This document shows positions 1-44,299 of a DNA stretch of 44,299 nucleotides, one piece after another. A model generated the notes under the pieces. That model saw only the letters and a list, made by a program, of their open reading frames with translations. It searched no databases and was not told the DNA's origin. The position numbers and the translations under genes were made by a program. This stretch comes from a virus. The stretch spans positions 1 through 44,299 of the IMG/VR virus record IMGVR_UViG_3300033150_002085. One strand, given 5' to 3'. Position 1 is the first letter of the stretch, and each line of letters begins with the position of its first letter.

Positions 1-114
1 CGTGGCGCGTTTTCGTGCGGCCGCCACGTTTCGCCCGTGTCGGCCCGGGGCTAGCCGGTCGACGGCGTGGTCGACGGCGTGGTTTTCGGCCGCGACGGGC
101 GAACGTCGTCGCCC
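1..114. repeat. Terminal direct repeat, left copy (identical to 44186..44299)
   Basis: Hand comparison shows bases 1-114 equal 44186-44299. This implies a circular assembly or a short terminal redundancy. Confidence 0.95.
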
Positions 115-332
115 GTGTGGCGTGGTGTGGCGCGATACCAACGGCCGTCGTCGCGTTGGACCACCTCGAACCGGAGCCGCGCGGCCGTTCGCAGCCGGAT
201 GCGCCGGCCCGAGAACACGTTTGTCCCGACCCAGCCGCCGTAGGGGCTCGTGGCGTCCACGCGGACGGGGACGAGCCGCCCGGCGACGTTGACGGCGTAG
301 GTTTTCCCGATGGCGACGTCCTTCTTACGCAT
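51..332 (-). CDS. Hypothetical 93-aa protein, co-operonic with the amidoligase
   Basis: SD AAGGAGG lies 5 nt upstream of the ATG on the minus strand. The gene starts 26 nt after the amidoligase stop. The C-terminal tail TTPSTTPSTG is encoded by the tandem GGTCGACGGCGT repeats. No family recognised. Confidence 0.6.
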   Translation of the reverse strand: MRKKDVAIGKTYAVNVAGRLVPVRVDATSPYGGWVGTNVFSGRRIRLRTAARLRFEVVQRDDGRWYRATPRHTGDDVRPSRPKTTPSTTPSTG

Positions 333-358
333 GGCGTCCTCCTTTCATTTCGCGCGTC

Positions 359-1297
359 TTACGCGCCGTCGAACTTCTGCGCGAGCCGCCGCAGCTCGCG
401 CTTGGCGTTCTTAATCTCGTCGATATCTTCAATCCAACCCGCGGCCACGCAGGCGGGCTTGCGGTAGTCCTTGCGGCCGCGGACCCAGCCGGCCAGGTAA
501 AAGAACCGTTGGAGCGCCCCGCTCGCGGTGGTGATGTCGGCGTAGGTCACCGGCTTGGCGTCGAAGTCGGTGGGGCGCTTGCGGGCTAGCATGGCAAGCG
601 CGAGTGCCATTTGGACCCACGCTTTTGCCTTGCGGGCGTTGACCGTTCCGCTGAAGCAGCGGAACTCGACCGTGCCGTGGCTTACGAGCGCTCGCACGTT
701 GAGCGAGTGGTAGCGTCCAATCCAGCGGCCGACGTTGTTTATTTCGTCGTAGGTGGGGTTCTTCTTGGCGAGCACCGAGTCTTTGTATTGCGCCCAGGCG
801 TCCGGGTGCTTGATGGACCGGCAGTAACGCGAGCGGAGCCGGCGGCGGCTGCCGCTCGCCCCATAGAACGCCAGTTCGTGGTTGGCGGCGTGCAGGACGA
901 GCCGGCGAACCCAGGCGGCGACGGTGCGGAAGTCGTCCGCCCCGCACCCGCTGGTCGCTTCGACGTGGACGTGGAAGCCGCAGGTCGCGTTGACGCGAGC
1001 GCCGGCTTCGCGGAGCCGCTTGCAAACCTGCTCGATTTGGGCCAGGCCGTCTCGCCCGCGGAGCGGCGGCGAAACGAACTCGTAGCCGCGCCAGCCGCGC
1101 TGGTTGGTGTCGACCGATGAGTCCGACTTCGATTTCCAGCCCGGCGGGAAGCCGTGGTCATCGAGCCGTTTGGGCCGGCTGTAGGAGCCCCGCGGAATGT
1201 CGCATCGCCGGGGCAGGAGCACCTCGAATTCCACGCCGAACCGAATGGTTTCGGCTGCGGCGTCGCGTTCGTGCGTTTGCGTCCTCGTCGTCGTCAT
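359..1297 (-). CDS. Amidoligase_2-family (GS/GCS2-like carboxylate-amine ligase) protein
   Basis: 312 aa. Motifs GVEFEV, YEFVSPPL, CGFHVHV and TVEFRCF match my memory of the amidoligase enzyme family (PF12224). SD GAAAGGA precedes the ATG. Confidence 0.8.
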   Translation of the reverse strand: MTTTRTQTHERDAAAETIRFGVEFEVLLPRRCDIPRGSYSRPKRLDDHGFPPGWKSKSDSSVDTNQRGWRGYEFVSPPLRGRDGLAQIEQVCKRLREAGARVNATCGFHVHVEATSGCGADDFRTVAAWVRRLVLHAANHELAFYGASGSRRRLRSRYCRSIKHPDAWAQYKDSVLAKKNPTYDEINNVGRWIGRYHSLNVRALVSHGTVEFRCFSGTVNARKAKAWVQMALALAMLARKRPTDFDAKPVTYADITTASGALQRFFYLAGWVRGRKDYRKPACVAAGWIEDIDEIKNAKRELRRLAQKFDGA

Positions 1298-1333
1298 CGT
1301 CGCGTCCTTTCGTTCTCGCCCCCACCACTTGTC

Positions 1334-1380
1334 TATTTACCGGTTTTCGCCAAGTTGTCAAGGCAAAATCCAGGAATTTT
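1334..1380 (-). promoter_or_regulatory. Leftward sigma70-like promoter with abutting palindromic operator
   Basis: On the minus strand: -35 TTGACA (1356-1361), 16-nt spacer, -10 TAAATA (1334-1339). Imperfect palindrome AAAATTCCTGGATTTT lies at 1365-1380. The cassette is near-identical to those at 23474-23520 and 31279-31325. Confidence 0.65.
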
Positions 1381-1621
1381 CCGGTTTTTTCCGCCGGCGC
1401 GGTCGGCCGCCCAAAATCGCCCCGTGGCCGCCAACGCCGCGGCCGCGCGTCCTACGTCTATTCGGGCGAGACGTCGCGACACGGGCCAACGTGGGGCGTT
1501 GGCGCGGCCACCACGTCGCCGCCGCGTCGCACGACGCCACCGCCGCCGCAAGCGGCGGGACGATTAGCCGCGTGGCGACCCCGGCATCCAGCGAAAACCG
1601 GCCGCGTGGCCGCGGCGATTC

Positions 1622-1650
1622 TTGCGGGCGTCGGGGGCGGCGGCTAGAAT
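1622..1650 (+). promoter_or_regulatory. Rightward sigma70-like promoter in front of the packaging/head operon
   Basis: -35 TTGCGG (1622-1627), 17-nt spacer, -10 TAGAAT (1645-1650). Direct repeats GCCGCGTGGC at 1567-1576 and 1601-1610 lie just upstream. Confidence 0.5.
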
Positions 1651-1657
1651 GGCCAGC

Positions 1658-2176
1658 ATGGACGAGCGACCCCAACACGACGAGCCGACCGAGCGAATCG
1701 ACCGGACCGGCTGGCCCGAGCCGCCGGAGGGGCGGCGGTACCCGACCGACGAGGAAATCGCCCGGTGGAAGGCCGAAGGGCGATACCGCCCGGGGATGGA
1801 GCGGCTCCAAATGTGGGTGAAGGGCTATTCGGGCAACCCGCAAGGTCGGCCGCGGCGCAAAACGCTCACGCAAATCCTCATCGAGTTGGGCGACGAGGTC
1901 ACCGCGCGGGTCGGCGACCGCGCGCTCACCCGGACCGAGGCGCTCGCGCTGGGCCTGTGGAACGTCCTGCTGGACGCGGCCAAGCGCGGGAAGTTCCGCT
2001 CGGCACAGGTCGACATTCTCAAGCTCGTTGCGGACCACATTTCGCCGAAGCCGCGGAGCATGGAAGACCTCGATGACACCGATGACCGCCCGAAACTCAT
2101 CCGGCCGCCGTTCGCCCTGCCGACCGACCAGCCCGTGAACGGAGGCGAAGAGCACGATGCCCCTGATTGCGATTGA
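1658..2176 (+). CDS. Terminase small subunit candidate (DUF5681-like)
   Basis: Carries an SGNPQGRP motif and overlaps the TerL start by 20 nt. ATG 1658 is about 8 nt after the -10, so the mRNA may be leaderless. Alternative in-frame starts are 1649 and 1622. Confidence 0.6.
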   Translation: MDERPQHDEPTERIDRTGWPEPPEGRRYPTDEEIARWKAEGRYRPGMERLQMWVKGYSGNPQGRPRRKTLTQILIELGDEVTARVGDRALTRTEALALGLWNVLLDAAKRGKFRSAQVDILKLVADHISPKPRSMEDLDDTDDRPKLIRPPFALPTDQPVNGGEEHDAPDCD

Positions 2177-3611
2177 CGCGCAGCCCGCCTCGCGACCGCT
2201 CGGCAAAGGCCAGGCCGCGGTCGCGTCCGACTGGACGCACCGCTTCGTGGCCGCCCAGGGTGGCTGGATGGCGGGCAAGACCTGGGTCGGCGCTCGCAAG
2301 CTGGTCAGCCTGCACATTTATAACGCGTTCGACGACCTCGGCGAGGCCACCTACGTCCCGTCGGTGTGCGTGGCCCCCACCTACTCGAACGCGATGGACT
2401 TCATGGTGCCCGAGCTGCAGGACGCGCTCCGCGAGTCGGGCCTCGCGTGGCGCTGGCGGGCCAGCGGCTCCATCGCCCAGGGCCGGTTCTCTGCGCCGGC
2501 GTTCGTTCTGCCCGACCTCGGCACGGCCAAGAACCCGAGCGTCATTCTCATCCGCACGGCCGTCCAGCCGGAGCGCATCACGGGGTGGCAGGCGGGTGCG
2601 GGGTGGGGCGACGAGCCGGCGCGGTGGCCGACCGACCCCGCCGACCCGAAGCGAGACCCCATCATGCAGCTGCGAGCCCGCGTGCGCCATCCGCGTGCGC
2701 GGTTCCTGCAGCTGCTGTTCACCTACACGAACGAGGGGGACGTCACGCGCATCTATGAGGAGTTCCACAGCGGCCACCCCGACCACGCCCTCTACACCTT
2801 GCCGACAAAGGAGAACCCGCTGGCCGCCGATTTCTACGAGATGCAGCGGTCGCTGCTGCCGCCGCTCCTGGCCAGGCAGTACCTCGAGGGCGAGGCCATC
2901 AACATGCGTGGCGGCAAGGTCTACCCCGACTTCGACGCGTCGAAGCATGTTGACGAGATGCTCGAGCTGAGCCCGAACCTTCCGGTCCACCTCGCCCTCG
3001 ACTTTAACATCGCCCCAGGTATGCATGGCGAAATCGGGCAGTTCTGGCCGGACAAAGACCTCTTCACGGTGGTGCACGAGATTTTCGCGCCGCGCATGAC
3101 CGTCCGGGAGCTGGTCGACGAGGTGGCGAGGGTGCTTCTGGGCACCGAAGGGAAGTGGCGGTGGCCCGGGCCGCTGGAGATTTTCGGCGACGCGACGGGC
3201 CGGGCGGAAAGCGCCTCGACGGGCGAGTCGTGCTATGGTGTCCTCACGCAGGAGCTGCAGGCCCGCAACATTCCGTATCGCATTCGCGTGCCGCGCGCCA
3301 ACCCGCCGGTCGTGGACCGCGTGAACGCGTTCTGTGCAGCCCTGCAGGACGCCGAGGGCGTCGTCCACTGGAAATGCCACCCGCGATGCCGCGAGCTGAT
3401 TGCCGACCTGCGTGAGCTGAACCGCGACGCGTCCGGCCGCATCGCCAAGGCAGACCCCATGCGCTCGCACGCCAGCGACGCGGAAGGGTATCGCATCGCG
3501 TATTTGCGCCCCGCGCGCATCACCGCACGACCCGTGACGAGTCGCATCAGCGTCAATCCGCGGGCCGCGCAAAACAGGAGGAGGATGACCCGTGGCCCTT
3601 CGGTTCTTTGA
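2157..3611 (+). CDS. terL: Terminase large subunit
   Basis: 484 aa. Walker A-like GGWMAGKT and acidic GWGDE segment. Positioned between TerS and the portal. Confidence 0.85.
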   Translation: MPLIAIDAQPASRPLGKGQAAVASDWTHRFVAAQGGWMAGKTWVGARKLVSLHIYNAFDDLGEATYVPSVCVAPTYSNAMDFMVPELQDALRESGLAWRWRASGSIAQGRFSAPAFVLPDLGTAKNPSVILIRTAVQPERITGWQAGAGWGDEPARWPTDPADPKRDPIMQLRARVRHPRARFLQLLFTYTNEGDVTRIYEEFHSGHPDHALYTLPTKENPLAADFYEMQRSLLPPLLARQYLEGEAINMRGGKVYPDFDASKHVDEMLELSPNLPVHLALDFNIAPGMHGEIGQFWPDKDLFTVVHEIFAPRMTVRELVDEVARVLLGTEGKWRWPGPLEIFGDATGRAESASTGESCYGVLTQELQARNIPYRIRVPRANPPVVDRVNAFCAALQDAEGVVHWKCHPRCRELIADLRELNRDASGRIAKADPMRSHASDAEGYRIAYLRPARITARPVTSRISVNPRAAQNRRRMTRGPSVL

Positions 3612-5061
3612 TTTCCTGCGACGCCCGCGAAACCTCCGCGAGCAGACGCCGCCGCAGCACGCCGGCAAAATGACCGCCGCCGCAGCGCTGGCCGATGTGG
3701 AAGGGTTCGGCCTGGCTCCCGCAGGCACCTTCGACACCTACCGCAAGATGCGAGGGAACCCGACCATCGCGATGGCACGCATCGCCGCGCACGCACCTAT
3801 CCGCTCGGCCACGTTCTCGTTCGTCACCGCCGATGACGGCAGCGACGAGCTGCGCGAATGGGTCGAGGAGAAGGTGCGGCCGCTCTGGCCCGTTCTGCTG
3901 CGCGACCTGCTCTACGCCCTCGACTACGGGTTCATGGCCTTTGAGAAGGTGTGGCGCGTGGACGAGGATGGGAAGCTCGTCTACGACCGGCTGAAGCCAC
4001 TCCTGGTCGACAAGACGGTCATCCTCGTGGACGAGAAGACCGGGGCGTATCGAGGCCTGCGCCAGGGCGCGGTCGTCCTGCCGCCCGAGAAGACATTCCT
4101 CTTCACCTACGACGGCGAGGCGGGCGACCTCTACGGCCGCAGCCGGCACGAGAACGTCCGCGAGGCCTGGCACCGCTGGAATAAGCTGGCCGAGCGGCAG
4201 GAGAAGTACATCCGCAAGGTCAGCGGGGTAACGCCCATGGTCGAGTACCCTCCCGGGAGGTCGCTCGACGCCTCGGGTGCCGAGCAGGACAACTACGACC
4301 TAGCGGTGGCGGTGCTCGAGAACCTCGGCCGCGGCCAAGGCGTGGCCATGCCGAACGTCCTGGCGTCCTACGCCGAAGACCTCGTCCGGCAGGGCATCGA
4401 CATCTCCCAGTTGCGAGCGTGGCAGATTGAGTTCCTGGAGCCGAAGTCCTCGCACGGCAGCGAGTTCGTGGAGATGATGCGGCACCTTGAGACGCAGCTC
4501 TGCCGCGGCTGGCTCATCCCTGAGCGGGCGGTCCAGGAGGGCCAGCACGGCACGCTGGCCGAGGCCGAGGCCCACGCCCGCCTGTCGCTGGTCGTGGCTG
4601 AACTGCTCCTGCGCGACATCGCCCGCGCGGTCAACGACTACGTCATCGCACCTCTGCTCGCCGTTAACTTCGGGCAGGAGCGGGCGAAGGAGGTGGCGCT
4701 CGAGCCGCAAGGCCTCGACGCGGCGAACCAGGCCTTTTTCCGCGACCTCCTCTCGAAGGTCATCGGGGCCCCTCAGAACGTGGACCTGTTCCTGGACCTT
4801 CTCGACGTCGACGCGCTGCTCGACATGGCGGACCTGCCACGGCAGCGGAGCGCGAGCGAGGTCGAGCCCCCTCCGCCGGCCGAGAAGGGTGGCGAGGGTG
4901 CTGAGCCGGGTGGCAATGGCGACGGAGCCGTCCGGCCCGAGACCATCGAGGACCGGATGGCCATCCGCGCGGCGAGGCGAAGCCTCCTGCGGTCCATTTA
5001 CGATTCGGAACTCTGGCGAGGGCTGAGGGCCAATGCGACCAGGAGCGATGACCGCGGCTGA
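3592..5061 (+). CDS. Portal protein (Mu gp29/DUF935-like by context)
   Basis: 489 aa. Sits directly after TerL and before the MuF-family gene, with coupled overlaps at both ends. Confidence 0.75.
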
Positions 5062-7714
5062 GCGGCGACGACTCGTCGTCGCGTTGGCCCATCAGCAGGA
5101 CGCTGACCGCAGGCGGCTGGAGCGGGTCGGGCTCCGCGCGGCCAACAACATCGGCCTGCGGATGCTGCGGCGCGCGACCGCGGCCTTCCGCCAGCACGGA
5201 GACCCCCTGGAACCCGTGCGTGAGCTCCTGTTGGGCGACCTCGCCGACGTCGTCCGCGACGGCATGGTGGCCGCCCACTTGCAGGGGCGGTTGCGGTCGC
5301 TGCAGGTGGCGAAGGCCTACTACAGCCGGCGGCAATACCTGAGCGTTTACTCCGACGCGCTGAATTTCCTCTACAAGCGGCTCAACGTCGGCCCGGACGA
5401 CGTGCAGCGCCTCGCCGAAACCTACAGCGAGGCGGCCATCCGGGTTTGCGGCTCGGCCAATGCCCTCCTGGAGAAGCGCGTCTCCCTGGCGATGACGCAG
5501 GCGGTCGGCACGGGTGCCCACGTGGAAGAGGGTGTCGAGCTGCTGCGAGACGCCTTCGCCGCGGCGGGCGTGACGCCGCGAAACCCCTTCTTGCTCGAGA
5601 CGATTTTCCGCACGCAGGTCCAGCTGGCGTACTCGGCTGGGCGGATGTCGGCGAACGCGGACCCGGCCATCGACGAGATTCTGTGGGGCTACGAGTACGT
5701 GACGGTCGGCGACGACCGCGTCCGTCCAACGCACGCCGCCCTCGACGGCATGCGGCTGCCGAAGGACGACCCGCGCTGGGCGGAGTTTACGCCACCGAAC
5801 GGGTGGAACTGCAGGTGCGCCATCGTCGAGATATTCGACAAGGGCACCCCGAAACCTCCGCCCGACACGATTAAGGTCGACGGCCAAGAAGTGCCGGTTC
5901 GCCCGGATGCGGGGTGGGCGTTCAATCCGGGCATGCTCTACCGCGACCTGATGGCGGTGCCCGAAGCCGCGAAGATTGGCCTCGGCTCGCTTGGCGCGGC
6001 TGAGCGGGTGCTGTCAGAACTCGGCCGCCCCGCCACGACCGACGAGATTCTAAACATTGCCATTTCTAAGGGTTATTGGGCACCTGGCGGGAAAACGCCG
6101 AAGTCCACACTCTACGCCGCGCTGATGAAGGAGGCGAAAAAGCCGGCGGGCAAAATCGTGAAGACCGCGCCCAACACCTGGGGGTTGCGGAGCGGCGCGA
6201 AGGTCGCCAAGCCGAAGGCGGTGCCGAAGGCAGCGCCGAAGGCAGCGCCGAAACCGAAACCGAAACCCGCGCCCGAGCCGGCCCCGGCTCCCGCGCCGCC
6301 CGACGTGCCTGTGGTGGAGCCCCAAACCGCGGCCGGCAAGAAGGCGGCGAAGAAGATTCGCCAGCTGGCCGAGGAGGTCGGTGTCCGCGGCGACGTCCCG
6401 GACGAGGCGCTCGAGGCCATCGCGCAGACCGTCGACGACATGAATGCACTATTCTCGAAGGCTCCGAAGTTTCGGAGAATCGTTATTGACGGCACGCCCG
6501 GGCCCGCTGGTGAGATGGCCACTTACCATTCAGCGACGGACACCATTTACATCAACGCAACCGAGATTCGGACGCGGTTTCTCGCCCTCGGCAACGACAA
6601 GCCGTGGCGGGCGTACTCGCTGCACCCGGCGTTCCACGACCAGGTCTACGCATTCGGTGAGTCAGTCGGCGACGTGGTCCGCCACGAAATCGGCCACGCC
6701 CTCTGGCATAAGCTGCCCGAGCAGGCGAAGCAGGCGTGGGGCTCGGTCCACGACCCGTCCTCGCTGCTGGGGAAGCTCTACGCCAAGAAGATGATTACGC
6801 AGTACGGTGCGACCGGCGGGCCGGCCGAGGCCTTCGCCGAGGCGTTCGCCTACTTCACGCACCCCTCGTATGGGGCTTTCGGCTCGCACAACATCATGCC
6901 GTTCCTGCCGGACGACGTGCAGGACTTTTTCCGCAGCATCCTCTACCCCCGCCTCGGCCCCGACATCGCCAACCTCAAGGCCAAGGCGTTCATCGAGGTC
7001 AAGAAGGTTGCCCAGACCGAGACCGCCGAGAAGGTGGTGAAGCACGCCGAGGAGGTCGCCAAGGCCAAGGCCAAGGCGACGACGGCCACGACAAAGGGGA
7101 AGGCGGCCAAGAAGGCCGCCAAGCCGAAAATGCCGGAGGCCGGCGAAAAGGGCCTGCCCACGCTGAGATATGGCTCGAAGGAGTTCGAGCCGCTGCCCAC
7201 CAAGAAGGCGCCCGGCCGGATGACGAAAGACGAAAAGGAGCTGCTGAAGGCCTACACGGGCGACCTCTACGAAGAGCTGAACGACGTCCTTCGCATCAGG
7301 GCCGAGGACTGCAAGCCGTTGTCGAGGCGGTGGGAAGCCACCACCGAGGCGATTCGGAGCGCCCTCTCCAAAATCAAGCCCCACCGCGGCGTCACCTGGC
7401 GGGGCATCGGCCTGCGAGGCAAAAAGAGCTTCCGCCGCATTGTCGAAAGCCACGAGCCCGGGTCGGTGCTCGTGATGGACTCGTTCTGGTCCTCGTCGGT
7501 GAGCGAACGTATCGCCGAGGACTTCGCCAAGGGCTACCCCTACAAGGTCGTTTTCAAAATCAAGGGAAAGACAGGTCGAAACATCAAGAAGTTTTCGTAT
7601 TGTCCATACGAGGACGAAATCCTCTTCGCGCCCGGGACGCGGTACCGGGTCGTCAGCAAAAAGCTTGTCATGCGAGACCCCGAGCACTACCTTATCGAAC
7701 TGGAGGAGTTGTAA
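5048..7714 (+). CDS. Polyvalent head protein: MuF/SPP1 gp7 domain + HARE-HTH-like + zincin metallopeptidase + C-terminal ADP-ribosyltransferase
   Basis: MuF motif [20 protein letters not shown]...NGWNCRC. HTH-like segment [23 protein letters not shown] at 6683-6697. ART R-S-ExE triad: R 7400-7402, SSS 7490-7498, EDE 7610-7618. AKPK/PAP and KA-rich linkers. SD AGGAG precedes ATG 5048. Confidence 0.9.
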
Positions 7715-7726
7715 AAGGAGGCGACG

Positions 7727-8038
7727 ATGGCCAAGCGCAAGCGGAAGTGGACAAAAGCCGAGGCCTACGCGGCGTTCTACAACCGGGTGTCAGGCGAGGG
7801 CGGCCGGGCTGGTTCGCAGGTGCTGGTTTCCGCCAGGCTGGGAACGCCAAAGTGCTTCTTGCGCGGTTGCCGACATTTCCGCGGCGTTCGCCTGTTCGGC
7901 GACGATGAGCATACCGAGCGGAACGTGTGTGATGCCTTCCCGGATGGCATCCCAGACGAAATCGCTTACGGCGACAACCCGCACACGGAGCCCTACCCCG
8001 GCGACCACGGCATGCGCTACCTGCCGCCGGAAGAATAG
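7727..8038 (+). CDS. Hypothetical protein
   Basis: 103 aa with SD AAAAGGAGG upstream. No family recognised. Confidence 0.65.
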   Translation: MAKRKRKWTKAEAYAAFYNRVSGEGGRAGSQVLVSARLGTPKCFLRGCRHFRGVRLFGDDEHTERNVCDAFPDGIPDEIAYGDNPHTEPYPGDHGMRYLPPEE

Positions 8039-8061
8039 GGCAATTTGAAAACGAAAAGCGC

Positions 8062-8091
8062 TTGACAGCCCCGGGGGTGCGGCCCGAGAAT
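8062..8091 (+). promoter_or_regulatory. Possible sigma70-like promoter before the protease-capsid genes
   Basis: -35 TTGACA (8062-8067), 18-nt spacer, -10 GAGAAT (8086-8091). An A-rich stretch GAAAACGAAAAG lies upstream. Confidence 0.45.
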
Positions 8092-8119
8092 GCCACCGTA
8101 GCCGAGGCACCTGTGGACC

Positions 8120-9751
8120 ATGCCATACCCGAACGAGCACGCGGCTCGCCTTCGACCCCCTTCGGGGTTTGTGAGGTTCCGGCGGAAAAACGACGCGTTC
8201 GGGCCTGGCATTCACGCCATTTACGGCGTGACAAGGGAGGGCAAGGCGGTTCTCCAGTCGCTGCGCTTCGACGCATCGCGGTTCACGGCGGATGAGGCGC
8301 GGCGGTGGTTGCGGGAGCACGACTACAAGCCTGTCGAATTCGCCCCAGCGTCGAAAGAGGCTGCGATGCAATTCGCCGTGTGGACGCGAAAATACATCAA
8401 CGACCTGCCCGACTCGGCGTTCCTCTACATCGAGCCCGGCGGCAAGAAGGACGAGGAGGGCAAGACGACCCCGCGGTCGCTGCGGCACTTCCCTTACAAG
8501 GACGCCTCCGGCAAAGTCGACCTGCCCCACCTTCGAAATGCCCTCGCTCGCATCCCGCAGTCGAACCTGCCGCAGGACGTCAAGGAGCGCGTGACGGCCA
8601 AGGCCCGCAAGATTCTCGAGCGCGCCAAGGAGCGGGCCGGCCTCGCCATTCTCTCGCCGGACTCTTCCGACTTCGAGGCTGCGTCCTCGCCCGCGGAGCG
8701 CGAGGGGTTCCAGGTCCAGAAGTTCCGGAAGGAGCTCATCCGCGAGGGCACCTACACCCACCCGGTGCACCAGTGGACGCTGAACGTCGACGAGGACCGC
8801 ATGCGGCGGTGGGTGGCCACGTTCCGCGAGATGTCAGCCGCCGGCGTGCACGTGCCGGTGAACGTCGACCATAACCATTCCGCGAAGGCGGTGGTCGGCT
8901 GGGTCACCGACATGTTCATCGAGAACGGTCGGCTCATCGGCATCCTGGAAATGCGCGGCGACGAGGCCATCAGCCTCGCTCGCCGAAATCGCTCGGTAAG
9001 CATCGAAGTAGCTAAGAACGTCAAGGACGGCAAGGGCAACACGTGGGAAGAGGCCATTGTCGGCTGCGCGGTGGTGTGGGACCCCGTCGTGCCGGCGCAG
9101 ACCGGCTTCGTTCCCGTCGCAGCGTCGCTGGGGTCCGCTCGCACGCGGATGGCCCCCCTCTACGTGATGGCAAAGGAGACCATGATGGACGAGAAACTGA
9201 AAGCCGAACTTGTCAACGTGCTCGGCGACAGTGCCGACGTGGACACCGCCGAGGCTGCCGTGCAGGCGCTGATGGAGCGGGTCAAGCAGCTGCAGACCGA
9301 AATCCGCAGCCTGCAGGACCAGGCGGAGGCCGCCAAGAAGAAAGCGGCGTCCCGCACCGGCGCACCCGACACCAGCGACGTGGACCCCGACGCCGCCGAG
9401 ATGCTGGCCGAGGCCACCGAGGCGAAACTCGACACGCTGGTCGCCGCCGGCAACATCACCCCCGCGGTCCGCGACAAGCTCGCCGAGGTGCTCGTGGGCA
9501 AGCCCGGGCAGCGAAACCTCTACTGCCTCAGCCGGAAGGTTTCGGGCGAGGCCACGCCTCTGGCGCGGCAGGTCATCGACATCCTCAGCGAGAACCGACC
9601 GCAGGAACTGCGCACGCTGACCGGCGTGCAGGCGCTGTCCCGGAACGTGCCTGGCGACGGCGACGACAGCGTCGACCCCGACATCCAGAAGGAGATGGTC
9701 ATGATGGCCATGGGCGGGGTCGCCGAAGCCGAGAAAGACAAACAGGGTTGA
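8120..9751 (+). CDS. Head maturation protease / scaffold fusion (Mu gpI-like by context)
   Basis: 543 aa. Repeated N-terminal PNEHAAR/DLPDSAF segments and a C-terminal coiled-coil scaffold-like half. Lies upstream of the decoration and capsid genes. Confidence 0.65.
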   Translation: MPYPNEHAARLRPPSGFVRFRRKNDAFGPGIHAIYGVTREGKAVLQSLRFDASRFTADEARRWLREHDYKPVEFAPASKEAAMQFAVWTRKYINDLPDSAFLYIEPGGKKDEEGKTTPRSLRHFPYKDASGKVDLPHLRNALARIPQSNLPQDVKERVTAKARKILERAKERAGLAILSPDSSDFEAASSPAEREGFQVQKFRKELIREGTYTHPVHQWTLNVDEDRMRRWVATFREMSAAGVHVPVNVDHNHSAKAVVGWVTDMFIENGRLIGILEMRGDEAISLARRNRSVSIEVAKNVKDGKGNTWEEAIVGCAVVWDPVVPAQTGFVPVAASLGSARTRMAPLYVMAKETMMDEKLKAELVNVLGDSADVDTAEAAVQALMERVKQLQTEIRSLQDQAEAAKKKAASRTGAPDTSDVDPDAAEMLAEATEAKLDTLVAAGNITPAVRDKLAEVLVGKPGQRNLYCLSRKVSGEATPLARQVIDILSENRPQELRTLTGVQALSRNVPGDGDDSVDPDIQKEMVMMAMGGVAEAEKDKQG

Positions 9752-9813
9752 CGAAAGGCTCGCCGCGCTGGACAATCCACCCAGCGGCGCAGTCGTGCTA
9801 AGGAGGACATGAG

Positions 9814-10515
9814 ATGGCGAACACGCCTGGTGTGCCTGGCATCGGAACCACCCGAACCGCCCAGTACCGCAAGGTGCTGCTGACCGACCGCGGCGCGGTC
9901 TACCTGCCTGGCGGCAAAGTCATCAAGGGGTCGGCCAGCCGCGACCCGGGCAACACGGGGTATGTGCATACCCTGCGGCCTGGCATTCTGCTCGGCAAGC
10001 GGACCAGCGACGGGAAATACGCCCCGTCGGTCATCGGTGCGCTGACCACCGCATACAGCGCGAGCAGCGACGGCACGTCGCTGACGGTCCCGACCGCGGT
10101 GGCGACCGAAATCGCCCGCCGCCTGACCGTGGGCACCGACGAGATTCAGATTTGCGGGCCTTCCAGCGCGGGCGGTGCGGTCAGCAGCGAGCACAGGGTC
10201 GTCAGCGCGGTCAACACGGCGACCGGCGTGGTCACGCTTGCCAGCGCGCTCACGAACGACTACGTGGTCGGCTCGCTGGTCCAGCCCTACGACGGCTCGC
10301 AAACCCCGCTCGGTCTCTTGCCGGACGGCTACGGCATCAAGGTGACCGATGAGGACGAGAACGACATCGACGTCGAGCTGCCGCAGCTGCTCATTGGCGG
10401 CGTCGTGGACGCCTCGCAAATCATCAACTACACCGACGAGGCGTCGGTGCAGGCCCAAATCAAGAGCTGGCTCCGCACGTATGGCGTCGGCTGGGCCTTC
10501 GACGACGACTTCTGA
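9814..10515 (+). CDS. Head decoration protein candidate
   Basis: 233 aa. Sits directly upstream of the major capsid gene in a lambda D-E-like order. SD AAGGAGG. Confidence 0.55.
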   Translation: MANTPGVPGIGTTRTAQYRKVLLTDRGAVYLPGGKVIKGSASRDPGNTGYVHTLRPGILLGKRTSDGKYAPSVIGALTTAYSASSDGTSLTVPTAVATEIARRLTVGTDEIQICGPSSAGGAVSSEHRVVSAVNTATGVVTLASALTNDYVVGSLVQPYDGSQTPLGLLPDGYGIKVTDEDENDIDVELPQLLIGGVVDASQIINYTDEASVQAQIKSWLRTYGVGWAFDDDF

Positions 10516-10590
10516 GCCTCCACTGCTGAAGGGTAGTCCACCCCTCCGTGGGTAGCCGAGGCACCGGAGGGAACCGGAAAGGAGAAAACC

Positions 10591-11667
10591 ATGCCCGCAA
10601 GTTTGAGGCAAATTCTCGGCGGCGAGAACCTGACCGGTGTCATCCAGTCGGTCAAGTCCGGCATCCCCGATGTTCTGCCGCCGGCGTTCATGCGGACGCG
10701 GCGGACGGTCGAAGGGAACACCGCCACCTACTTCCGCGTGAAAGGCATCCGCGAGACCGCGCGGCAGACGGCCTACGGGGCCCCGAGCCGACAGCGAGGC
10801 CAGCAGGAGCTGGTCGAGGTGCCGGTGACCCTCATCCACGTGCTGGAAAGCATGTATCACCAGCCGTGGGTGCTGCAGAACCTGCAGGCGGTGGGGTCCG
10901 AGGCGAAGCAGAAGCTCGGCCGCCAGGAAATCGCCCGGCAGACCGCCGAGTTCAAACGGCTCCTGACGAACACGCGGCTGGCCGCCATCTACTCGATGCT
11001 GGCCAAGGGTGCCATCTACTTCGACGGCGACGGCAACCTGCTCCCCTCGTCCAGCGGCGCTGCCATCACGGTGGACTATGGGGTGCCGAGCGGCAACAAG
11101 GACCAGATTGACGACTGGGACACCGCGACGACCGACATCATCGGTGCCATCAACGACCTGAAGAAGACCTGCGTCCAGAAGACCGGCTACCCGCTGCGGC
11201 ACGCCTTTTACGGCGAAAGCATCCTCGGCCTGTTCCTGGCGAACACTTACGTCAAGGAGCTCATCAACAACAACCCGTCGATGGCCGAGGCGGCCTACGG
11301 TCGCGGCGAAATTCCCGACGGGTTCTGCGGGCTGCGGTGGTGGCCCGTCTACCAGTCGTTCTACGTGGACAAGGACGGGAACGTGCAGACGTTCTTCGGC
11401 GCGAACCAGGTCGTGTTCACCCCGGAAATCAACGCCGACGTCTACGAGCTGCTCGAGGGCACCTACCCGGTCCCGACCGACATCGGCCGCGTGGCCTCGG
11501 ACGCCCAGGCGGCCCTCGGCCAGGTTCGGATGGTGTCGGGGCAGTTCTCCTACGCCATCGTGACGGCCGACCCGGTGACCATCAAGCAGGTCGCCGGCGA
11601 CACGTTCCTGCCGGTGTGGAAGAACCCGGACGCCATCTTCATCGAGTCGGACGTCACCAGCTCGTAG
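10591..11667 (+). CDS. Major capsid protein (lambda E-like family)
   Basis: 358 aa. SD GGAAAGGAG. Followed by a hairpin terminator. Position in the head module supports the call. Confidence 0.8.
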   Translation: MPASLRQILGGENLTGVIQSVKSGIPDVLPPAFMRTRRTVEGNTATYFRVKGIRETARQTAYGAPSRQRGQQELVEVPVTLIHVLESMYHQPWVLQNLQAVGSEAKQKLGRQEIARQTAEFKRLLTNTRLAAIYSMLAKGAIYFDGDGNLLPSSSGAAITVDYGVPSGNKDQIDDWDTATTDIIGAINDLKKTCVQKTGYPLRHAFYGESILGLFLANTYVKELINNNPSMAEAAYGRGEIPDGFCGLRWWPVYQSFYVDKDGNVQTFFGANQVVFTPEINADVYELLEGTYPVPTDIGRVASDAQAALGQVRMVSGQFSYAIVTADPVTIKQVAGDTFLPVWKNPDAIFIESDVTSS

Positions 11668-11728
11668 AGCAAAATCGAATGGCCTCCTCGCGGCGGTACT
11701 CTGCGGCCCTGAAGCCCTGCTTCAGGTT

Positions 11729-11772
11729 CGGCCCGGCGGTCCCCGGTTCGCCATGCGGCCGGGGGCCGTTTT
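11729..11772 (+). terminator. Rho-independent terminator after the capsid gene
   Basis: GC-rich stem CGGCCC...GGGCCG followed by TTTT. A second small hairpin CCTGAAG/CTTCAGG lies at 11708-11726. Confidence 0.5.
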
Positions 11773-11789
11773 GCTGATGGGAGCGCGCC

Positions 11790-12200
11790 ATGGGCAACTA
11801 TATCGACAGCACCTACCTCGCCACCATGTTCGGCGAGGACAACATCCTCGCGTGGTCGGACCTCACGAACGCCTCGGAGATTGCCGACTCGGCGCGGATT
11901 GCGGCGGCCATCAACTGGGCGGAGGCGCAAATCGACGACCGCTTCAGGCGGTCGAGGTGGGAAGTGCCCCTCTCGGGGCCGCCCGAGGTGGTGAAGGTGT
12001 GGGCGGCGAAGCTGGCGGTGGTCTACCTCCTGCAAGACCCCCGGTTCATCGCCAGCGAGACGGCTCGCGAAACACGCGAGGCGTTCCTGCAGGAGGTTCA
12101 CAACGAGATGGCGTCCTACCTCAGCGGCAGCCGCGAATTTTCGGCCACGGAGAACGGGACGCACCCGACCTCGCCGGTGGTCGTCGGTGGCGACGAGTAG
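11790..12200 (+). CDS. Head-tail connector protein (DUF1320/Mu gp36-like)
   Basis: 136 aa. The N-terminus YIDSTYL...AINWAEAQID resembles DUF1320 proteins. Position after the capsid supports the call. Confidence 0.6.
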   Translation: MGNYIDSTYLATMFGEDNILAWSDLTNASEIADSARIAAAINWAEAQIDDRFRRSRWEVPLSGPPEVVKVWAAKLAVVYLLQDPRFIASETARETREAFLQEVHNEMASYLSGSREFSATENGTHPTSPVVVGGDE

Positions 12201-12206
12201 CCACAG

Positions 12207-12380
12207 CGCCTAGACCATATACAGGGGATTTTTTCTGGCGACCTGAAAGTGGGCGAGTACCTATTCTAGGGGTCTAGGTGCCCCTAAACCACGTACTGGC
12301 GCGGACTTACACATAGACCGCGAATTCTAATATCGGTCTAGGAGTCTATGCGAAGACGAAATCGCCAATAGTTGCGTGGC
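12207..12380. repeat. R1: AT-rich intergenic module with multiple (G/A)GTCTAGG boxes, paralog of 38169..38343
   Basis: Aligns along its whole length with R2. A 29-bp core TAGACCGCGAATTCTAATATCGGTCTAGG is identical (12314-12342 = 38277-38305). The 3-prime ends CGAAATCGNCAATAGTTGCGTGGC are shared. Confidence 0.9.
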
Positions 12381-12433
12381 AAAGTGGCCGGGCCGGGCCT
12401 GGCCGTATGAGTGCCTCAGTATAGGCGCAAGCC

Positions 12434-13090
12434 GTGGAGCCTGTGGGCCAGCACTACGACCGCTTCAGGGGCCAGACCGCGACCGTGGTCGGCTGTGGCC
12501 CGACCACCTTCGAGTATGCCGCCGGCTTCCAGGGGCTGCTGGACGGCCCCGTCCTCTTCGTCAACGATGCCGTGCAGCTCGAGCGACACGTCCCGCCTGA
12601 CGTCCCCACCTTCTTCTTCGCGTTCGACCGCCGCCAGCGCGTGTGGCTGCGACCAGCGCTTCGCAGCACGCCCGTCCTGGCTCGTCGCCCTGACCTGCTG
12701 GAGCGGCGGCTTCGCCCGCCGTGGCCGCACCTCTTTGTCGAGGACGGCGACGCCGCGGCGGTCGAGGACCGGCTCGTGTGGTATGACATCCTGCGGCTGA
12801 CCGACGACGCCCTGAAGGCACGCCGCGAGGAGGTCGCCAAGCGGAACATGCTCGTGGTCGGCGGCCTCAGCACGACGTGCACCGCCCTTGCCTACGCCTG
12901 GCTGGCAGGCGTGCGGGCGGTGCGGTTCATCGGATGCCGCGGTGTGGGCCAGGGCCACGACGGGCGTCTCTGCGACGCCACAGGCGGCAAGACCCTCCCG
13001 GGACATTACGCGAAGGCAAGGCGGGCGCTGGACCAGATGGTGCACGCGTTTCGCCTCGAGGCCTGGCACTGGACGGAGGAGCCGAGATGA
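12434..13090 (+). CDS. CstII/Maf(DUF115)-like glycosyltransferase-domain protein, paralog 1
   Basis: 218 aa. TVVGCGPT...PVLFVNDA and AYAWLAGVRAVRFIGC segments are clearly paralogous to the N-terminus of the next gene. GTG start, ATGA-type coupling to the next gene. Confidence 0.7.
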   Translation: MEPVGQHYDRFRGQTATVVGCGPTTFEYAAGFQGLLDGPVLFVNDAVQLERHVPPDVPTFFFAFDRRQRVWLRPALRSTPVLARRPDLLERRLRPPWPHLFVEDGDAAAVEDRLVWYDILRLTDDALKARREEVAKRNMLVVGGLSTTCTALAYAWLAGVRAVRFIGCRGVGQGHDGRLCDATGGKTLPGHYAKARRALDQMVHAFRLEAWHWTEEPR

Positions 13091-14985
13091 GGACGCTGCA
13101 GCACTACGTGAACCGCTACGCCGGACGGCAGTGGGTCATCGTGGGTAAGGGGCCAACGATGCTTCGCCCGGAGACCCTCGCTGACGTCACGGGCCCCGTC
13201 GTTTTCCTGAACGAGGCCGTGCAGTGGAGCCGGTATGCCGTTCGTGCGGTCGAGCGGTTCTGGTTCGCGCACGACGTCGGGATGATGCCGCTCGCCAGGA
13301 ATTCCGACGTCCGGCGGTGCACGCCGGTCCTGCTCGGCAAACCGGAGAAGTCGCGAATGGGCGAGAAGCCCCTGCTCTCCTGGGAGGGGCTGAGGGAAGC
13401 CGGCATTACCCCGCCGGCAGAAGCCGTGGCCTACCAGGGCGAGTGGTGGCCCGTGGATGACCTTCCAGGGGAGCGTGACCGGTTTGGGGTGGCCGCGAGG
13501 GGAGCGCTGTGGTTCGCCGCGGGGACTGTGCATTCAGCCATCAGTTTCGCCTGGCTGGCGGGCGCGTCCGGCATCGTTTTCGTGGGCTGCGACGGACGGC
13601 CCGGCGGCTACGACGACCGCCTCGATACGCGGCAGTCGCAACCCGCCACCGACGCCACCTACGCGAAGATTCGCCGCCTGCAGGACGAGGCTTGTAAGGC
13701 CTGGCGAATCAAGACGACTTACCTCTATGCGACCCGCGTGCCGCCCGAGCAGTCGCCGGTCCCCCCGCAAATCCACGTCGTGTGGATGCCGCCCGAGAAG
13801 GACCGTGGCGTCGGCAAGCAGGTGATGCGCCGCCTCAGCCGGCTTCGCATCGCTGCGGCCCGCCACGACATCGACGTCCACGTGTGGCACAACCCCGTCA
13901 AGGAGTCGGGCACGCCGCCCGCCGTTCTCCGCCGCATGGCTGACCTGCCGTTGCGATGCCAGCAGGTGGACCTTTGGCGGCTGTGGCTGCTCTACCGCTA
14001 CGGCGGCATCTACATGGACGTCGACATGCGGCCGGTCGGCGACCTGTCGCTGCTCCGTCGCTGGCCCTTGGCGGCGGCTCGCCAGTCCGACGGGCGGGTG
14101 AATAACGCCGTCATCGCCGCCGAGCCTGGCCATCCCGCCCTGGCCGCGGTGCTGGACGCGGCGCTGAAGGAGCCGCTCGAGGCCCGCGCGTCGCTCGGCC
14201 CGAACCTGCTGACGCGGTTCGCCGAGACCGAAGACCCCTGGACGCTGTGGGCGGAGTGGCTGGTCTACCCGTTCCAGTCAGCCGGGGTCCTGGCGTCCTG
14301 TTCGGACGTGGAGGCCTACCTGGCGAAGTTCCCTCAACGACCTGTCCTCCTGCACGAGTGGGGCATCGGGGGGTCGGGCAGGATGCCGTCATTCGGCCGC
14401 GGCGACGCGTGGCTCTATCGCCTGGGTGCGAGGTTCGGGCGCAGCCCTCTGCGGCTGGCGGAGGTCGGCGTGCTGGCCGGACGGCTGTCGCAGTACATCC
14501 TCGCCCGCGGAATCATCGAGAAGTATTACATGGTCGACGTGTGGCGGGTGCCGCCGCCCGACAGTCGCTACGCGAGGTCCGGTGACGCCGTGGCCGAGAT
14601 GTCCGAGTCCCAGATGCGGAAGACGCGGGAGGACGCCCTGGCCCAGGCCAGGAAGTTCAAACCGTGGACGGCGGTCCTGGAGAAGCCGTCGGTCGAGGCG
14701 GCCAAGGACGTGCCGGACGGTTCGCTGGACAGCGTGTTCATCGACGCAGACCACACATTCGAGGGGACTCTGGAAGACCTGCGAGCGTGGGCACCGAAGG
14801 TGCGCCCGGGCGGCCTGCTCGCCGGGCACGACTGGGAAAGCCCGGCTGACCCTGGCTGGCCGGACAACCCGCGATGGGGAGTTCGCCAGGCGGTCGAGGC
14901 GTTCTTGGCGGAGCAGGGGTGGCCCGCGGACGGCATCGAGCTTGGAGGGGAGACGACGTGGTTCTACCAGGTGCCGTGGCGATGA
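13087..14985 (+). CDS. Three-domain enzyme: CstII/Maf-like transferase + DXD glycosyltransferase (Gly_transf_sug-like) + class I SAM methyltransferase (Methyltransf_24-like)
   Basis: 632 aa. N-terminal VIVGKGPT...VVFLNEA...FAWLAGASGIVFVGCDG. Middle WRLWLLYRYGGIYMDVDM, with DVD at 14017-14025. C-terminal FIDADHTFEGTLEDLRAWAPKVRPGGLLAGHDW. Confidence 0.85.
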   Translation: MRTLQHYVNRYAGRQWVIVGKGPTMLRPETLADVTGPVVFLNEAVQWSRYAVRAVERFWFAHDVGMMPLARNSDVRRCTPVLLGKPEKSRMGEKPLLSWEGLREAGITPPAEAVAYQGEWWPVDDLPGERDRFGVAARGALWFAAGTVHSAISFAWLAGASGIVFVGCDGRPGGYDDRLDTRQSQPATDATYAKIRRLQDEACKAWRIKTTYLYATRVPPEQSPVPPQIHVVWMPPEKDRGVGKQVMRRLSRLRIAAARHDIDVHVWHNPVKESGTPPAVLRRMADLPLRCQQVDLWRLWLLYRYGGIYMDVDMRPVGDLSLLRRWPLAAARQSDGRVNNAVIAAEPGHPALAAVLDAALKEPLEARASLGPNLLTRFAETEDPWTLWAEWLVYPFQSAGVLASCSDVEAYLAKFPQRPVLLHEWGIGGSGRMPSFGRGDAWLYRLGARFGRSPLRLAEVGVLAGRLSQYILARGIIEKYYMVDVWRVPPPDSRYARSGDAVAEMSESQMRKTREDALAQARKFKPWTAVLEKPSVEAAKDVPDGSLDSVFIDADHTFEGTLEDLRAWAPKVRPGGLLAGHDWESPADPGWPDNPRWGVRQAVEAFLAEQGWPADGIELGGETTWFYQVPWR

Positions 14986-15563
14986 GGCGTTGGGCGGCCG
15001 TTTCTAACGGCCCCAGTGCGGCCCTGTTCGATTATTTCGGCGGCGTCGACAACTATTACGAGGCCGTCGTCGGGGCCGGCAGAACGCCAACGACGTGGCG
15101 ATGCGACTGGTGGGCGGTGGCCGACGCGAAGCAAATCGTCGAGCTGCAGGACCGCGTTCTCGGCACGCCCCGCATCGTCACGCGACGCCTGGCCGTCAGC
15201 CGACTCCCGCCGTGGATGCGTGGAATGGCTGCGTCCTGGCTGCTCTGCGAGGACATCGCGCAGTCGGGGCTGACGCGGCTCGGGCCGGATGGGCGGCCGG
15301 ATGCATGGTGGACCTGGAGCGGCCTCATCGCGCTGGGGGCCCTTTGGGCGCTGGTGCCGCGTGGGGCCGAGGTTCACCTTTTCGGGTTTGACATGGCGGG
15401 ATGGGCGGACTATCGTGAGGCAGGGCCAGGCGGCTTCCGCTCGCCGGAGCGGTGGGTGCGGGAGCGGGCATTGGCGGCGTGGCTCATCCGACGCATCCAC
15501 CGAGACCGCGGCGTGCGTGTCCGGAGAATCCGAAGTGAAGCCGACCTTCCACGTCAAGGTTGA
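14982..15563 (+). CDS. Divergent third CstII/Maf-like paralog
   Basis: 193 aa. ATGA overlap with the previous gene. AAVSNGPSA and GAEVHLFGFDMAG echo the GxGPS and hhhhGxD motifs of the two upstream paralogs. Confidence 0.6.
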   Translation: MRRWAAVSNGPSAALFDYFGGVDNYYEAVVGAGRTPTTWRCDWWAVADAKQIVELQDRVLGTPRIVTRRLAVSRLPPWMRGMAASWLLCEDIAQSGLTRLGPDGRPDAWWTWSGLIALGALWALVPRGAEVHLFGFDMAGWADYREAGPGGFRSPERWVRERALAAWLIRRIHRDRGVRVRRIRSEADLPRQG

Positions 15564-16056
15564 CCTCTCGCCTCTCGCCAAGTTCACGCGTGCCATTCGG
15601 CGTGCGGAGCTGGTGGATGACCCCGGCAACCCCTTTGCCATCATGTTCAAACAGTGGGGTGCGAGGTACCTCGCCTTCGCTCGCCGCCGATTCGTGAAGA
15701 TGAGCCGCGGCGGCTGGCCGCGGCTGAAGCGTGCCCGACGCCACCGCCGCGGCCGCCGCGAGCGCGCGGCGGTCCTGCGGGACACCGGCACCCTCTTCGG
15801 GGCCCTCACGCCAGGTGCGCCGGGTAACGAGTTTCGCCGAATCCCCCGGGCCATCCGCGTGGGCTACGGCGGGCCGCATCGGCACCCGAAGGGGCGTGCG
15901 ACCATCGCCGACATCGCCTCGTTCCACCAGACGGGTGCTGGGCACCTGCCGAAACGTGAAATCATCGTCCCGCCAGACCAGCGGACCATCCGTGGCATGA
16001 TTCGAGACGGCAAGCGGGCGCTGCGGCGGCTGGCCGAGATGTGCGAAGGGAGGTGA
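15535..16056 (+). CDS. Virion morphogenesis / tail completion protein (Mu gpG-like)
   Basis: 173 aa from GTG 15535. The segment IASFHQTGAGHLPKREII is typical of the phage virion morphogenesis family. The start is uncertain. Confidence 0.65.
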   Translation: MKPTFHVKVDLSPLAKFTRAIRRAELVDDPGNPFAIMFKQWGARYLAFARRRFVKMSRGGWPRLKRARRHRRGRRERAAVLRDTGTLFGALTPGAPGNEFRRIPRAIRVGYGGPHRHPKGRATIADIASFHQTGAGHLPKREIIVPPDQRTIRGMIRDGKRALRRLAEMCEGR

Positions 16057-16059
16057 CGC

Positions 16060-16548
16060 ATGCCCGACCCGTTCACCGAGGTCTACGACACCGTGTGGGC
16101 GGCGCTGGAGGCATCGTCGGAGGTTACCAGCCGGGTGGCCTTGCGCAACCGCATCAAGTTCGCCAGCGCGACCGAGACGCTCAGCCGCGACCCGCGGAAG
16201 CCTGGCTATCAGCACGGCGACTTCCCTCTGCTGGCCCTGGAACCCGCGGGCGACGAGATTGACCTCTGCTCGGACAGCACGTCCTGCCGCCTGATGCAGC
16301 AGCTGCGGCTGACGTTGATGAGCGGCGACCTGCGTGCGAGCGCCCAGCTCTACCCGCTGAAGTGGGCGATTATCAAAGCGCTCATTGACAAAGGCCCGAC
16401 GCTCGGGCTATCCTACGTCACGGACGTCCGGGTTCTGTCGGTGGACGACCAGCAGCAGGAACTCGAGGACGACGTCGGCCCGGCGCAGTGGACGACCGTG
16501 GCCGTGATTCAGGTGCGGATGGAGTTCGACCGTCGCAGCCTGCCGTAA
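16060..16548 (+). CDS. Neck / tail-completion protein candidate
   Basis: 162 aa. Tight spacing within the structural operon. No family assigned with certainty. Confidence 0.6.
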   Translation: MPDPFTEVYDTVWAALEASSEVTSRVALRNRIKFASATETLSRDPRKPGYQHGDFPLLALEPAGDEIDLCSDSTSCRLMQQLRLTLMSGDLRASAQLYPLKWAIIKALIDKGPTLGLSYVTDVRVLSVDDQQQELEDDVGPAQWTTVAVIQVRMEFDRRSLP

Positions 16549-16560
16549 GGACGAGACCGC

Positions 16561-17079
16561 GTGGACACGCTGACCGCAACCGCGACCATCCGGCTGTCCG
16601 TCATTGGCGGCAAGACGTTTGCGACCGGCCTCTCTGCGCCACGGGATACCATTTCGGTTCAGGAGTCGCAGGCCTATTCTTACGGGACAGGCAGCGACGA
16701 GGCGGACGGCGAGTGGGCAAAGGTTTTCAGTTTCGGGTCGAGCGGCGGCTCCGAGAAAATTGGCCTGGACTCGCTGACCGACGCCTTCGGCGACGCGCTG
16801 ACAGTTGCGAAAATCAAAGCGATTTACCTGCGTGCGCCCGAGGACAACGCTGATAGCGTTCTCGTGGATGCGCGAGACACAGCCATAAGCAATGGTTGGT
16901 GGGGGGCGCCGTGGCACGCCACGTCGGATACGACTGGCGGCTACCTGAAGCTGGAACCAGGCACCACCGTTTTATTCACCGACCCGAATGGCTGGAATGT
17001 CTCGGCGGGCAATGAGCTGGTCATCCTCTCGACGAGCGCGGCGAGCCTGGAAATGGTGCTAATCACGAGCAGCGCATAA
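16561..17079 (+). CDS. Hypothetical structural protein
   Basis: 172 aa with a GTG start after SD AAGGACGAG. Lies between the neck and tail tube genes. Confidence 0.6.
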   Translation: MDTLTATATIRLSVIGGKTFATGLSAPRDTISVQESQAYSYGTGSDEADGEWAKVFSFGSSGGSEKIGLDSLTDAFGDALTVAKIKAIYLRAPEDNADSVLVDARDTAISNGWWGAPWHATSDTTGGYLKLEPGTTVLFTDPNGWNVSAGNELVILSTSAASLEMVLITSSA

Positions 17080-17089
17080 GGAGCATGCC

Positions 17090-17485
17090 ATGACCGGAAC
17101 CGGCGGAAGTGTGAAGGTGGACGGGGTCGAAGTGGCCCGCGTCCGCAACTGGTCGCTCACCAGGACCGGCAACGTCCAGACCTACTCGGACTCGTCCACG
17201 CCTGGCCAAATGAAGCGCGAGGCGGGCGTCAAGGACTGGACGGCGACCTGCCAGGTCTACGTGGAGGACAACGTGGCTGGCAGCGGCGGCGGCGAGTTTC
17301 CCTTCGAGGAGGGCGACTCGGTCTCGCTGGAACTCAACGTCTCGAGCACCGTCAAGTGGACCGGCGACGCCGTCGTCGAGGAGATTGCCGGCCCCGAGGT
17401 GGACATCGAAGGCGGGTCCATCGTTGGCGCGACCATCACGTTCGGTGCAAACGGCGCGCTGACCCCGCCCAGCGGGCAGTCGTAA
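17090..17485 (+). CDS. Major tail tube protein
   Basis: 131 aa. SD AAGGAGC. Sits directly upstream of the chaperone/tape-measure pair. Confidence 0.7.
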   Translation: MTGTGGSVKVDGVEVARVRNWSLTRTGNVQTYSDSSTPGQMKREAGVKDWTATCQVYVEDNVAGSGGGEFPFEEGDSVSLELNVSSTVKWTGDAVVEEIAGPEVDIEGGSIVGATITFGANGALTPPSGQS

Positions 17486-17504
17486 CAGCTGAAAGGGCCG
17501 AACG

Positions 17505-18056
17505 ATGACCGATTTGCCTGAAGCATCGGCGGCAGGCCAGGACGTGACGGTCGGCGGTCGCACCTACCGCATCGGCCGCCTGGACTACGGGAGCCTGGGC
17601 GAGTTCACTCAGTGGGTGCGGTCGCTGGTCATCGACGCTGCCAGGCGTGCGGCGGCCAACACCGCTTCGCCTGACGAGAAGGCGCTCCTGCTCGACCGAG
17701 CGCTCGAGCGGGCCAGCCGAATCACCCTGATTTCCCGCGAGGTGTTCAGCACCCTGCGGGAGCCCGAGGCGATGGTTCGGCTGGCGTGGCTGGCCCTCCG
17801 CCGGCACCAGCCTGACCTTACGCTGGCCGAGGTCTATCGTCTCTGCGCGGACCCCGCCACGATGGAGACGCTCGTCAACGCCACGATGGACCTCAACGCG
17901 GACCTGTTCGGGCTGCGTGAAAAAAAAGGGACGGGGACGGCGGCGGACACGACGCCGGCGACGCCGGAGACGCCGTCGACCTCGTCGGACGTCAAGACTT
18001 CGGAGCCGTCTACCGAGCCCTCGCAGCCGAGTACGGATGGCCCCCAGAAGTCGTAA
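17505..18056 (+). CDS. Tail assembly chaperone (G-like, zero-frame product)
   Basis: 183 aa. Located between the tube and tape-measure genes and contains the slippery A-run. Confidence 0.7.
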   Translation: MTDLPEASAAGQDVTVGGRTYRIGRLDYGSLGEFTQWVRSLVIDAARRAAANTASPDEKALLLDRALERASRITLISREVFSTLREPEAMVRLAWLALRRHQPDLTLAEVYRLCADPATMETLVNATMDLNADLFGLREKKGTGTAADTTPATPETPSTSSDVKTSEPSTEPSQPSTDGPQKS

Positions 18057-18226
18057 ATCGCCTGACGCCTGAGCAGGTGGCGATGTATCTCTCGGGTGCC
18101 GGGCGGTCGTCGAGCGGCGCGGCCGCGTTCGCCGGCCGCACCCTCGGCCGCCGGACCGTCCAGTGTTCCTCGCTGGCCGAGGCGAGGGTGCTCGCCGCGG
18201 AGTTTCGGGCGCGGCGAAAGCGATAG
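17505..18226 (+). CDS. Tail assembly chaperone frameshift product (G-T-like; joins 17505..17927 to 17927..18226)
   Basis: Hand translation of the -1 frame gives ...EYGWPPEVVNRLTPEQVAMYLSGAG...EFRARRKR, which looks like coding sequence. The arrangement matches the conserved tail-chaperone frameshift. Confidence 0.55.
17921..17927 (+). promoter_or_regulatory. Programmed -1 frameshift slippery heptamer A_AAA_AAA
   Basis: The zero-frame codons are GAA AAA AAA GGG. The -1 frame has a stop at 17918-17920 and is then open from 17921 to TAG 18224-18226, just before the tape-measure start. Confidence 0.65.
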
Positions 18227-18235
18227 GGTGTGTCG

Positions 18236-20377
18236 ATGTCTCGACTCGGCAGCGTCCAAATCGCGTTCGGGGCCGAAACGAGTGGCCTTTTCCGGGCATC
18301 GGCCAGCGTCGAGCGCCGCCTCCAGAAGCTCGGCCAGGTGGTCGAGAAGATTGGCCGCCGGGCGCAGTACGCCTTCATGGGGCTTGCCGGCGGCATCGGA
18401 TACGCCATCAAGCGCGCGGGCGACCTCGCCGAGGAGATGAATAAGTTTCAGGCGGTGTTCGGCCCGCAGGCCGACGAGATGGCCAAATGGGCCGACCGCC
18501 TTGGCGAGGCGCTCGGGCGGACCGGCACCGAGCTGAAGCAGGCACTCGCCACCTACCAGTCCTTTTTCGTGGGGCTCGGATTCGGCGCGGAAGAGGCCGC
18601 GAACCTCAGCCGCATCATGTCCTCGCTGGCTCTCGACTTCGGGTCGTTCTACAACGTTTCGGACCCCGAGACGCTGCAGCGCTTCATCAGCGCGATGAGC
18701 GGTTCGGCCGAGGCCCTGGACCGGTTCGGCATCAACCTGAAGCAGGCAGCGCTGAACCAGGAACTGCTCGCGATGGGCATCGAGGGCGGCACGGCCAAGG
18801 CCACCGAACAGCAAAAGGCCCTTGCCCGCCTTCGCATCCTCTACAAGGTGATGACCCGCCAGGGCGCGCTTGGCGACGCCATTCGGACACACGACAGCTT
18901 CGTCAATGTGATGCGGGCGCTCTGGTCGCAGACGAAAAGGGCCGTGGCGGCACTGGGCGAGCAGTTCATTCCGCAGGTGCGTGCGGCCGCGAAGTGGCTG
19001 GCCGGCCTGGCCAAGCGCATCCAGGAGATGACCCCGCGCCAGTGGGAAAGCGTGAAGGGCTGGATTGTATTCGGCGGCAAGCTGCTGCTCATCAGCGCAA
19101 TTGTCCCCCGTGTGGTTCGTGCCTTCCAGACGCTGATTGGGGTGCTGAAGACGTTTGCCGCCACGCAGGCGGTCGTCAACGCCCTCTCGGGGAACTGGAT
19201 TATGCTGGCGGCAGGCGTGGCCGCTGCGGTCGGCGCGTGGGCGACCATCGACTACGTCATCGGCAAGCTCGACGCGGCTGCGACGTCCACCGAGGACGCC
19301 ACCGACGCCGTCGAGGAGTATCGCGAGGAGATGGAGGAGGCCGCGAAGGCGGCCGACAAGCTGGCGTCCAGCCTGGGGACCACAGCGTCCGCGTCTCGCA
19401 AGCTGGAACAGCTGGCGGAGCAGACCCAGTTCACCCGCCTGGTCGAGACAGCGAAGTGGGCGCGCGACCAGTTCGGGCGGCTCCAGAAGATTGAGACGGG
19501 CGGGACGCTCTACGTTTCGCCGACCTTCACGTCGGGCAAGGAAATCGGCGAGCTCCTCCAGAAGCTCGACGAGCAGGTGGACCGGCTGCAGTTCTCGGAG
19601 GAGGAGCTCTTCCGGCAGCGCATCGACGCCCTGCGGCGTGAGCAGGCCGAAATCCGCGAGTACCTGCAGACGGAGGAGTCCCGGCTGACACTGAGCGCCG
19701 AGGCCAGGCGGGAGCTCGAGCGGCGGGCGAACATGATTGACGGCATCATCGCCCGCGCCGAAAAAATCGCCGAGCTGACCGAGAAGCAGAAGCAGGCCGA
19801 GGAGGAGGCTCGTCGCGAGGAGGAGCGGCGGGCCGAGGCCCAGCAGCGGATGGCCGAGGCTCAGCGCGACTTCGCACAGGCTCAGCAGGAGTATCTCCGC
19901 GAGGCGGAGCGTCACCTGCCGCCGCTCATGCGTGAGCAGAGCCGGTTTAACCGCGAGCGCAACGCGCTGCAGCGGCGGATTCGCCAGGCGACCGGCGAGG
20001 AGAAGACCACCCTCGAGGCCACTCTGCGCTACCTCGAGAAGGTCCACGCGATTCGCAAGGCCGAAATCCTCGCCGAGGAGAAGCGAAAGGCCATCACCGA
20101 GCAGGTCGCCGAGGCCGAGAAGGCCATCCAGGAGCGGCGTGCCCAGGTCCGCCGATTCGCGCTGCGGGCAGTCCACGAGCAGGTCCAAATGGCCGTTCTG
20201 CGTGAGCCGGAGAACCGCCAGCTTCAGGCGCTGAAGGAAATCCGCAACCAGCTGGACGCCGTCCAGCGGCGTGACGCGAAGGACCGGATGAAGGCCCTCG
20301 ACACCCTTGCCCAGAAGCTGGAGGAGGTCATGAAGGATGCCGGCCTGGTGGCGGTCGCGGCAGGAGGCACAGCATGA
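18236..20377 (+). CDS. Tape measure protein
   Basis: About 713 aa. Hydrophobic central segment and a long coiled-coil C-terminal half. Position supports the call. An in-frame GTG at 18230 is also possible. Confidence 0.85.
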   Translation: MSRLGSVQIAFGAETSGLFRASASVERRLQKLGQVVEKIGRRAQYAFMGLAGGIGYAIKRAGDLAEEMNKFQAVFGPQADEMAKWADRLGEALGRTGTELKQALATYQSFFVGLGFGAEEAANLSRIMSSLALDFGSFYNVSDPETLQRFISAMSGSAEALDRFGINLKQAALNQELLAMGIEGGTAKATEQQKALARLRILYKVMTRQGALGDAIRTHDSFVNVMRALWSQTKRAVAALGEQFIPQVRAAAKWLAGLAKRIQEMTPRQWESVKGWIVFGGKLLLISAIVPRVVRAFQTLIGVLKTFAATQAVVNALSGNWIMLAAGVAAAVGAWATIDYVIGKLDAAATSTEDATDAVEEYREEMEEAAKAADKLASSLGTTASASRKLEQLAEQTQFTRLVETAKWARDQFGRLQKIETGGTLYVSPTFTSGKEIGELLQKLDEQVDRLQFSEEELFRQRIDALRREQAEIREYLQTEESRLTLSAEARRELERRANMIDGIIARAEKIAELTEKQKQAEEEARREEERRAEAQQRMAEAQRDFAQAQQEYLREAERHLPPLMREQSRFNRERNALQRRIRQATGEEKTTLEATLRYLEKVHAIRKAEILAEEKRKAITEQVAEAEKAIQERRAQVRRFALRAVHEQVQMAVLREPENRQLQALKEIRNQLDAVQRRDAKDRMKALDTLAQKLEEVMKDAGLVAVAAGGTA

Positions 20378-21210
20378 GCGTCGAGGTCGTCCCGGCGAGC
20401 ATTACGGTGTCCTGCACGGAGGTCCACCCGCGGCCGGCTCTTATGGTGGACCGCGACGGGCGGGTGAGCGGCACGATGCGGTTCCGCGTTGCGTGGGAAG
20501 ACGCGCTCACGTTCGCGCAGGAGGTGCTTGGCCGCACGGTCGAGATGGACGGGCGACTGGTGCGCTACCTGCCGCTGACGCACCCGCTGTCGGACACCTG
20601 CGTGGCAATGTCGACGTCTATCCAGCCGTTCGGCAAGCCGTCCGGAGCCGATGCCGCAGGGCGGCTTACCTACGAAGCGGCCATTGTCGACGTCAACTTC
20701 GAGGCCGAGGGGGGCGGCGTGGACCCTGCCGATGAGACCGAGACGCTGGTAGAGGAGTCGCTCGAGCCGAACGTCGAGATGCTGACCTGGCCGGGGGCCG
20801 GGCTGTTCTGGGACAGCGCGAAGACGGTGCCGGTAACCAGCGACGAGATTGCCAGCGAGGTGAAGCCGGTCTACACGATGGACTGGGTGTATCGGCGGCG
20901 CGGACTGCGGTCGTTACCGTCGGCCATCGTATCGCTGATGGGGCACGTCAACGCTTCGGCAGTTGTAAGCATGTCGCTGGGCTTGACCTTCGAGGCCGAG
21001 ACGCTGCTCTACAACCCGCCGGTCATCAGTCGGACACGGACAACTGACGGCTGGACGGCCTTCGACGTCACCTACCGGTTCACCGCCCGCCCATGGTCGT
21101 GGAACAAGTTCTGGCGGCGCGGCTATGACGAGCCGCAGCCCATTTACAAGCCCAACGGCTCCCAGTTCAAACCGTATCCGACCGGCAACTTCGGGGAGCT
21201 GCTGGCATGA
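20374..21210 (+). CDS. Minor tail protein (distal tail protein position)
   Basis: 278 aa. ATGA overlap with the tape-measure gene. SD AGGAGG. Confidence 0.65.
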   Translation: MSVEVVPASITVSCTEVHPRPALMVDRDGRVSGTMRFRVAWEDALTFAQEVLGRTVEMDGRLVRYLPLTHPLSDTCVAMSTSIQPFGKPSGADAAGRLTYEAAIVDVNFEAEGGGVDPADETETLVEESLEPNVEMLTWPGAGLFWDSAKTVPVTSDEIASEVKPVYTMDWVYRRRGLRSLPSAIVSLMGHVNASAVVSMSLGLTFEAETLLYNPPVISRTRTTDGWTAFDVTYRFTARPWSWNKFWRRGYDEPQPIYKPNGSQFKPYPTGNFGELLA

Positions 21211-21770
21211 ACCCCAACCTGCCGAAACAAGAGGTCGGCAAGCCGATTCGCGCGGCGACGCTTAACGCCTACCGCGACGCCATCCAGCGGGCGATGCGGT
21301 GGGCGGCACAGCGCGGGGTCCGCGGCGTGTCGGCCAACGCGTTCTTCGCCAAGCTCACGGACTCCTGGTCGCCTGGCACGGGGGCGATGGAGTACTCATG
21401 GCAGGAAGTCGTGCCCGCCCAGGAGTCGTCCGGGACCATCACGTGGACGGCGGTGGGTCGCAGCGGCGACGTGAACACCGACCGCGCGGCGTATGGGCTC
21501 GAAGGCGGGCGGCGTCTCGACACCGACACGATTGTCCTGATGGTCGAGGTAGTGGCGGCCGACGGCCGGCCGCTCTACGTTTTCCTGGACGGCGTGCGGC
21601 CGCCGAAGTTCTGGTTCGTCCCGCCCATCTGCCGGCCGCTCGTCGTAGACGACACCGGCCAAATCGTCGGCTGGTATTACGAGTCTGGCCCCGACCAGCT
21701 CTGGCATTCGCCATGGGGCTACGACGACCCCGGCGTGGGCACGAACTCAAGCGGCTGGGGCGAACTCTAG
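21207..21770 (+). CDS. Minor tail / tip protein candidate
   Basis: 187 aa, coupled to the previous gene. It is the last gene before strong terminators. Confidence 0.6.
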   Translation: MNPNLPKQEVGKPIRAATLNAYRDAIQRAMRWAAQRGVRGVSANAFFAKLTDSWSPGTGAMEYSWQEVVPAQESSGTITWTAVGRSGDVNTDRAAYGLEGGRRLDTDTIVLMVEVVAADGRPLYVFLDGVRPPKFWFVPPICRPLVVDDTGQIVGWYYESGPDQLWHSPWGYDDPGVGTNSSGWGEL

Positions 21771-21791
21771 ACCCAGTCGCACCCCGCCCGC

Positions 21792-21825
21792 CCCGGTGGC
21801 CGACACGGCCGCCGGGCTTTTTTTT
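21792..21825 (+). terminator. Rho-independent terminator ending the structural operon
   Basis: Stem CCCGGTGGCCG/CGGCCGCCGGG followed by T8. A second hairpin CGCCCC/GGGGCG with a T-run lies at 21843-21878. Confidence 0.75.
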
Positions 21826-21888
21826 CGACCGGTGCGCAACTCCGCCCCCCGTCGCAAGTTGGGGCGATAAAGTTTTTTGTTTTCCTGC

Positions 21889-21916
21889 TTGCCGGCCGCC
21901 AAAATAGCATTACAAT
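21889..21916 (+). promoter_or_regulatory. Sigma70-like promoter
   Basis: -35 TTGCCG (21889-21894), 16-nt spacer, -10 TACAAT (21911-21916), set in an AT-rich patch. Confidence 0.55.
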
Positions 21917-21961
21917 GGTGGTGACGATTGAAGGACGCACGCAGCGAGAAGGAGCGAAGCC

Positions 21962-22279
21962 ATGACGACGACGCAGAACGACGCAAGGGCGGCCGCGGAC
22001 GAAGCCATGCGTGTGGCTTCCGAGGCCGCGATTGAGTGGCTGCGAGCGAACGGCCGCTGGTGCTGGGGACAGCGGCTGGCAGAAGAAGCGGTGCCGCGGG
22101 TGAAGGCGGCGCTGCGCGAAGGCCTCGCCGAAGCCCGCGAGACCACCGAAGCCCTGGGCGGCGACACGAAGGTCGCCATGACCAGCCTGAAGGCTAGGCT
22201 GGCTCAGGCGGGGATTGAGGCCGCGAAGGCCGCGGCCGAGACGGGTCCGAAGCCCACATTCGTGCACCTCGTAGGGTAA
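21962..22279 (+). CDS. Hypothetical protein
   Basis: 105 aa with SD GAAGGAGC upstream. Confidence 0.6.
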   Translation: MTTTQNDARAAADEAMRVASEAAIEWLRANGRWCWGQRLAEEAVPRVKAALREGLAEARETTEALGGDTKVAMTSLKARLAQAGIEAAKAAAETGPKPTFVHLVG

Positions 22280-22290
22280 GGAGGAGGACA

Positions 22291-22707
22291 ATGGGACGTA
22301 TCTACCTGCGTGTCATCGTTGAGAAACTCGACGACGAGGCCTGCCCGCTGTCCGAAGCAGCGGACGAGCTCGCCGCCAACCTCGAAGGCGAAGAAGTGGC
22401 CGGGTGGGCGGTCGTCGAAGCCACACCCTGCCCGTCGCCGAAGACCGCAAGGTCGCGGGCGGCCAAGAACCGCAAGGAGGCCGAGTTCTACATTGGGCGG
22501 GCCATCCACGACGTGCGGTGGCTCGAGAAGTCCGGCCGCAGCATGGCCGACCTGCAAGACCCGACCTCGCCAGCACCGAAGACGTTTGGGCGGCTCGAGG
22601 AGGAGCGGCTGTGGGCCATCGCCGACCTCCTCGGCCTGGAACCCTGCGACGGCTTCCGCCCCGTCAAGCGGCGGCGGCCCGACGGAACCTTCGACCTGGA
22701 CGACTGA
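22291..22707 (+). CDS. Hypothetical protein
   Basis: 138 aa with SD AAGGAGGAGG upstream. Confidence 0.6.
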   Translation: MGRIYLRVIVEKLDDEACPLSEAADELAANLEGEEVAGWAVVEATPCPSPKTARSRAAKNRKEAEFYIGRAIHDVRWLEKSGRSMADLQDPTSPAPKTFGRLEEERLWAIADLLGLEPCDGFRPVKRRRPDGTFDLDD

Positions 22708-22723
22708 CGAAAGGAGCCGAACC

Positions 22724-23089
22724 ATGCGAGACGACCGAACGCTGCTGGAACGCATCGGGACGCTGGCGGCCGACACCATCCGTGCGGCCGCCAGCACGGA
22801 CTGGGTCCGGGCGGCGATGCTCGCCCAGACCCTGCAGGACGTGGCCCACCAGGAGTTCACACGGCTCGAGAGCGGCACGCCGCTGGAGTGCGTCATCATC
22901 GCTGCGGCCGACGCCATCAAGGCCGCGATGGAGGGCGACCGCAAGCGCGTGGAGGAGTGCGGCGAGACGCTCCGCAAGATGGCGATGGAGCACGTGCCGC
23001 GTGACGAGCACGGCAACCCCATCGTCGAGCGTCCGGCCGGGCCGGACGACGACGACGGTGAGGACTTGCCGACCTGGTTCTACCACTAA
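22724..23089 (+). CDS. Hypothetical protein
   Basis: 121 aa. SD AAAGGAGCC 6 nt before ATG 22724. Confidence 0.6.
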   Translation: MRDDRTLLERIGTLAADTIRAAASTDWVRAAMLAQTLQDVAHQEFTRLESGTPLECVIIAAADAIKAAMEGDRKRVEECGETLRKMAMEHVPRDEHGNPIVERPAGPDDDDGEDLPTWFYH

Positions 23090-23101
23090 AGGAGCCGACC
23101 G

Positions 23102-23311
23102 ATGACGACCCCGAACCGAACGACGCTGGTGCATATGACCGCCGCGCTGGACCTGCAAGCGCGGGCCGCGTCCGAACTCGAGGCCGAGGGCGGCCGCGTC
23201 CACGCTATCCACGCGTGGGGCGTCGTCGTGGCCGACGCTCGTCGCCTGGCGCGGCTCGCCCAGGAGCACGTGGATGCGCTCGACGCCCGCAAGCGCGGCC
23301 GCAAGCGATAG
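23102..23311 (+). CDS. Hypothetical protein
   Basis: 69 aa with SD AAAGGAGCC upstream. Confidence 0.55.
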   Translation: MTTPNRTTLVHMTAALDLQARAASELEAEGGRVHAIHAWGVVVADARRLARLAQEHVDALDARKRGRKR

Positions 23312-23473
23312 GCCGCGCGTGTGGCCGTGTGTGCGGCCTGCCGGCGGGGTGGCCCTTAGACGCGACGGCCACCGCGATAGGCCGCCAGGGGCCAACGTGG
23401 GCCGCGAGACGCCGCCCCCGGGCGACCATGCCTGCGGCCCCTGGCGGCCACCGGCCGCGGCGAAAAAAATCGG

Positions 23474-23520
23474 AAAATCCCAGGATTTTGCCTTGACAAC
23501 TCGACGAAAACCGCTAGAAT
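23474..23520 (+). promoter_or_regulatory. Sigma70-like promoter with palindromic operator
   Basis: Operator AAAATCCCAGGATTTT (23474-23489), -35 TTGACA (23493-23498), 16-nt spacer, -10 TAGAAT (23515-23520). Confidence 0.7.
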
Positions 23521-23549
23521 GCCAGTGAACCATTAGAAAGGAGAATGCG

Positions 23550-23723
23550 ATGGACGCCACGACCCTCCGAAACGACCTGCAGGACGCGATTGAGAACGCT
23601 GGCTGGGACGACCTCCGCCGAGTGGTTACCTTCGGCGAAGCGGGCTTGCTGACCCGCGACGAGGGCCTGGTTCTGAAGTTCGAGGACGGGACCGAGTTCG
23701 AGGTTACCATCACGCCGCGGTGA
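23550..23723 (+). CDS. Hypothetical 57-aa protein (below the ORF-track length cutoff)
   Basis: Hand translation gives MDATTLRNDLQDAIENAGWDD...EVTITPR. SD AAAGGAG is 7 nt upstream. It is the first gene after the promoter. Confidence 0.55.
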   Translation: MDATTLRNDLQDAIENAGWDDLRRVVTFGEAGLLTRDEGLVLKFEDGTEFEVTITPR

Positions 23724-23754
23724 CGCGGCGAGAACCCGCGGAAGGAGGCGAACG

Positions 23755-24180
23755 ATGGCGTGGATGAAAGTCACACACGCGTGTGGGCATGACCGCTGGG
23801 TGCAGGTTTACGGCCCCGTCGCCCAGCGAGCCCAGAAGGTGGAGTGGATGGGCCGCCGGCCCTGCCCCGACTGCGAGCGGGCCGCGGAGGAGGCCGAGGC
23901 CAAGGCCGACGCCGAGCAGCGAGGCCTGCCCGCCCTCCAGGGCACCGAGAAGCAGGTCGCGTGGGCGAACGTCCTGCGCTACCGCACGCTCCAAAACCTG
24001 GAGCGGTGGTGGCAGGAGCGAACGAGCGGCGCAAAGGCCGTCGGGCTGGAAGCCCGTGAGCAGTTCGAGGCGGCGGTCAAGGCCGTCGCCGCCCACGACG
24101 ACGCGACCTGGTGGATTGACCGGCGGGACTGGTCGCCGACCGCCATCGTGCGGGAGGCGCTCGAGGCCGCCCAGGCGTAA
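23755..24180 (+). CDS. Hypothetical protein with a CxH...CPDC zinc-ribbon-like N-terminus
   Basis: 141 aa with SD GGAAGGAGG upstream. Confidence 0.6.
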   Translation: MAWMKVTHACGHDRWVQVYGPVAQRAQKVEWMGRRPCPDCERAAEEAEAKADAEQRGLPALQGTEKQVAWANVLRYRTLQNLERWWQERTSGAKAVGLEAREQFEAAVKAVAAHDDATWWIDRRDWSPTAIVREALEAAQA

Positions 24181-24194
24181 GGAGCCGAACCGCG

Positions 24195-24398
24195 ATGATG
24201 AGAACGATGAGCACGGTCGAAGCCGAGGACCGCATTCGACGAGCACGCACGCTCCTGCTTGGCGTCGAGCAGGTGCAAGGGGCCTGCCCGGGGTGGCAGG
24301 CGCTGGTTAAGCAGGTGCGCAACGCCCTGCAGCGCATGGGTGAGAACCTGAAAGGAGCGGAAAATGGACGCGACCATCGCAAGTTCTGTGTCGGTTGA
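24195..24398 (+). CDS. Hypothetical protein
   Basis: 67 aa with SD AAGGAGCC upstream. Overlaps the next ORF by 35 nt. Confidence 0.45.
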   Translation: MMRTMSTVEAEDRIRRARTLLLGVEQVQGACPGWQALVKQVRNALQRMGENLKGAENGRDHRKFCVG

Positions 24399-24555
24399 CG
24401 AAGCCGTCACCATCGTCGAAACGCTGCTTCGGCGATTCGGCCACCGATGGGTGCTCAGCGTGGTGGTCGAGGCGCTCAAGAAGGAGGCCAGCGACCTCCG
24501 GAACCGGGCGGCGGACCTCGATGACGTCGCCAAGAATGTGTGGGGCCTGCTGTAA
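24364..24555 (+). CDS. Hypothetical protein
   Basis: 63 aa with SD AAAGGAGCGG upstream. Confidence 0.5.
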   Translation: MDATIASSVSVDEAVTIVETLLRRFGHRWVLSVVVEALKKEASDLRNRAADLDDVAKNVWGLL

Positions 24556-24565
24556 GGAGCACGCC

Positions 24566-24751
24566 ATGCCGACCGCCGACCAGGAAGCACGAACCGCCTT
24601 CGACCTGCTGGAGCGTGCGTGGCGCTCCGCACGCGAGGGCGACTACGCCGCCGCGGCCGACGACGCGGCCGCGGCGTCCGAGGCCTTCAAACGGGTGGAA
24701 ATTCGCTTGAGGGCGGCCGAGGGCATCACCGTAATGACGGGAGGAGCCTGA
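24566..24751 (+). CDS. Hypothetical protein
   Basis: 61 aa from ATG 24566 with SD AAGGAGC upstream. Confidence 0.5.
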   Translation: MPTADQEARTAFDLLERAWRSAREGDYAAAADDAAAASEAFKRVEIRLRAAEGITVMTGGA

Positions 24752-24859
24752 AATGGACGATGCCGATGGCGAAGCGCCTGATGGAGACCGTGAAGGAGTA
24801 CACGCCCAAATACGCGCCGGACGTGGCGCGTGAACTCGAGAAGGGAAAGGAGGCCGACA

Positions 24860-25852
24860 ATGTCGCACGAGATTAGCATCACCGCCGACGGGCGAGCCGA
24901 GGCCATGTATGCGGAGAAGCCGGCATGGCACGGGCTCGGCACGGTCGTCCAGGAAGCGCCGAGCAGCGCCGACGCGCTGCGGCTGGCACACCTGGACTGG
25001 AAGGTGGACCTGTGGCCCATCGAGGCCATCGCGCCGGACGGCAAGCGGGTGGCCTCGCCCCTGTTCGCCACCGTCCGCCTCGACACCAGGACGGTCCTGG
25101 GGGCGGTCCGCGGGCGCTACCGCCCCGTCCAGAACCACGAGGCGTTCTCGTTCCTGGACTCGCTGGTGCCCGAGGCCGAGATGCGATACGAGTCGGCCGG
25201 GGCCCTCAAGGGCGGCCGCCTGGTGTGGCTGCTCGCGCGCATGCCCGAGACCGACCTCATCGATGACGGCGACGAGCTCCAGCGGTTCGTCCTGTTCGCC
25301 AACTCGCACGACGGCACGCAGGCCGTGAGGGTCATCCCCACCAGCGTGCGGGTGGTTTGCTGGAACACGCTAAGCCTCGCCGTCGGCCGCGCGGTGACCA
25401 GCGTGACCATCCGGCACACCGGCGACATCCAAGCGAAGCTGGGCGAGGTCCGCCGCATCCTCGGCGTGTGCGAGGAGCGGTTCGTGGCGTTTACCGAGGT
25501 GGGCCGCCGGCTTGCCAGCCAGCGCGTCTCGCCGACCGACGCCGAGGACTACTGGCGTGCGGCCTGGCCGGAGCCGACGACCTCGAAGGCCGCAACCACA
25601 CGCTGGCGGAAGCGGCTGCTGACCCTCCGCGACTGCTTCCGCCTCGAGTCGAGGCGGGTCCGACACCCCTCCGCCTGGCACGCGTTCCAGGCCGCGACGG
25701 CCCTGGTCGACCACGCGCCGCGGCGCGGGAAAACGGAGACCATCCGGCTCGAGCGGCGGTTCCACTCGACGCTGCTGGGGCCCTCGGCCACCGAGAAGCA
25801 CCGCCTGCTGCAACTGGCGACCGCGACGTTCCTGGGCGAGGAGGCCAAGTAA
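24860..25852 (+). CDS. DUF932 / phage-plasmid-like protein (TIGR03299-like)
   Basis: 330 aa. AWHGLG, YRPVQNHEAFSF, GALKGGRLVW, NSHDGTQA and VRVVCWNTL match my memory of the family. SD AAGGAGG. Confidence 0.8.
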   Translation: MSHEISITADGRAEAMYAEKPAWHGLGTVVQEAPSSADALRLAHLDWKVDLWPIEAIAPDGKRVASPLFATVRLDTRTVLGAVRGRYRPVQNHEAFSFLDSLVPEAEMRYESAGALKGGRLVWLLARMPETDLIDDGDELQRFVLFANSHDGTQAVRVIPTSVRVVCWNTLSLAVGRAVTSVTIRHTGDIQAKLGEVRRILGVCEERFVAFTEVGRRLASQRVSPTDAEDYWRAAWPEPTTSKAATTRWRKRLLTLRDCFRLESRRVRHPSAWHAFQAATALVDHAPRRGKTETIRLERRFHSTLLGPSATEKHRLLQLATATFLGEEAK

Positions 25853-27498
25853 TGCGAGCCGTGCTAGATGGCCCTCGCATCACCTGGCGAGCCCCTTACA
25901 GCCTGCGAGTGGCTTGCAGGGGCATCCCGGGCAGTCGGTGGAACCCCGCCAAGCGCGAATGGTTCGCACCAGCAACGCCAGCCGTGGCCAGGGCGGTCGT
26001 CGAGACGTTCTCCGCGACGGCGGTCGCCGTGGACGCCGACGTCGCCGCCCTGGCCGCCAAGGCGAACGCCGTGCAGCGGTGCTTGGCGATGCCCGTCTCC
26101 GCCCTGCCGACTTACCGCACGCAGCATCCCCCACGCACGTATCAGCGCCGAGCCTACGCGATGATGCGCGAGGCCCGCGCGGTCCTGCTGGCGTGGGAAA
26201 TGGGAACCGGCAAGACGAAAGCCGTCGTGGACTTCGTGGCGAACGAGGCCCCCCGGCGCGTGCTCGTGGTTGCGCCGAAGACCGCAATGCCCGTGTGGGA
26301 GCTCGAGTACGCCAAGCACGCACCGGAGCCGCGCCAGCGCAAGGTGGTGCTGCTGAGCGGCCCCTGCCGAAAGCGGCTCGAGGCGATGCGGCGGTACTGG
26401 GCGATGCCGAAGCCGCCCATCCTGGTAACGAACTACGAGGCGTTCGCACGAGCGCCGCTGTCCACCGAGTTCCCGTCGATGGACGCAGACATGGTCGTCC
26501 TGGACGAGTGCCACCGCATCAAGGCTCCGGGCGGCAAAGTCTCCCGCGTGTTCGCAGCGGCATCCCCGCGCCAGTACCTGCGCGTCGGCCTGTCCGGCAC
26601 GCCGCTTCCGCATTCGCCCCTCGACGCCTACGCGCTGTGCCGGTGGCTCGACTGCGGGCTGTTCGGCACGTCGTTCACGCGGTTCAAACAGCGTTACGCG
26701 GTGACCGTCCCGCTCGGCATGCGCGGCGTCGACAAGGTGGTTGGTTTCCAGAACCTCGACGAGCTGCGTGCGCGGCTCGGCGAGATAACCTACCGCATCC
26801 GCCAAGACGAGGTGGCCGAACTGCCGCCGACGCAGCACCAGGTCATCCCGGTCATCCTCAGCGCCGAGGCCCGCCGCACCTACGAGGTGCTGGAGCGGAC
26901 GCTCGTCGTGGCCATCGGCGACGGCGTCGTTACCGCCTCGAACGCCCTCGTCCGCTTGCTGCGGCTGCAGCAGGTGACCAGCGGCTTCCTCACGCCGGAC
27001 GGCGAAGACCGGTGCGTCGAGGTCGACACCGCGAAGCGCGACGCGCTCGCCGACCTTCTGACGGACCTGCCGCCCGACGAGCACGTCGTGGTGTTCTGCC
27101 GTTTCCGCCGCGACCTCGACGCTGTCCACGAGGTAGCCCAGAAGGTCGGCCGGCGGTCGTGCGAGCTGTCCGGCCGCCGGCACGACATCCGCGGGCGGTG
27201 GGTCGAGGACGGGACGACCGTAGCGGCCATCCAGATGCAAAGCGGTGCCCTCGGAATCGACCTCACCCTGGCCAGGTACTGCGTGTTCTACAGCCTGGGG
27301 TTCAGCCTGGGCGATTACATGCAGGCTTGTAAGCGTGTCCACAGGCATGGCCAGACGCGGCGCGTGGTCTACTATCACCTGGTGGCCGCCGGCACGGTGG
27401 ACGAGGTCGTCCTCGAGGCGCTCCAGGCCAAGCAGGAAGTCGTCGAAGCGGTCGTCGAGAATTTGCGAGCAAAGCGCTTGCAATCGACTCGGCGGTAA
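25852..27498 (+). CDS. SNF2-family helicase
   Basis: 548 aa. Motif I EMGTGKT, motif II DECH, C-terminal helicase motifs QACKRVHRHGQ. TAATG coupling to DUF932. Confidence 0.85.
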   Translation: MRAVLDGPRITWRAPYSLRVACRGIPGSRWNPAKREWFAPATPAVARAVVETFSATAVAVDADVAALAAKANAVQRCLAMPVSALPTYRTQHPPRTYQRRAYAMMREARAVLLAWEMGTGKTKAVVDFVANEAPRRVLVVAPKTAMPVWELEYAKHAPEPRQRKVVLLSGPCRKRLEAMRRYWAMPKPPILVTNYEAFARAPLSTEFPSMDADMVVLDECHRIKAPGGKVSRVFAAASPRQYLRVGLSGTPLPHSPLDAYALCRWLDCGLFGTSFTRFKQRYAVTVPLGMRGVDKVVGFQNLDELRARLGEITYRIRQDEVAELPPTQHQVIPVILSAEARRTYEVLERTLVVAIGDGVVTASNALVRLLRLQQVTSGFLTPDGEDRCVEVDTAKRDALADLLTDLPPDEHVVVFCRFRRDLDAVHEVAQKVGRRSCELSGRRHDIRGRWVEDGTTVAAIQMQSGALGIDLTLARYCVFYSLGFSLGDYMQACKRVHRHGQTRRVVYYHLVAAGTVDEVVLEALQAKQEVVEAVVENLRAKRLQSTRR

Positions 27499-27537
27499 GG
27501 TAGGGTCGCCGACGGCCGCAGGGAAAGGATAAGGGAA

Positions 27538-28044
27538 ATGGCAGCCGGGGCAGCGGCAGCGGTCGTGTCCCACGCCTCCTTCACGCATCCCTCGGAGCGC
27601 CTCCGAGAAGCCGCGCCCCGGCCGCCTGTTTTGAAAGGGCCGAAAATGCAAGACGCCATCCAGAAGTTCGTGGAGCTCGAGACCCGCCGCCGTGAACTCA
27701 AGGACCAGCTCAAGGCGGTCGAGGCCGAGCAGGAAGTGGTCCGCGAGCAACTGCTCGCTGAGTTCGAGCGGGCTGGCGTGTCCAGCCTGTCCGCCGGTCC
27801 CTACACCGTCTACCTCCACCGCCAACTGTGGGCGGTGCCGGAAGACCGCGACTACGAGAAGGCCTGCCAGGCGCTCCGCGAGGCTGGCCTCGGCGACTTC
27901 GTCCACGAGCGGTTCAACGTGCACCAGCTCAGCGCATACTTCCGGGAGCTGGCCAACGAGACCGGCGAGGTAGAACTGCCCGCCCCGTTGCAGGGCGTCA
28001 TCCGGGTTGAGGAACGGGTCGACCTGCGAGCTCGCAAACGGTAG
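27538..28044 (+). CDS. Hypothetical coiled-coil protein (Gp157-like?)
   Basis: 168 aa. An alternative start at ATG 27646 gives 132 aa. A coiled-coil segment is followed by a small globular domain. Confidence 0.55.
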   Translation: MAAGAAAAVVSHASFTHPSERLREAAPRPPVLKGPKMQDAIQKFVELETRRRELKDQLKAVEAEQEVVREQLLAEFERAGVSSLSAGPYTVYLHRQLWAVPEDRDYEKACQALREAGLGDFVHERFNVHQLSAYFRELANETGEVELPAPLQGVIRVEERVDLRARKR

Positions 28045-28076
28045 GGGCTCGGGGTCACAGATAAAGGAGCGGAGTC

Positions 28077-28892
28077 ATGGCGAAGCGAAAGAACCAGCAG
28101 GGCGCGGCCAGCAAGGCGCTGGCCAAGGTCGGCGACACGGAATTCGCCGTCCTCAAGGCGGGGAGCGCTGGCGAGGTGCAGGCGCTCATCCGCGAGAACA
28201 TTGGGGCCGGTGGCCTGGCCCCGACGGACCTCGAGCGCATCGTCATCCCGGCCGGTGGCGGCACGGCCTGGAACATCAAGACGCTCGAGGGCGACGTCAA
28301 CGTCGACCACTTCGACGCGGTCATCCTCTACTGGAAGGACGTCCGGCTCTACTGGGCGTCCGAGTTCACCGGTGCCGGGTCGCCGCCCGACTGCCTGTCG
28401 AACGACGGCTTGACGGGCCGCGGCAACCCCGGCGGCGTGTGTGCCCGGTGCCCGAACGCGCAGTTCGGCTCCGCCGCGAACGGCGTGGGGCAGGCCTGCA
28501 AGCAGTGCCGCCAGCTGTTCGTGCTGCTGCCGGACGACCGCCTGCCGCGGCTGCTGTCGGTGCCGCCGACGAGCCTCAAGCCTGTCCGCCAGTACTTCCT
28601 GCGGCTGGCGTCGGCAGGCCGCCCCTACCATTCGGTGGTCACCCGGTTCGGGTTGGAGGTGGCCCAGTCGTCCGGCGGGTTCCGCTACAGCCGCATCGTC
28701 CCCTCCGTGGCCGCGACGCTCCCGCCGGAGCAGGCGGAGTTCTTCGCCAAGATGAGCCGGGCGCTCGCGCCCGCCCTGGCGCGCGTCGAGGCGAGCGAGG
28801 ACGACTACGCCGTCGCCTCGGAAGGCGAGACGCCGCCCGCGCAGGATGCCGATGCGCCCGGGGGCGAGGCCGAACCCGAGCCGCCGTTTTGA
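28077..28892 (+). CDS. Hypothetical Cys-rich (CxxC...CxxC zinc-ribbon) protein
   Basis: 271 aa. SD AAAGGAGCGGAG. Acidic C-terminal tail. Lies in the replication module. Confidence 0.65.
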   Translation: MAKRKNQQGAASKALAKVGDTEFAVLKAGSAGEVQALIRENIGAGGLAPTDLERIVIPAGGGTAWNIKTLEGDVNVDHFDAVILYWKDVRLYWASEFTGAGSPPDCLSNDGLTGRGNPGGVCARCPNAQFGSAANGVGQACKQCRQLFVLLPDDRLPRLLSVPPTSLKPVRQYFLRLASAGRPYHSVVTRFGLEVAQSSGGFRYSRIVPSVAATLPPEQAEFFAKMSRALAPALARVEASEDDYAVASEGETPPAQDADAPGGEAEPEPPF

Positions 28893-28982
28893 CGAGCCGC
28901 CCGCCTGCCCGCTGGGTGGGCGGGCGCAGCGGGGCCGCGAGCCCCCCCGCGTCCGCTCACCCGAGCGCGAAGGAGGGTTGGT

Positions 28983-30710
28983 ATGAGCCTCGCCGCCCAG
29001 TTCTTGCGCGCGTTCTTCAACAACGCCAACGACGACGAGTTCTACGCGTGCCTGTGGACTCCCCGGCAACGCCCCTTCTTCTTCAAATGGCCAAGCGAGG
29101 TCGACAAAGCCGCCGCCCAGGCAGACAAGTGGACCGAGGCCAGGCGCGACGTCTACTTCCGGGCGACGCTCCTGCGGTCGCCGCCGAAAACAGGACGCGG
29201 GACAGCGGCCGACACCGCGGCCCTCGTGGGCGTGTGGGCGGACATTGACATTGCCGGGCCGGCGCACCGCAAGCAGGGCCTGCCCCTGTCGGAGGAGGTC
29301 GCTCGCAAGCTGCTCATGGCGTTCGGGCCGCCGCCCTCACTGCTGTGGCACAGCGGCCACGGCCTCCAGGCGGCGTGGCTGTTCGATGAGGCCTGGGTGC
29401 TTGACACCCCCGAGGAGCGCAAGCGGGCTGCGGAGTTCTGCAAGCGGTGGTCCGACACCCTGCTGGCGACCGCCGCGGCCCGCGGCTTGACGGTGGACCC
29501 CACGGGTGACCTCGCGAGGGTTCTGCGACTGCCCGGGACCGTCAACTACAAGGCCGAGCCCGTCGCCGTCCGCGTCCTCGAACCCGAAGACGTCGTTGTG
29601 CGGCGGACGTATGACCCGACGGACCTCGCCGAGTTCGCCACAGTCGTGGCCGCGCCTCGCCGCGAGACGCCGCCGTCCTCGTCGGGCGGCGGCGTGAACA
29701 TTTCGGCAAGTGTCATCACGCCGACGGCCAACCCGCCCGCCGAGAAGCTCGTCGCCCTGCTGTCGAACAGCGAGAAGTTCCGCAAGTCGTGGGGGCGGGC
29801 GAGGCCGGACCTGCCCGACCAGTCCGCGTCGGCATACGACCTGTCGCTGGCGACCATTGCAGTGGCAGCGGGCTGGACGGACGACGAGGTGGCCGCGCTG
29901 CTCATTGCGTGGGGCCGCCAGCACCGCAGCCAGGACGAGCACCCCGACAAGCCCCTTCGCAGGGACTACCTCGAACGGACCATCGCCCTGGCTCGGCGGT
30001 CGGTCCGCGAGAACATTGCCGAGGCCGAAGCCGTGGACGAGCACCTTGCCAGGGAAGCCGCCGGCGGCGGCCGCGAAAGCACGCTCAAACTCCTGCGACG
30101 GAAACTCGGCATTCCGCTCGAGGCCGTCATCAAGCGGGGTTGCCGGCACGGGGCACGCTACAGTTTCCTGCTCGACGACGGCCGCGAAGTGCCTATCGGC
30201 ACCTCGTCGGTGCTGCTGTCGCCGACGCGCGTGGCCGCGGCCGTGTTCGACAGCCTCGACTATCGCATTCCGCAGTTCACCGCGAAGGAGTGGCGGAAGG
30301 TCGTCAACCTGCTCAAGCCCGTCATGCGCGTCGTGGACCTCGTCGAGGACGACCGCGCCACCGAGACCCTCGGCTGGGTAGCGGAGTACATTGAGGGCCG
30401 CACGGTTTACCCGGAAGACCGGTGGGCCGAGGCCCTGCCCCAACGCGAACCCTTCCAGCGTGGCGAGAAGGTCTACGTCCACAGCGGCGAAATTCAGCGC
30501 CACCTCGCCATCGTCTCCGACCTTCGCATCGAGAAGCGTGAGCTGCTTGCACGCTTGTCCGAGGCCGGCTTCGAGACCGAGAAGGTCACCGCGTGGGTGC
30601 CTTCCGCGAAGCAGACCATTGGCCGGTCATACTGGGCCATTGAAATGGCCAAGTTAACCGGCAAGGACGCCGCAAATGCCGAGACCGCGCAAGCCCGTTC
30701 AGCTGAGTAA
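28983..30710 (+). CDS. Primase-polymerase (AEP prim-pol) replication protein
   Basis: 575 aa. Motifs WADIDI, HSGHGLQAAWLF and LRLPGTVNYK match the archaeo-eukaryotic primase catalytic pattern. SD GAAGGAGGG. Confidence 0.8.
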   Translation: MSLAAQFLRAFFNNANDDEFYACLWTPRQRPFFFKWPSEVDKAAAQADKWTEARRDVYFRATLLRSPPKTGRGTAADTAALVGVWADIDIAGPAHRKQGLPLSEEVARKLLMAFGPPPSLLWHSGHGLQAAWLFDEAWVLDTPEERKRAAEFCKRWSDTLLATAAARGLTVDPTGDLARVLRLPGTVNYKAEPVAVRVLEPEDVVVRRTYDPTDLAEFATVVAAPRRETPPSSSGGGVNISASVITPTANPPAEKLVALLSNSEKFRKSWGRARPDLPDQSASAYDLSLATIAVAAGWTDDEVAALLIAWGRQHRSQDEHPDKPLRRDYLERTIALARRSVRENIAEAEAVDEHLAREAAGGGRESTLKLLRRKLGIPLEAVIKRGCRHGARYSFLLDDGREVPIGTSSVLLSPTRVAAAVFDSLDYRIPQFTAKEWRKVVNLLKPVMRVVDLVEDDRATETLGWVAEYIEGRTVYPEDRWAEALPQREPFQRGEKVYVHSGEIQRHLAIVSDLRIEKRELLARLSEAGFETEKVTAWVPSAKQTIGRSYWAIEMAKLTGKDAANAETAQARSAE

Positions 30711-31146
30711 GGCCGAGCAGCGGGTCTACGCAGCGCTGCGCGTGATGGCCACGCACGTGGGGTTCTGTGCAGTCGTCCTCTTGCACCGCGACGGCCCCCA
30801 GACCGTGCGTCACCTCGCCAAGCGCGCCGGCGCGACGCATGCAGCGATGGCGGCCGCGCTTCGCCGCCTGGCCAAGTGCGGCCTGGTGGAGGAGGCCGCG
30901 CCGGCGAGAAGGGGACCCGGCGGGGAACCTGCGAGGTGGCGGCTGGCCCGCGTCAACCTCGGCGGGGTCATCGACTGGTTCTCGGAGCTGGCCGACGCGT
31001 GCTTGGAGGCCGCCGAGCGTGGCATCGTTCCCAGCGGCAAGTCCCGGGAGCCCGGCGCGATGGCCGCGATGCGACGGCTGCGAAGCCTGCTCGAGGACGG
31101 CCAAAACGGTGACGGCGACAGCGACGGCGACGATTTGGAGTGGTAA
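30676..31146 (+). CDS. Winged helix-turn-helix (MarR-like) DNA-binding protein
   Basis: 156 aa. VRHLAKRAGATHAAMAAALRRLAKCGLVEE looks like a wHTH recognition segment. Overlaps the prim-pol gene end. Confidence 0.6.
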   Translation: MPRPRKPVQLSKAEQRVYAALRVMATHVGFCAVVLLHRDGPQTVRHLAKRAGATHAAMAAALRRLAKCGLVEEAAPARRGPGGEPARWRLARVNLGGVIDWFSELADACLEAAERGIVPSGKSREPGAMAAMRRLRSLLEDGQNGDGDSDGDDLEW

Positions 31147-31278
31147 TCGCCGCGCCAGCGGCCGCAGGACGCCCCACGTTGGCCCAGGTTCGACGAAAAT
31201 GCCGCTCGCGACTCAAGAGACCACCGAATCGACTTAGGCCGTCAGGCGCAAAATACGGCGTTCTGCCGCCCGCTCGCA

Positions 31279-31325
31279 AAAATCCCAGGATTTTGCCTTG
31301 ACGCATTGTCATTCGCCGGTAATGT
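31279..31325 (+). promoter_or_regulatory. Sigma70-like promoter with palindromic operator
   Basis: Operator AAAATCCCAGGATTTT (31279-31294), -35 TTGACG (31298-31303), 16-nt spacer, -10 TAATGT (31320-31325). Confidence 0.7.
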
Positions 31326-31359
31326 GTCAGCGTGGGACGCGAGCGTAAAGGAGACGCCG

Positions 31360-31605
31360 ATGGACGCCGCCAAGACCGACGAGACCCTGGCGATGCTCAA
31401 GGCGAAGGTCGCGTGGTATGAGCAGGCCCTGAAGCGGACCCGCAAGGCCCTGCGCGAAGCCCTCGCCGACGGCATTATGCTGGCCGACCACGGGTGGCCG
31501 TGGCCACAGAACGGCGCGCTGGGGCCGCTCGACTGGCTCGAGGTCCGCGAGCGGCTGCTGACCACGCGGAACCGCTTTTTCCCGCGCGGCGGCTCGTTCG
31601 TGTGA
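31360..31605 (+). CDS. Hypothetical protein
   Basis: 81 aa from ATG 31360 with SD AAAGGAG upstream. Confidence 0.55.
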   Translation: MDAAKTDETLAMLKAKVAWYEQALKRTRKALREALADGIMLADHGWPWPQNGALGPLDWLEVRERLLTTRNRFFPRGGSFV

Positions 31606-31619
31606 CGGAGGAGCAAGCC

Positions 31620-31895
31620 ATGACGAACCCGCATAACCTATCGACAATCGTTCGCGAGTGGATGGAGCGAACCGGCTACGACGGCCTGTGCAACATCCGT
31701 CGGCGCTGTGCCTGCTGCAAGGACGACCTCATGCCGTGCGCCGACCCCGCCCCCGACTGCATCGCTGGCTACGTGGTGCGGTGCAATTGCGCGCGGCTGA
31801 CGCACCGCTTTCACGTCGTCGCCAGTCCCAGCCCGGTGCCGTTCGTTCTTTCCGTCGCCGCCTGGGAACCCCCGGAGGAGTCGAGCCATGAGTAG
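31620..31895 (+). CDS. Hypothetical Cys-rich protein
   Basis: 91 aa from ATG 31620 with SD GGAGGAGC upstream. Confidence 0.55.
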   Translation: MTNPHNLSTIVREWMERTGYDGLCNIRRRCACCKDDLMPCADPAPDCIAGYVVRCNCARLTHRFHVVASPSPVPFVLSVAAWEPPEESSHE

Positions 31896-32211
31896 GACCG
31901 CGTATCTTCGTTTCGAGCAGCAGTTGCCGGCGGACGAACTCGACGACCTAATCAAGGCCATGCTATCGACCGACCCTGCCGATAACCGCTTTCACCTGTG
32001 GGGTGGCAGCGTCGCCGCGCCTACTGGCGTCCACGTTCGCGGGGTGGACCTACCCTCGTGGCTGCCGGTTTCGCTCGAAGTCTCCGACCGCTTAGCCATA
32101 CTGACGGTAGAGAAGGGTGACCCCGAGACCGAGCAGGAAATCATTGACCGCTTCGCTTCGGACCTTCGCCGCTACTTGCGGCAGGAGATATCAGTGGAGG
32201 TCGATGAATGA
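31888..32211 (+). CDS. Hypothetical protein
   Basis: 107 aa, coupled by overlap, with SD GGAGGAG upstream. Confidence 0.55.
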   Translation: MSRTAYLRFEQQLPADELDDLIKAMLSTDPADNRFHLWGGSVAAPTGVHVRGVDLPSWLPVSLEVSDRLAILTVEKGDPETEQEIIDRFASDLRRYLRQEISVEVDE

Positions 32212-32501
32212 ACGCTGACCCGCTGGATGAACTGGCACGCCGGCAAGACGTCCGCCCTATCGAGGACGTCCGGGCTCTGGCCTGCCCTGGCGGCCTCGAC
32301 GCCGACCTGGCGGCGGACGCCGAGCGGCTACGCCACCCCGAGCGGGCCCCCCTCGACCGCGAGCAGGCCTGGCTTGCCCTCGAACTCGAGCGCGCGGGCG
32401 TGCCAGAACACCTGGCCGACGCCGTGGCCCGGCGCATCCCGTCGCGCCTGGCCCACCACGTGGCGGCGGCGCTCCAAGAGGGCGCGTGGAAGAACCGATG
32501 A
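32208..32501 (+). CDS. Hypothetical protein
   Basis: 97 aa with ATGA coupling. Confidence 0.5.
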   Translation: MNADPLDELARRQDVRPIEDVRALACPGGLDADLAADAERLRHPERAPLDREQAWLALELERAGVPEHLADAVARRIPSRLAHHVAAALQEGAWKNR

Positions 32502-32523
32502 GCCGAGCGAAAGGAGCCAAGCC

Positions 32524-32874
32524 ATGTCACGCATCGACCACCTGACCGATACCGACATCCAAGACCTCCTCGACCGCCTCCGCGAGGCCGAGCGGCGGGC
32601 CGAATACCGGGCCGAGCGAGCCGAACGGGCCGAGCGCCGGGTCCGCTACCTCGAAGGCGTCCTGAAGTGCCCGGAGACCGAACTGAGCCGGACCCGCGAG
32701 GCCCTACGTTGGGCCTTGGACACGGCCGTGCACCTGGCCGATTGCGCCGTTGATTCTGACCGCGGCAGGGCCGGCCCCGACGCCTGGGAATTCGTCGCGA
32801 GGGTGCGAAAGCAAATCGTCGAGCGGCGCAAGCAGTTCTTCGGCCAGCGGAAGGAGCCGAGTCAGGGAGATTAA
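32524..32874 (+). CDS. Hypothetical coiled-coil protein
   Basis: 116 aa from ATG 32524 with SD AAAGGAGCC upstream. Confidence 0.55.
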   Translation: MSRIDHLTDTDIQDLLDRLREAERRAEYRAERAERAERRVRYLEGVLKCPETELSRTREALRWALDTAVHLADCAVDSDRGRAGPDAWEFVARVRKQIVERRKQFFGQRKEPSQGD

Positions 32875-32877
32875 GCC

Positions 32878-33231
32878 ATGCAAGAATGGACAGACACGCA
32901 TGAGGAGGTCCGGGTCCGCATTTGGCGGCGAGCGCCGGACCTCATCGACTTTCAGGTCGACCCGCCGGCCGCAAGCCTCGGCAGTGTCCGGAGCATCACC
33001 GTTACCAACATCCGGTGCCCGCCGGACTTCACCGACGAGGAAGTCGCCCACCGAGTCGTCCGGTTGCTCGACCATATTGCCGACCATCCGGAGTCGCTTT
33101 TCGAGCAGTGCAACAGCGTGGACGACAAATTGAAGGCCGTGCGGCTCCTCGAGGTGGCGCTCCAAATCAAGCCCTACCTCGAGGTGGCGATTAAGGCGCT
33201 GCCGCCGGAAAGAACGGAAGGAGCCAACTGA
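32878..33231 (+). CDS. Hypothetical protein, paralog A of a tandem pair
   Basis: 117 aa. Shares RVVRLL...ALQIKPYLE with the next gene. Confidence 0.55.
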   Translation: MQEWTDTHEEVRVRIWRRAPDLIDFQVDPPAASLGSVRSITVTNIRCPPDFTDEEVAHRVVRLLDHIADHPESLFEQCNSVDDKLKAVRLLEVALQIKPYLEVAIKALPPERTEGAN

Positions 33232-33662
33232 TGGATGGTGTTGAAAGCGTCGTGTGGGCCGTTGCTTTCGTGGTCATCGTTCTCGTGCTTTTCAGCCGCC
33301 GGAAACGGCCAGCCCCGGAGGAGCGGCGGCGGGCCAAGACGTCGCCGCAGGTGTTCGAGGCGGGGCTGCTCAAGGTCCGCATCGAGCGAGGCCTCCCGGG
33401 CGGCAGGTGGCGGTGCGACATTTTCTCGCCGCAGGGGTCCGCGCAGATTGAAATCAAGAAGGACGACCCGCTCGCGAGCGACCGCGAAATGGCCCGGCGG
33501 GTGGTCCGGTTCCTGCGAGACCTGGCCAACAACCCCGCGGTGATGCTGAGAAGCTGGGAGCTTCCCGAGGCGAAGGAGGACGCCCTCAACGCCCTGGACA
33601 CTGCGCTGCAGCTCAAGCCCTACCTCGACCATGCATGCGCCGATTTGGAGGAAAATCGATGA
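33231..33662 (+). CDS. Hypothetical membrane-anchored protein, paralog B of a tandem pair
   Basis: 143 aa. N-terminal TM helix VVWAVAFVVIVLVLF. Shares RVVRFL...ALQLKPYLD with the previous gene. Confidence 0.55.
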   Translation: MDGVESVVWAVAFVVIVLVLFSRRKRPAPEERRRAKTSPQVFEAGLLKVRIERGLPGGRWRCDIFSPQGSAQIEIKKDDPLASDREMARRVVRFLRDLANNPAVMLRSWELPEAKEDALNALDTALQLKPYLDHACADLEENR

Positions 33663-34462
33663 GCGCCGTCTCGTGCCAGCCGACATTTTCACGCCGCGCG
33701 TCGGGGCTCTACGTGCCAGCGCGACTCCGCCGCCCCGTGGCCATCGACCTGTTCTGCGGCTGCGGAGGGATGAGCCTCGGTTTCATTCAGGCGGGGTTCG
33801 AGGTCGTGGCTGCCTTGGACAACAACCCCGCGGCGGCGACGACCTACATGTATAACCTGGGTGCGTATCCGTGCCAGTTCCACTTCGCCGACGACGACGC
33901 CCGCGACCGTCTGGAGCGGCACCTCGCCAAGTCGATGCAGAACCAGCATGGCGTCGCCGTGATGCCCGTATCGGGCGGGGCCAGGGCCGACGGGCCGTTC
34001 GAGGGTTGGCCGGAGGGGTATCCCGGCGTCCAGCACTTCTTTTTCGGCGACGCGCGGGCGTTCACCGGTGAGCAGATTCTCGAGGCCGTCGGCTTGGAAC
34101 CCGGCGCGGTGGACTGCGTGTGCGGTGGACCGCCCTGCCAGGGGTTCACTCGGGCCAACCGCTATCGCGGCCCGGACGACCCGCGAAATAACCTGGTTTT
34201 CGAGTTCGCCCGCCTAGTCCTCGAAATTCGGCCGAAGACCATCCTGATGGAGAACGTGCCCGAAATCGCCTCGATGATGACCCCCGAGGGCATCTCGGTC
34301 CTGGACAAGTTCTGCCTCATCCTGGAAGAGGGCGGGTTCGCCGCGGCCGACGCACTGAAGCGCGTGCTGCTCGCCAAGCCGGGTGCCCGCGTGTGCCGGC
34401 GGGCACAGGCGTCGAAGCCGAAACCTGAACCGCGCGCAAGCAATCAGCCCATGCTGTTCTGA
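33659..34462 (+). CDS. DNA (cytosine-5) methyltransferase, N-terminal half only
   Basis: 267 aa. Motif I DLFCGCGG, motif IV GGPPCQGFT and motif VI ENVPE are present. I see no QxRxR, TRD or GNAVP motifs before the stop. Confidence 0.8.
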   Translation: MSAVSCQPTFSRRASGLYVPARLRRPVAIDLFCGCGGMSLGFIQAGFEVVAALDNNPAAATTYMYNLGAYPCQFHFADDDARDRLERHLAKSMQNQHGVAVMPVSGGARADGPFEGWPEGYPGVQHFFFGDARAFTGEQILEAVGLEPGAVDCVCGGPPCQGFTRANRYRGPDDPRNNLVFEFARLVLEIRPKTILMENVPEIASMMTPEGISVLDKFCLILEEGGFAAADALKRVLLAKPGARVCRRAQASKPKPEPRASNQPMLF

Positions 34463-34504
34463 GGAGCCCCCGTGCATCCGACACTGAAGGACTGGAGGAG
34501 AACG

Positions 34505-34819
34505 ATGAAATATCTCGTCGTGGCGAAAAACGAGGTGTGCTTTGAGCTGACCGCCAAGGTGATGGTCCGAGCGCCTTTGCGGAAGATTGTCCAACAGTTG
34601 AACAACATTGAAAATGAGCCCGTCGGCGGGACGACGCATTGGGCACTACTGGGGCTACCGACCATTGAGGCCGAATCCATTCACGCCTATCGCCTCGCCA
34701 ACCGCCCAGACCTCTGCGCCCTGATAGTTGGCGCAAAGGACGGCGTCGTCCTGCGGGCCGTCCTGCACGAGGCCGACGTCCGCCATATCAAGGCCCAAGC
34801 TGGAAGGAGCGAGCCGTGA
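34505..34819 (+). CDS. Hypothetical protein in a lower-GC patch
   Basis: 104 aa from ATG 34505 with SD GGAGGAG upstream. Confidence 0.55.
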   Translation: MKYLVVAKNEVCFELTAKVMVRAPLRKIVQQLNNIENEPVGGTTHWALLGLPTIEAESIHAYRLANRPDLCALIVGAKDGVVLRAVLHEADVRHIKAQAGRSEP

Positions 34820-35013
34820 AAACACCACGCCCGAGCTTCGAGGTGCGCGAGCGAGCCCGTTACGCCATCGACCGCATGAGCGACGAGCTGTGGTGGCTGG
34901 GCGACATGTGGGAAAACCCGCAGTGGCATCAGCGCGTGACTCGCGCCCGGATGGCCCTGGCCGAGTTGCGCAGGTACCTGACCGAGGAGGGAGGCCGATG
35001 CGAGACCGCCTGA
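34816..35013 (+). CDS. Hypothetical protein
   Basis: 65 aa with a GTG start and SD GGAAGGAGCG upstream. Confidence 0.5.
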   Translation: MKTPRPSFEVRERARYAIDRMSDELWWLGDMWENPQWHQRVTRARMALAELRRYLTEEGGRCETA

Positions 35014-35297
35014 AAGTCACCGAACGCGAAGCCGACGAGGCACTGGTCCCGGCCGAATGGCACGACCCGCAACCGCGGCACGTCGCCGAACGCGCCCTGA
35101 CCGCCCTCATCCAGTGGGGCTACGAGCGCACGAAAGACCTCGACGAGACCACCCGCTGGGTGTTCAGTGAAGCGCACGCCGTCCTGCTCGATGCGGTGAG
35201 CCGCCTCGCCGACGAGGAAGCCGCCGAGCGGCCGAACGAGGGGCTGATGGAGGCCGTCCAGGCCTACCTCGACGACACGCGAAACGTGCTGGAATGA
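34998..35297 (+). CDS. Hypothetical protein
   Basis: 99 aa from ATG 34998 with SD GAGGAGGGAGG upstream. Confidence 0.5.
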   Translation: MRDRLKVTEREADEALVPAEWHDPQPRHVAERALTALIQWGYERTKDLDETTRWVFSEAHAVLLDAVSRLADEEAAERPNEGLMEAVQAYLDDTRNVLE

Positions 35298-36217
35298 GCG
35301 ACGCCGCGCAAGAACTCGACCAGGCCGTCACCGAGCACCTCGAAGGTGCCAGCCGCGTGATGGCCCCCATCGGGTGGTTCGGCGGGAAAGGTCTCCACGC
35401 CAAACGCCTCGTCCCGCACATTCCGTGGTCCCGCGTCTACTGCGAGCCCTACTGCGGGGCGGCCAGCGTGTTCTGGCACCTGCAGCCGCGGCCCGTCGAG
35501 GTGCTCAACGACCTGAACGGGGAAATCATCGCCCTTTTCCGGTGCCTGCAGGACCGCGCGCTGTTCGAGGAGCTCCGTCACCGCCTTCTGTGGACGCCTT
35601 ACAGCCGCGCCGAGTTCTGCCGTGCCCTCGAGACGCCCGCCGACGCCCCGCTCCTCGACCGCGCCTGGGCGACGTTCGTCAAGTACAACCAGGGTACCTG
35701 CGGCGTGGGGCAAACACCTGGCAACTGGGGAAGGGTGTTCACCGCTGCGAACGGGATGGCCAACGTCGCCAGCAAGTGGCGCGTCCGCCTACGGCTCCTC
35801 AAGGCCTGGCACGACCGCCTGACCCGCGTCCAACTCGACAACCGCGACGCCCTCGAGGTTATCCGCTACTGGGACACGCCGGACACGTTTTTCTACGTCG
35901 ACCCGCCCTACGTGCCCGAGACGCGAAGCAGCACGCAGGTCTACCGGTGCGAAGCGACCGCCGACCACCACCGCGACCTCGTCGCGCTCCTCCTCACACT
36001 GAGGGGTGGCGCAGCCGTAAGCGGGTATGACCACCCGATTTACAGGCCCCTCGAGGACGCCGGGTGGGAGCGGCACGAATTCGAGACCGTTTGCCACGCC
36101 GCCGCTCGGACGCGCACCAGTGCCCTGCAGGGCAAGGGGGCCCTGGAGGCGCGCGTGCCGCGAACCGAAGTCGTATGGGTGAAGCCGCTCAAGACGGGCG
36201 GCCTGTTCCCGTTGTAG
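35294..36217 (+). CDS. dam: DNA adenine methyltransferase (Dam/D12 class)
   Basis: 307 aa. Motif I-like EPYCGAASVF and catalytic DPPY (FFYVDPPY). ATGA coupling. Confidence 0.85.
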   Translation: MSDAAQELDQAVTEHLEGASRVMAPIGWFGGKGLHAKRLVPHIPWSRVYCEPYCGAASVFWHLQPRPVEVLNDLNGEIIALFRCLQDRALFEELRHRLLWTPYSRAEFCRALETPADAPLLDRAWATFVKYNQGTCGVGQTPGNWGRVFTAANGMANVASKWRVRLRLLKAWHDRLTRVQLDNRDALEVIRYWDTPDTFFYVDPPYVPETRSSTQVYRCEATADHHRDLVALLLTLRGGAAVSGYDHPIYRPLEDAGWERHEFETVCHAAARTRTSALQGKGALEARVPRTEVVWVKPLKTGGLFPL

Positions 36218-36241
36218 GCCGCCAAACGAAAGGAGTGCGAA

Positions 36242-36478
36242 ATGGGACTGCCGACGTTCGAACGACTGCGAGACCGGCTCGTGCCGCTCTACCGCGTGAA
36301 GGAGGCGCTCGACGCCCTCGACACGCTCCTCGACTGGCCGGACGACGAGCTGCCCGCCTACCAGGAAGAGGTCCAGAAGGCCATCGACAAGGCCGAACGG
36401 GCCATCCTGAGGGCCGCAAAAACCCTCGCAACCACCCGCAAAAAGCCCTTGAGCCCCGCGTCCACAGCGGCAGAATGA
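36242..36478 (+). CDS. Hypothetical protein
   Basis: 78 aa with SD AAAGGAG upstream. Confidence 0.55.
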   Translation: MGLPTFERLRDRLVPLYRVKEALDALDTLLDWPDDELPAYQEEVQKAIDKAERAILRAAKTLATTRKKPLSPASTAAE

Positions 36479-36505
36479 CGCGGCAGCCGCCGCGAAGGAG
36501 ACGCC

Positions 36506-38176
36506 ATGGGCAAGTACCACGGGCGCTACCACACATGGGGGCCGCCGGGCTCCGGCAAGACGACGTGGCTCACCCGCCAAATCGACGCCATCCTCCAGGC
36601 GACCGAAGTCGACGGCAGGCGACTCCAGGTCGCCGTGTGCAGCCTGACCCGGGCCGCCGCGGCCGAAGTTGCAGGCCGCAACCCCGTCGTGCCGAAGCAC
36701 GCCATCGGCACGCTCCACTCCTTCGCCTACCGCGCCCTGGGACGGCCCGAAATCGCCGAACTCCACCTCGACGAGTGGAACGCTAAGCACCCGGAACTCC
36801 GCCTCGCCGTTAAGGGCAACCTCGACGACCCCAAAGACGAGGACGCCGCCACCGACCGGGCGTCCGCCGACGCCACCGCGACGTTCCTGCGATACCAGAC
36901 CGCCCGCGCACGCCGCACGCCGCGAGACCTGTGGCCCGTGTCGCTCCGCGCCTTCGCCGAGCAGTGGGAGGCCTGGAAGCACGAGAACGACTACTTCGAC
37001 TTCACCGACCTCATCGAGGAGGCGCTCCTCGCCCAGACCACCATGCCCGGCAACCCCCGCGTCCTGCTCGTCGACGAGGCCCAGGACTACAGCCGCCTCG
37101 AACACGACCTCGTCGACATGTGGGCTCGAGACGCCGAGGCCGTCATGCTTGCCGGCGACCCTTACCAGTGCCTCTACGCCTGGCGCGGCAGCGACCCCGA
37201 CTTGTTTCTGCGGGACGACCTCCCCGAAGACCGGCTGAAGGTGCTCGCCAAGTCCTGGCGACTGCCGCGGGCCATCCGCGACGCCGCGCTCGCCTGGGTC
37301 TCGCAACTCGACAACTTCCGCCCCATCCACTACCGCGACCGCGGCGAAGAAGGCCGCGTCGTCCGCCTCGCCGCACCTTACCACTTGCGAAACCCAGGGC
37401 TCCTCGCCGACCTCATCGAGCGGGGCCTCGAAGCCGACGACGAATCTACACATCTTGTGTGTGCCGCCTGCTCCTATATGCTCACGCCGCTCATCCACGA
37501 ACTCCGCAACCGCGGCATCCCCTTCGCCAACCCGCTCCGCCCGACTAACGGCCGGTGGAACCCGCTCGGGCCGCGAAGCGGAACCAGTCTCACGCAACGC
37601 CTCCTCGCGCTTCTCGCCGTGTTCCAGCACCCCCGCCTGTGGACACACCGCGAAATGGACCTGTGGGCCAAGCACACCCGCGGCATCCTCAACCGCGGGG
37701 CCAAAAAGGCCATCGCCGACCTCGCCAAGACCATGCCGACCACGCCGGTCCGCGACGAAAAACTCCGCGAGTGGCTCACCGACGACGCCAGACGCACCAT
37801 CCTCGCCGCCCTCCAGGTCCCCCAGCCGTGGAATGAACTGGCTCGCTGGTGGCAGGCCAACCTCAACGCCCGCAGCCGGCACCTCGGCGAGTACCTCGTC
37901 AAGTGTCTCCACCGTGGCGGCGTCAAGGCACTTCAGCAGCGGCCGCGAGTCTGGCTTGGAACCATCCACTCCGTCAAAGGCGGCGAGGCCGATTACGTCT
38001 ACCTCGCTCCCGACCTGTCGCCGCAAGGCGCGGCCTGCTACACCGGCCGTGCCGGCCCCGAAGGACGAAACGGCGTCATCCGCCAGTTCTACGTGGGCAT
38101 GACCAGGGCCAGGCGAGGCCTTCTTCTCCTCGCCGCAAGCGGCCACAGAACGGCCGTGACCTGGCGGTGCGCCTAG
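36506..38176 (+). CDS. UvrD/RecD-like superfamily 1 helicase
   Basis: 556 aa. Walker A GPPGSGKT, Walker B LLVDEAQDY, C-terminal TIHSVKGGEADYVYL and YVGMTRAR. SD GAAGGAG. Confidence 0.85.
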   Translation: MGKYHGRYHTWGPPGSGKTTWLTRQIDAILQATEVDGRRLQVAVCSLTRAAAAEVAGRNPVVPKHAIGTLHSFAYRALGRPEIAELHLDEWNAKHPELRLAVKGNLDDPKDEDAATDRASADATATFLRYQTARARRTPRDLWPVSLRAFAEQWEAWKHENDYFDFTDLIEEALLAQTTMPGNPRVLLVDEAQDYSRLEHDLVDMWARDAEAVMLAGDPYQCLYAWRGSDPDLFLRDDLPEDRLKVLAKSWRLPRAIRDAALAWVSQLDNFRPIHYRDRGEEGRVVRLAAPYHLRNPGLLADLIERGLEADDESTHLVCAACSYMLTPLIHELRNRGIPFANPLRPTNGRWNPLGPRSGTSLTQRLLALLAVFQHPRLWTHREMDLWAKHTRGILNRGAKKAIADLAKTMPTTPVRDEKLREWLTDDARRTILAALQVPQPWNELARWWQANLNARSRHLGEYLVKCLHRGGVKALQQRPRVWLGTIHSVKGGEADYVYLAPDLSPQGAACYTGRAGPEGRNGVIRQFYVGMTRARRGLLLLAASGHRTAVTWRCA

Positions 38177-38343
38177 ACCCTATATAGGAGAATTTTTTCC
38201 CAGGCCCAGAGATGGACGAGTACTTAGTCTAGGTTCTAAGGTTTCGGTAAGTGACGGAATACACAGGACTTATCGCTAGACCGCGAATTCTAATATCGGT
38301 CTAGGTAGTCTAGGTGGAACGAAATCGACAATAGTTGCGTGGC
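38169..38343. repeat. R2: second copy of the AT-rich (G/A)GTCTAGG-box module
   Basis: Aligns with 12207-12380 and starts at the helicase stop codon. One more AGTCTAGG box lies at 38384-38391, just before the VRR-NUC start. Confidence 0.9.
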
Positions 38344-38399
38344 TCGCTCGCCGCCGCCGCCGCCAGGAAAAAAGCGCCCATATAGTCTAGGAGCCCAGC

Positions 38400-38750
38400 G
38401 TGGTGTGTTCGGCAAAGCGGAAACAGCGCTCGGCGGGGTCCGAGGCTGCCCTGCAGCGGCGTGTCCTTCGGTGGCTCCGTGCCAGGCCGAAGTCGTGGAC
38501 CATCAAGGTGCCGGGGACGGTCCTGACTGGCGGCCTGCCCGACGTGTTCCACGTGGAGCGCGGTCGGTTCTACGCGTTCGAACTGAAGGCCCCGCGCGGT
38601 CGTGTGACGCCCCTGCAGGCGCTGTGCCTGAACCGCATCCGCGCCGCCGGCGGCGTGGCCGTGGTCGCGCGGTCGCTCGATGACGTGCGTCGTGTCCTGG
38701 AGGGCGACGGTGACCCTGCAGGGCGGCGAAGGGAAAGGAGGGAACGATGA
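38400..38750 (+). CDS. VRR-NUC domain nuclease
   Basis: 116 aa with a GTG start. GLPDVF...FELK (PD-ExK) and TPLQ match the VRR-NUC pattern. SD TAGGAG. Confidence 0.8.
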   Translation: MVCSAKRKQRSAGSEAALQRRVLRWLRARPKSWTIKVPGTVLTGGLPDVFHVERGRFYAFELKAPRGRVTPLQALCLNRIRAAGGVAVVARSLDDVRRVLEGDGDPAGRRRERRER

Positions 38751-38944
38751 GCGTGACGGACGAGATTCTGCGTAAGCGAGGCGCGCGACGTTTGCGCAGG
38801 ACGCGACATTCTCCGCGGGTCGACGGAACGGTCGAGGTCCGCATTTCGGCCGCGACAGCGGCGAAAGTGGCGGCGATTTTCGCCGCTGTGGGCGTCGCGG
38901 CCGGGCTCCTGGCCGGGGCCCTTCTGCGTGCCATCCTCGCGTGA
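38747..38944 (+). CDS. Small membrane protein (C-terminal TM helix)
   Basis: 65 aa. ATGA coupling. Hydrophobic segment AKVAAIFAAVGVAAGLLAGALL. Confidence 0.5.
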   Translation: MSVTDEILRKRGARRLRRTRHSPRVDGTVEVRISAATAAKVAAIFAAVGVAAGLLAGALLRAILA

Positions 38945-39029
38945 CGCGCCGCGAGTTTTGATTTCGCGTTTGACGACCGCACCACTCCGCCGCTACCCTA
39001 ATCCGTGACGCCAGGTGGTGGAGGTGGAG

Positions 39030-39296
39030 ATGGCGAACGCCGAACCGACCGTTTACCTCGTCCTGCTCGCCGCGTGGAGCACCGTGATGGCTCCGGCCCT
39101 GGCCTGGGCGATGGTGCAAATTGTCAAGCTGGGGCAGGCGACCCGCTCGCTCGAAACGCAGGTCGACGCGATGATGCGGGAGATGGCTCGCATCGCCAAC
39201 GAGCTCATCATGCGTGAGAACCAGGTGGAACGGATGCGCAATGAGCTCTCGCGGCTCCAAGGCCGCATGAACTCTTACGGGAAAGGAGACGCCTGA
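39030..39296 (+). CDS. Small membrane protein: N-terminal TM helix plus coiled coil
   Basis: 88 aa from ATG 39030 with SD GGAGGTGGAG upstream. TM segment VYLVLLAAWSTVMAPALAWAMV is followed by heptad-like sequence. Confidence 0.55.
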   Translation: MANAEPTVYLVLLAAWSTVMAPALAWAMVQIVKLGQATRSLETQVDAMMREMARIANELIMRENQVERMRNELSRLQGRMNSYGKGDA

Positions 39297-40339
39297 TGAA
39301 CGGCGAGTATCGCGCGCGGATGGTGGTGGCCATCGTCGCAGCCATCGTTCTGCTCATCGGGGCCGTGACGCTGGTCGTGAGCGTTTGCGAGGTGGCTCGA
39401 GCGATGGCCGAGCCGGCCGCGGTCGCCGAGGCCGCCGAGGCCGAGGCACCGCCCGCCGACGGCGGTCAGCCGGAATGGCTCCCGGACATGACGCTGCGAC
39501 CGGATGCCGCAGCGCTGGTTCCGGTCATCCTCATCGTCGTCCAGGTACTTCTCGAACTTCCGGGCGTCTCGCGATTCCGGTCGTGGGGCGTCCTTTTTGC
39601 GATGGCCATCGGCGTGGTCGCCGACGTCTACCTGCTCACCCCGCGCGGGGCATGGACAGTGGACAGGGTGGTCGAGGGCATCGTTGCGGGGCTGGCGGCG
39701 AGCGGCGTGTGGAAGGTCGGCCACGAGGCCGTGAAGTCCGCCGCGACCCGCGGCAGCCGAGTTGCGCAAGACCTCGTGCGGCTGTCGCGCTCCGACGGAA
39801 CTGGCGGCTGGGGCCACGTGCCCCTGCCTGTTCTGCTCTTCCTGGCGGTCGGCGGCTCGATGGCGCTGGCCGGGTGCGGCGCGCACGAATTCATGCTCGA
39901 GGCTCCCGCCGTCATGGCGCAGGGGCTTGCCGAGGTGGAGACGGGCATCGACGAGTACCACGCCGCAGCGGTGGCCGAACTGGACCAGGCCGAGGAGCGC
40001 CTGCGGCAGGCCCTGCGAAACGACCTCGTTCTGAACCTCCTGCAACTGGCGAAGACAGACCCCGCGAACGCGCCGCCTGAGGACGAGATTCGCCAAGCCG
40101 TCGATGACCTATTAGTGCGGTATCACGGGCCGGAGTACCTCGGCGGCATCAAGCGGGAGCGCGAGAATGAGGCGGAGCGCTACCGGCGGCTGAAGTCGCT
40201 GGTGGAGTGGCTCCGGCGGGTGGCTGGCCAGGTGGCCGAGATTGAGACGGACCGCTACGCGACGGTCGAAGACCTGCGGGCTCTGGCTCAGCGTTATGTG
40301 GCCGAGCAGTTCGGCCGGCAAGCACAGGAGGGCGAGTGA
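39296..40339 (+). CDS. Polytopic membrane protein with an internal lipobox-like LAGC and a coiled-coil C-terminal domain
   Basis: 347 aa with SD AAAGGAG upstream. About four hydrophobic helices. The segment LLFLAVGGSMALAGC has its Cys codon at 39875-39877. Confidence 0.6.
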   Translation: MNGEYRARMVVAIVAAIVLLIGAVTLVVSVCEVARAMAEPAAVAEAAEAEAPPADGGQPEWLPDMTLRPDAAALVPVILIVVQVLLELPGVSRFRSWGVLFAMAIGVVADVYLLTPRGAWTVDRVVEGIVAGLAASGVWKVGHEAVKSAATRGSRVAQDLVRLSRSDGTGGWGHVPLPVLLFLAVGGSMALAGCGAHEFMLEAPAVMAQGLAEVETGIDEYHAAAVAELDQAEERLRQALRNDLVLNLLQLAKTDPANAPPEDEIRQAVDDLLVRYHGPEYLGGIKRERENEAERYRRLKSLVEWLRRVAGQVAEIETDRYATVEDLRALAQRYVAEQFGRQAQEGE

Positions 40340-40566
40340 TGACCGCGGAAACGGAAGGCCCCGAACCCCAGAACGCGGCGTGGAAGATGGCCACGCCGAA
40401 CCTCGACGACGCTAAGCGCGAGCCGACGCAGCACCCCACGAAAGTGGATGAGCTGAAGCGGCTGCGAGACGAGTTGGACCGCAAGTTCGTCCGTGGTAAG
40501 ATGGACGCCAGGCTCATCCGCCAGGTGCTGGCGCTGGTGGACGACGTCCTTCGGCTGGTGCGGTAA
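40336..40566 (+). CDS. Hypothetical protein
   Basis: 76 aa with SD AGGAGGG upstream. Confidence 0.5.
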   Translation: MMTAETEGPEPQNAAWKMATPNLDDAKREPTQHPTKVDELKRLRDELDRKFVRGKMDARLIRQVLALVDDVLRLVR

Positions 40567-40576
40567 GGAGACGGCG

Positions 40577-40888
40577 ATGCTGGAGCTGGCGCTGATGACG
40601 GTGGCGGGCGACCCCACGCTCAAGACGGTGGGGGCGTCGGCCCAGAAGGCGAGCCCGGTCCAGTCGGGCGGCTCGGACATCGAGGTGGACCTCTACGCCG
40701 TGCAGGCCCTGCGGGGCAACTCGGGGACGGTTTACATCGCCGAGTCGGCCGCGAACGCCGCGGCCGAAAAAGGGTTCGAGCTGGGGCCGGGCGACCTCGT
40801 CTATTGGCCTGGCCACGCCGACCTCTACGTGCATGGCTCGACGAGCGGCGACAAGGTGCTGGTCCGCGGCTTAGTGCGGAGGGCGTGA
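40577..40888 (+). CDS. Hypothetical protein
   Basis: 103 aa from ATG 40577 with SD AAGGAG upstream. Confidence 0.55.
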   Translation: MLELALMTVAGDPTLKTVGASAQKASPVQSGGSDIEVDLYAVQALRGNSGTVYIAESAANAAAEKGFELGPGDLVYWPGHADLYVHGSTSGDKVLVRGLVRRA

Positions 40889-40889
40889 G

Positions 40890-41246
40890 ATGCTGATTCG
40901 CCATGACCCGCGGGGGCGGGTGGACAGCGGCCAGCTGGCTGATGGTGCGGTCGAGCCCCGCCACCTCTTCGGCAACTGCACGTGCTTCGATGCGCGGGGC
41001 TACAACAGTCTAACGCAGATAAGGGTGGGGACTCTCGATGCAACCTGTCTCAATCAGGACGACTGGAGCGGATGCCTGACCGTGGCCGGCGAAGCGAACC
41101 TGTGCGCTAGCACGAACTTCATCTTGCCGACATCCCCGCCTTGCTCGCCAGTCGTTGGCTCGTTCTACTTCTGCGCTTGCGAGGGCAGTCTCTATGTTTA
41201 CGACGGGTCTTACTGGGACGTGTTCTACTGGGATTCCCAAGGGTAA
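40890..41246 (+). CDS. Cys-rich hypothetical protein (possible fibre/receptor-binding tip)
   Basis: 118 aa with 9 Cys, in a lower-GC patch. N-terminal GQLADGAVEPRHL resembles tail-fibre N-terminal motifs. Weak call. Confidence 0.5.
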   Translation: MLIRHDPRGRVDSGQLADGAVEPRHLFGNCTCFDARGYNSLTQIRVGTLDATCLNQDDWSGCLTVAGEANLCASTNFILPTSPPCSPVVGSFYFCACEGSLYVYDGSYWDVFYWDSQG

Positions 41247-41256
41247 GGGGTGAGCG

Positions 41257-41469
41257 ATGGAGCAGCGAAGGCGTGTAAGCATCCGCAAGGATGAGAAGAA
41301 CGACACGGTCATCGTCGAGCACGTGGTCGAAAACACGATGAGCAGGGACGAGGTGGCCGAGGAGGTCGCTCGCCTCAAGGCCCGCCGTCAGTCCTACCAG
41401 CAGGCCATTCAGGACATCGACGAGCGACTGGCTGCGCTGCGCCAGGCGGCCGGGCTGAACCACCAGTAG
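41257..41469 (+). CDS. Hypothetical coiled-coil protein
   Basis: 70 aa. Confidence 0.5.
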   Translation: MEQRRRVSIRKDEKNDTVIVEHVVENTMSRDEVAEEVARLKARRQSYQQAIQDIDERLAALRQAAGLNHQ

Positions 41470-41475
41470 GAGCGA

Positions 41476-42015
41476 GTGATGCGGGCCGAAAACGACCGCG
41501 ACCGCGGTGCCATTGCTGCGGTCGTCCTGACGTGGCCGGACCGGTCGGTGACCTGGGAGACGGCGAAGTGGCTGTGGGGGCTCTTCCGGCCCGACCGCAT
41601 CCTTTCCGTGTGCCGGCGTGGACGCATCGACGAGGTTCGCAACTGGACGGTCCGCGAGGTGTGCCTGAAAGCCCCGCCGGACGTTCAGCATTTCCTCTTC
41701 CTGGACCGCGACATGCGGCCGAGCGCGTTGACGACGCCGATTCTCGAGGCCGAGGGTGACGTCGTCGGCGCGATGTATCCCCTCGGCAATCCCTGGACCT
41801 GGGCTGATGAGGGCATGGTCCACGCAGGGTGCCTGCGGGTGTCGAGGCGGGTGCTGGAGGCGCTCGCGCCGGGCCCCTGGTTCCGCTTCGAGTTCACCGC
41901 GGACGGCGCTGACCTAACACGGTGCGAATGCTCGTGGTTCGCCGAGCGCGCCCGCGAAAAGGGGTTCACGGTTCGGCGCGCCGGCTGGTGTGACCACGCG
42001 CCATTGAGGGCATAA
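41476..42015 (+). CDS. Small GT2-like glycosyltransferase candidate
   Basis: 179 aa. N-terminal AAVVLTWPDR resembles a GT-A first strand. DxD-like FLFLDRDM. SD AGGAGCG. Confidence 0.5.
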   Translation: MMRAENDRDRGAIAAVVLTWPDRSVTWETAKWLWGLFRPDRILSVCRRGRIDEVRNWTVREVCLKAPPDVQHFLFLDRDMRPSALTTPILEAEGDVVGAMYPLGNPWTWADEGMVHAGCLRVSRRVLEALAPGPWFRFEFTADGADLTRCECSWFAERAREKGFTVRRAGWCDHAPLRA

Positions 42016-42017
42016 GC

Positions 42018-43367
42018 ATGGCAAACGAGAAGATTGTCGATGCGTTATCGCACCTGGTGGTGCCGATTGACAGCGTCTCGCCGGACCCGGCGAACGTGCG
42101 GAAGCACCCCGAGCGGAACCTCGAGGCGATTCGGGGTTCGCTGCGGAAGTTCGGGCAGCAGAAGCCCATCGTCGTCAACGAGGAGGGGGTGATTCTGGCG
42201 GGGAACGGCCTTTACGAGGCCGCGAAGTCGCTGGGCTGGGAGAAAATCGCCGCGGTGCGGTCGCCGCTCACAGGCGTGGACGCGGCGGCCTACGCCATCG
42301 CCGACAACCGCACGGCCGAGCTGGCGGAGTGGGACGAGGAGCAGCTCGGCGTCCATCTGACCGAGCTGCGTGAGGCGGAGTTCGAGCTCGACGCCATCGG
42401 TTTCACGCCCGAGGAGATTCAGGCGCTGCTGGGCGATACGCCGCTCGCCGAGGGGCAAACCGACGACGACGCGGTTCCCGAGCCACCGGACGACCCAGTG
42501 ACGCAGCGTGGCGACCTGTGGATTCTCGGCAACCACCGGCTGCTCTGCGGCGACGCGGGCAAGACGGAGGACGTCGACCGGCTGCTTGACGGCGCGGTGA
42601 TTCACCTGGTGAACACCGACCCGCCGTATGGCGTGAAAGTCGAGCCGCGGTCGAGTACGGCGATTGCGGCCGGCCAAAGTTCGTTCCCGGACCTGTCGGG
42701 CAAGATGCACCATCAGGGCTTCGACGTGGCGCGTGGCGTGACTGACCCCGGCAAAGCGCGCAAGAAGATGCGGCCGAAGGACCGGCCGCTCGAGGGCGAC
42801 TTCCTGCCGGAGGACGAGTTCGTCAAACTGCTCGAGGCGTGGTTCGGCCAAATCGCTCGCGTGCTGCAGCCTGGCGGGACGTTCTACATTTGGGGCGGCT
42901 ACGCCAACTGCGCCAACTACCCGCCCGTCCTGCGTGCCTGCAAGTTGTACTTCTCGCAGGCCATCATTTGGGTGAAGGAGCATCCGGTTCTCACGCGGAA
43001 AGACTTCATGGGCAACCATGAGTGGTGTTTCTACGGCTGGAAGGAGGGAGCCGCGCACCGGTTCTTTGGCCCGCCCAACGTGACCGACGTCTGGAGCGTC
43101 AAGAAGGTGAACCCGCAGTCGATGGTCCACCTCACCGAGAAGCCGGTCGAGCTGGCGTTGCGGGCGCTCCAGTACTCGTCGCAGGAAGGCGAGAACGTTC
43201 TGGACCTTTTCGGCGGCTCGGGCAGCACGCTGATTGCGTGCGAGAAGGCCCATCGGCGCTGCTACACGATGGAAATCGACCCGCTTTACTGCGACGTCAT
43301 CGTGCAGCGCTGGGAGGAGTTCACCGACAAGAAGGCCGAGCGCGTGCGTGCGGAGGGCGCGGCATGA
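42018..43367 (+). CDS. ParB-like nuclease domain fused to an N6/N4 DNA methyltransferase
   Basis: 449 aa. ParB-N pattern PANVRKHPERNL...GNGLYEA. TDPPYG catalytic motif, then SAM motif VLDLFGGSGST (beta-class order). Confidence 0.9.
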   Translation: MANEKIVDALSHLVVPIDSVSPDPANVRKHPERNLEAIRGSLRKFGQQKPIVVNEEGVILAGNGLYEAAKSLGWEKIAAVRSPLTGVDAAAYAIADNRTAELAEWDEEQLGVHLTELREAEFELDAIGFTPEEIQALLGDTPLAEGQTDDDAVPEPPDDPVTQRGDLWILGNHRLLCGDAGKTEDVDRLLDGAVIHLVNTDPPYGVKVEPRSSTAIAAGQSSFPDLSGKMHHQGFDVARGVTDPGKARKKMRPKDRPLEGDFLPEDEFVKLLEAWFGQIARVLQPGGTFYIWGGYANCANYPPVLRACKLYFSQAIIWVKEHPVLTRKDFMGNHEWCFYGWKEGAAHRFFGPPNVTDVWSVKKVNPQSMVHLTEKPVELALRALQYSSQEGENVLDLFGGSGSTLIACEKAHRRCYTMEIDPLYCDVIVQRWEEFTDKKAERVRAEGAA

Positions 43368-43741
43368 TGGTCTACCTGGCGAGTCCCTACGCCCACCCGG
43401 ACCCCGCGACGAGGGAGGCGCGGTTCCGCGCGGCGTGCCGGCAGGCGGCCAGCCTTCTGCGCTGCGGCATCAACGTCTACTCGCCCATCGCCCACACGCA
43501 CGGCATCGCCGCCGAGGGCGACCTGCCGACGGACTGGTCGTTCTGGGAGAAGTTCGACCGGCAATACATCAAAATGTGTGACGAGGTGTGGGTGTTGGCC
43601 CTCGACGGCTGGGAAGAGTCGCGCGGCGTCCAGGCGGAGATTGCGCTGGCCAGGAAGCTCGGCAAGCCGGTCGTGGTGCTGGAGCCGGAGGCCGCCATCG
43701 CTAACCGTAGGAACCACGGGGTCGTGATGGCACGACGATAG
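43364..43741 (+). CDS. DUF1937 / nucleoside 2-deoxyribosyltransferase-like protein
   Basis: 125 aa. ATGA coupling. VYLASPY...VYSPIAHTH...W.ESRGVQAEIALA resembles DUF1937. Confidence 0.65.
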   Translation: MMVYLASPYAHPDPATREARFRAACRQAASLLRCGINVYSPIAHTHGIAAEGDLPTDWSFWEKFDRQYIKMCDEVWVLALDGWEESRGVQAEIALARKLGKPVVVLEPEAAIANRRNHGVVMARR

Positions 43742-43777
43742 GCGGCCTCAGCGCCGGGGCGGTCCCGGCGCATACAG

Positions 43778-43816
43778 GAAGGGGGCGTCGTCTCGGCTGA
43801 CGCCCCCTTCGCTTTT
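43778..43816. terminator. Bidirectional hairpin terminator between convergent genes
   Basis: 12-bp stem GAAGGGGGCGTC/GACGCCCCCTTC with a 9-nt loop. A TTTT run follows on the + strand. Confidence 0.75.
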
Positions 43817-43822
43817 GCGCGG

Positions 43823-44011
43823 CTACACGCCGTTCTTCTCCAGCCAGTCGTGGACGGCCTCTCGGATGAGTTGCGAGCGGGTCACCAGCTGGCCCGTCTC
43901 GAGCTGGCGGCGGTGCATCGCCTCGAGGAGGCGGTCGTGGACGTCCTTCGGCAGGACGAAGTTGACGTTGACGCGCTCCGCTTTTTCGGCATTTTGCTGT
44001 TTCCGGCCCAT
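43823..44011 (-). CDS. Ribbon-helix-helix (CopG/Arc/MetJ-like) DNA-binding protein
   Basis: 62 aa. VNVNFVLPKDVHDRLLEAM...SQLIREAVHDWLEK fits the beta-alpha-alpha RHH pattern. SD AAAGGAG. Confidence 0.75.
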   Translation of the reverse strand: MGRKQQNAEKAERVNVNFVLPKDVHDRLLEAMHRRQLETGQLVTRSQLIREAVHDWLEKNGV

Positions 44012-44043
44012 TTGCGTTCTCCTTTCGTTCTAGGCTCGACACC

Positions 44044-44071
44044 ATTCTAACTTCAAATGCGGCGTTGTCAA
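44044..44071 (-). promoter_or_regulatory. Sigma70-like promoter of the RHH gene
   Basis: On the minus strand: -35 TTGACA (44066-44071), 16-nt spacer, -10 TAGAAT (44044-44049). The AAAATCC..GGATTTT operator is absent. Confidence 0.6.
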
Positions 44072-44079
44072 GTCAAGGT

Positions 44080-44299
44080 GTCGTTTTTCGTGGCGCGTGC
44101 GGCGGCCGACGTTCGCCCGTGTTGGCCCAACGCCCGTCGAATGCCGTCCTGGTCGACGGGTGCGTTTTCGGCCGCGACGGGCGAACGTGGCGCGTTTTCG
44201 TGCGGCCGCCACGTTTCGCCCGTGTCGGCCCGGGGCTAGCCGGTCGACGGCGTGGTCGACGGCGTGGTTTTCGGCCGCGACGGGCGAACGTCGTCGCCC
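44080..44299. repeat. Iteron-like repeat cluster (continues into 1..120 across the junction)
   Basis: A 24-bp unit TTTTCGGCCGCGACGGGCGAACGT occurs at 44165-44188 and 44268-44291. The 12-mer ACGTT(T)CGCCCGT in the opposite orientation occurs at 44109-44120 and 44211-44223. Tandem GGTCGACGGCGT x2 lies at 44242-44265. Confidence 0.8.

Follow-up and report, generated by a model that had tools for sequence, protein, structure and literature searches.

Does a small protein encoded directly behind a phage amidoligase work together with that enzyme? The locus at the left end of the window (the whole stretch of viral DNA analysed, 44,299 nucleotides) raises this question, since the sequence-only reading took the small protein to be a tag, substrate or specificity partner of the ligase. 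The explanation we favor, with moderate confidence, is that a phage of about 44 kb carries two functionally independent genes under one leftward promoter: an amidoligase, and a stand-alone barrel protein whose tail comes from a repeat.

A probable two-gene unit near the window end

The amidoligase gene (312 aa, TAA stop) occupies positions 359..1297 and the gene for the 93-aa protein (TAG stop) positions 51..332, both on the minus strand. The gap between them is 26 nt, and the ribosome-binding site of the second gene, AAAGGAGG, can be read at 338..345 on the same strand, ending 5 nt 5' of the ATG. The arrangement first described, two minus-strand genes with a short gap and a strong Shine-Dalgarno sequence, is thus borne out. 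GC contents at codon positions 1/2/3 of 0.64/0.51/0.85 and 0.65/0.60/0.88, together with homologues for each, show that both ORFs are genuine genes and did not arise by chance in this GC-rich genome.

A putative sigma-70-like promoter of the operon, TTGACA-16-TAAATA, was read by eye on the minus strand at 1334..1361 (-35 box at 1361-1356, -10 box at 1339-1334), while a stricter consensus promoter scan of 1-1700 listed none, including this one at 1361..1334. Two exact direct copies of AAAACCGGWAAAT on the minus strand (1335-1347 and 1376-1388) bracket the -35 box and form a candidate operator. The window contains three matches to this sequence, the third at 23466-23478 with one mismatch, against 0.00 expected from shuffles. 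A layout of both genes under one such promoter, as previously proposed, is plausible. The -35 context TTGACAAC is common to this promoter and to the one that appears, again by eye, to precede a ribbon-helix-helix gene (TTGACA-16-TAGAAT, 44071-44066 and 44049-44044, minus strand). The latter gene (62 aa, 44011-43823, minus strand) belongs to the next transcription unit, 43823..44071; it matches RHH_1 only weakly, at E=0.0021 and with a score under the gathering threshold.

The window ends share a direct repeat of 114 bp, positions 1..114 being identical to 44186-44299, so that the window is probably a complete phage genome of 44,185 bp, circular or terminally redundant; the last 21 codons of the 93-aa gene lie within this repeat. 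DNA similarity to known phages amounts to a chance-level 113-bp match with Pseudomonas phage PaMx74. Scans of the window with Rfam and for tRNAs gave no matches, and a PADLOC scan matched no defence system. Across the junction, about 0.5-0.9 kb 3' of the 93-aa gene, two plus-strand genes assigned by Pfam converge with it: a DUF1937/nucleoside-deoxyribosyltransferase-like gene (43361-43741) and a ParB_N-N6_N4 DNA methyltransferase gene (42018-43367). Both keep a conserved position as neighbors of the barrel gene described below. Hence the earlier placement of the operon away from any nucleotide genes does not quite hold.

The amidoligase and its likely chemistry

The 312-aa protein matches PF12224 (Amidoligase_2) over residues 19-234 with E=8.6e-29 and 101.6 bits (cut-off 22), and also matches the PHROG annotated as 'amidoligase enzyme' (5.5e-30). 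In Pfam, PF12224 is the sole family at E<=0.1, joined at E<=1 by one chance match far below threshold. Across the homologues, 29 columns are invariant, and the residues invariant in 20 homologues include E23, E25, E73, H109, H111, R195, E211 and R213. The conserved active-site-type residues are intact, and by analogy the invariant Glu, His and Arg would bind metal and ATP. The AlphaFold model of the protein has a pLDDT of 90.7. Its top 50 PDB matches in Foldseek are all YbdK, glutamine synthetase, gamma-glutamylcysteine synthetase/glutathione synthetase or GmaS, and PafA was not found among them. Profile match, invariant columns and predicted fold thus agree on a PF12224 ligase of glutamine-synthetase fold, which is what the enzyme had been called. 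As with other members of the family, its gene is carried by a phage and sits apart from the block of structural genes. Iyer et al. 2009 reportedly treated such glutamine-synthetase-like amidoligases of phages and mobile elements, and this work and Aravind & Iyer 2012 are said to be the founding comparative papers. The homologues we collected come mainly from Phycisphaerae/Planctomycetota assemblies.

The best structural matches (1tt4, 1r8g and 1v4g, E 2e-5 to 2e-4) belong to YbdK/GCS2 and gamma-glutamylcysteine synthetase, although TM-scores are only 0.40-0.46 and identity is about 14%. The sequence match to the YbdK family TIGR02050 is likewise weak (E 2.8e-4; 20 bits against a cut-off of 176), so the enzyme is not a member of it. 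If the enzyme works like YbdK, gamma-glutamylcysteine synthetase and glutamine synthetase, it would phosphorylate a carboxylate with ATP, and the acyl group would then pass to an amine.

The Pfam description of PF12224 gives the family a conserved neighborhood, in which the gene of a thiol peptidase resembling amidotransferases or of a cyclotransferase of the Aig2 type is found. The usual neighbor among the loci we compared is a class-II glutamine amidotransferase, encoded directly downstream of the amidoligase in 54 of 113. The window enzyme differs in this respect: a homologue of its relatives' amidotransferase family is absent from the whole window and from the window's amidoligase clade, and the window genes scanned include neither a cyclotransferase nor an ATP-grasp gene. 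This adjacency is a contextual feature of PF12224, not a requirement for membership. The clade also differs from other relatives in that its amidoligase gene opens a short leftward operon adjoining the terminase genes. Since the clade lacks the amidotransferase that about half of the relatives have, the amine donor is probably free ammonia or another free amine.

These results bear on what the enzyme might make. It is possible, if short of probable, that the product of the amidoligase, by synthesis or by amidation, is a small metabolite of gamma-glutamyl type, or that the enzyme acts on the cell envelope and modifies it, in either case without any involvement of the 93-aa protein; the effect could be a block to superinfection, or a rewiring of nitrogen or amino-acid metabolism by an auxiliary metabolic gene. 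The closest folds, all of them small-molecule glutamate ligases, point in this direction, as does the amidotransferase beside so many relatives. Cell-wall modification and secondary-metabolite synthesis are among the earlier suggestions cited in PMC10580990, and an auxiliary-metabolism role was proposed for Phycisphaerae phage genes that encode an amidoligase, an amidotransferase and a gamma-glutamylcyclotransferase (PMC10945688). This literature consists of proposals rather than enzyme assays, however, and the window has no amidotransferase, nor a cyclotransferase or ATP-grasp partner among its scanned genes. Such a role is compatible with two independent genes and is one candidate answer to what the substrate is. 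PMC10580990 and PMC8989533 treat the function of phage amidoligases as unresolved, in agreement with the sequence-only reading, which had called it experimentally unknown.

A barrel domain usually joined to HARE-HTH

Residues 1-68 of the 93-aa protein (129..332, minus strand) are predicted to fold as a Tudor/SH3-like beta-barrel of six strands, with a pLDDT of about 90, and the barrel is basic (pI 11.6). The model superposes on Agenet, Tudor and PWWP domains, the 'Royal family' of SH3-like barrels, with an rmsd of 1.1-2.3 A over 43-51 columns (about 49 residues), yet it has no sequence similarity to them and the Foldseek E-values are only 0.02-0.3. A tblastn search of the 93-aa protein against phage records returned a single weak match, Virus Rctr197k, and sequence searches of solved structures with profiles of both proteins gave nothing meaningful.

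A profile search with the barrel reached 3,279 representative clusters and recovered the window protein at 5.7e-25; in jackhmmer the window protein scored E=5e-34 and the proteins of the compared loci 1e-16 to 1e-34. No match to this family exists in the Pfam, PHROGs, NCBIfam or PADLOC libraries. A by-product of the analysis is this widespread barrel domain, which lies outside the four curated libraries searched and as a rule comes fused to HARE-HTH. In nearly all of the 150 best-scoring proteins the barrel is N-terminal, HARE-HTH is carried by 56 of the 88 longer members tested, and a Lys/Ala/Pro/Thr-rich linker joins the barrel to this winged helix in most relatives. Split versions of the two domains occur (loci L063 and L105), as do stand-alone barrel proteins of 57-77 aa, stand-alone forms being common in the family.

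HARE-HTH (PF05066) occurs in proteins of phages and of restriction-modification systems. Over residues 1-57, the 93-aa protein is about 40-60% identical to the N-terminal domain of many such phage proteins; unlike these, it ends after a 25-aa tail and has no HARE-HTH domain. The sole HARE-HTH of the window sits within an 893-aa MuF/ADP-ribosyltransferase protein. We also considered a truncated HARE-HTH fusion and rejected it, as no HARE-HTH remnant lies 3' of the stop codon and the extra hairpin of the window barrel is also present in stand-alone homologues (P0002 and L084). Judged by its sequence relatives, then, the protein represents the free-standing form of a barrel domain that is common in phages and usually attached to HARE-HTH.

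The genomic setting of the family is recurrent. A ParB-fused DNA methyltransferase gene lies convergent with the barrel gene, 0.36-4.5 kb downstream, in 56 of 80 independent viral loci seeded with the barrel; the window is alike, with a distance of about 870 nt across the junction, and the 93-aa gene holds the same position as the genes of phage HARE-HTH proteins. HARE-HTH is recurrently linked to DNA methyltransferases, that of ASXL1 bound 6mA-containing DNA in vitro (PMC6591016), and the domain has been proposed as a reader of modified DNA (PMC6591016, PMC3417536). At the operon end, facing the ParB-fused methyltransferase, the stand-alone barrel would form part of a reader/regulator module, and its most likely role within it would be to bind DNA, chromatin or the transcription machinery. 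What suggests DNA binding is the nature of its fusion partners, its charge and the weak fold matches (E 0.02-0.3). With the barrel gene facing this methyltransferase in many phages, the two are a candidate reader/writer pair.

The same setting could be read as part of a DNA-modifying pathway, in which the amidoligase would act in post-replicative hypermodification of the phage's bases and the barrel/HARE-HTH family would read or target the modification. Other viral contigs do carry thymidine-hypermodification clusters with amidoligase and amidotransferase genes (PMC8989533). The proposed reader function of HARE-HTH, the operon facing a methyltransferase and a nucleoside-deoxyribosyltransferase-like gene, and the three DNA methyltransferases encoded by this phage would also fit. 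We nevertheless consider this improbable: no 5-hmdU kinase, aGPT-Pplase, dUMP hydroxymethylase or TET/JBP turned up in the Pfam scan, which covered 17 window proteins (about 30 smaller ORFs lay outside it), and the barrel family associates with the methyltransferase, not with the amidoligase.

This last point is seen in the 80 barrel-seeded loci, 71 of which have at least 4 kb of upstream sequence: none has an amidoligase within 10 kb, and none has an amidotransferase. From the side of the enzyme, a HARE-HTH gene lies on the same strand within 6 kb in 44 of the 113 amidoligase loci, and the jackhmmer survey placed a barrel within the fetched flanks in about 37 of 113, at variable positions, so most loci are without one. 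Within the close clade, what follows the amidoligase varies: in L003/L086, L005/L085, L006, L094 and L101 it is a barrel-HARE-HTH gene, whereas L002, L008, L084, L091 and L004 have other small ORFs there and L087-L090 have excisionase plus integrase. The barrel-HARE-HTH gene lies directly 3' of the amidoligase, 24-72 nt apart, in at least five close relatives.

Given this adjacency in close relatives and the HARE-HTH genes near 44 of 113 amidoligases, a functional link may exist in this lineage. One form that it could take is joint action of the amidoligase and the barrel/HARE-HTH protein on DNA or chromatin, where a reader-like protein would guide the ligase to modified DNA or a nucleoid protein, or would be the target of amidation at one of its own acidic side chains. 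The same neighborhoods make this conceivable, and we rate it as unlikely. If true, it would tie a ligase of glutamine-synthetase fold to a system for reading and writing DNA modifications.

The tag proposal and the origin of the tail

The proposal that prompted the analysis likened the pair to PafA and Pup, with the 93-aa protein as a Pup-like tag, substrate or specificity factor in a host-modifying or anti-defence reaction. In its favor are the two genes 26 nt apart under one promoter, the barrel gene lying directly 3' of the amidoligase as a HARE-HTH fusion in the close relatives listed above, and the tail, which was described as disordered and ending in ...TTPSTTPSTG. That description is confirmed by the model: residues 71-93 are predicted coil with a pLDDT of 55-66, against about 90 for residues 1-68.

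The remaining evidence leads us to regard the tag proposal as very unlikely. The likeness to pupylation extends only to the broad glutamine-synthetase-like fold class and to a small adjoining protein with a disordered C-terminus. The window ligase matches no PafA/Dop family in Pfam, and its structural neighbors are small-molecule ligases, with PafA outside the top 50. Whereas Pup is disordered and has a conserved GGQ/GGE, the 93-aa protein is predicted as a folded basic barrel ending in ...PSTG, from a family that is usually fused to HARE-HTH. The carboxylate that PafA uses belongs to the side chain of a C-terminal Glu and not to a C-terminal Gly, and this tail has no acidic residue after D76. 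Nor does the pair co-occur across genomes: the barrel is absent from most amidoligase loci, the amidoligase is absent from all barrel-seeded ones, and the recurrent neighbor of the enzyme is the amidotransferase, so that the expected conservation of the partner beside amidoligases is largely not observed. Conjugation of the 93-aa protein by the ligase, or guidance of the ligase by it, is accordingly not likely. The proposed partner comes from a different and far larger family, and the locus offers no easier way of testing phage amidoligase function by means of a tag-ligase model.

The tail itself has another source. The predicted disordered segment (residues 69-93 plus stop, 51..128, minus strand, ending ...GDDVRPSRPKTTPSTTPSTG*) is lineage-specific and unconserved in homologues; neither the tail nor its C-terminal Gly is present in any of 39 aligned homologues. 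Its DNA runs into a tandem 103-bp element. Unit 2 of this element, at 14..106 (= 44199-44291), has the inverted arms TTCGCCCGTGTCGGCC (30-45) and GGCCGCGACGGGCGAA (88-103) and contains the last 17 codons of the 93-aa gene (51-106). Unit 1, at 44096..44188, is 76% identical to unit 2; it follows directly in the downstream non-coding DNA, upstream of the ribbon-helix-helix gene promoter. Exact 16-mer arm sites are confined to the repeat element, and the RNA of the repeat region folds with z = -4.4, the hairpin spanning the stop codon of the 93-aa gene. The TTPSTTPSTG ending would thus arise because the reading frame enters a repeated, hairpin-forming regulatory element 5' of the next promoter.

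The amidoligase and its downstream gene

The minus strand of the window carries an ORF of 312 aa (359..1297) and one of 93 aa (51..332), separated by a 26-nt gap holding AAAGGAGG, whose end lies 5 nt ahead of the second ATG. Given their codon-position GC (GC3 of 0.85 and 0.88, respectively) and their homologues, both are real genes, which confirms the two-gene observation of the sequence-only reading. A putative promoter upstream of the amidoligase gene (TTGACA-16 nt-TAAATA, 1361..1334) is flanked by two exact copies of AAAACCGGWAAAT, with none expected by chance. Hence the proposed promoter under operator control is plausible. A third copy of AAAACCGGWAAAT, with one mismatch (23466-23478, +), lies upstream of a small gene (23550-23723) and may mark a co-regulated promoter.

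The enzyme had been correctly identified: the 312-aa protein matches PF12224 (Amidoligase_2) with E=8.6e-29, as well as a PHROG annotated amidoligase. Its homologues, 47-53% identical, were recovered in metagenomes and in Phycisphaerae/Planctomycetota assemblies, and an alignment of 20 homologues has invariant columns including E23, E25, E73, H109, H111, R195, E211 and R213. The AlphaFold model has a pLDDT of 90.7, and its best 50 PDB neighbours (E 2e-5 to 3e-3, TM 0.35-0.46) are all YbdK or glutamine, gamma-glutamylcysteine/glutathione or gamma-glutamylmethylamide synthetases, PafA not being among them. Judging from the invariant residues, the confident model and these neighbours, the protein looks like an intact ATP-dependent carboxylate-amine ligase, presumably acting through an acyl-phosphate mechanism by analogy. 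Phage amidoligases have been proposed to modify the cell wall or make secondary metabolites (PMC10580990), to be associated with thymidine hypermodification (PMC8989533) and, in a Phycisphaerae phage, to serve nitrogen metabolism (PMC10945688).

The small protein and its domain family

Searches of Pfam, PHROGs, NCBIfam and PADLOC gave no match for the 93-aa protein. In its AlphaFold model, residues 1-68 form a six-stranded barrel (pLDDT about 90) and residues 71-93 are coil (55-66). The PDB neighbours of the barrel are Agenet, Tudor and PWWP domains at an rmsd of 1.1-2.3 A, with E-values of only 0.02-0.3, and the best viral match is a homologue with 44% identity. A direct search yielded a sole relative, P0002 (77 aa, 51% identity), which has no tail, and no amidoligase precedes it in the 326 upstream bases available.

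When the ORFs of all collected loci were searched iteratively, 43 barrel matches emerged. Nearly all are proteins of 160-250 aa in which a linker rich in Lys, Ala, Pro and Thr joins an N-terminal domain of ~55 aa to a C-terminal HARE-HTH (PF05066, E 1e-10 to 1e-17). Barrel and HARE-HTH are split in two loci (L063, L105), and stand-alone barrels of 57-77 aa are common. At E<=1e-3, the barrel profile retrieved 3,279 clusters from 1.84 billion representatives; almost all of the best matches have the domain at their N-terminus, and HARE-HTH is present in 56 of 88 longer family members. In one frequent variant, found in L133 (10001-10510), L139, L130 and some 25 loci like them, the barrel precedes a C-terminal region of roughly 100 aa (…DFSADELRRVVERAKAEILADVAAGTVP…YGGAFERPFDNNETDFWNAVQDAVD…) that has no Pfam match. 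Zinc ribbons are present in other variants (L161, L164), as is a long histone-H1-like tail rich in Lys, Ala and Pro (L138). In L054 (10417-10836) and L079 (9034-9387), the barrel-HARE-HTH gene is directly followed by a divergent second paralogue of the barrel, which has another C-terminal region.

Gene neighbourhoods of the amidoligase and of the barrel

The sequence-only reading had proposed the 93-aa protein as a tag, substrate or specificity partner of the amidoligase, on the model of Pup and PafA. Among 113 related amidoligase loci from IMG/VR and GTDB, the classical pairing is with a class-II glutamine amidotransferase (PF13522/PF13537), directly downstream in 54; the same pairing has been described for LUZ24-like and OM43 phages (PMC3890496, PMC10580990). 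It is missing from the window and from the closest amidoligase clade. In this clade the next gene varies, being a barrel-HARE-HTH gene after 24-72 nt (L003/L086, L005/L085, L006, L094, L101) or unrelated small ORFs (L002, L008, L084, L091, L004). In the MAG contigs L087-L090, also of this clade, an HTH_17 excisionase-like gene and a tyrosine integrase come next, which places the amidoligase at a prophage end there; the scanned genes of the window showed no integrase. A conserved 83-91-aa protein (M..TRIDIEG…DI.DY.R.IQ..AD), absent in the window, adjoins the amidoligase in the close clade, in L002 (6946-7203), L003 (5326-5577) and L008 (6946-7197). More distant loci have the barrel gene 1-3.7 kb downstream, 230-456 nt upstream, or not at all.

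The reciprocal test was decisive. It used 80 barrel-seeded IMG/VR loci whose flanks reach 10 kb at most; in 71 of them, no less than 4 kb lies upstream. None of the 80 has an amidoligase or amidotransferase within these flanks, so the proposed partnership is not supported. A ParB-fused DNA methyltransferase is present in 57, of which 56 have it on the strand opposite to the barrel gene, 0.36-4.5 kb downstream of that gene, exactly the arrangement found in the window. These counts indicate that the barrel gene is widespread in a broad phage group and positionally tied to the methyltransferase; the amidoligase is its optional neighbour. The locus comprises a PF12224 amidoligase that lacks the usual amidotransferase and, after it, a stand-alone copy of a phage domain that is uncurated but very common. 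A lineage-specific functional link between the amidoligase and the barrel/HARE-HTH gene is very improbable, and is retained because a HARE-HTH gene lies within 6 kb on the same strand in 44 of the 113 amidoligase loci.

Given the usual fusion to HARE-HTH through histone-H1-like linkers, the positive charge of the 93-aa protein (pI 11.6) and the fixed position of its gene opposite the methyltransferase, its most likely role is nucleic-acid or chromatin-type binding, possibly as a reader or regulator module. Links between HARE-HTH and DNA methyltransferases recur, and in vitro the HARE-HTH of ASXL1 bound 6mA-containing DNA (PMC6591016); another view favours sensing of cytosine modification (PMC11037411). 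The ParB-N6/N4 methyltransferase and the convergent barrel gene are a possible reader/writer pair.

The tail, the repeat element and the genome ends

The carboxylate of Pup that PafA ligates belongs to the side chain of a C-terminal Glu. A terminal Gly is therefore not what this chemistry calls for, and the tail has no acidic residue past D76. No homologue shares this tail: stand-alone barrels stop a few residues past a conserved RLR motif, with varied C-termini. No HARE-HTH remnant was found after the stop codon.

Bases 1-114 of the window recur exactly as its last 114 (44186-44299, a direct repeat), hence the window probably represents an entire phage genome of 44,185 bp, either circular or terminally redundant. 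The last 21 codons of the 93-aa gene fall within this repeat. Across the junction, the 3' side of the gene first meets two tandem 103-bp units, 76% identical (44096-44291, wrapping to 14-106), each with inverted 16-mers TTCGCCCGTGTYGGCC / GGCCGCGACGGGCGAA 36-42 nt apart; these exact sites occur nowhere else in the genome. Positions 51-106, which code for VRPSRPKTTPSTTPSTG and the stop codon, lie within the second unit, the other copy being next to it in non-coding DNA, and TTPSTTPS stems from a 12-bp duplication inside the unit. The best reading of the tail is a frame that runs into a regulatory element. The RNA of the region is unusually structured (z = -4.4), with a hairpin across the stop codon, and a ribbon-helix-helix gene has its promoter just downstream of the units; the element may serve as an operator array, in replication origin or packaging function, or as a 3' structure.

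Beyond the units follow this second promoter (TTGACA-16-TAGAAT) with the 62-aa ribbon-helix-helix gene, an inverted-repeat terminator, and the convergent DUF1937/nucleoside-deoxyribosyltransferase-like (43361-43741) and ParB-N6/N4 fusion methyltransferase (42018-43367, +) genes. With C5 Dcm-type (33635-34462, +) and D12 Dam-type (35294-36217, +) enzymes, the genome has three DNA methyltransferases; together with the DUF1937 gene, they suggest that the phage invests heavily in DNA methylation. Its other genes include those for SNF2 and UvrD helicases, a primase-like protein and a MarR regulator.

Divergent from the amidoligase promoter are genes for a DUF5681 protein, the large terminase, a Mu-type portal and an 893-aa MuF protein (5033-7714, +). 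The latter, a virion-type protein, combines Phage_Mu_F (residues 150-264), the sole HARE-HTH of the genome (322-387) and a C-terminal ADP-ribosyltransferase toxin domain (701-885; ART E=4e-12, ADPrib_exo_Tox E=2e-10), and from these domain matches looks like a MuF-type polymorphic toxin with a DNA-binding module.

Follow-up and report, generated by a model that had tools for sequence, protein, structure and literature searches.

The window analysed here (the whole stretch of 44,299 nt) is a complete, 44.3-kb contig of an uncultivated phage with a GC content of 67%. Two related intergenic modules, designated R1a and R1b, were paired in it by MAFFT alignment and by a repeat search (family D4), and their features are listed in Table 1. 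R1a separates a Mu gp36-like adaptor gene (11790-12200) from the gene of a 218-aa protein, which is followed by a glycosyltransferase/methyltransferase gene; with these neighbours, the earlier note was correct in placing the module at the upstream boundary of a glycosylation cassette. R1b lies between a UvrD-like helicase gene and a VRR-NUC gene. Each copy is oriented with the genes around it, and the two downstream genes come with ribosome-binding sites of their own. [quoted passage not shown] No third copy was found within the window by blastn-short. With two copies only in the window, their shared orientation is a 50% event.

The GC content was 51% in R1a and 47% in R1b, against 67% in the window, and the two copies were the two lowest-GC 174-bp windows of the whole sequence, R1a being the second-lowest; the AT-richness that had caught the eye was thus borne out. 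Across 175 module columns the copies shared 69% identity. Alignment recovered the duplicated module as it had been described, with an identical 29-mer, TAGACCGCGAATTCTAATATCGGTCTAGG (12314-12342 in R1a, 38277-38305 in R1b), and a common 3' end, CAATAGTTGCGTGGC (12366-12380 in R1a, 38329-38343 in R1b). The conservation was patchier than chance: the longest identical run was 29 (P = 0.0004), and the observed window variance was attained in 0 of 20,000 shuffles. Between the boxes described below, the DNA of the two copies had diverged to near-random identity without indels. The conserved blocks that hold no box were GGACTTA, a T run and the segment termed block V, for which a protein bound to the boxes does not account.

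Motif counts showed that CTAG, which had been judged sparse elsewhere by eye, occurs 22 times in the window against 58 ± 7 expected from shuffles, a 2.6-fold depletion. Ten of the 22 fall in the two intergenic spacers, which make up 1% of the sequence (binomial P ~1e-14). All eight exact GTCTAGG sites of the window lie in or beside R1a or R1b; TCTAGG occurs ten times in the 44-kb genome, nine times at the two R1 spacers and once in the leader of a probable ribbon-helix-helix (RHH) gene. Enrichment of the motif at R1 was extreme.

The R1 box can be written as GGTCTAGG. Seven (A/G)GTCTAGG boxes were found in each copy, where about six had been counted before; the order given for them was right, and the seven include box 7 near the start codon. 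Measured from the TAATAT hexamer, the boxes of both copies start at -119, -64, -56 or -57, -16, +8 and +16 or +17, and in R1a and R1b alike the GTG start codon of the next gene comes 15 nt after the start of box 7. Forward and reverse orientations are both present, and the boxes of a tandem pair are 8-9 nt apart. Boxes 4 and 5, the latter being the right arm in R1a, form the inverted repeat proposed earlier (7 bp in R1a, 8 bp in R1b), with a spacer, CGAATTCTAATAT, of 13 nt and not 12. The -10-like TAATAT is real; it sits within the 29-nt identical core and is bracketed by TAGACCG and CGGTCTA. R1a has a weak extra reverse box, CCTAAAC, at 12283-12289. A 7-codon mini-ORF downstream of box 5 (ATG at 12348 in R1a, GTG at 38314 in R1b), which has a shared end (...RNRQ and stop) in both copies, was judged unconvincing by eye, as its upstream part was not conserved.

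Table 1. Positions of the R1 copies, their boxes and the candidate regulator gene in the window
Feature	Position	Strand	Remark
R1a, conserved cassette part	12206..12380	+	aligned with R1b; the full spacer 12201-12433 belongs to it
R1a box 1, CCTAGACC	12209..12216	- (reverse)	-119 from TAATAT; then T6 run 12230-12235
R1a boxes 2 and 3, TTCTAGG and GTCTAGG in tandem, 8 nt apart	12264..12278	+	-64 and -56 from TAATAT
R1a box 4, CATAGACCG	12312..12320	- (reverse)	left arm of inverted repeat; start -16 from TAATAT
R1a TAATAT, -10-like hexamer	12328..12333	+	in the 13-nt inverted-repeat spacer; opposite strand reads TAGAAT
R1a boxes 5 and 6, CGGTCTAGG and AGTCTATG in tandem, 8 nt apart	12334..12350	+	+8 and +16 from TAATAT
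R1a block V, ACGAAATCGCCAATAGTTGCGTGGC	12356..12380	+	no box; differs from R1b at 1/25 positions
R1a box 7, GTATAGG	12419..12425	+	GTG start at 12434; gives the ribosome-binding site AGG
R1b, conserved cassette part	38169..38343	+	aligned with R1a; spacer up to 38399
R1b box 1, CCTAGACC	38172..38179	- (reverse)	-119 from TAATAT; T run follows
R1b boxes 2 and 3, GTCTAGG and degenerate TTCTAAGG	38227..38241	+	-64 and -57 from TAATAT
R1b box 4, GCTAGACCG	38275..38283	- (reverse)	left arm of 8-bp inverted repeat
R1b TAATAT, -10-like hexamer	38291..38296	+	read from the sequence
R1b boxes 5 and 6, CGGTCTAGG and AGTCTAGG in tandem, 9 nt apart	38297..38314	+	+8 and +17 from TAATAT
R1b block V, ACGAAATCGACAATAGTTGCGTGGC	38319..38343	+	from the alignment with R1a
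R1b box 7, GTCTAGG	38385..38391	+	GTG start at 38400; overlaps AGGAG ribosome-binding site of the VRR-NUC gene
62-aa probable RHH protein, candidate box binder (predicted)	43823..44011	-	Pfam RHH_1
RHH gene promoter TTGACA-16-TAGAAT (44071-44044) and leader	44028..44071	-	sole TCTAGG outside R1, at 44029-34

The phage belongs to a lineage without a cultured relative, and its capsid relatives were found in genome bins of Tepidisphaerales and other Planctomycetota. In the relative L019, the adaptor gene overlaps the homologue of the 218-aa gene by ATGA, and an overlap also joins the helicase and VRR-NUC genes in the relative L006. Among relatives recovered with the capsid (at most 58% identity) or the helicase (at most 41%), neither CTAG clusters nor a spacer at either junction were present. 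Because the flanking gene pairs abut or overlap in the relatives, R1a and R1b are lineage-specific insertions, and the cassette adds a new start point between the genes.

Insertion at two such junctions, together with the similar boxes that unrelated viruses carry, would also suit selfish or relic DNA, that is, a small non-autonomous element, mobile or spread by recombination, which landed twice, at permissive positions between genes, and has no role for the phage. Neither terminal inverted repeats nor target-site duplications were seen at the ends of R1, however, and the element has two copies only, with none in the other collections searched. The patchy conservation with fixed box spacing points to selection on the boxes, and we regard this origin of R1 as very improbable.

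The earlier note had suggested an array of binding sites for a sequence-specific protein. A predicted array of this kind fits best, given the motif enrichment, the identical box positions and the recurrence of the boxes in unrelated viral contigs. No -35 element was found in R1a or R1b, and a scan with the sigma-70 consensus returned 0 sites in either. Elsewhere the phage has promoters of the form TTGAC(A/G)-16-TAGAAT/TAATGT, which suggests that the host polymerase reads -10 elements of the TAATAT kind. No usable sigma-54 match was seen in R1 by eye; a GGACTT-N17-TCTAA in R1 resembles the sigmaE/AlgU consensus by eye, and was set aside because no phage sigma factor was detected. To our knowledge, phage gene regulation in Planctomycetota hosts is essentially unknown.

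A candidate for the binding protein is encoded near the end of the window (Table 1). Pfam analysis of this 62-aa protein gave RHH_1 at E = 0.002, below the cut-off, and it matched ParD-like CopG/Arc/MetJ proteins in the PDB at E ~1e-3. Its AF2 model had an extended N-terminus and two helices, with Foldseek matches that were not significant. The TCTAGG in the leader of its gene lies just downstream of the promoter -10, which is the classical place for a site of autoregulation. This leader box is weak on the box weight matrix and is missing from the sites scoring >9. No RHH homologue was found in the array-bearing contigs examined, and a word-indexed search with the RHH protein returned only the protein itself; one distant IMG/VR relative was located in an AT-rich contig without arrays. 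The window also contains a MarR-like gene (30676-31146).

If the cassette acted as an RNA element within the long operon transcript, its reverse boxes, CCUAGACC, would pair with the forward boxes, GGUCUAGG, and thereby hide or uncover the ribosome-binding site of the downstream gene, or form a processing site. The forward boxes do resemble Shine-Dalgarno sequences (AGGAG, AGGTG, AGGGG), the ribosome-binding site coincides with box 7 in R1a and in R1b, RNAalifold places box 1 opposite box 2/3 and box 4 opposite box 5, and the single change in block V sits in a predicted loop. However, a search of the whole window against Rfam 15 gave 0 matches at the gathering score, and the minimum free energy z values against shuffles were -1.8 and -0.35 for R1a and +1.0 and +2.35 for R1b. 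The box helices had no compensatory change, though with two sequences covariation says little, and in other viruses the boxes stand in either orientation relative to transcription. Neither tRNA nor tmRNA was found in the window. The conserved RNA leader that had been offered as an alternative therefore finds no match in Rfam and folds no better than shuffles, R1b even worse, and we hold it to be quite unlikely.

Searches beyond the window showed dense arrays of these boxes in no fewer than three unrelated groups of viral contigs, beside primase or terminase genes, and in both orientations relative to transcription. In group A the gene order is a Toprim+DUF5906 primase, the array and TerS; in group B a helicase-C-terminus-like ORF precedes the array; and in group C the array lies ~800 nt upstream of a 749-aa primase-like gene. 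In groups A and C, a tandem forward pair directed towards the downstream genes is preceded, at a distance of 2-8 nt, by a TATA-like hexamer. The composite CTAATAT-N0-2-CGGTCTAG followed by a second box recurs in the unrelated viral contig group L043/L045, where it faces an RfaH/UpxY-like gene with terminase genes behind it; the remaining 37 matches to the CTAATAT composite were lone chance matches. The L041-type contigs have a GTCTAGG box identical to that of R1. Stenotrophomonas phage S1 has the same architecture with another box (ATGTGCGGG), so that the sharing of GTCTAGG with R1 may be partly coincidence. Phages like S1 carry a conserved, unannotated array between the primase and terminase genes, and in S1 itself this array is currently annotated as a protein-coding gene; no paper on this array was found in the literature, and literature searches on the bare motif returned primer lists only.

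The module itself had no blastn match in 50,697 phage records, nor in plasmids, and no proteins shared by the window and the array-bearing contigs were found. Exact and degenerate core patterns gave nothing in IMG/VR, JGI metagenome contigs or GTDB genomes, with the qualification that the JGI metagenome scan missed the window's own contig, which may be absent from that collection. Of the conservation in related phages by which the earlier note proposed to judge the module, what was found is thus recurrence of the boxes in unrelated viruses, the module being absent from the capsid relatives.

The recurrence of the arrays by primase or terminase genes makes an origin-like role, also named in the earlier note, a serious rival. 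R1 would then be a replication element, with the boxes as iterons for a phage initiator or primase and with the inverted pair and the AT-rich 13-mer as a miniature origin core. R1 has the cluster of repeated sites that is typical of iterons, with seven boxes per copy, and the candidate initiator would be an AEP-type primase-like protein of 575 aa (28983-30710), or a helicase; the window encodes a primase-like protein without an identified origin. The model of the C-terminus of this protein had a pLDDT of 50 and was unusable. Satellite phage P4 has two iteron clusters, ori and crr, which are bound by one primase-helicase, and the two R1 copies would by analogy act like these. Origins of SF3-helicase systems have inverted initiator sites around an AT-rich centre, a layout that the inverted pair of R1 may parallel, and in three unrelated viral groups the dyad box arrays around an AT-rich or TATA-like centre adjoin primase(-helicase) genes. 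In addition, R1b lies at a local minimum of the cumulative GC skew; this minimum falls at a boundary of three genes with odd composition and may therefore be an effect of gene content.

Several observations speak against replication. The primase-like gene adjoins neither R1 copy, R1a is located inside the structural gene block, and the window and the array-bearing contigs have no protein in common. R1 is the most AT-rich DNA in the genome, yet its AT-rich centre is 13 nt only. A box on the ribosome-binding site and an orientation parallel to the genes would not be expected of an origin. We retain the origin as a rival, and consider it unlikely.

The arrays of group A and phage S1 lie directly upstream of HTH small-terminase and gpA-type large-terminase genes, the same position that cos sites of the lambda type occupy, and their centre is GC-rich, as in cohesive ends. 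This raised the reading of R1 as a site for packaging or another DNA transaction, in which the boxes would be bound by the small terminase subunit (compare the R sites of lambda cosB) or by a recombination protein, and R1 would be a packaging or recombination signal, either secondary or a relic. R1 itself does not lie directly upstream of small and gpA-type large terminase genes: the terminase genes of the window (1622-3611) are 5.7 kb and 10 kb from the R1 copies, and the large subunit is of the T4/headful, Terminase_6 type and not gpA. The small-terminase candidate of the window showed no homology to the group A protein, and the ends of the contig are a 114-nt direct repeat unrelated to R1. 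We hold a packaging role to be quite unlikely. The partition-like site of the earlier note finds no support: such a site would call for an HTH ParB with a partition ATPase and a palindromic parS, whereas the ParB_N domain of the window is part of a fusion with an N6/N4 DNA methylase, and no partition ATPase was found, with no ParA- or ParM-like match in the Pfam scans.

Weighed against these rivals, R1 is most likely a protein-controlled switch placed before two gene blocks; in its specific form, as a portable promoter/operator cassette whose boxes are bound by a sequence-specific protein, we give this reading a probability of roughly 45%. The two copies would be paralogous, self-contained cis-regulatory cassettes placed between otherwise tightly coupled genes. 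Each may provide a weak, factor-dependent promoter, with the -10-like TAATAT and no -35, set in the array of seven boxes. The inverted box pair (starts at -16 and +8) brackets the -10-like hexamer, and its tandem partner follows at a distance of 8-9 bp. On the upstream side there are a tandem pair (-64/-56) and, further out, a single box in reverse orientation (-119), while the last box overlaps the ribosome-binding site of the next gene. An oligomerising sequence-specific DNA-binding protein on these boxes could time the start or the passage of transcription into the downstream blocks. Behind R1a this is the glycosylation/tail block; behind R1b it is the VRR-NUC gene with a small ORF. The predicted transcripts would begin near 12340 and 38303. 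The candidate binder would be the phage's own 62-aa RHH protein, which has a strong predicted sigma-70-type promoter and one box in its own leader. The sequence itself shows how R1 is built, that the boxes are enriched and evenly placed in both copies, that the copies are insertions and that such arrays recur elsewhere. That R1 acts as a promoter and is bound by a protein, which protein this is, and whether it represses or activates are inferred, and repression by occlusion would be the simplest reading.

A wider proposal is that the GGTCTAGG cassette is a member of an undescribed class of phage control elements that spreads horizontally, which we put forward as speculative and rather improbable. 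Members of such a class would have 8-9-mer boxes arrayed as a dyad with a TATA-like sequence at the centre, and would mark the boundary between replication and late/packaging genes in the window, in S1-like cos phages, in RfaH-encoding phages and in prim-pol phages. If this were true, the same box in lineages without a detectable shared protein would mean that many phages exploit a conserved host factor for the timing of the late switch, or that the box and a small binder are portable together between phages; in this phage, copies of the cassette would have reached two new junctions and changed when the glycosylation/tail block and the nuclease gene are expressed. If the recurrence across lineages is no coincidence, a shared factor or a mobile regulatory unit could time late functions in many phages. 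R1 offers a testable handle, with a box of 7-8 nt, a candidate regulator of 62 aa and two target junctions.

Among known systems, the PeSL (promoter-early stem-loop) cassettes of T4-type phages (Arbiol et al., 2010, PMC2839356) are similar to R1 in being repeated, AT-rich intergenic cassettes that run from one stop codon to the next start codon, with an inverted repeat overlapping the -10 and a Shine-Dalgarno sequence at the 3' end, and that are portable across gene junctions. R1 likewise fills its gaps from stop to start, with box 7 and the ribosome-binding site near the start. PeSLs have strong sigma-70 promoters with -35 and -10, stable G/C stem-loops that terminate transcription, and dozens of copies in hyperplastic regions; R1, in contrast, has TAATAT only and no -35. 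Its stem is 7-8 bp long with a loop of 13 nt, it carries an array of short boxes, seven in number, and it occurs twice rather than in many clustered copies; no terminator-like site was found in R1a or R1b.

The start-associated sequences (SAS) and extended SAS (ESAS) of Cluster K mycobacteriophages, for which a phage or host factor is suspected (Pope et al., 2011, PMC3203893), share with R1 a conserved asymmetric motif on the ribosome-binding site just before start codons, with inverted repeats upstream. Comparison of the SAS, GGGATAGGAGCCC, with R1b box 7, GTCTAGGAGCCC, showed TAGGAGCCC in common, a match of 9/13 found in R1b only and probably a Shine-Dalgarno coincidence. The SAS is a 13-mer located 3-7 bp upstream of the starts of 11-19 genes per genome, and the ESAS consists of imperfect inverted repeats of 17 bp, 4-13 bp apart, immediately before it; R1, in another host lineage, measures 175 bp, has seven boxes of 8 nt and is found at two genes, and its inverted repeat, which is not of the ESAS form, ends ~80 nt upstream of box 7.

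The ori and crr of phage P4 are similar to R1 in having octamer-like boxes in both orientations and in forming two clusters kilobases apart. The primase-array-terminase junctions of phage S1 and of L041, L044 and L053 have, like R1, a dyad around an AT-rich or TATA-like centre. These arrays have 10-12 boxes beside a primase gene, whereas R1 has seven, away from the primase-like gene and co-oriented with transcription.

RHH proteins bind operator arrays such as the MetJ metboxes and those of P22 Arc/Mnt, pSM19035 omega and ParG, in which boxes of 7-8 bp in tandem or inverted arrangement, with a spacing of 8-9 bp, are bound cooperatively by dimers, with autoregulation. R1 has such tandem and inverted repeats within the ~7-11 bp spacing of these arrays. 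It differs in its asymmetric box, GGTCTAGG, and in the spread of the boxes over 130 bp with a distal box on the ribosome-binding site, and the RHH assignment of the candidate binder is weak. For MetJ, itself an RHH protein, tandem AGACGTCT boxes give a CTAG every 8 bp (GTCTAGAC at the junction); by analogy, the tandem CTAG-containing boxes of R1 at 8-bp spacing may be taken as a lead. R1 is regarded as a variant of the known iteron and operator arrays.

Sequence comparison bore out the earlier note's description of R1a and R1b as a duplicated AT-rich module with clustered boxes. The two copies were 69% identical across 175 aligned columns, shared an identical 29-mer core and a nearly identical 3'-terminal 25-mer, and were the two most AT-rich 174-bp windows in the genome. 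Their conservation was patchy (the observed window variance was reached by 0 of 20,000 shuffles). CTAG, thought sparse by eye, was depleted against the shuffled expectation (22 in the window versus 58), and 10 of the 22 fell within the two R1 spacers (P ~1e-14). All eight exact GTCTAGG copies lay in or beside the modules, and no third module copy was present in the window.

The 44,299-bp genome (67% GC) came from a JGI metagenome contig. It looks complete, circular or with terminal repeats, because its first 114 nt are repeated at its end; a 64%-identical copy of this repeat lies 103 nt upstream, so that the right end forms a short tandem-like repeat. Codon-position GC placed nearly all genes on the plus strand from 1622 onward and three minus-strand genes near the ends. 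Gene order was obtained from Pfam and PHROGs scans. The 888-aa fusion probably travels in the virion and enters the cell along with the DNA as an injected effector. The three methyltransferases and the deoxyribosyltransferase-like gene suggest heavy investment in DNA modification. Cultured phages gave no match to the window by blastn or to the capsid by tblastn, and matched the terminase at 27% identity or less. Capsid relatives (41–55% identity) were encoded in binned genomes of Tepidisphaerales, Humisphaera and other Planctomycetota, with one each from a Candidatus Falkowbacteria and an uncultured-bacterium bin.

Positions of features in the window and in arrays elsewhere; boxes are given by their start, counted from the TAATAT hexamer, and apply to both R1 copies
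Feature	Position	Strand or orientation	Remark
Terminal direct repeat	1-114; 44186-44299		114 nt
Copy of terminal repeat	44083-44196		
Terminase, then Mu-type portal		+	start of plus-strand order, before the fusion
MuF-like head protein/HARE-HTH/ADP-ribosyltransferase toxin fusion	5048-7714	+	888 aa
Major capsid protein	10603-11667	+	
Mu gp36-like adaptor	11790-12200	+	R1a next
R1a	12206-12380		
218-aa gene		+	after R1a
Glycosyltransferase/methyltransferase	13087-14985	+	then tail genes
GGTCTAGA site	21765-21772	-	
Strong terminator	21792-21816		closes tail genes
DUF932, SNF2 helicase, primase-like 575-aa protein			early/replication block, with the MarR-like protein, two DNA methylases and UvrD-like helicase
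MarR-like protein	30676-31146		
C5-cytosine methyltransferase	33659-34462		
Dam-like N6-adenine methyltransferase	35294-36217		
UvrD-like helicase	36506-38176	+	R1b next
R1b	38169-38343		
VRR-NUC	38400-38750		then 65-aa ORF
Terminator-like site	38936-38955		further genes follow
ParB_N-N6/N4 methylase fusion	42018-43367		
Nucleoside 2-deoxyribosyltransferase-like	43364-43741		
62-aa candidate RHH protein	43823-44011	-	
Sigma-70-type promoter	23493-23520	+	TTGACA-16-TAGAAT
Sigma-70-type promoter	44071-44044	-	TTGACA-16-TAGAAT
Related promoter sites	~1350-1380; ~31290	-; +	
Second repeat family	1337-1411; 23443-23520; 31279-31322	-; +; +	
Mini-ORF, R1a	12348-12371		ATG CGA AGA CGA AAT CGC CAA TAG
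Mini-ORF, R1b	38314-38334		GTG GAA CGA AAT CGA CAA TAG
Box	-119	reverse	
Box	-64	forward	
Box	-56/-57	forward	
Box	-16	reverse	
Box	+8	forward	
Box	+16/+17	forward	
Group A arrays	L041 2500-2800; L044 75-350; L053 5365-5640		10-12 GCCTAGAC/GTCTAGGC boxes, 9- and 12-nt spacing
Phage S1 array	L054 (NC_011589) 2460-2745		within gp2 (CDS 2454-2804)
RfaH/UpxY-like gene	L045 7796-8383	-	group B

In relatives of the phage, the genes flanking R1 overlap or lie close together. At the R1a junction, L019, with a 57% identical capsid, has the adaptor gene overlapping its 218-aa-gene homologue (28% identity, E=1e-22) by ATGA, and L021 has a gap of 12 nt. At the R1b junction, the helicase and VRR-NUC genes of L006 overlap, and the corresponding stretch of L009 is entirely coding. 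Judged from these junctions, the 230-nt spacers are therefore specific to this phage's lineage and both copies are insertions, one presumably derived from the other.

Relative to TAATAT, box starts matched between the copies. In both, a seventh, forward box begins 15 nt ahead of the downstream gene's GTG start codon and provides that gene's ribosome-binding site. Inter-box DNA had diverged strongly between the copies yet contained zero indels, so box spacing appears constrained. Conserved box-free blocks were the T run after the first box, GGACTTA roughly 20 nt upstream of TAATAT, and ACGAAATCGNCAATAGTTGCGTGGC as the 3' block. The possible mini-ORFs in the cassette, with a single, synonymous difference in their common part, are probably non-coding. 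The GGTCTAGA site matched 7 of 8 box positions; it overlaps the stop codon that ends the tail block's final gene, with the genome's strongest terminator 20 nt further on.

Our preferred reading, held tentatively at a rough probability of 0.45, is that R1 would be a promoter/operator cassette, because the geometry around a -10-like element is fixed, R1 is oriented parallel to the genes, a box sits on the ribosome-binding site, R1 is inserted between formerly coupled genes, the candidate RHH leader carries a box, and a composite in group B viruses points at a late operon. Factor-dependent promoters usually look like this, with binding sites around a -10 element and no -35. R1 had no -35, and a promoter scan of both copies returned zero sites; opposite TAATAT, the other strand reads TAGAAT. 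Clear sigma-70-type promoters occur elsewhere in the phage, three of the four sites being preceded by the palindrome AAAATCCnnGGATTTT. This second intergenic repeat family reads TTGACA/TTGACG-16-TAGAAT, TAATGT or TAAATA and probably represents early promoters with a common operator or UP-like element; one copy is predicted to drive the minus-strand amidoligase gene.

Dedicated DNA-binding proteins were few in the Pfam scans: the MarR-like protein and the 62-aa protein. The latter looks like an RHH protein: sequence matches were weak, the AF2 model showed an extended N-terminus and two helices, and Foldseek listed the RHH proteins ParD and Reg576 below significance. Its gene has the strongest predicted promoter in the genome, and its leader holds, a few nt past the -10, the sole TCTAGG outside R1; the chance of that TCTAGG landing in a promoter region belonging to any of the few regulators was about 1% by a post hoc estimate. 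The protein's link to the boxes, as their candidate binder, is suggestive.

The proposal of a conserved RNA leader was not upheld: Rfam returned no match, folds were no more stable than shuffles (R1b folded worse than its own), and RNAalifold, with two sequences only, found no compensatory changes in the box helices. The RNA, packaging and selfish-DNA readings are, even jointly, rather unlikely.

The boxes are not unique to this phage. An IMG/VR scan for GGTCTAGG-N0-2-AGTCTAGG gave 25 loci, most being lone matches within genes; real arrays occurred in three groups. Group A (L039, L041, L044, L048 and L053; 64–67% GC) has about six reverse and six forward boxes around a GC-rich centre with a TTATAG-like element, and in L041, L044 and L053 they flank a stretch of alternating CG/CA. 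On one side of the array is a Toprim/DUF5906 primase-helicase gene (P4-type in L041, L044 and L053), on the other an HTH small-terminase gene; L044 and L053 also have a large-terminase gene of the gpA type downstream. Its cultured relative, Stenotrophomonas phage S1 (primase 41.5% identical), has this architecture at the equivalent place, but the box is ATGTGCGGG. The S1 array, about six ATGTGCGGG and six CCCGCACA around a centre with GGGCGGGCGCG and TATATAG, lies between the primase and small-terminase genes. Although the annotation gives this DNA as a CDS for hypothetical protein gp2, it is more probably a site of the cos or origin type than a gene.

Group B (L043 and L045; 50% GC) carries GACTTAC together with CGGTCTAGG and CCTAGACCG boxes in an AT-rich module. 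Its coding strand reads CTAATAT-AA-CGGTCTAGCGGTTTAGG, pointing at an RfaH/UpxY-like gene and then terminase genes; in L045 this phage-encoded NusG paralogue opens the terminase operon and comes immediately after the module. The CTAATAT composite was common to R1 and group B only, and 37 other matches were due to chance. In group C (L051; 57% GC), a pair of reverse boxes is separated from the TATATAGAGAGGTGGTCTAGGTAGTCTAGGT that follows by roughly 100 nt of AT-rich DNA, and a primase-like gene of 749 aa lies some 800 nt downstream. No proteins were shared at the BLAST level among the groups or with the window (about 10 kb each of groups B and C compared). Going by S1, in at least one family the box varies together with a putative phage-specific binder, and the GTCTAGG shared with R1 could thus owe something to coincidence. 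Chance alone is harder to reconcile with the 9-mer GCCTAGACC, which a T run follows, and with the CTAATAT-CGGTCTAG composite.

That R1 is instead an origin-like element is less likely, yet it is a serious rival; the arrays near primase genes in all three outside groups and their dyad layout favor it. Any remaining probability falls to explanations outside those weighed. As a separate observation, the Dam-like methylase, 78-aa and UvrD-like helicase genes (35300-38176) had a strongly negative GC skew (-0.11 to -0.25 in most 300-nt windows) despite lying on the plus strand, and cumulative skew dipped to a sharp local minimum precisely at R1b; foreign gene origin or a replication-related signal could account for this.

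Of the systems already known, the PeSL-type portable regulatory cassette (PMC2839356) comes closest to R1 in its presumed mode of action, ribbon-helix-helix operators share the geometry of R1's box array, and the SAS/ESAS motifs of Cluster K mycobacteriophages (PMC3203893) also bear some resemblance to R1. R1 lacks features that define PeSL, SAS/ESAS and cos sites and is not to be classed with any of these; a variant of the iteron/operator-array kind describes it best.

Follow-up and report, generated by a model that had tools for sequence, protein, structure and literature searches.

The closest described systems are the virion glycosylation of actinobacteriophages and the glycosylation of flagellin by Maf enzymes. 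In Che8 and Rita (F1) and in cluster O phages such as Corndog, capsid or tail-tube proteins are reported to be decorated by phage-encoded cytoplasmic glycosyltransferases (Freeman et al. 2023). Cluster O mycobacteriophages are summarised as carrying three glycosyltransferase genes and an O-methyltransferase gene, with both capsid and tail-tube proteins modified (PMC11600133, citing Freeman 2023). Maf is described as glycosylating flagellin prior to its export (Parker 2014). Its central domain is pfam01973, for which a resemblance to Cst-II is also described (PMC11339370).

A cassette of three genes (A, B, and C) encoding five enzyme domains was analysed in a 44,299-nt stretch of viral DNA, referred to as the window. 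The phage is uncultivated and the cassette is known here from its genes alone.

Gene structure and position of the cassette

The cassette lies within the + strand structural block, between the head and neck genes (Table 1). The first-pass annotation had given the coordinates of its three coupled genes exactly. Coupling occurs through ATGA overlaps at both the A/B and B/C junctions, and gene C further overlaps the Neck1 gene (GTG 15535) by 29 nt. From this latter overlap, late expression together with the structural genes is expected for the cassette. A simple scan found no intrinsic-terminator-like sites within 11600-16200, and the GC3 of genes A and B (0.82-0.87) is typical for coding sequence in this phage.

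Table 1. Features of the cassette, its internal domains, and the flanking genes (positions in the window)
Feature	Coordinates	Strand	Description
Head-tail adaptor, Mu gp36-like	11790..12200	+	PF07030 1.2e-10, phrog_195; upstream boundary of the slot
233-bp spacer with GGTCTAGG (CTAG) boxes	12201..12433	+	A ~240-bp intergenic module present in two copies
Gene A	12434..13090	+	218 aa, GTG start; stand-alone DUF115/MptE-like domain, paralog of domain X
Gene B	13087..14985	+	632 aa; domain X, GT32-like DXD glycosyltransferase, and Methyltransf_24
Domain X (gene B residues 1-225)	13087..13761	+	DUF115/MptE-like; conserved-column comparison, family profile
GT-A glycosyltransferase, GT32/Gly_transf_sug type (gene B residues ~228-430)	13768..14376	+	PF04488, Foldseek
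DXD motif D311-V-D313	14017-14025	+	Within YGGIYMDVDM
Methyltransf_24 SAM-dependent domain (gene B residues ~437-632)	14395..14985	+	PF13578, Foldseek
Gene C	14982..15563	+	193 aa; compact, remote DUF115-like protein
Tail-completion/Neck1 gene	15535..16056	+	phrog_26 2.9e-05; downstream boundary of the slot

The proteins had been described as lacking transmembrane segments and signal peptides, and neither was found in the products of genes A, B, and C. Their 19-residue Kyte-Doolittle means peak at 1.3-1.7 and the AlphaFold2 models of genes A and B are both globular. A cytoplasmic substrate, modified with host-supplied activated sugars, is consistent with these data. Sugar-nucleotide biosynthesis genes, also said to be missing, were not found among the window ORFs scanned, nor was an integrase or other lysogeny function recognised among them. 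The replication region of the genome encodes three separate DNA methyltransferases.

The spacer preceding gene A belongs to a repeated module. Exact GGTCTAGG is confined to 12209-12342 and 38172-38305, and the two spacer copies align end to end, with blocks of 29 nt and 24 nt identical. The spacer has no Rfam match and a spacer of this kind is absent from the cassette-bearing relatives. From its sequence, it may be a regulatory element ahead of the cassette and could mark a separate transcription unit.

The DUF115/MptE-like domains

Gene A and the N-terminus of gene B are 33% identical over ~210 aa (BLASTP, E 9e-20). Gene C shows nothing significant against either by BLAST or HMMER, and its relationship emerges only when its family profile (n=6) is aligned with that of domain X (n=98), giving an hhalign probability of 96% and an E of 6e-9 over 167-175 columns. 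Mutual paralogy of the three domains, as first proposed, thus stands for genes A and B and is remote for gene C. The motif on which the proposal was based, GxGP(T/S) with a downstream Asn and G(C/F)D, is similarly incomplete, as gene A carries GCR instead of GCD and gene C carries SNGPS without the near-invariant Asn.

Domain X of gene B retains GKGPT, N42, FAHD, GCDG, and YDxR, with a H153S substitution that places Ser in a column where His is conserved at 86%. When compared to 98 family members, gene A deviates at four highly conserved positions (G146S, H153A, D169R, Y175H) and may be a pseudo-enzyme or an enzyme of altered specificity. In gene C, it is the Asn of the AVNRA motif that is missing from this phage's copy. 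All three copies therefore depart from the family at at least one highly conserved residue.

A search of 1.84 billion proteins with the domain X profile found 209 family representatives. PF01973, which has a gathering score of 34.6 bits, is matched by 22 of 150 family members (best E 2e-9). It is also matched by 9 of 10 tail members chosen for their GxGPSL motif, and is the sole match in eight of these. The member P0138 reaches 35.2 bits over positions 17-165 of the 171 in the PF01973 profile, just above the cut-off, and matches the domain X profile with an E of 5.9e-7. Genes A, B, and C themselves have no match to the PF01973 HMM even at E<=1. In the gene C-like proteins of relatives L008 and L009, PF01973 is the only Pfam match, at weak E-values of 0.0075 and 0.022, respectively.

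The AlphaFold2 models are confident, with a pLDDT of 90.3 for gene A and 92.3 for gene B overall, rising to ~95 over domain X. Gene A matches viral and phage proteins annotated as MptE-like in BFVD with a TMq of 0.55-0.60 and a probability of 1.0 (best overall 0.65), these targets being predicted models with automatic annotation. Viral GT29 sialyltransferases and one DUF115 protein occur lower in the same list. In a fold search of the PDB the best TM is 0.42, and the top matches are the GT29 sialyltransferases 5bo9 (0.42) and 2wnb (0.38) with E-values of 0.017-0.087. Thiamine pyrophosphokinase 3lm8 is also among the better-TM matches (TM 0.37, probability 0.75). There are no CstII or Maf entries among the best 50 PDB fold matches, and profile searches of PDB sequences gave no match.

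As intermediates match the HMM and the gene A fold resembles MptE-like proteins, domain X is assigned, by profile and model comparison, to a divergent branch of the MptE-like/DUF115 family (PF01973), to which the Maf flagellin nonulosonic-acid transferases also belong. The likeness to DUF115/Maf noted in the first-pass annotation therefore holds at the superfamily level, whereas membership of GT42 with CstII is not supported by these matches. PF01973 also includes, and takes its name from, the pterin pyrophosphokinase MptE, and for this reason the transferase activity of domain X is a prediction.

Among the fusion partners of domain X family members are Gly_transf_sug, TcdA_TcdB, Caps_synth, Nucleotid_trans, GT2, GT9, TylF, and several families of methyltransferases. 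Domain X is also present in a Phycisphaerales MAG, at a chromosomal locus that does not appear to belong to a phage, beside a GT-like gene and secreted proteins.

The glycosyltransferase and methyltransferase domains of gene B

The middle domain of gene B matches PF04488 over residues 268-320 (6.1e-10, 40.1 bits against a cut-off of 23). The DXD is located at D311-V-D313, as YGGIYMDVDM begins at residue 305, and the domain model matches Och1 (9n3s) and SetA (8x4k) in Foldseek. These results agree with its earlier description as a DXD glycosyltransferase.

The C-terminal domain, described as Methyltransf_24-like, matches PF13578 over residues 459-583 (5.5e-14, 53.4 bits against a cut-off of 26.3) and has a class I methyltransferase fold. 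Its best Foldseek matches are the rhamnosyl 4'-O-methyltransferase SpnH (4ce0), MeT1 (6g80), and MycF (4xvz), with E-values of about 1e-6, and cation-dependent O-methyltransferases are also among the top matches. MeT1 additionally shows a weak sequence match spanning the FIDxxH region. Based on its model, the domain appears structurally nearest to sugar and cation-dependent O-methyltransferases. It is also matched by phrog_2675, which is labelled DNA methyltransferase. With these assignments, the original count of five enzyme domains in the cassette is retained.

Recurrence in related phages

The relatives L015 and L018, with MCPs of 49-50% identity, lack the cassette, and their adaptor is joined directly to the Neck1 homolog. 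This comparison identifies the cassette as accessory and bears out the claim that it breaks a canonical gene order. X-GT-MT genes directly follow the homologous adaptor in L005, L036, and L037, with a split version in L006/L007, and in these phages TerL, portal, and MCP are only about 45-48% identical. Gene C homologs lie behind gene B-like genes in L001, L003, and L037, with the Neck1 homolog directly behind the gene C-like gene in L037.

In L009 and L025 the order is capsid, cement protein, gene C-like, and the gene that follows in L009 encodes both a GT-A domain and PF05159 Capsule_synth. L010 has a Mu gpT-type head module in which a NeuA-type cytidylyltransferase is encoded directly upstream of the gene C-like gene. 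The best PDB match of this cytidylyltransferase is the CMP-Neu5Ac synthetase 1eyr (E 4e-18, full length). Judged by its homologs, gene C represents a family found repeatedly in the head modules of phages.

The cassette had been proposed as a moron-like insertion of triplicated domains. Its accessory nature fits this description, but the lack of a terminator-like site within 11600-16200 in the simple scan, the overlap of gene C with Neck1, and the use of the same slot in ~45%-identical lineages argue against a moron. The three copies are present but particular to this phage, as relatives hold one to three DUF115-like domains, fused or split.

Proposed role and alternative explanations

By a slender balance of probability, the cassette glycosylates virion proteins in the cytoplasm, and the methylated glycan may include a sialic-acid-like sugar of host make. 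The cassette would act as an accessory glycosylation module that is expressed late within the head-neck gene block. Its enzymes would be active in the cytoplasm of the host while particles assemble, placing a short methylated glycan onto virion proteins. Likely targets would be the capsid, a capsid-surface protein, or neck/tail subunits. At least one of the DUF115/Maf-like domains (the N-terminal domain of gene B, gene C, or perhaps also gene A) would transfer a sugar whose activated donor is produced by the host and is probably a nonulosonic or ulosonic acid linked to CMP. A CMP-type donor is proposed because of the Maf analogy and the NeuA neighbour in L010. The GT32-like DXD domain would then add a hexose from an NDP-sugar, and the Methyltransf_24 domain would O-methylate a sugar hydroxyl. 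Given the loss of conserved residues in each copy and their translational coupling, the copies may split the work or form a complex with non-catalytic members. The acceptor, donor sugars, order of steps, and any biological benefit are thus a proposed model, set upon the observed gene structure, domain families, folds, accessory status, and recurrence of the slot.

As similar cassettes occur at the same place in related phages, a sugar coating of the particle is the most likely outcome. A soluble set of glycosyltransferases and an O-methyltransferase within the structural block, in a slot kept in relatives, is the pattern of phage virion glycosylation at the gene level. The virion reading also draws on the domain scores, the glycan-enzyme partners of the family, the donor clue from L010, the mycobacteriophage precedent, and the presence of separate DNA methyltransferases. 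Counted against it are the lack of a PF01973 match in the proteins themselves, PDB TM values of at most 0.42, the residue deviations, the lack of sugar-nucleotide genes, and the possible separate transcription unit at the spacer. The MCP C-termini also show no difference between phages with and without the cassette and hence no acceptor feature, which is again counted against it.

The enzymes may instead modify host structures such as LPS, capsule, or S-layer glycan precursors, flagellin, or pilin, changing the cell surface to give superinfection exclusion, receptor masking, or to prevent re-adsorption of progeny to debris. Absence from close relatives is often true of conversion genes, and the regulatory-looking spacer, the Phycisphaerales locus, and the capsule-type partners (Caps_synth and Capsule_synth) would all suit this explanation. 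It is nonetheless unlikely, as the proteins carry no membrane segment or signal peptide, no integrase or lysogeny function was recognised among the scanned ORFs, and altering the surface of a dying cell would be of little use to a late-expressed module. The head-neck position, fixed across ~45%-identical lineages and beside cement proteins in others, also argues against it. A DNA target, with a methylated sugar on a modified base evading restriction, would equally suit cytoplasmic proteins and the phrog_2675 label, and DNA-hypermodifying phage glycosyltransferases are already known (Pyle 2024, cited in PMC12619734). However, the 44-kb contig showed no base-hydroxymethylase, dNMP kinase, or further gene for hypermodification, the three ordinary methyltransferases of the replication region already account for DNA methylation, and the methyltransferase fold fits small-molecule and sugar O-methyltransferases rather than DNA methyltransferases. 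The genomic context, within the head-neck block here and beside capsid and cement genes in relatives, favours a virion protein over DNA, leaving the DNA target very improbable.

The chemistry of the DUF115-like domains themselves may also differ from that proposed. They could be kinases or pyrophosphokinases like MptE, or non-catalytic binding or scaffold domains, with the cassette making or modifying a small molecule or sugar nucleotide and a glycan being the substrate of the GT-A and methyltransferase domains only. The name-giving member of PF01973, the 3lm8 fold match, the deviations at conserved positions (four in gene A), and the lack of a direct PF01973, GT42, or Maf match are all compatible with such a role. 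Against this, family members recur in fusion with, or next to, glycosyltransferases, sugar methyltransferases, sulfotransferases, and a CMP-sialic-acid synthetase, the PDB matches of highest TM are GT29 sialyltransferases, and viral sialyltransferases occur in the BFVD list; a non-glycosyltransferase role is accordingly considered distinctly unlikely. The same substitutions, together with relatives that manage without the cassette, could indicate a decaying passenger in which the extra copies with degenerate motifs (gene A, and gene C lacking its Asn) are relics and the module is functionless in this phage. The intact ORFs, the GC3 of genes A and B, the precise ATGA overlaps, the confident models, and the retention of the gene B and gene C pair in L001, L003, and L037 make decay the least probable of these explanations.

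The proposal of virion glycosylation can be extended to a broader one, which is tentative and rather doubtful. Many uncultivated tailed phages may coat their capsids with glycans of sialic-acid-like sugars such as nonulosonic or ulosonic acids, perhaps methylated or sulfated, through a hitherto unrecognised, phage-specific Maf/DUF115 branch in the head-neck block, with the three copies here forming a division-of-labour complex on a virion protein. Phage virion glycosylation itself has already been described in a few mycobacteriophages, though with other enzymes. If true, the broader proposal would bring both a novel chemistry and a novel class of enzyme to the glycosylation of phage particles, which would bear on adsorption, aggregation, grazing, or immune recognition.

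Comparison with known systems

The actinobacteriophage systems resemble the cassette in their mix of glycosyltransferases and O-methyltransferase, the lack of a membrane step, and the use of host-derived activated sugars. Their enzymes have no sequence relationship to gene B. In a tblastn search of 50,697 GenBank phages, only the methyltransferase part of gene B was matched, in cyanophages, one archaeal virus, and uncultured phages, with no actinobacteriophage among them. The key enzymes of this phage are DUF115/Maf-like and not of classical GT2/GT4 type. The genes occupy the adaptor-Neck1 slot here, whereas a location near the right genome end is reported for F1 phages. The actinobacteriophage glycans are documented on virions, while the present system is read from its genes.

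Transitive sequence evidence and fold place Maf (pfam01973/DUF115) in one superfamily with the proteins of this phage, although the latter fall below every PF01973 threshold. Both Maf and the cassette proteins are soluble and cytoplasmic and would modify a self-assembling structural protein before assembly, with flagellin as the acceptor of Maf and a phage protein as the putative acceptor here. The NeuA-type neighbour in L010 points to a CMP-sugar as the donor, as in Maf. The cassette domains are single ~200-aa units or GT-A and methyltransferase fusions, without the N- and C-terminal domains described for Maf (PMC11339370).

GT42 CstII and GT29 enzymes have a Rossmann-like alpha/beta fold and an N-terminal GxGPS/T loop in common with domain X. 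They differ in that TM remains <0.5 with E >0.01, CstII is absent from the best 50 PDB matches, and neither the sialyl-motifs nor the catalytic His of GT42/GT29 could be mapped on domain X. GT32/Gly_transf_sug enzymes (Och1) and TcdA/TcdB/SetA-type glucosyltransferases share the PF04488 match, the DXD, and structural likeness with the middle domain of gene B which, unlike them, sits fused between DUF115-like and methyltransferase domains. The TylF/MycF/SpnH/MeT1 O-methyltransferases likewise share the PF13578 match and provide the top structural matches of the C-terminal domain, which is only 12-21% identical to them and here forms part of a three-domain phage protein.

Organisation of the cassette

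The window is a complete JGI contig of 44,299 bp with about 67% GC. Its morphogenesis genes form one block on the plus strand, in which genes A, B, and C separate the head-tail adaptor from the tail-completion gene. ATGA overlaps occur at both the A/B and B/C junctions, and a 29-nt overlap carries gene C past the Neck1 start codon. Third-position GC is high in genes A and B, as is typical of coding sequence in this genome. The cassette coordinates proposed in the first-pass annotation are exact, and its claim that the products lack a TM segment is borne out, as no TM-like hydrophobic stretch is found in proteins A, B, or C. A promoter and terminator scan of 11600-16200 returned no terminator-like site and a single promoter-like site, which lies inside gene C and is uninformative.

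Coordinates of the morphogenesis block, the cassette, and other features of the window
Feature	Position	Strand	Remarks
Amidoligase_2 gene	359-1297	-	PF12224, 8.6e-29; upstream of the terminase genes
Large terminase	2157-3611	+	
Portal	3592-5061	+	
Minor head protein	5033-7714	+	Mu F/SPP1 gp7-like
Protease/scaffold	8120-9751	+	
233-aa protein	9814-10515	+	no assignment
Major capsid protein (MCP)	10591-11667	+	
Head-tail adaptor	11790-12200	+	Mu gp36-like
Spacer upstream of gene A	12195-12440		
Gene A	12434-13090	+	GTG start, 218 aa
Gene B	13087-14985	+	632 aa
Gene C	14982-15563	+	193 aa
Tail-completion/Neck1 gene	15535-16056	+	follows the cassette
DUF932 protein	24830-25852		4.7e-50
SNF2-type helicase	~25870-27498		DECH box in translation
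DNA methyltransferase	33635-34462		replication part
DNA methyltransferase	35294-36217		replication part
Second spacer	38165-38405		
DNA methyltransferase	42018-43367		replication part

Homology between the two intergenic spacers extends over all of their ~240 bp and includes identical blocks, TAGACCGCGAATTCTAATATCGGTCTAGG among them. Exact GGTCTAGG occurs solely in these two regions. Each spacer ends at a GTG start, that of gene A and that of a VRR-NUC gene at 38400. From this resemblance they look like a duplicated regulatory module. No Rfam family matches the spacer upstream of gene A, and the spacer is absent from cassette-bearing relatives.

Elsewhere in the genome, the DUF932 gene precedes the SNF2-type helicase, whose ORF falls just below the GC3 filter threshold and was recognised by inspection. 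The DNA methyltransferases are of three types: a C5-cytosine enzyme (motifs DLFCGCGG, PPCQGF, and ENV), a D12-class N6-adenine enzyme, and a fusion of a ParB N-terminal domain with an N6_N4 methylase.

Paralogy and motif conservation

Domain X is our term for the N-terminal ~220 residues of gene B, with which gene A is 33% identical (E 9e-20); judged by their sequences, the two are true paralogs. Similarity of gene C to domain X is undetected by BLAST or the family HMM. However, a profile of six members, comprising gene C and five relatives gathered from other contigs, shares 167-175 aligned columns with the domain X profile of 98 members, at a probability of 96%. The proposal of three paralogous domains is therefore right, with gene C as the remote one.

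Conserved columns of the family served as the reference for all three copies, and each copy departs from the family at one or more highly conserved positions. Gene A carries G146S, H153A, D169R, and Y175H; column 153 is His in 86% of the family and Asp169, the D of GCDG, is conserved in 82%. The sole deviation in the gene B N-domain is H153S, while its close homologs P0002 and P0003 retain His153. At the 18 invariant columns of its own five-member family alignment, gene C is unchanged. Missing from it is the Asn of AVNRA, a residue with 98% conservation in domain X that the other four gene C members retain. These changes may have abolished activity or altered it, and sequence alone cannot tell which. 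What the first-pass annotation observed is confirmed, apart from small motif corrections such as the Arg in gene A and the missing Asn in gene C.

Identity of domain X

Pfam has no match in the domain X region of genes A, B, or C, and Pfam, NCBIfam, and PHROGs give nothing usable for the family assignment of genes A and C. Word-indexed homolog searches were almost empty, finding two relatives of gene B and none of gene A or C, so an exhaustive profile search was needed. This covered 1.84 billion cluster representatives and returned 209 domain X relatives. Of 150 relatives scanned with Pfam, 22 match PF01973 (MptE-like, formerly DUF115/Maf_flag10) with a best E of 2e-9. When distant members were re-scanned, nine out of ten matched PF01973, which was the sole match for eight, and the family protein P0138 exceeds the curated cut-off over nearly the whole profile. 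The parts of the 150 relatives outside domain X are glycan enzymes, namely Gly_transf_sug (26), TcdA_TcdB (16), Caps_synth (10), Methyltransf_24 (9), and Nucleotid_trans (7), plus GT2, GT9, and TylF.

Predicted structures cover genes A and B. For the gene A model, with a pLDDT of 90.3, predicted viral structures carrying an MptE-like annotation match at TM 0.55-0.65 and probability 1.0; viral GT29 sialyltransferases and one DUF115 protein appear lower in the same list. Matches to solved structures are weak, the best being GT29 sialyltransferases (TM 0.38-0.42) and thiamine pyrophosphokinase (0.37), and Maf and CstII are absent from the top 50 PDB matches. TIM-barrel aldolases and epimerases ranked top for this model, but with TM 0.22-0.35 and rmsd >8 Å they were dismissed as alpha/beta-repeat noise. 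A PDB sequence search with the domain X profiles and P0138 gave no match. The best-studied MptE-like/DUF115 members are the Maf proteins, which attach nonulosonic acids to flagellin by O-glycosylation and have a pfam01973 domain similar to Cst-II (PMC11339370). We conclude that domain X belongs to the MptE-like/DUF115 superfamily, as one of its divergent branches. The DUF115/Maf lead of the first-pass annotation is right, whereas the GT42 affiliation it also raised is putative, and its interpretation is supported in part.

The sole cellular genome match for domain X in the genome scan is a Phycisphaerales MAG (L013, a 1.87-Mb contig) with two copies at 9839-10600 and 11317-11993, the second spread over two frames by a frameshift or sequencing error. 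This locus is apparently non-phage and chromosomal rather than a prophage, and gives a weak hint of a Planctomycetota host range for the family. In the metagenome scan, the domain X pattern was found in one short contig. With regard to a defence or anti-defence role, no PADLOC defence-system model gives a match.

Glycosyltransferase-like and methyltransferase-like domains of gene B

The remainder of gene B bears out the original calls of a DXD glycosyltransferase and a Methyltransf_24-like domain. PF04488 (Gly_transf_sug) matches residues 268-320 with 40.1 bits against a cut-off of 23, and PF13578 (Methyltransf_24) matches residues 459-583 with 53.4 bits against 26.3. The DXD motif is D311-V-D313, inside YGGIYMDVDM. 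An AlphaFold2 model built on a 150-sequence alignment (mean pLDDT 92.3) has two groups of best PDB matches: the sugar/cation-dependent O-methyltransferases SpnH (a rhamnosyl 4'-O-MT), MeT1, and MycF, and the GT-A enzymes Och1 (GT32) and SetA, a glucosyltransferase of Legionella. It therefore looks like an annotation artefact that PHROG labels the C-terminal domain "DNA methyltransferase". All top 50 PDB matches of the full model are methyltransferase or GT-A, which masks the N-domain.

The cassette slot in related phages

The strongest evidence on cassette function is its context in other phages. The adaptor gene is common to the window and to contigs L005, L006/L007, L036, and L037. In L005 and L006/L007 this extends to the head genes, the identity of TerL, portal, and MCP being about 45-48%. 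Directly after the adaptor, these contigs carry either an X-GT-MT gene, with the domain order of gene B, or a split X and GT-MT pair with a second X. The full arrangement in L037 is adaptor, X-GT-MT, a 301-aa gene, a gene C-like gene, and Neck1. Further genes in L036 are another Methyltransf_24, a GT-B-type transferase (Glyco_trans_1_2), and a sulfotransferase. The comparison with relatives lacking the cassette, suggested at the outset, is provided by the equally close L015 and L018, where Neck1 follows the adaptor directly. The cassette is therefore accessory, yet in a fixed slot, which makes the initial description of a moron-like insertion half right.

Sulfotransferase genes (PF03567) end the X-GT-MT cassettes of L004 (8014-8700) and L036 (4617-5195), and the glycans may be sulfated in some phages. 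L014 is a relative whose retrieved stretch contains no cassette homolog. Between its MCP and adaptor lies a different insert of 2.7 kb (9085-11766), made up of a 120-aa ORF that is hydrophobic over one stretch, as judged by eye, and a 657-aa protein that terminates in a (PT)n repeat. A (PT)n tail is also present in the L014 homolog (7161-7946) of the unassigned 233-aa protein. The region between MCP and neck looks like a hotspot for accessories of the capsid surface. In the search for the nearest cultured phage or host, positions 8000-20000 (megablast) and the MCP (tblastn) gave no match, and the relatives of TerL, from many hosts, are only ~25% identical.

Gene C-like genes also occur in other head modules. 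In L009 and L025 the order is capsid, cement protein, and gene C-like gene, followed in L025 by a gpZ-type tail-completion gene and in L009 by a GT-A plus Capsule_synth protein. In L028 the gene C-like gene is preceded by a GT2, an NAD-dependent sugar-nucleotide epimerase/dehydratase, and a methyltransferase-like ORF. In a Mu gpT-type head module of L010, a NeuA-type cytidylyltransferase gene (5279-5986) stands immediately before a gene C-like DUF115-like gene (5938-6426), an arrangement also seen in L011, L034, and L035. The best PDB match of the L010 cytidylyltransferase is, over its full length, the CMP-N-acetylneuraminic acid (CMP-Neu5Ac) synthetase 1eyr (E 4e-18). This gene pair points to a CMP-nonulosonic acid donor.

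Proposed function and alternatives

With slightly better than even confidence, we regard the cassette as a module that is expressed late and acts in the cytoplasm to glycosylate virion proteins. This is the most economical reading, in which we infer the acceptor, the donors, and the order of reactions. A sugar would be added by the DUF115/Maf-like domains, with a host-supplied, CMP-activated nonulosonic or ulosonic acid as the probable donor; addition of a hexose would fall to the GT32-like domain, and O-methylation of a sugar to the Methyltransf_24 domain. No Ser/Thr-rich C-terminal MCP extensions were found to track with cassette presence.

Modification of the host surface or of host proteins would fit an accessory cassette and the chromosomal domain X locus of the Phycisphaerales MAG, but is unlikely given the coupling to Neck1 and the head-module context. 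It is a little harder still to credit that the DUF115-like domains are kinase-like or non-catalytic; the namesake of the family and the degenerate motifs would allow it, whereas their partners are glycan enzymes. The same motifs could reflect decay of the cassette, which we consider the least probable reading as the ORFs are intact and coupled and the B+C pair is conserved. DNA glycosylation has precedent in the DNA-modifying glycosyltransferases of phages, but is very improbable in a genome with no hypermodification genes and with three ordinary DNA methyltransferases elsewhere.

Comparison with known systems

In the literature found, phage-encoded virion glycosylation is documented solely for actinobacteriophages, where it alters antibody recognition. 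The cassette and its relatives suggest that it is much broader among environmental phages, and point to a different enzyme family, akin to the sialic-acid-like transferases of bacterial flagellin, at a fixed head-neck slot. No link of DUF115/Maf-like enzymes or nonulosonic acids to phage particles was found in searchable papers. The cassette would represent a known phenomenon, phage virion glycosylation, carried out by enzymes of a family so far unconnected with phage particles. If this is confirmed, the family, about 200 protein clusters so far orphan, would acquire a function, and glyco-engineering would gain soluble enzymes that glycosylate proteins. The presence of a DUF115-like gene that separates head from neck genes would also become a metagenome marker predicting glycan-coated phage particles.

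The nearest precedent is found in cluster F1 and O mycobacteriophages, in which capsid and tail-tube subunits are reported to be glycosylated by phage-encoded transferases plus an O-methyltransferase (Freeman 2023, as described in citing papers; PMC11600133 for cluster O). Those enzymes are unrelated to the ones encoded here, and the likeness lies in the combination of transferases with an O-methyltransferase.
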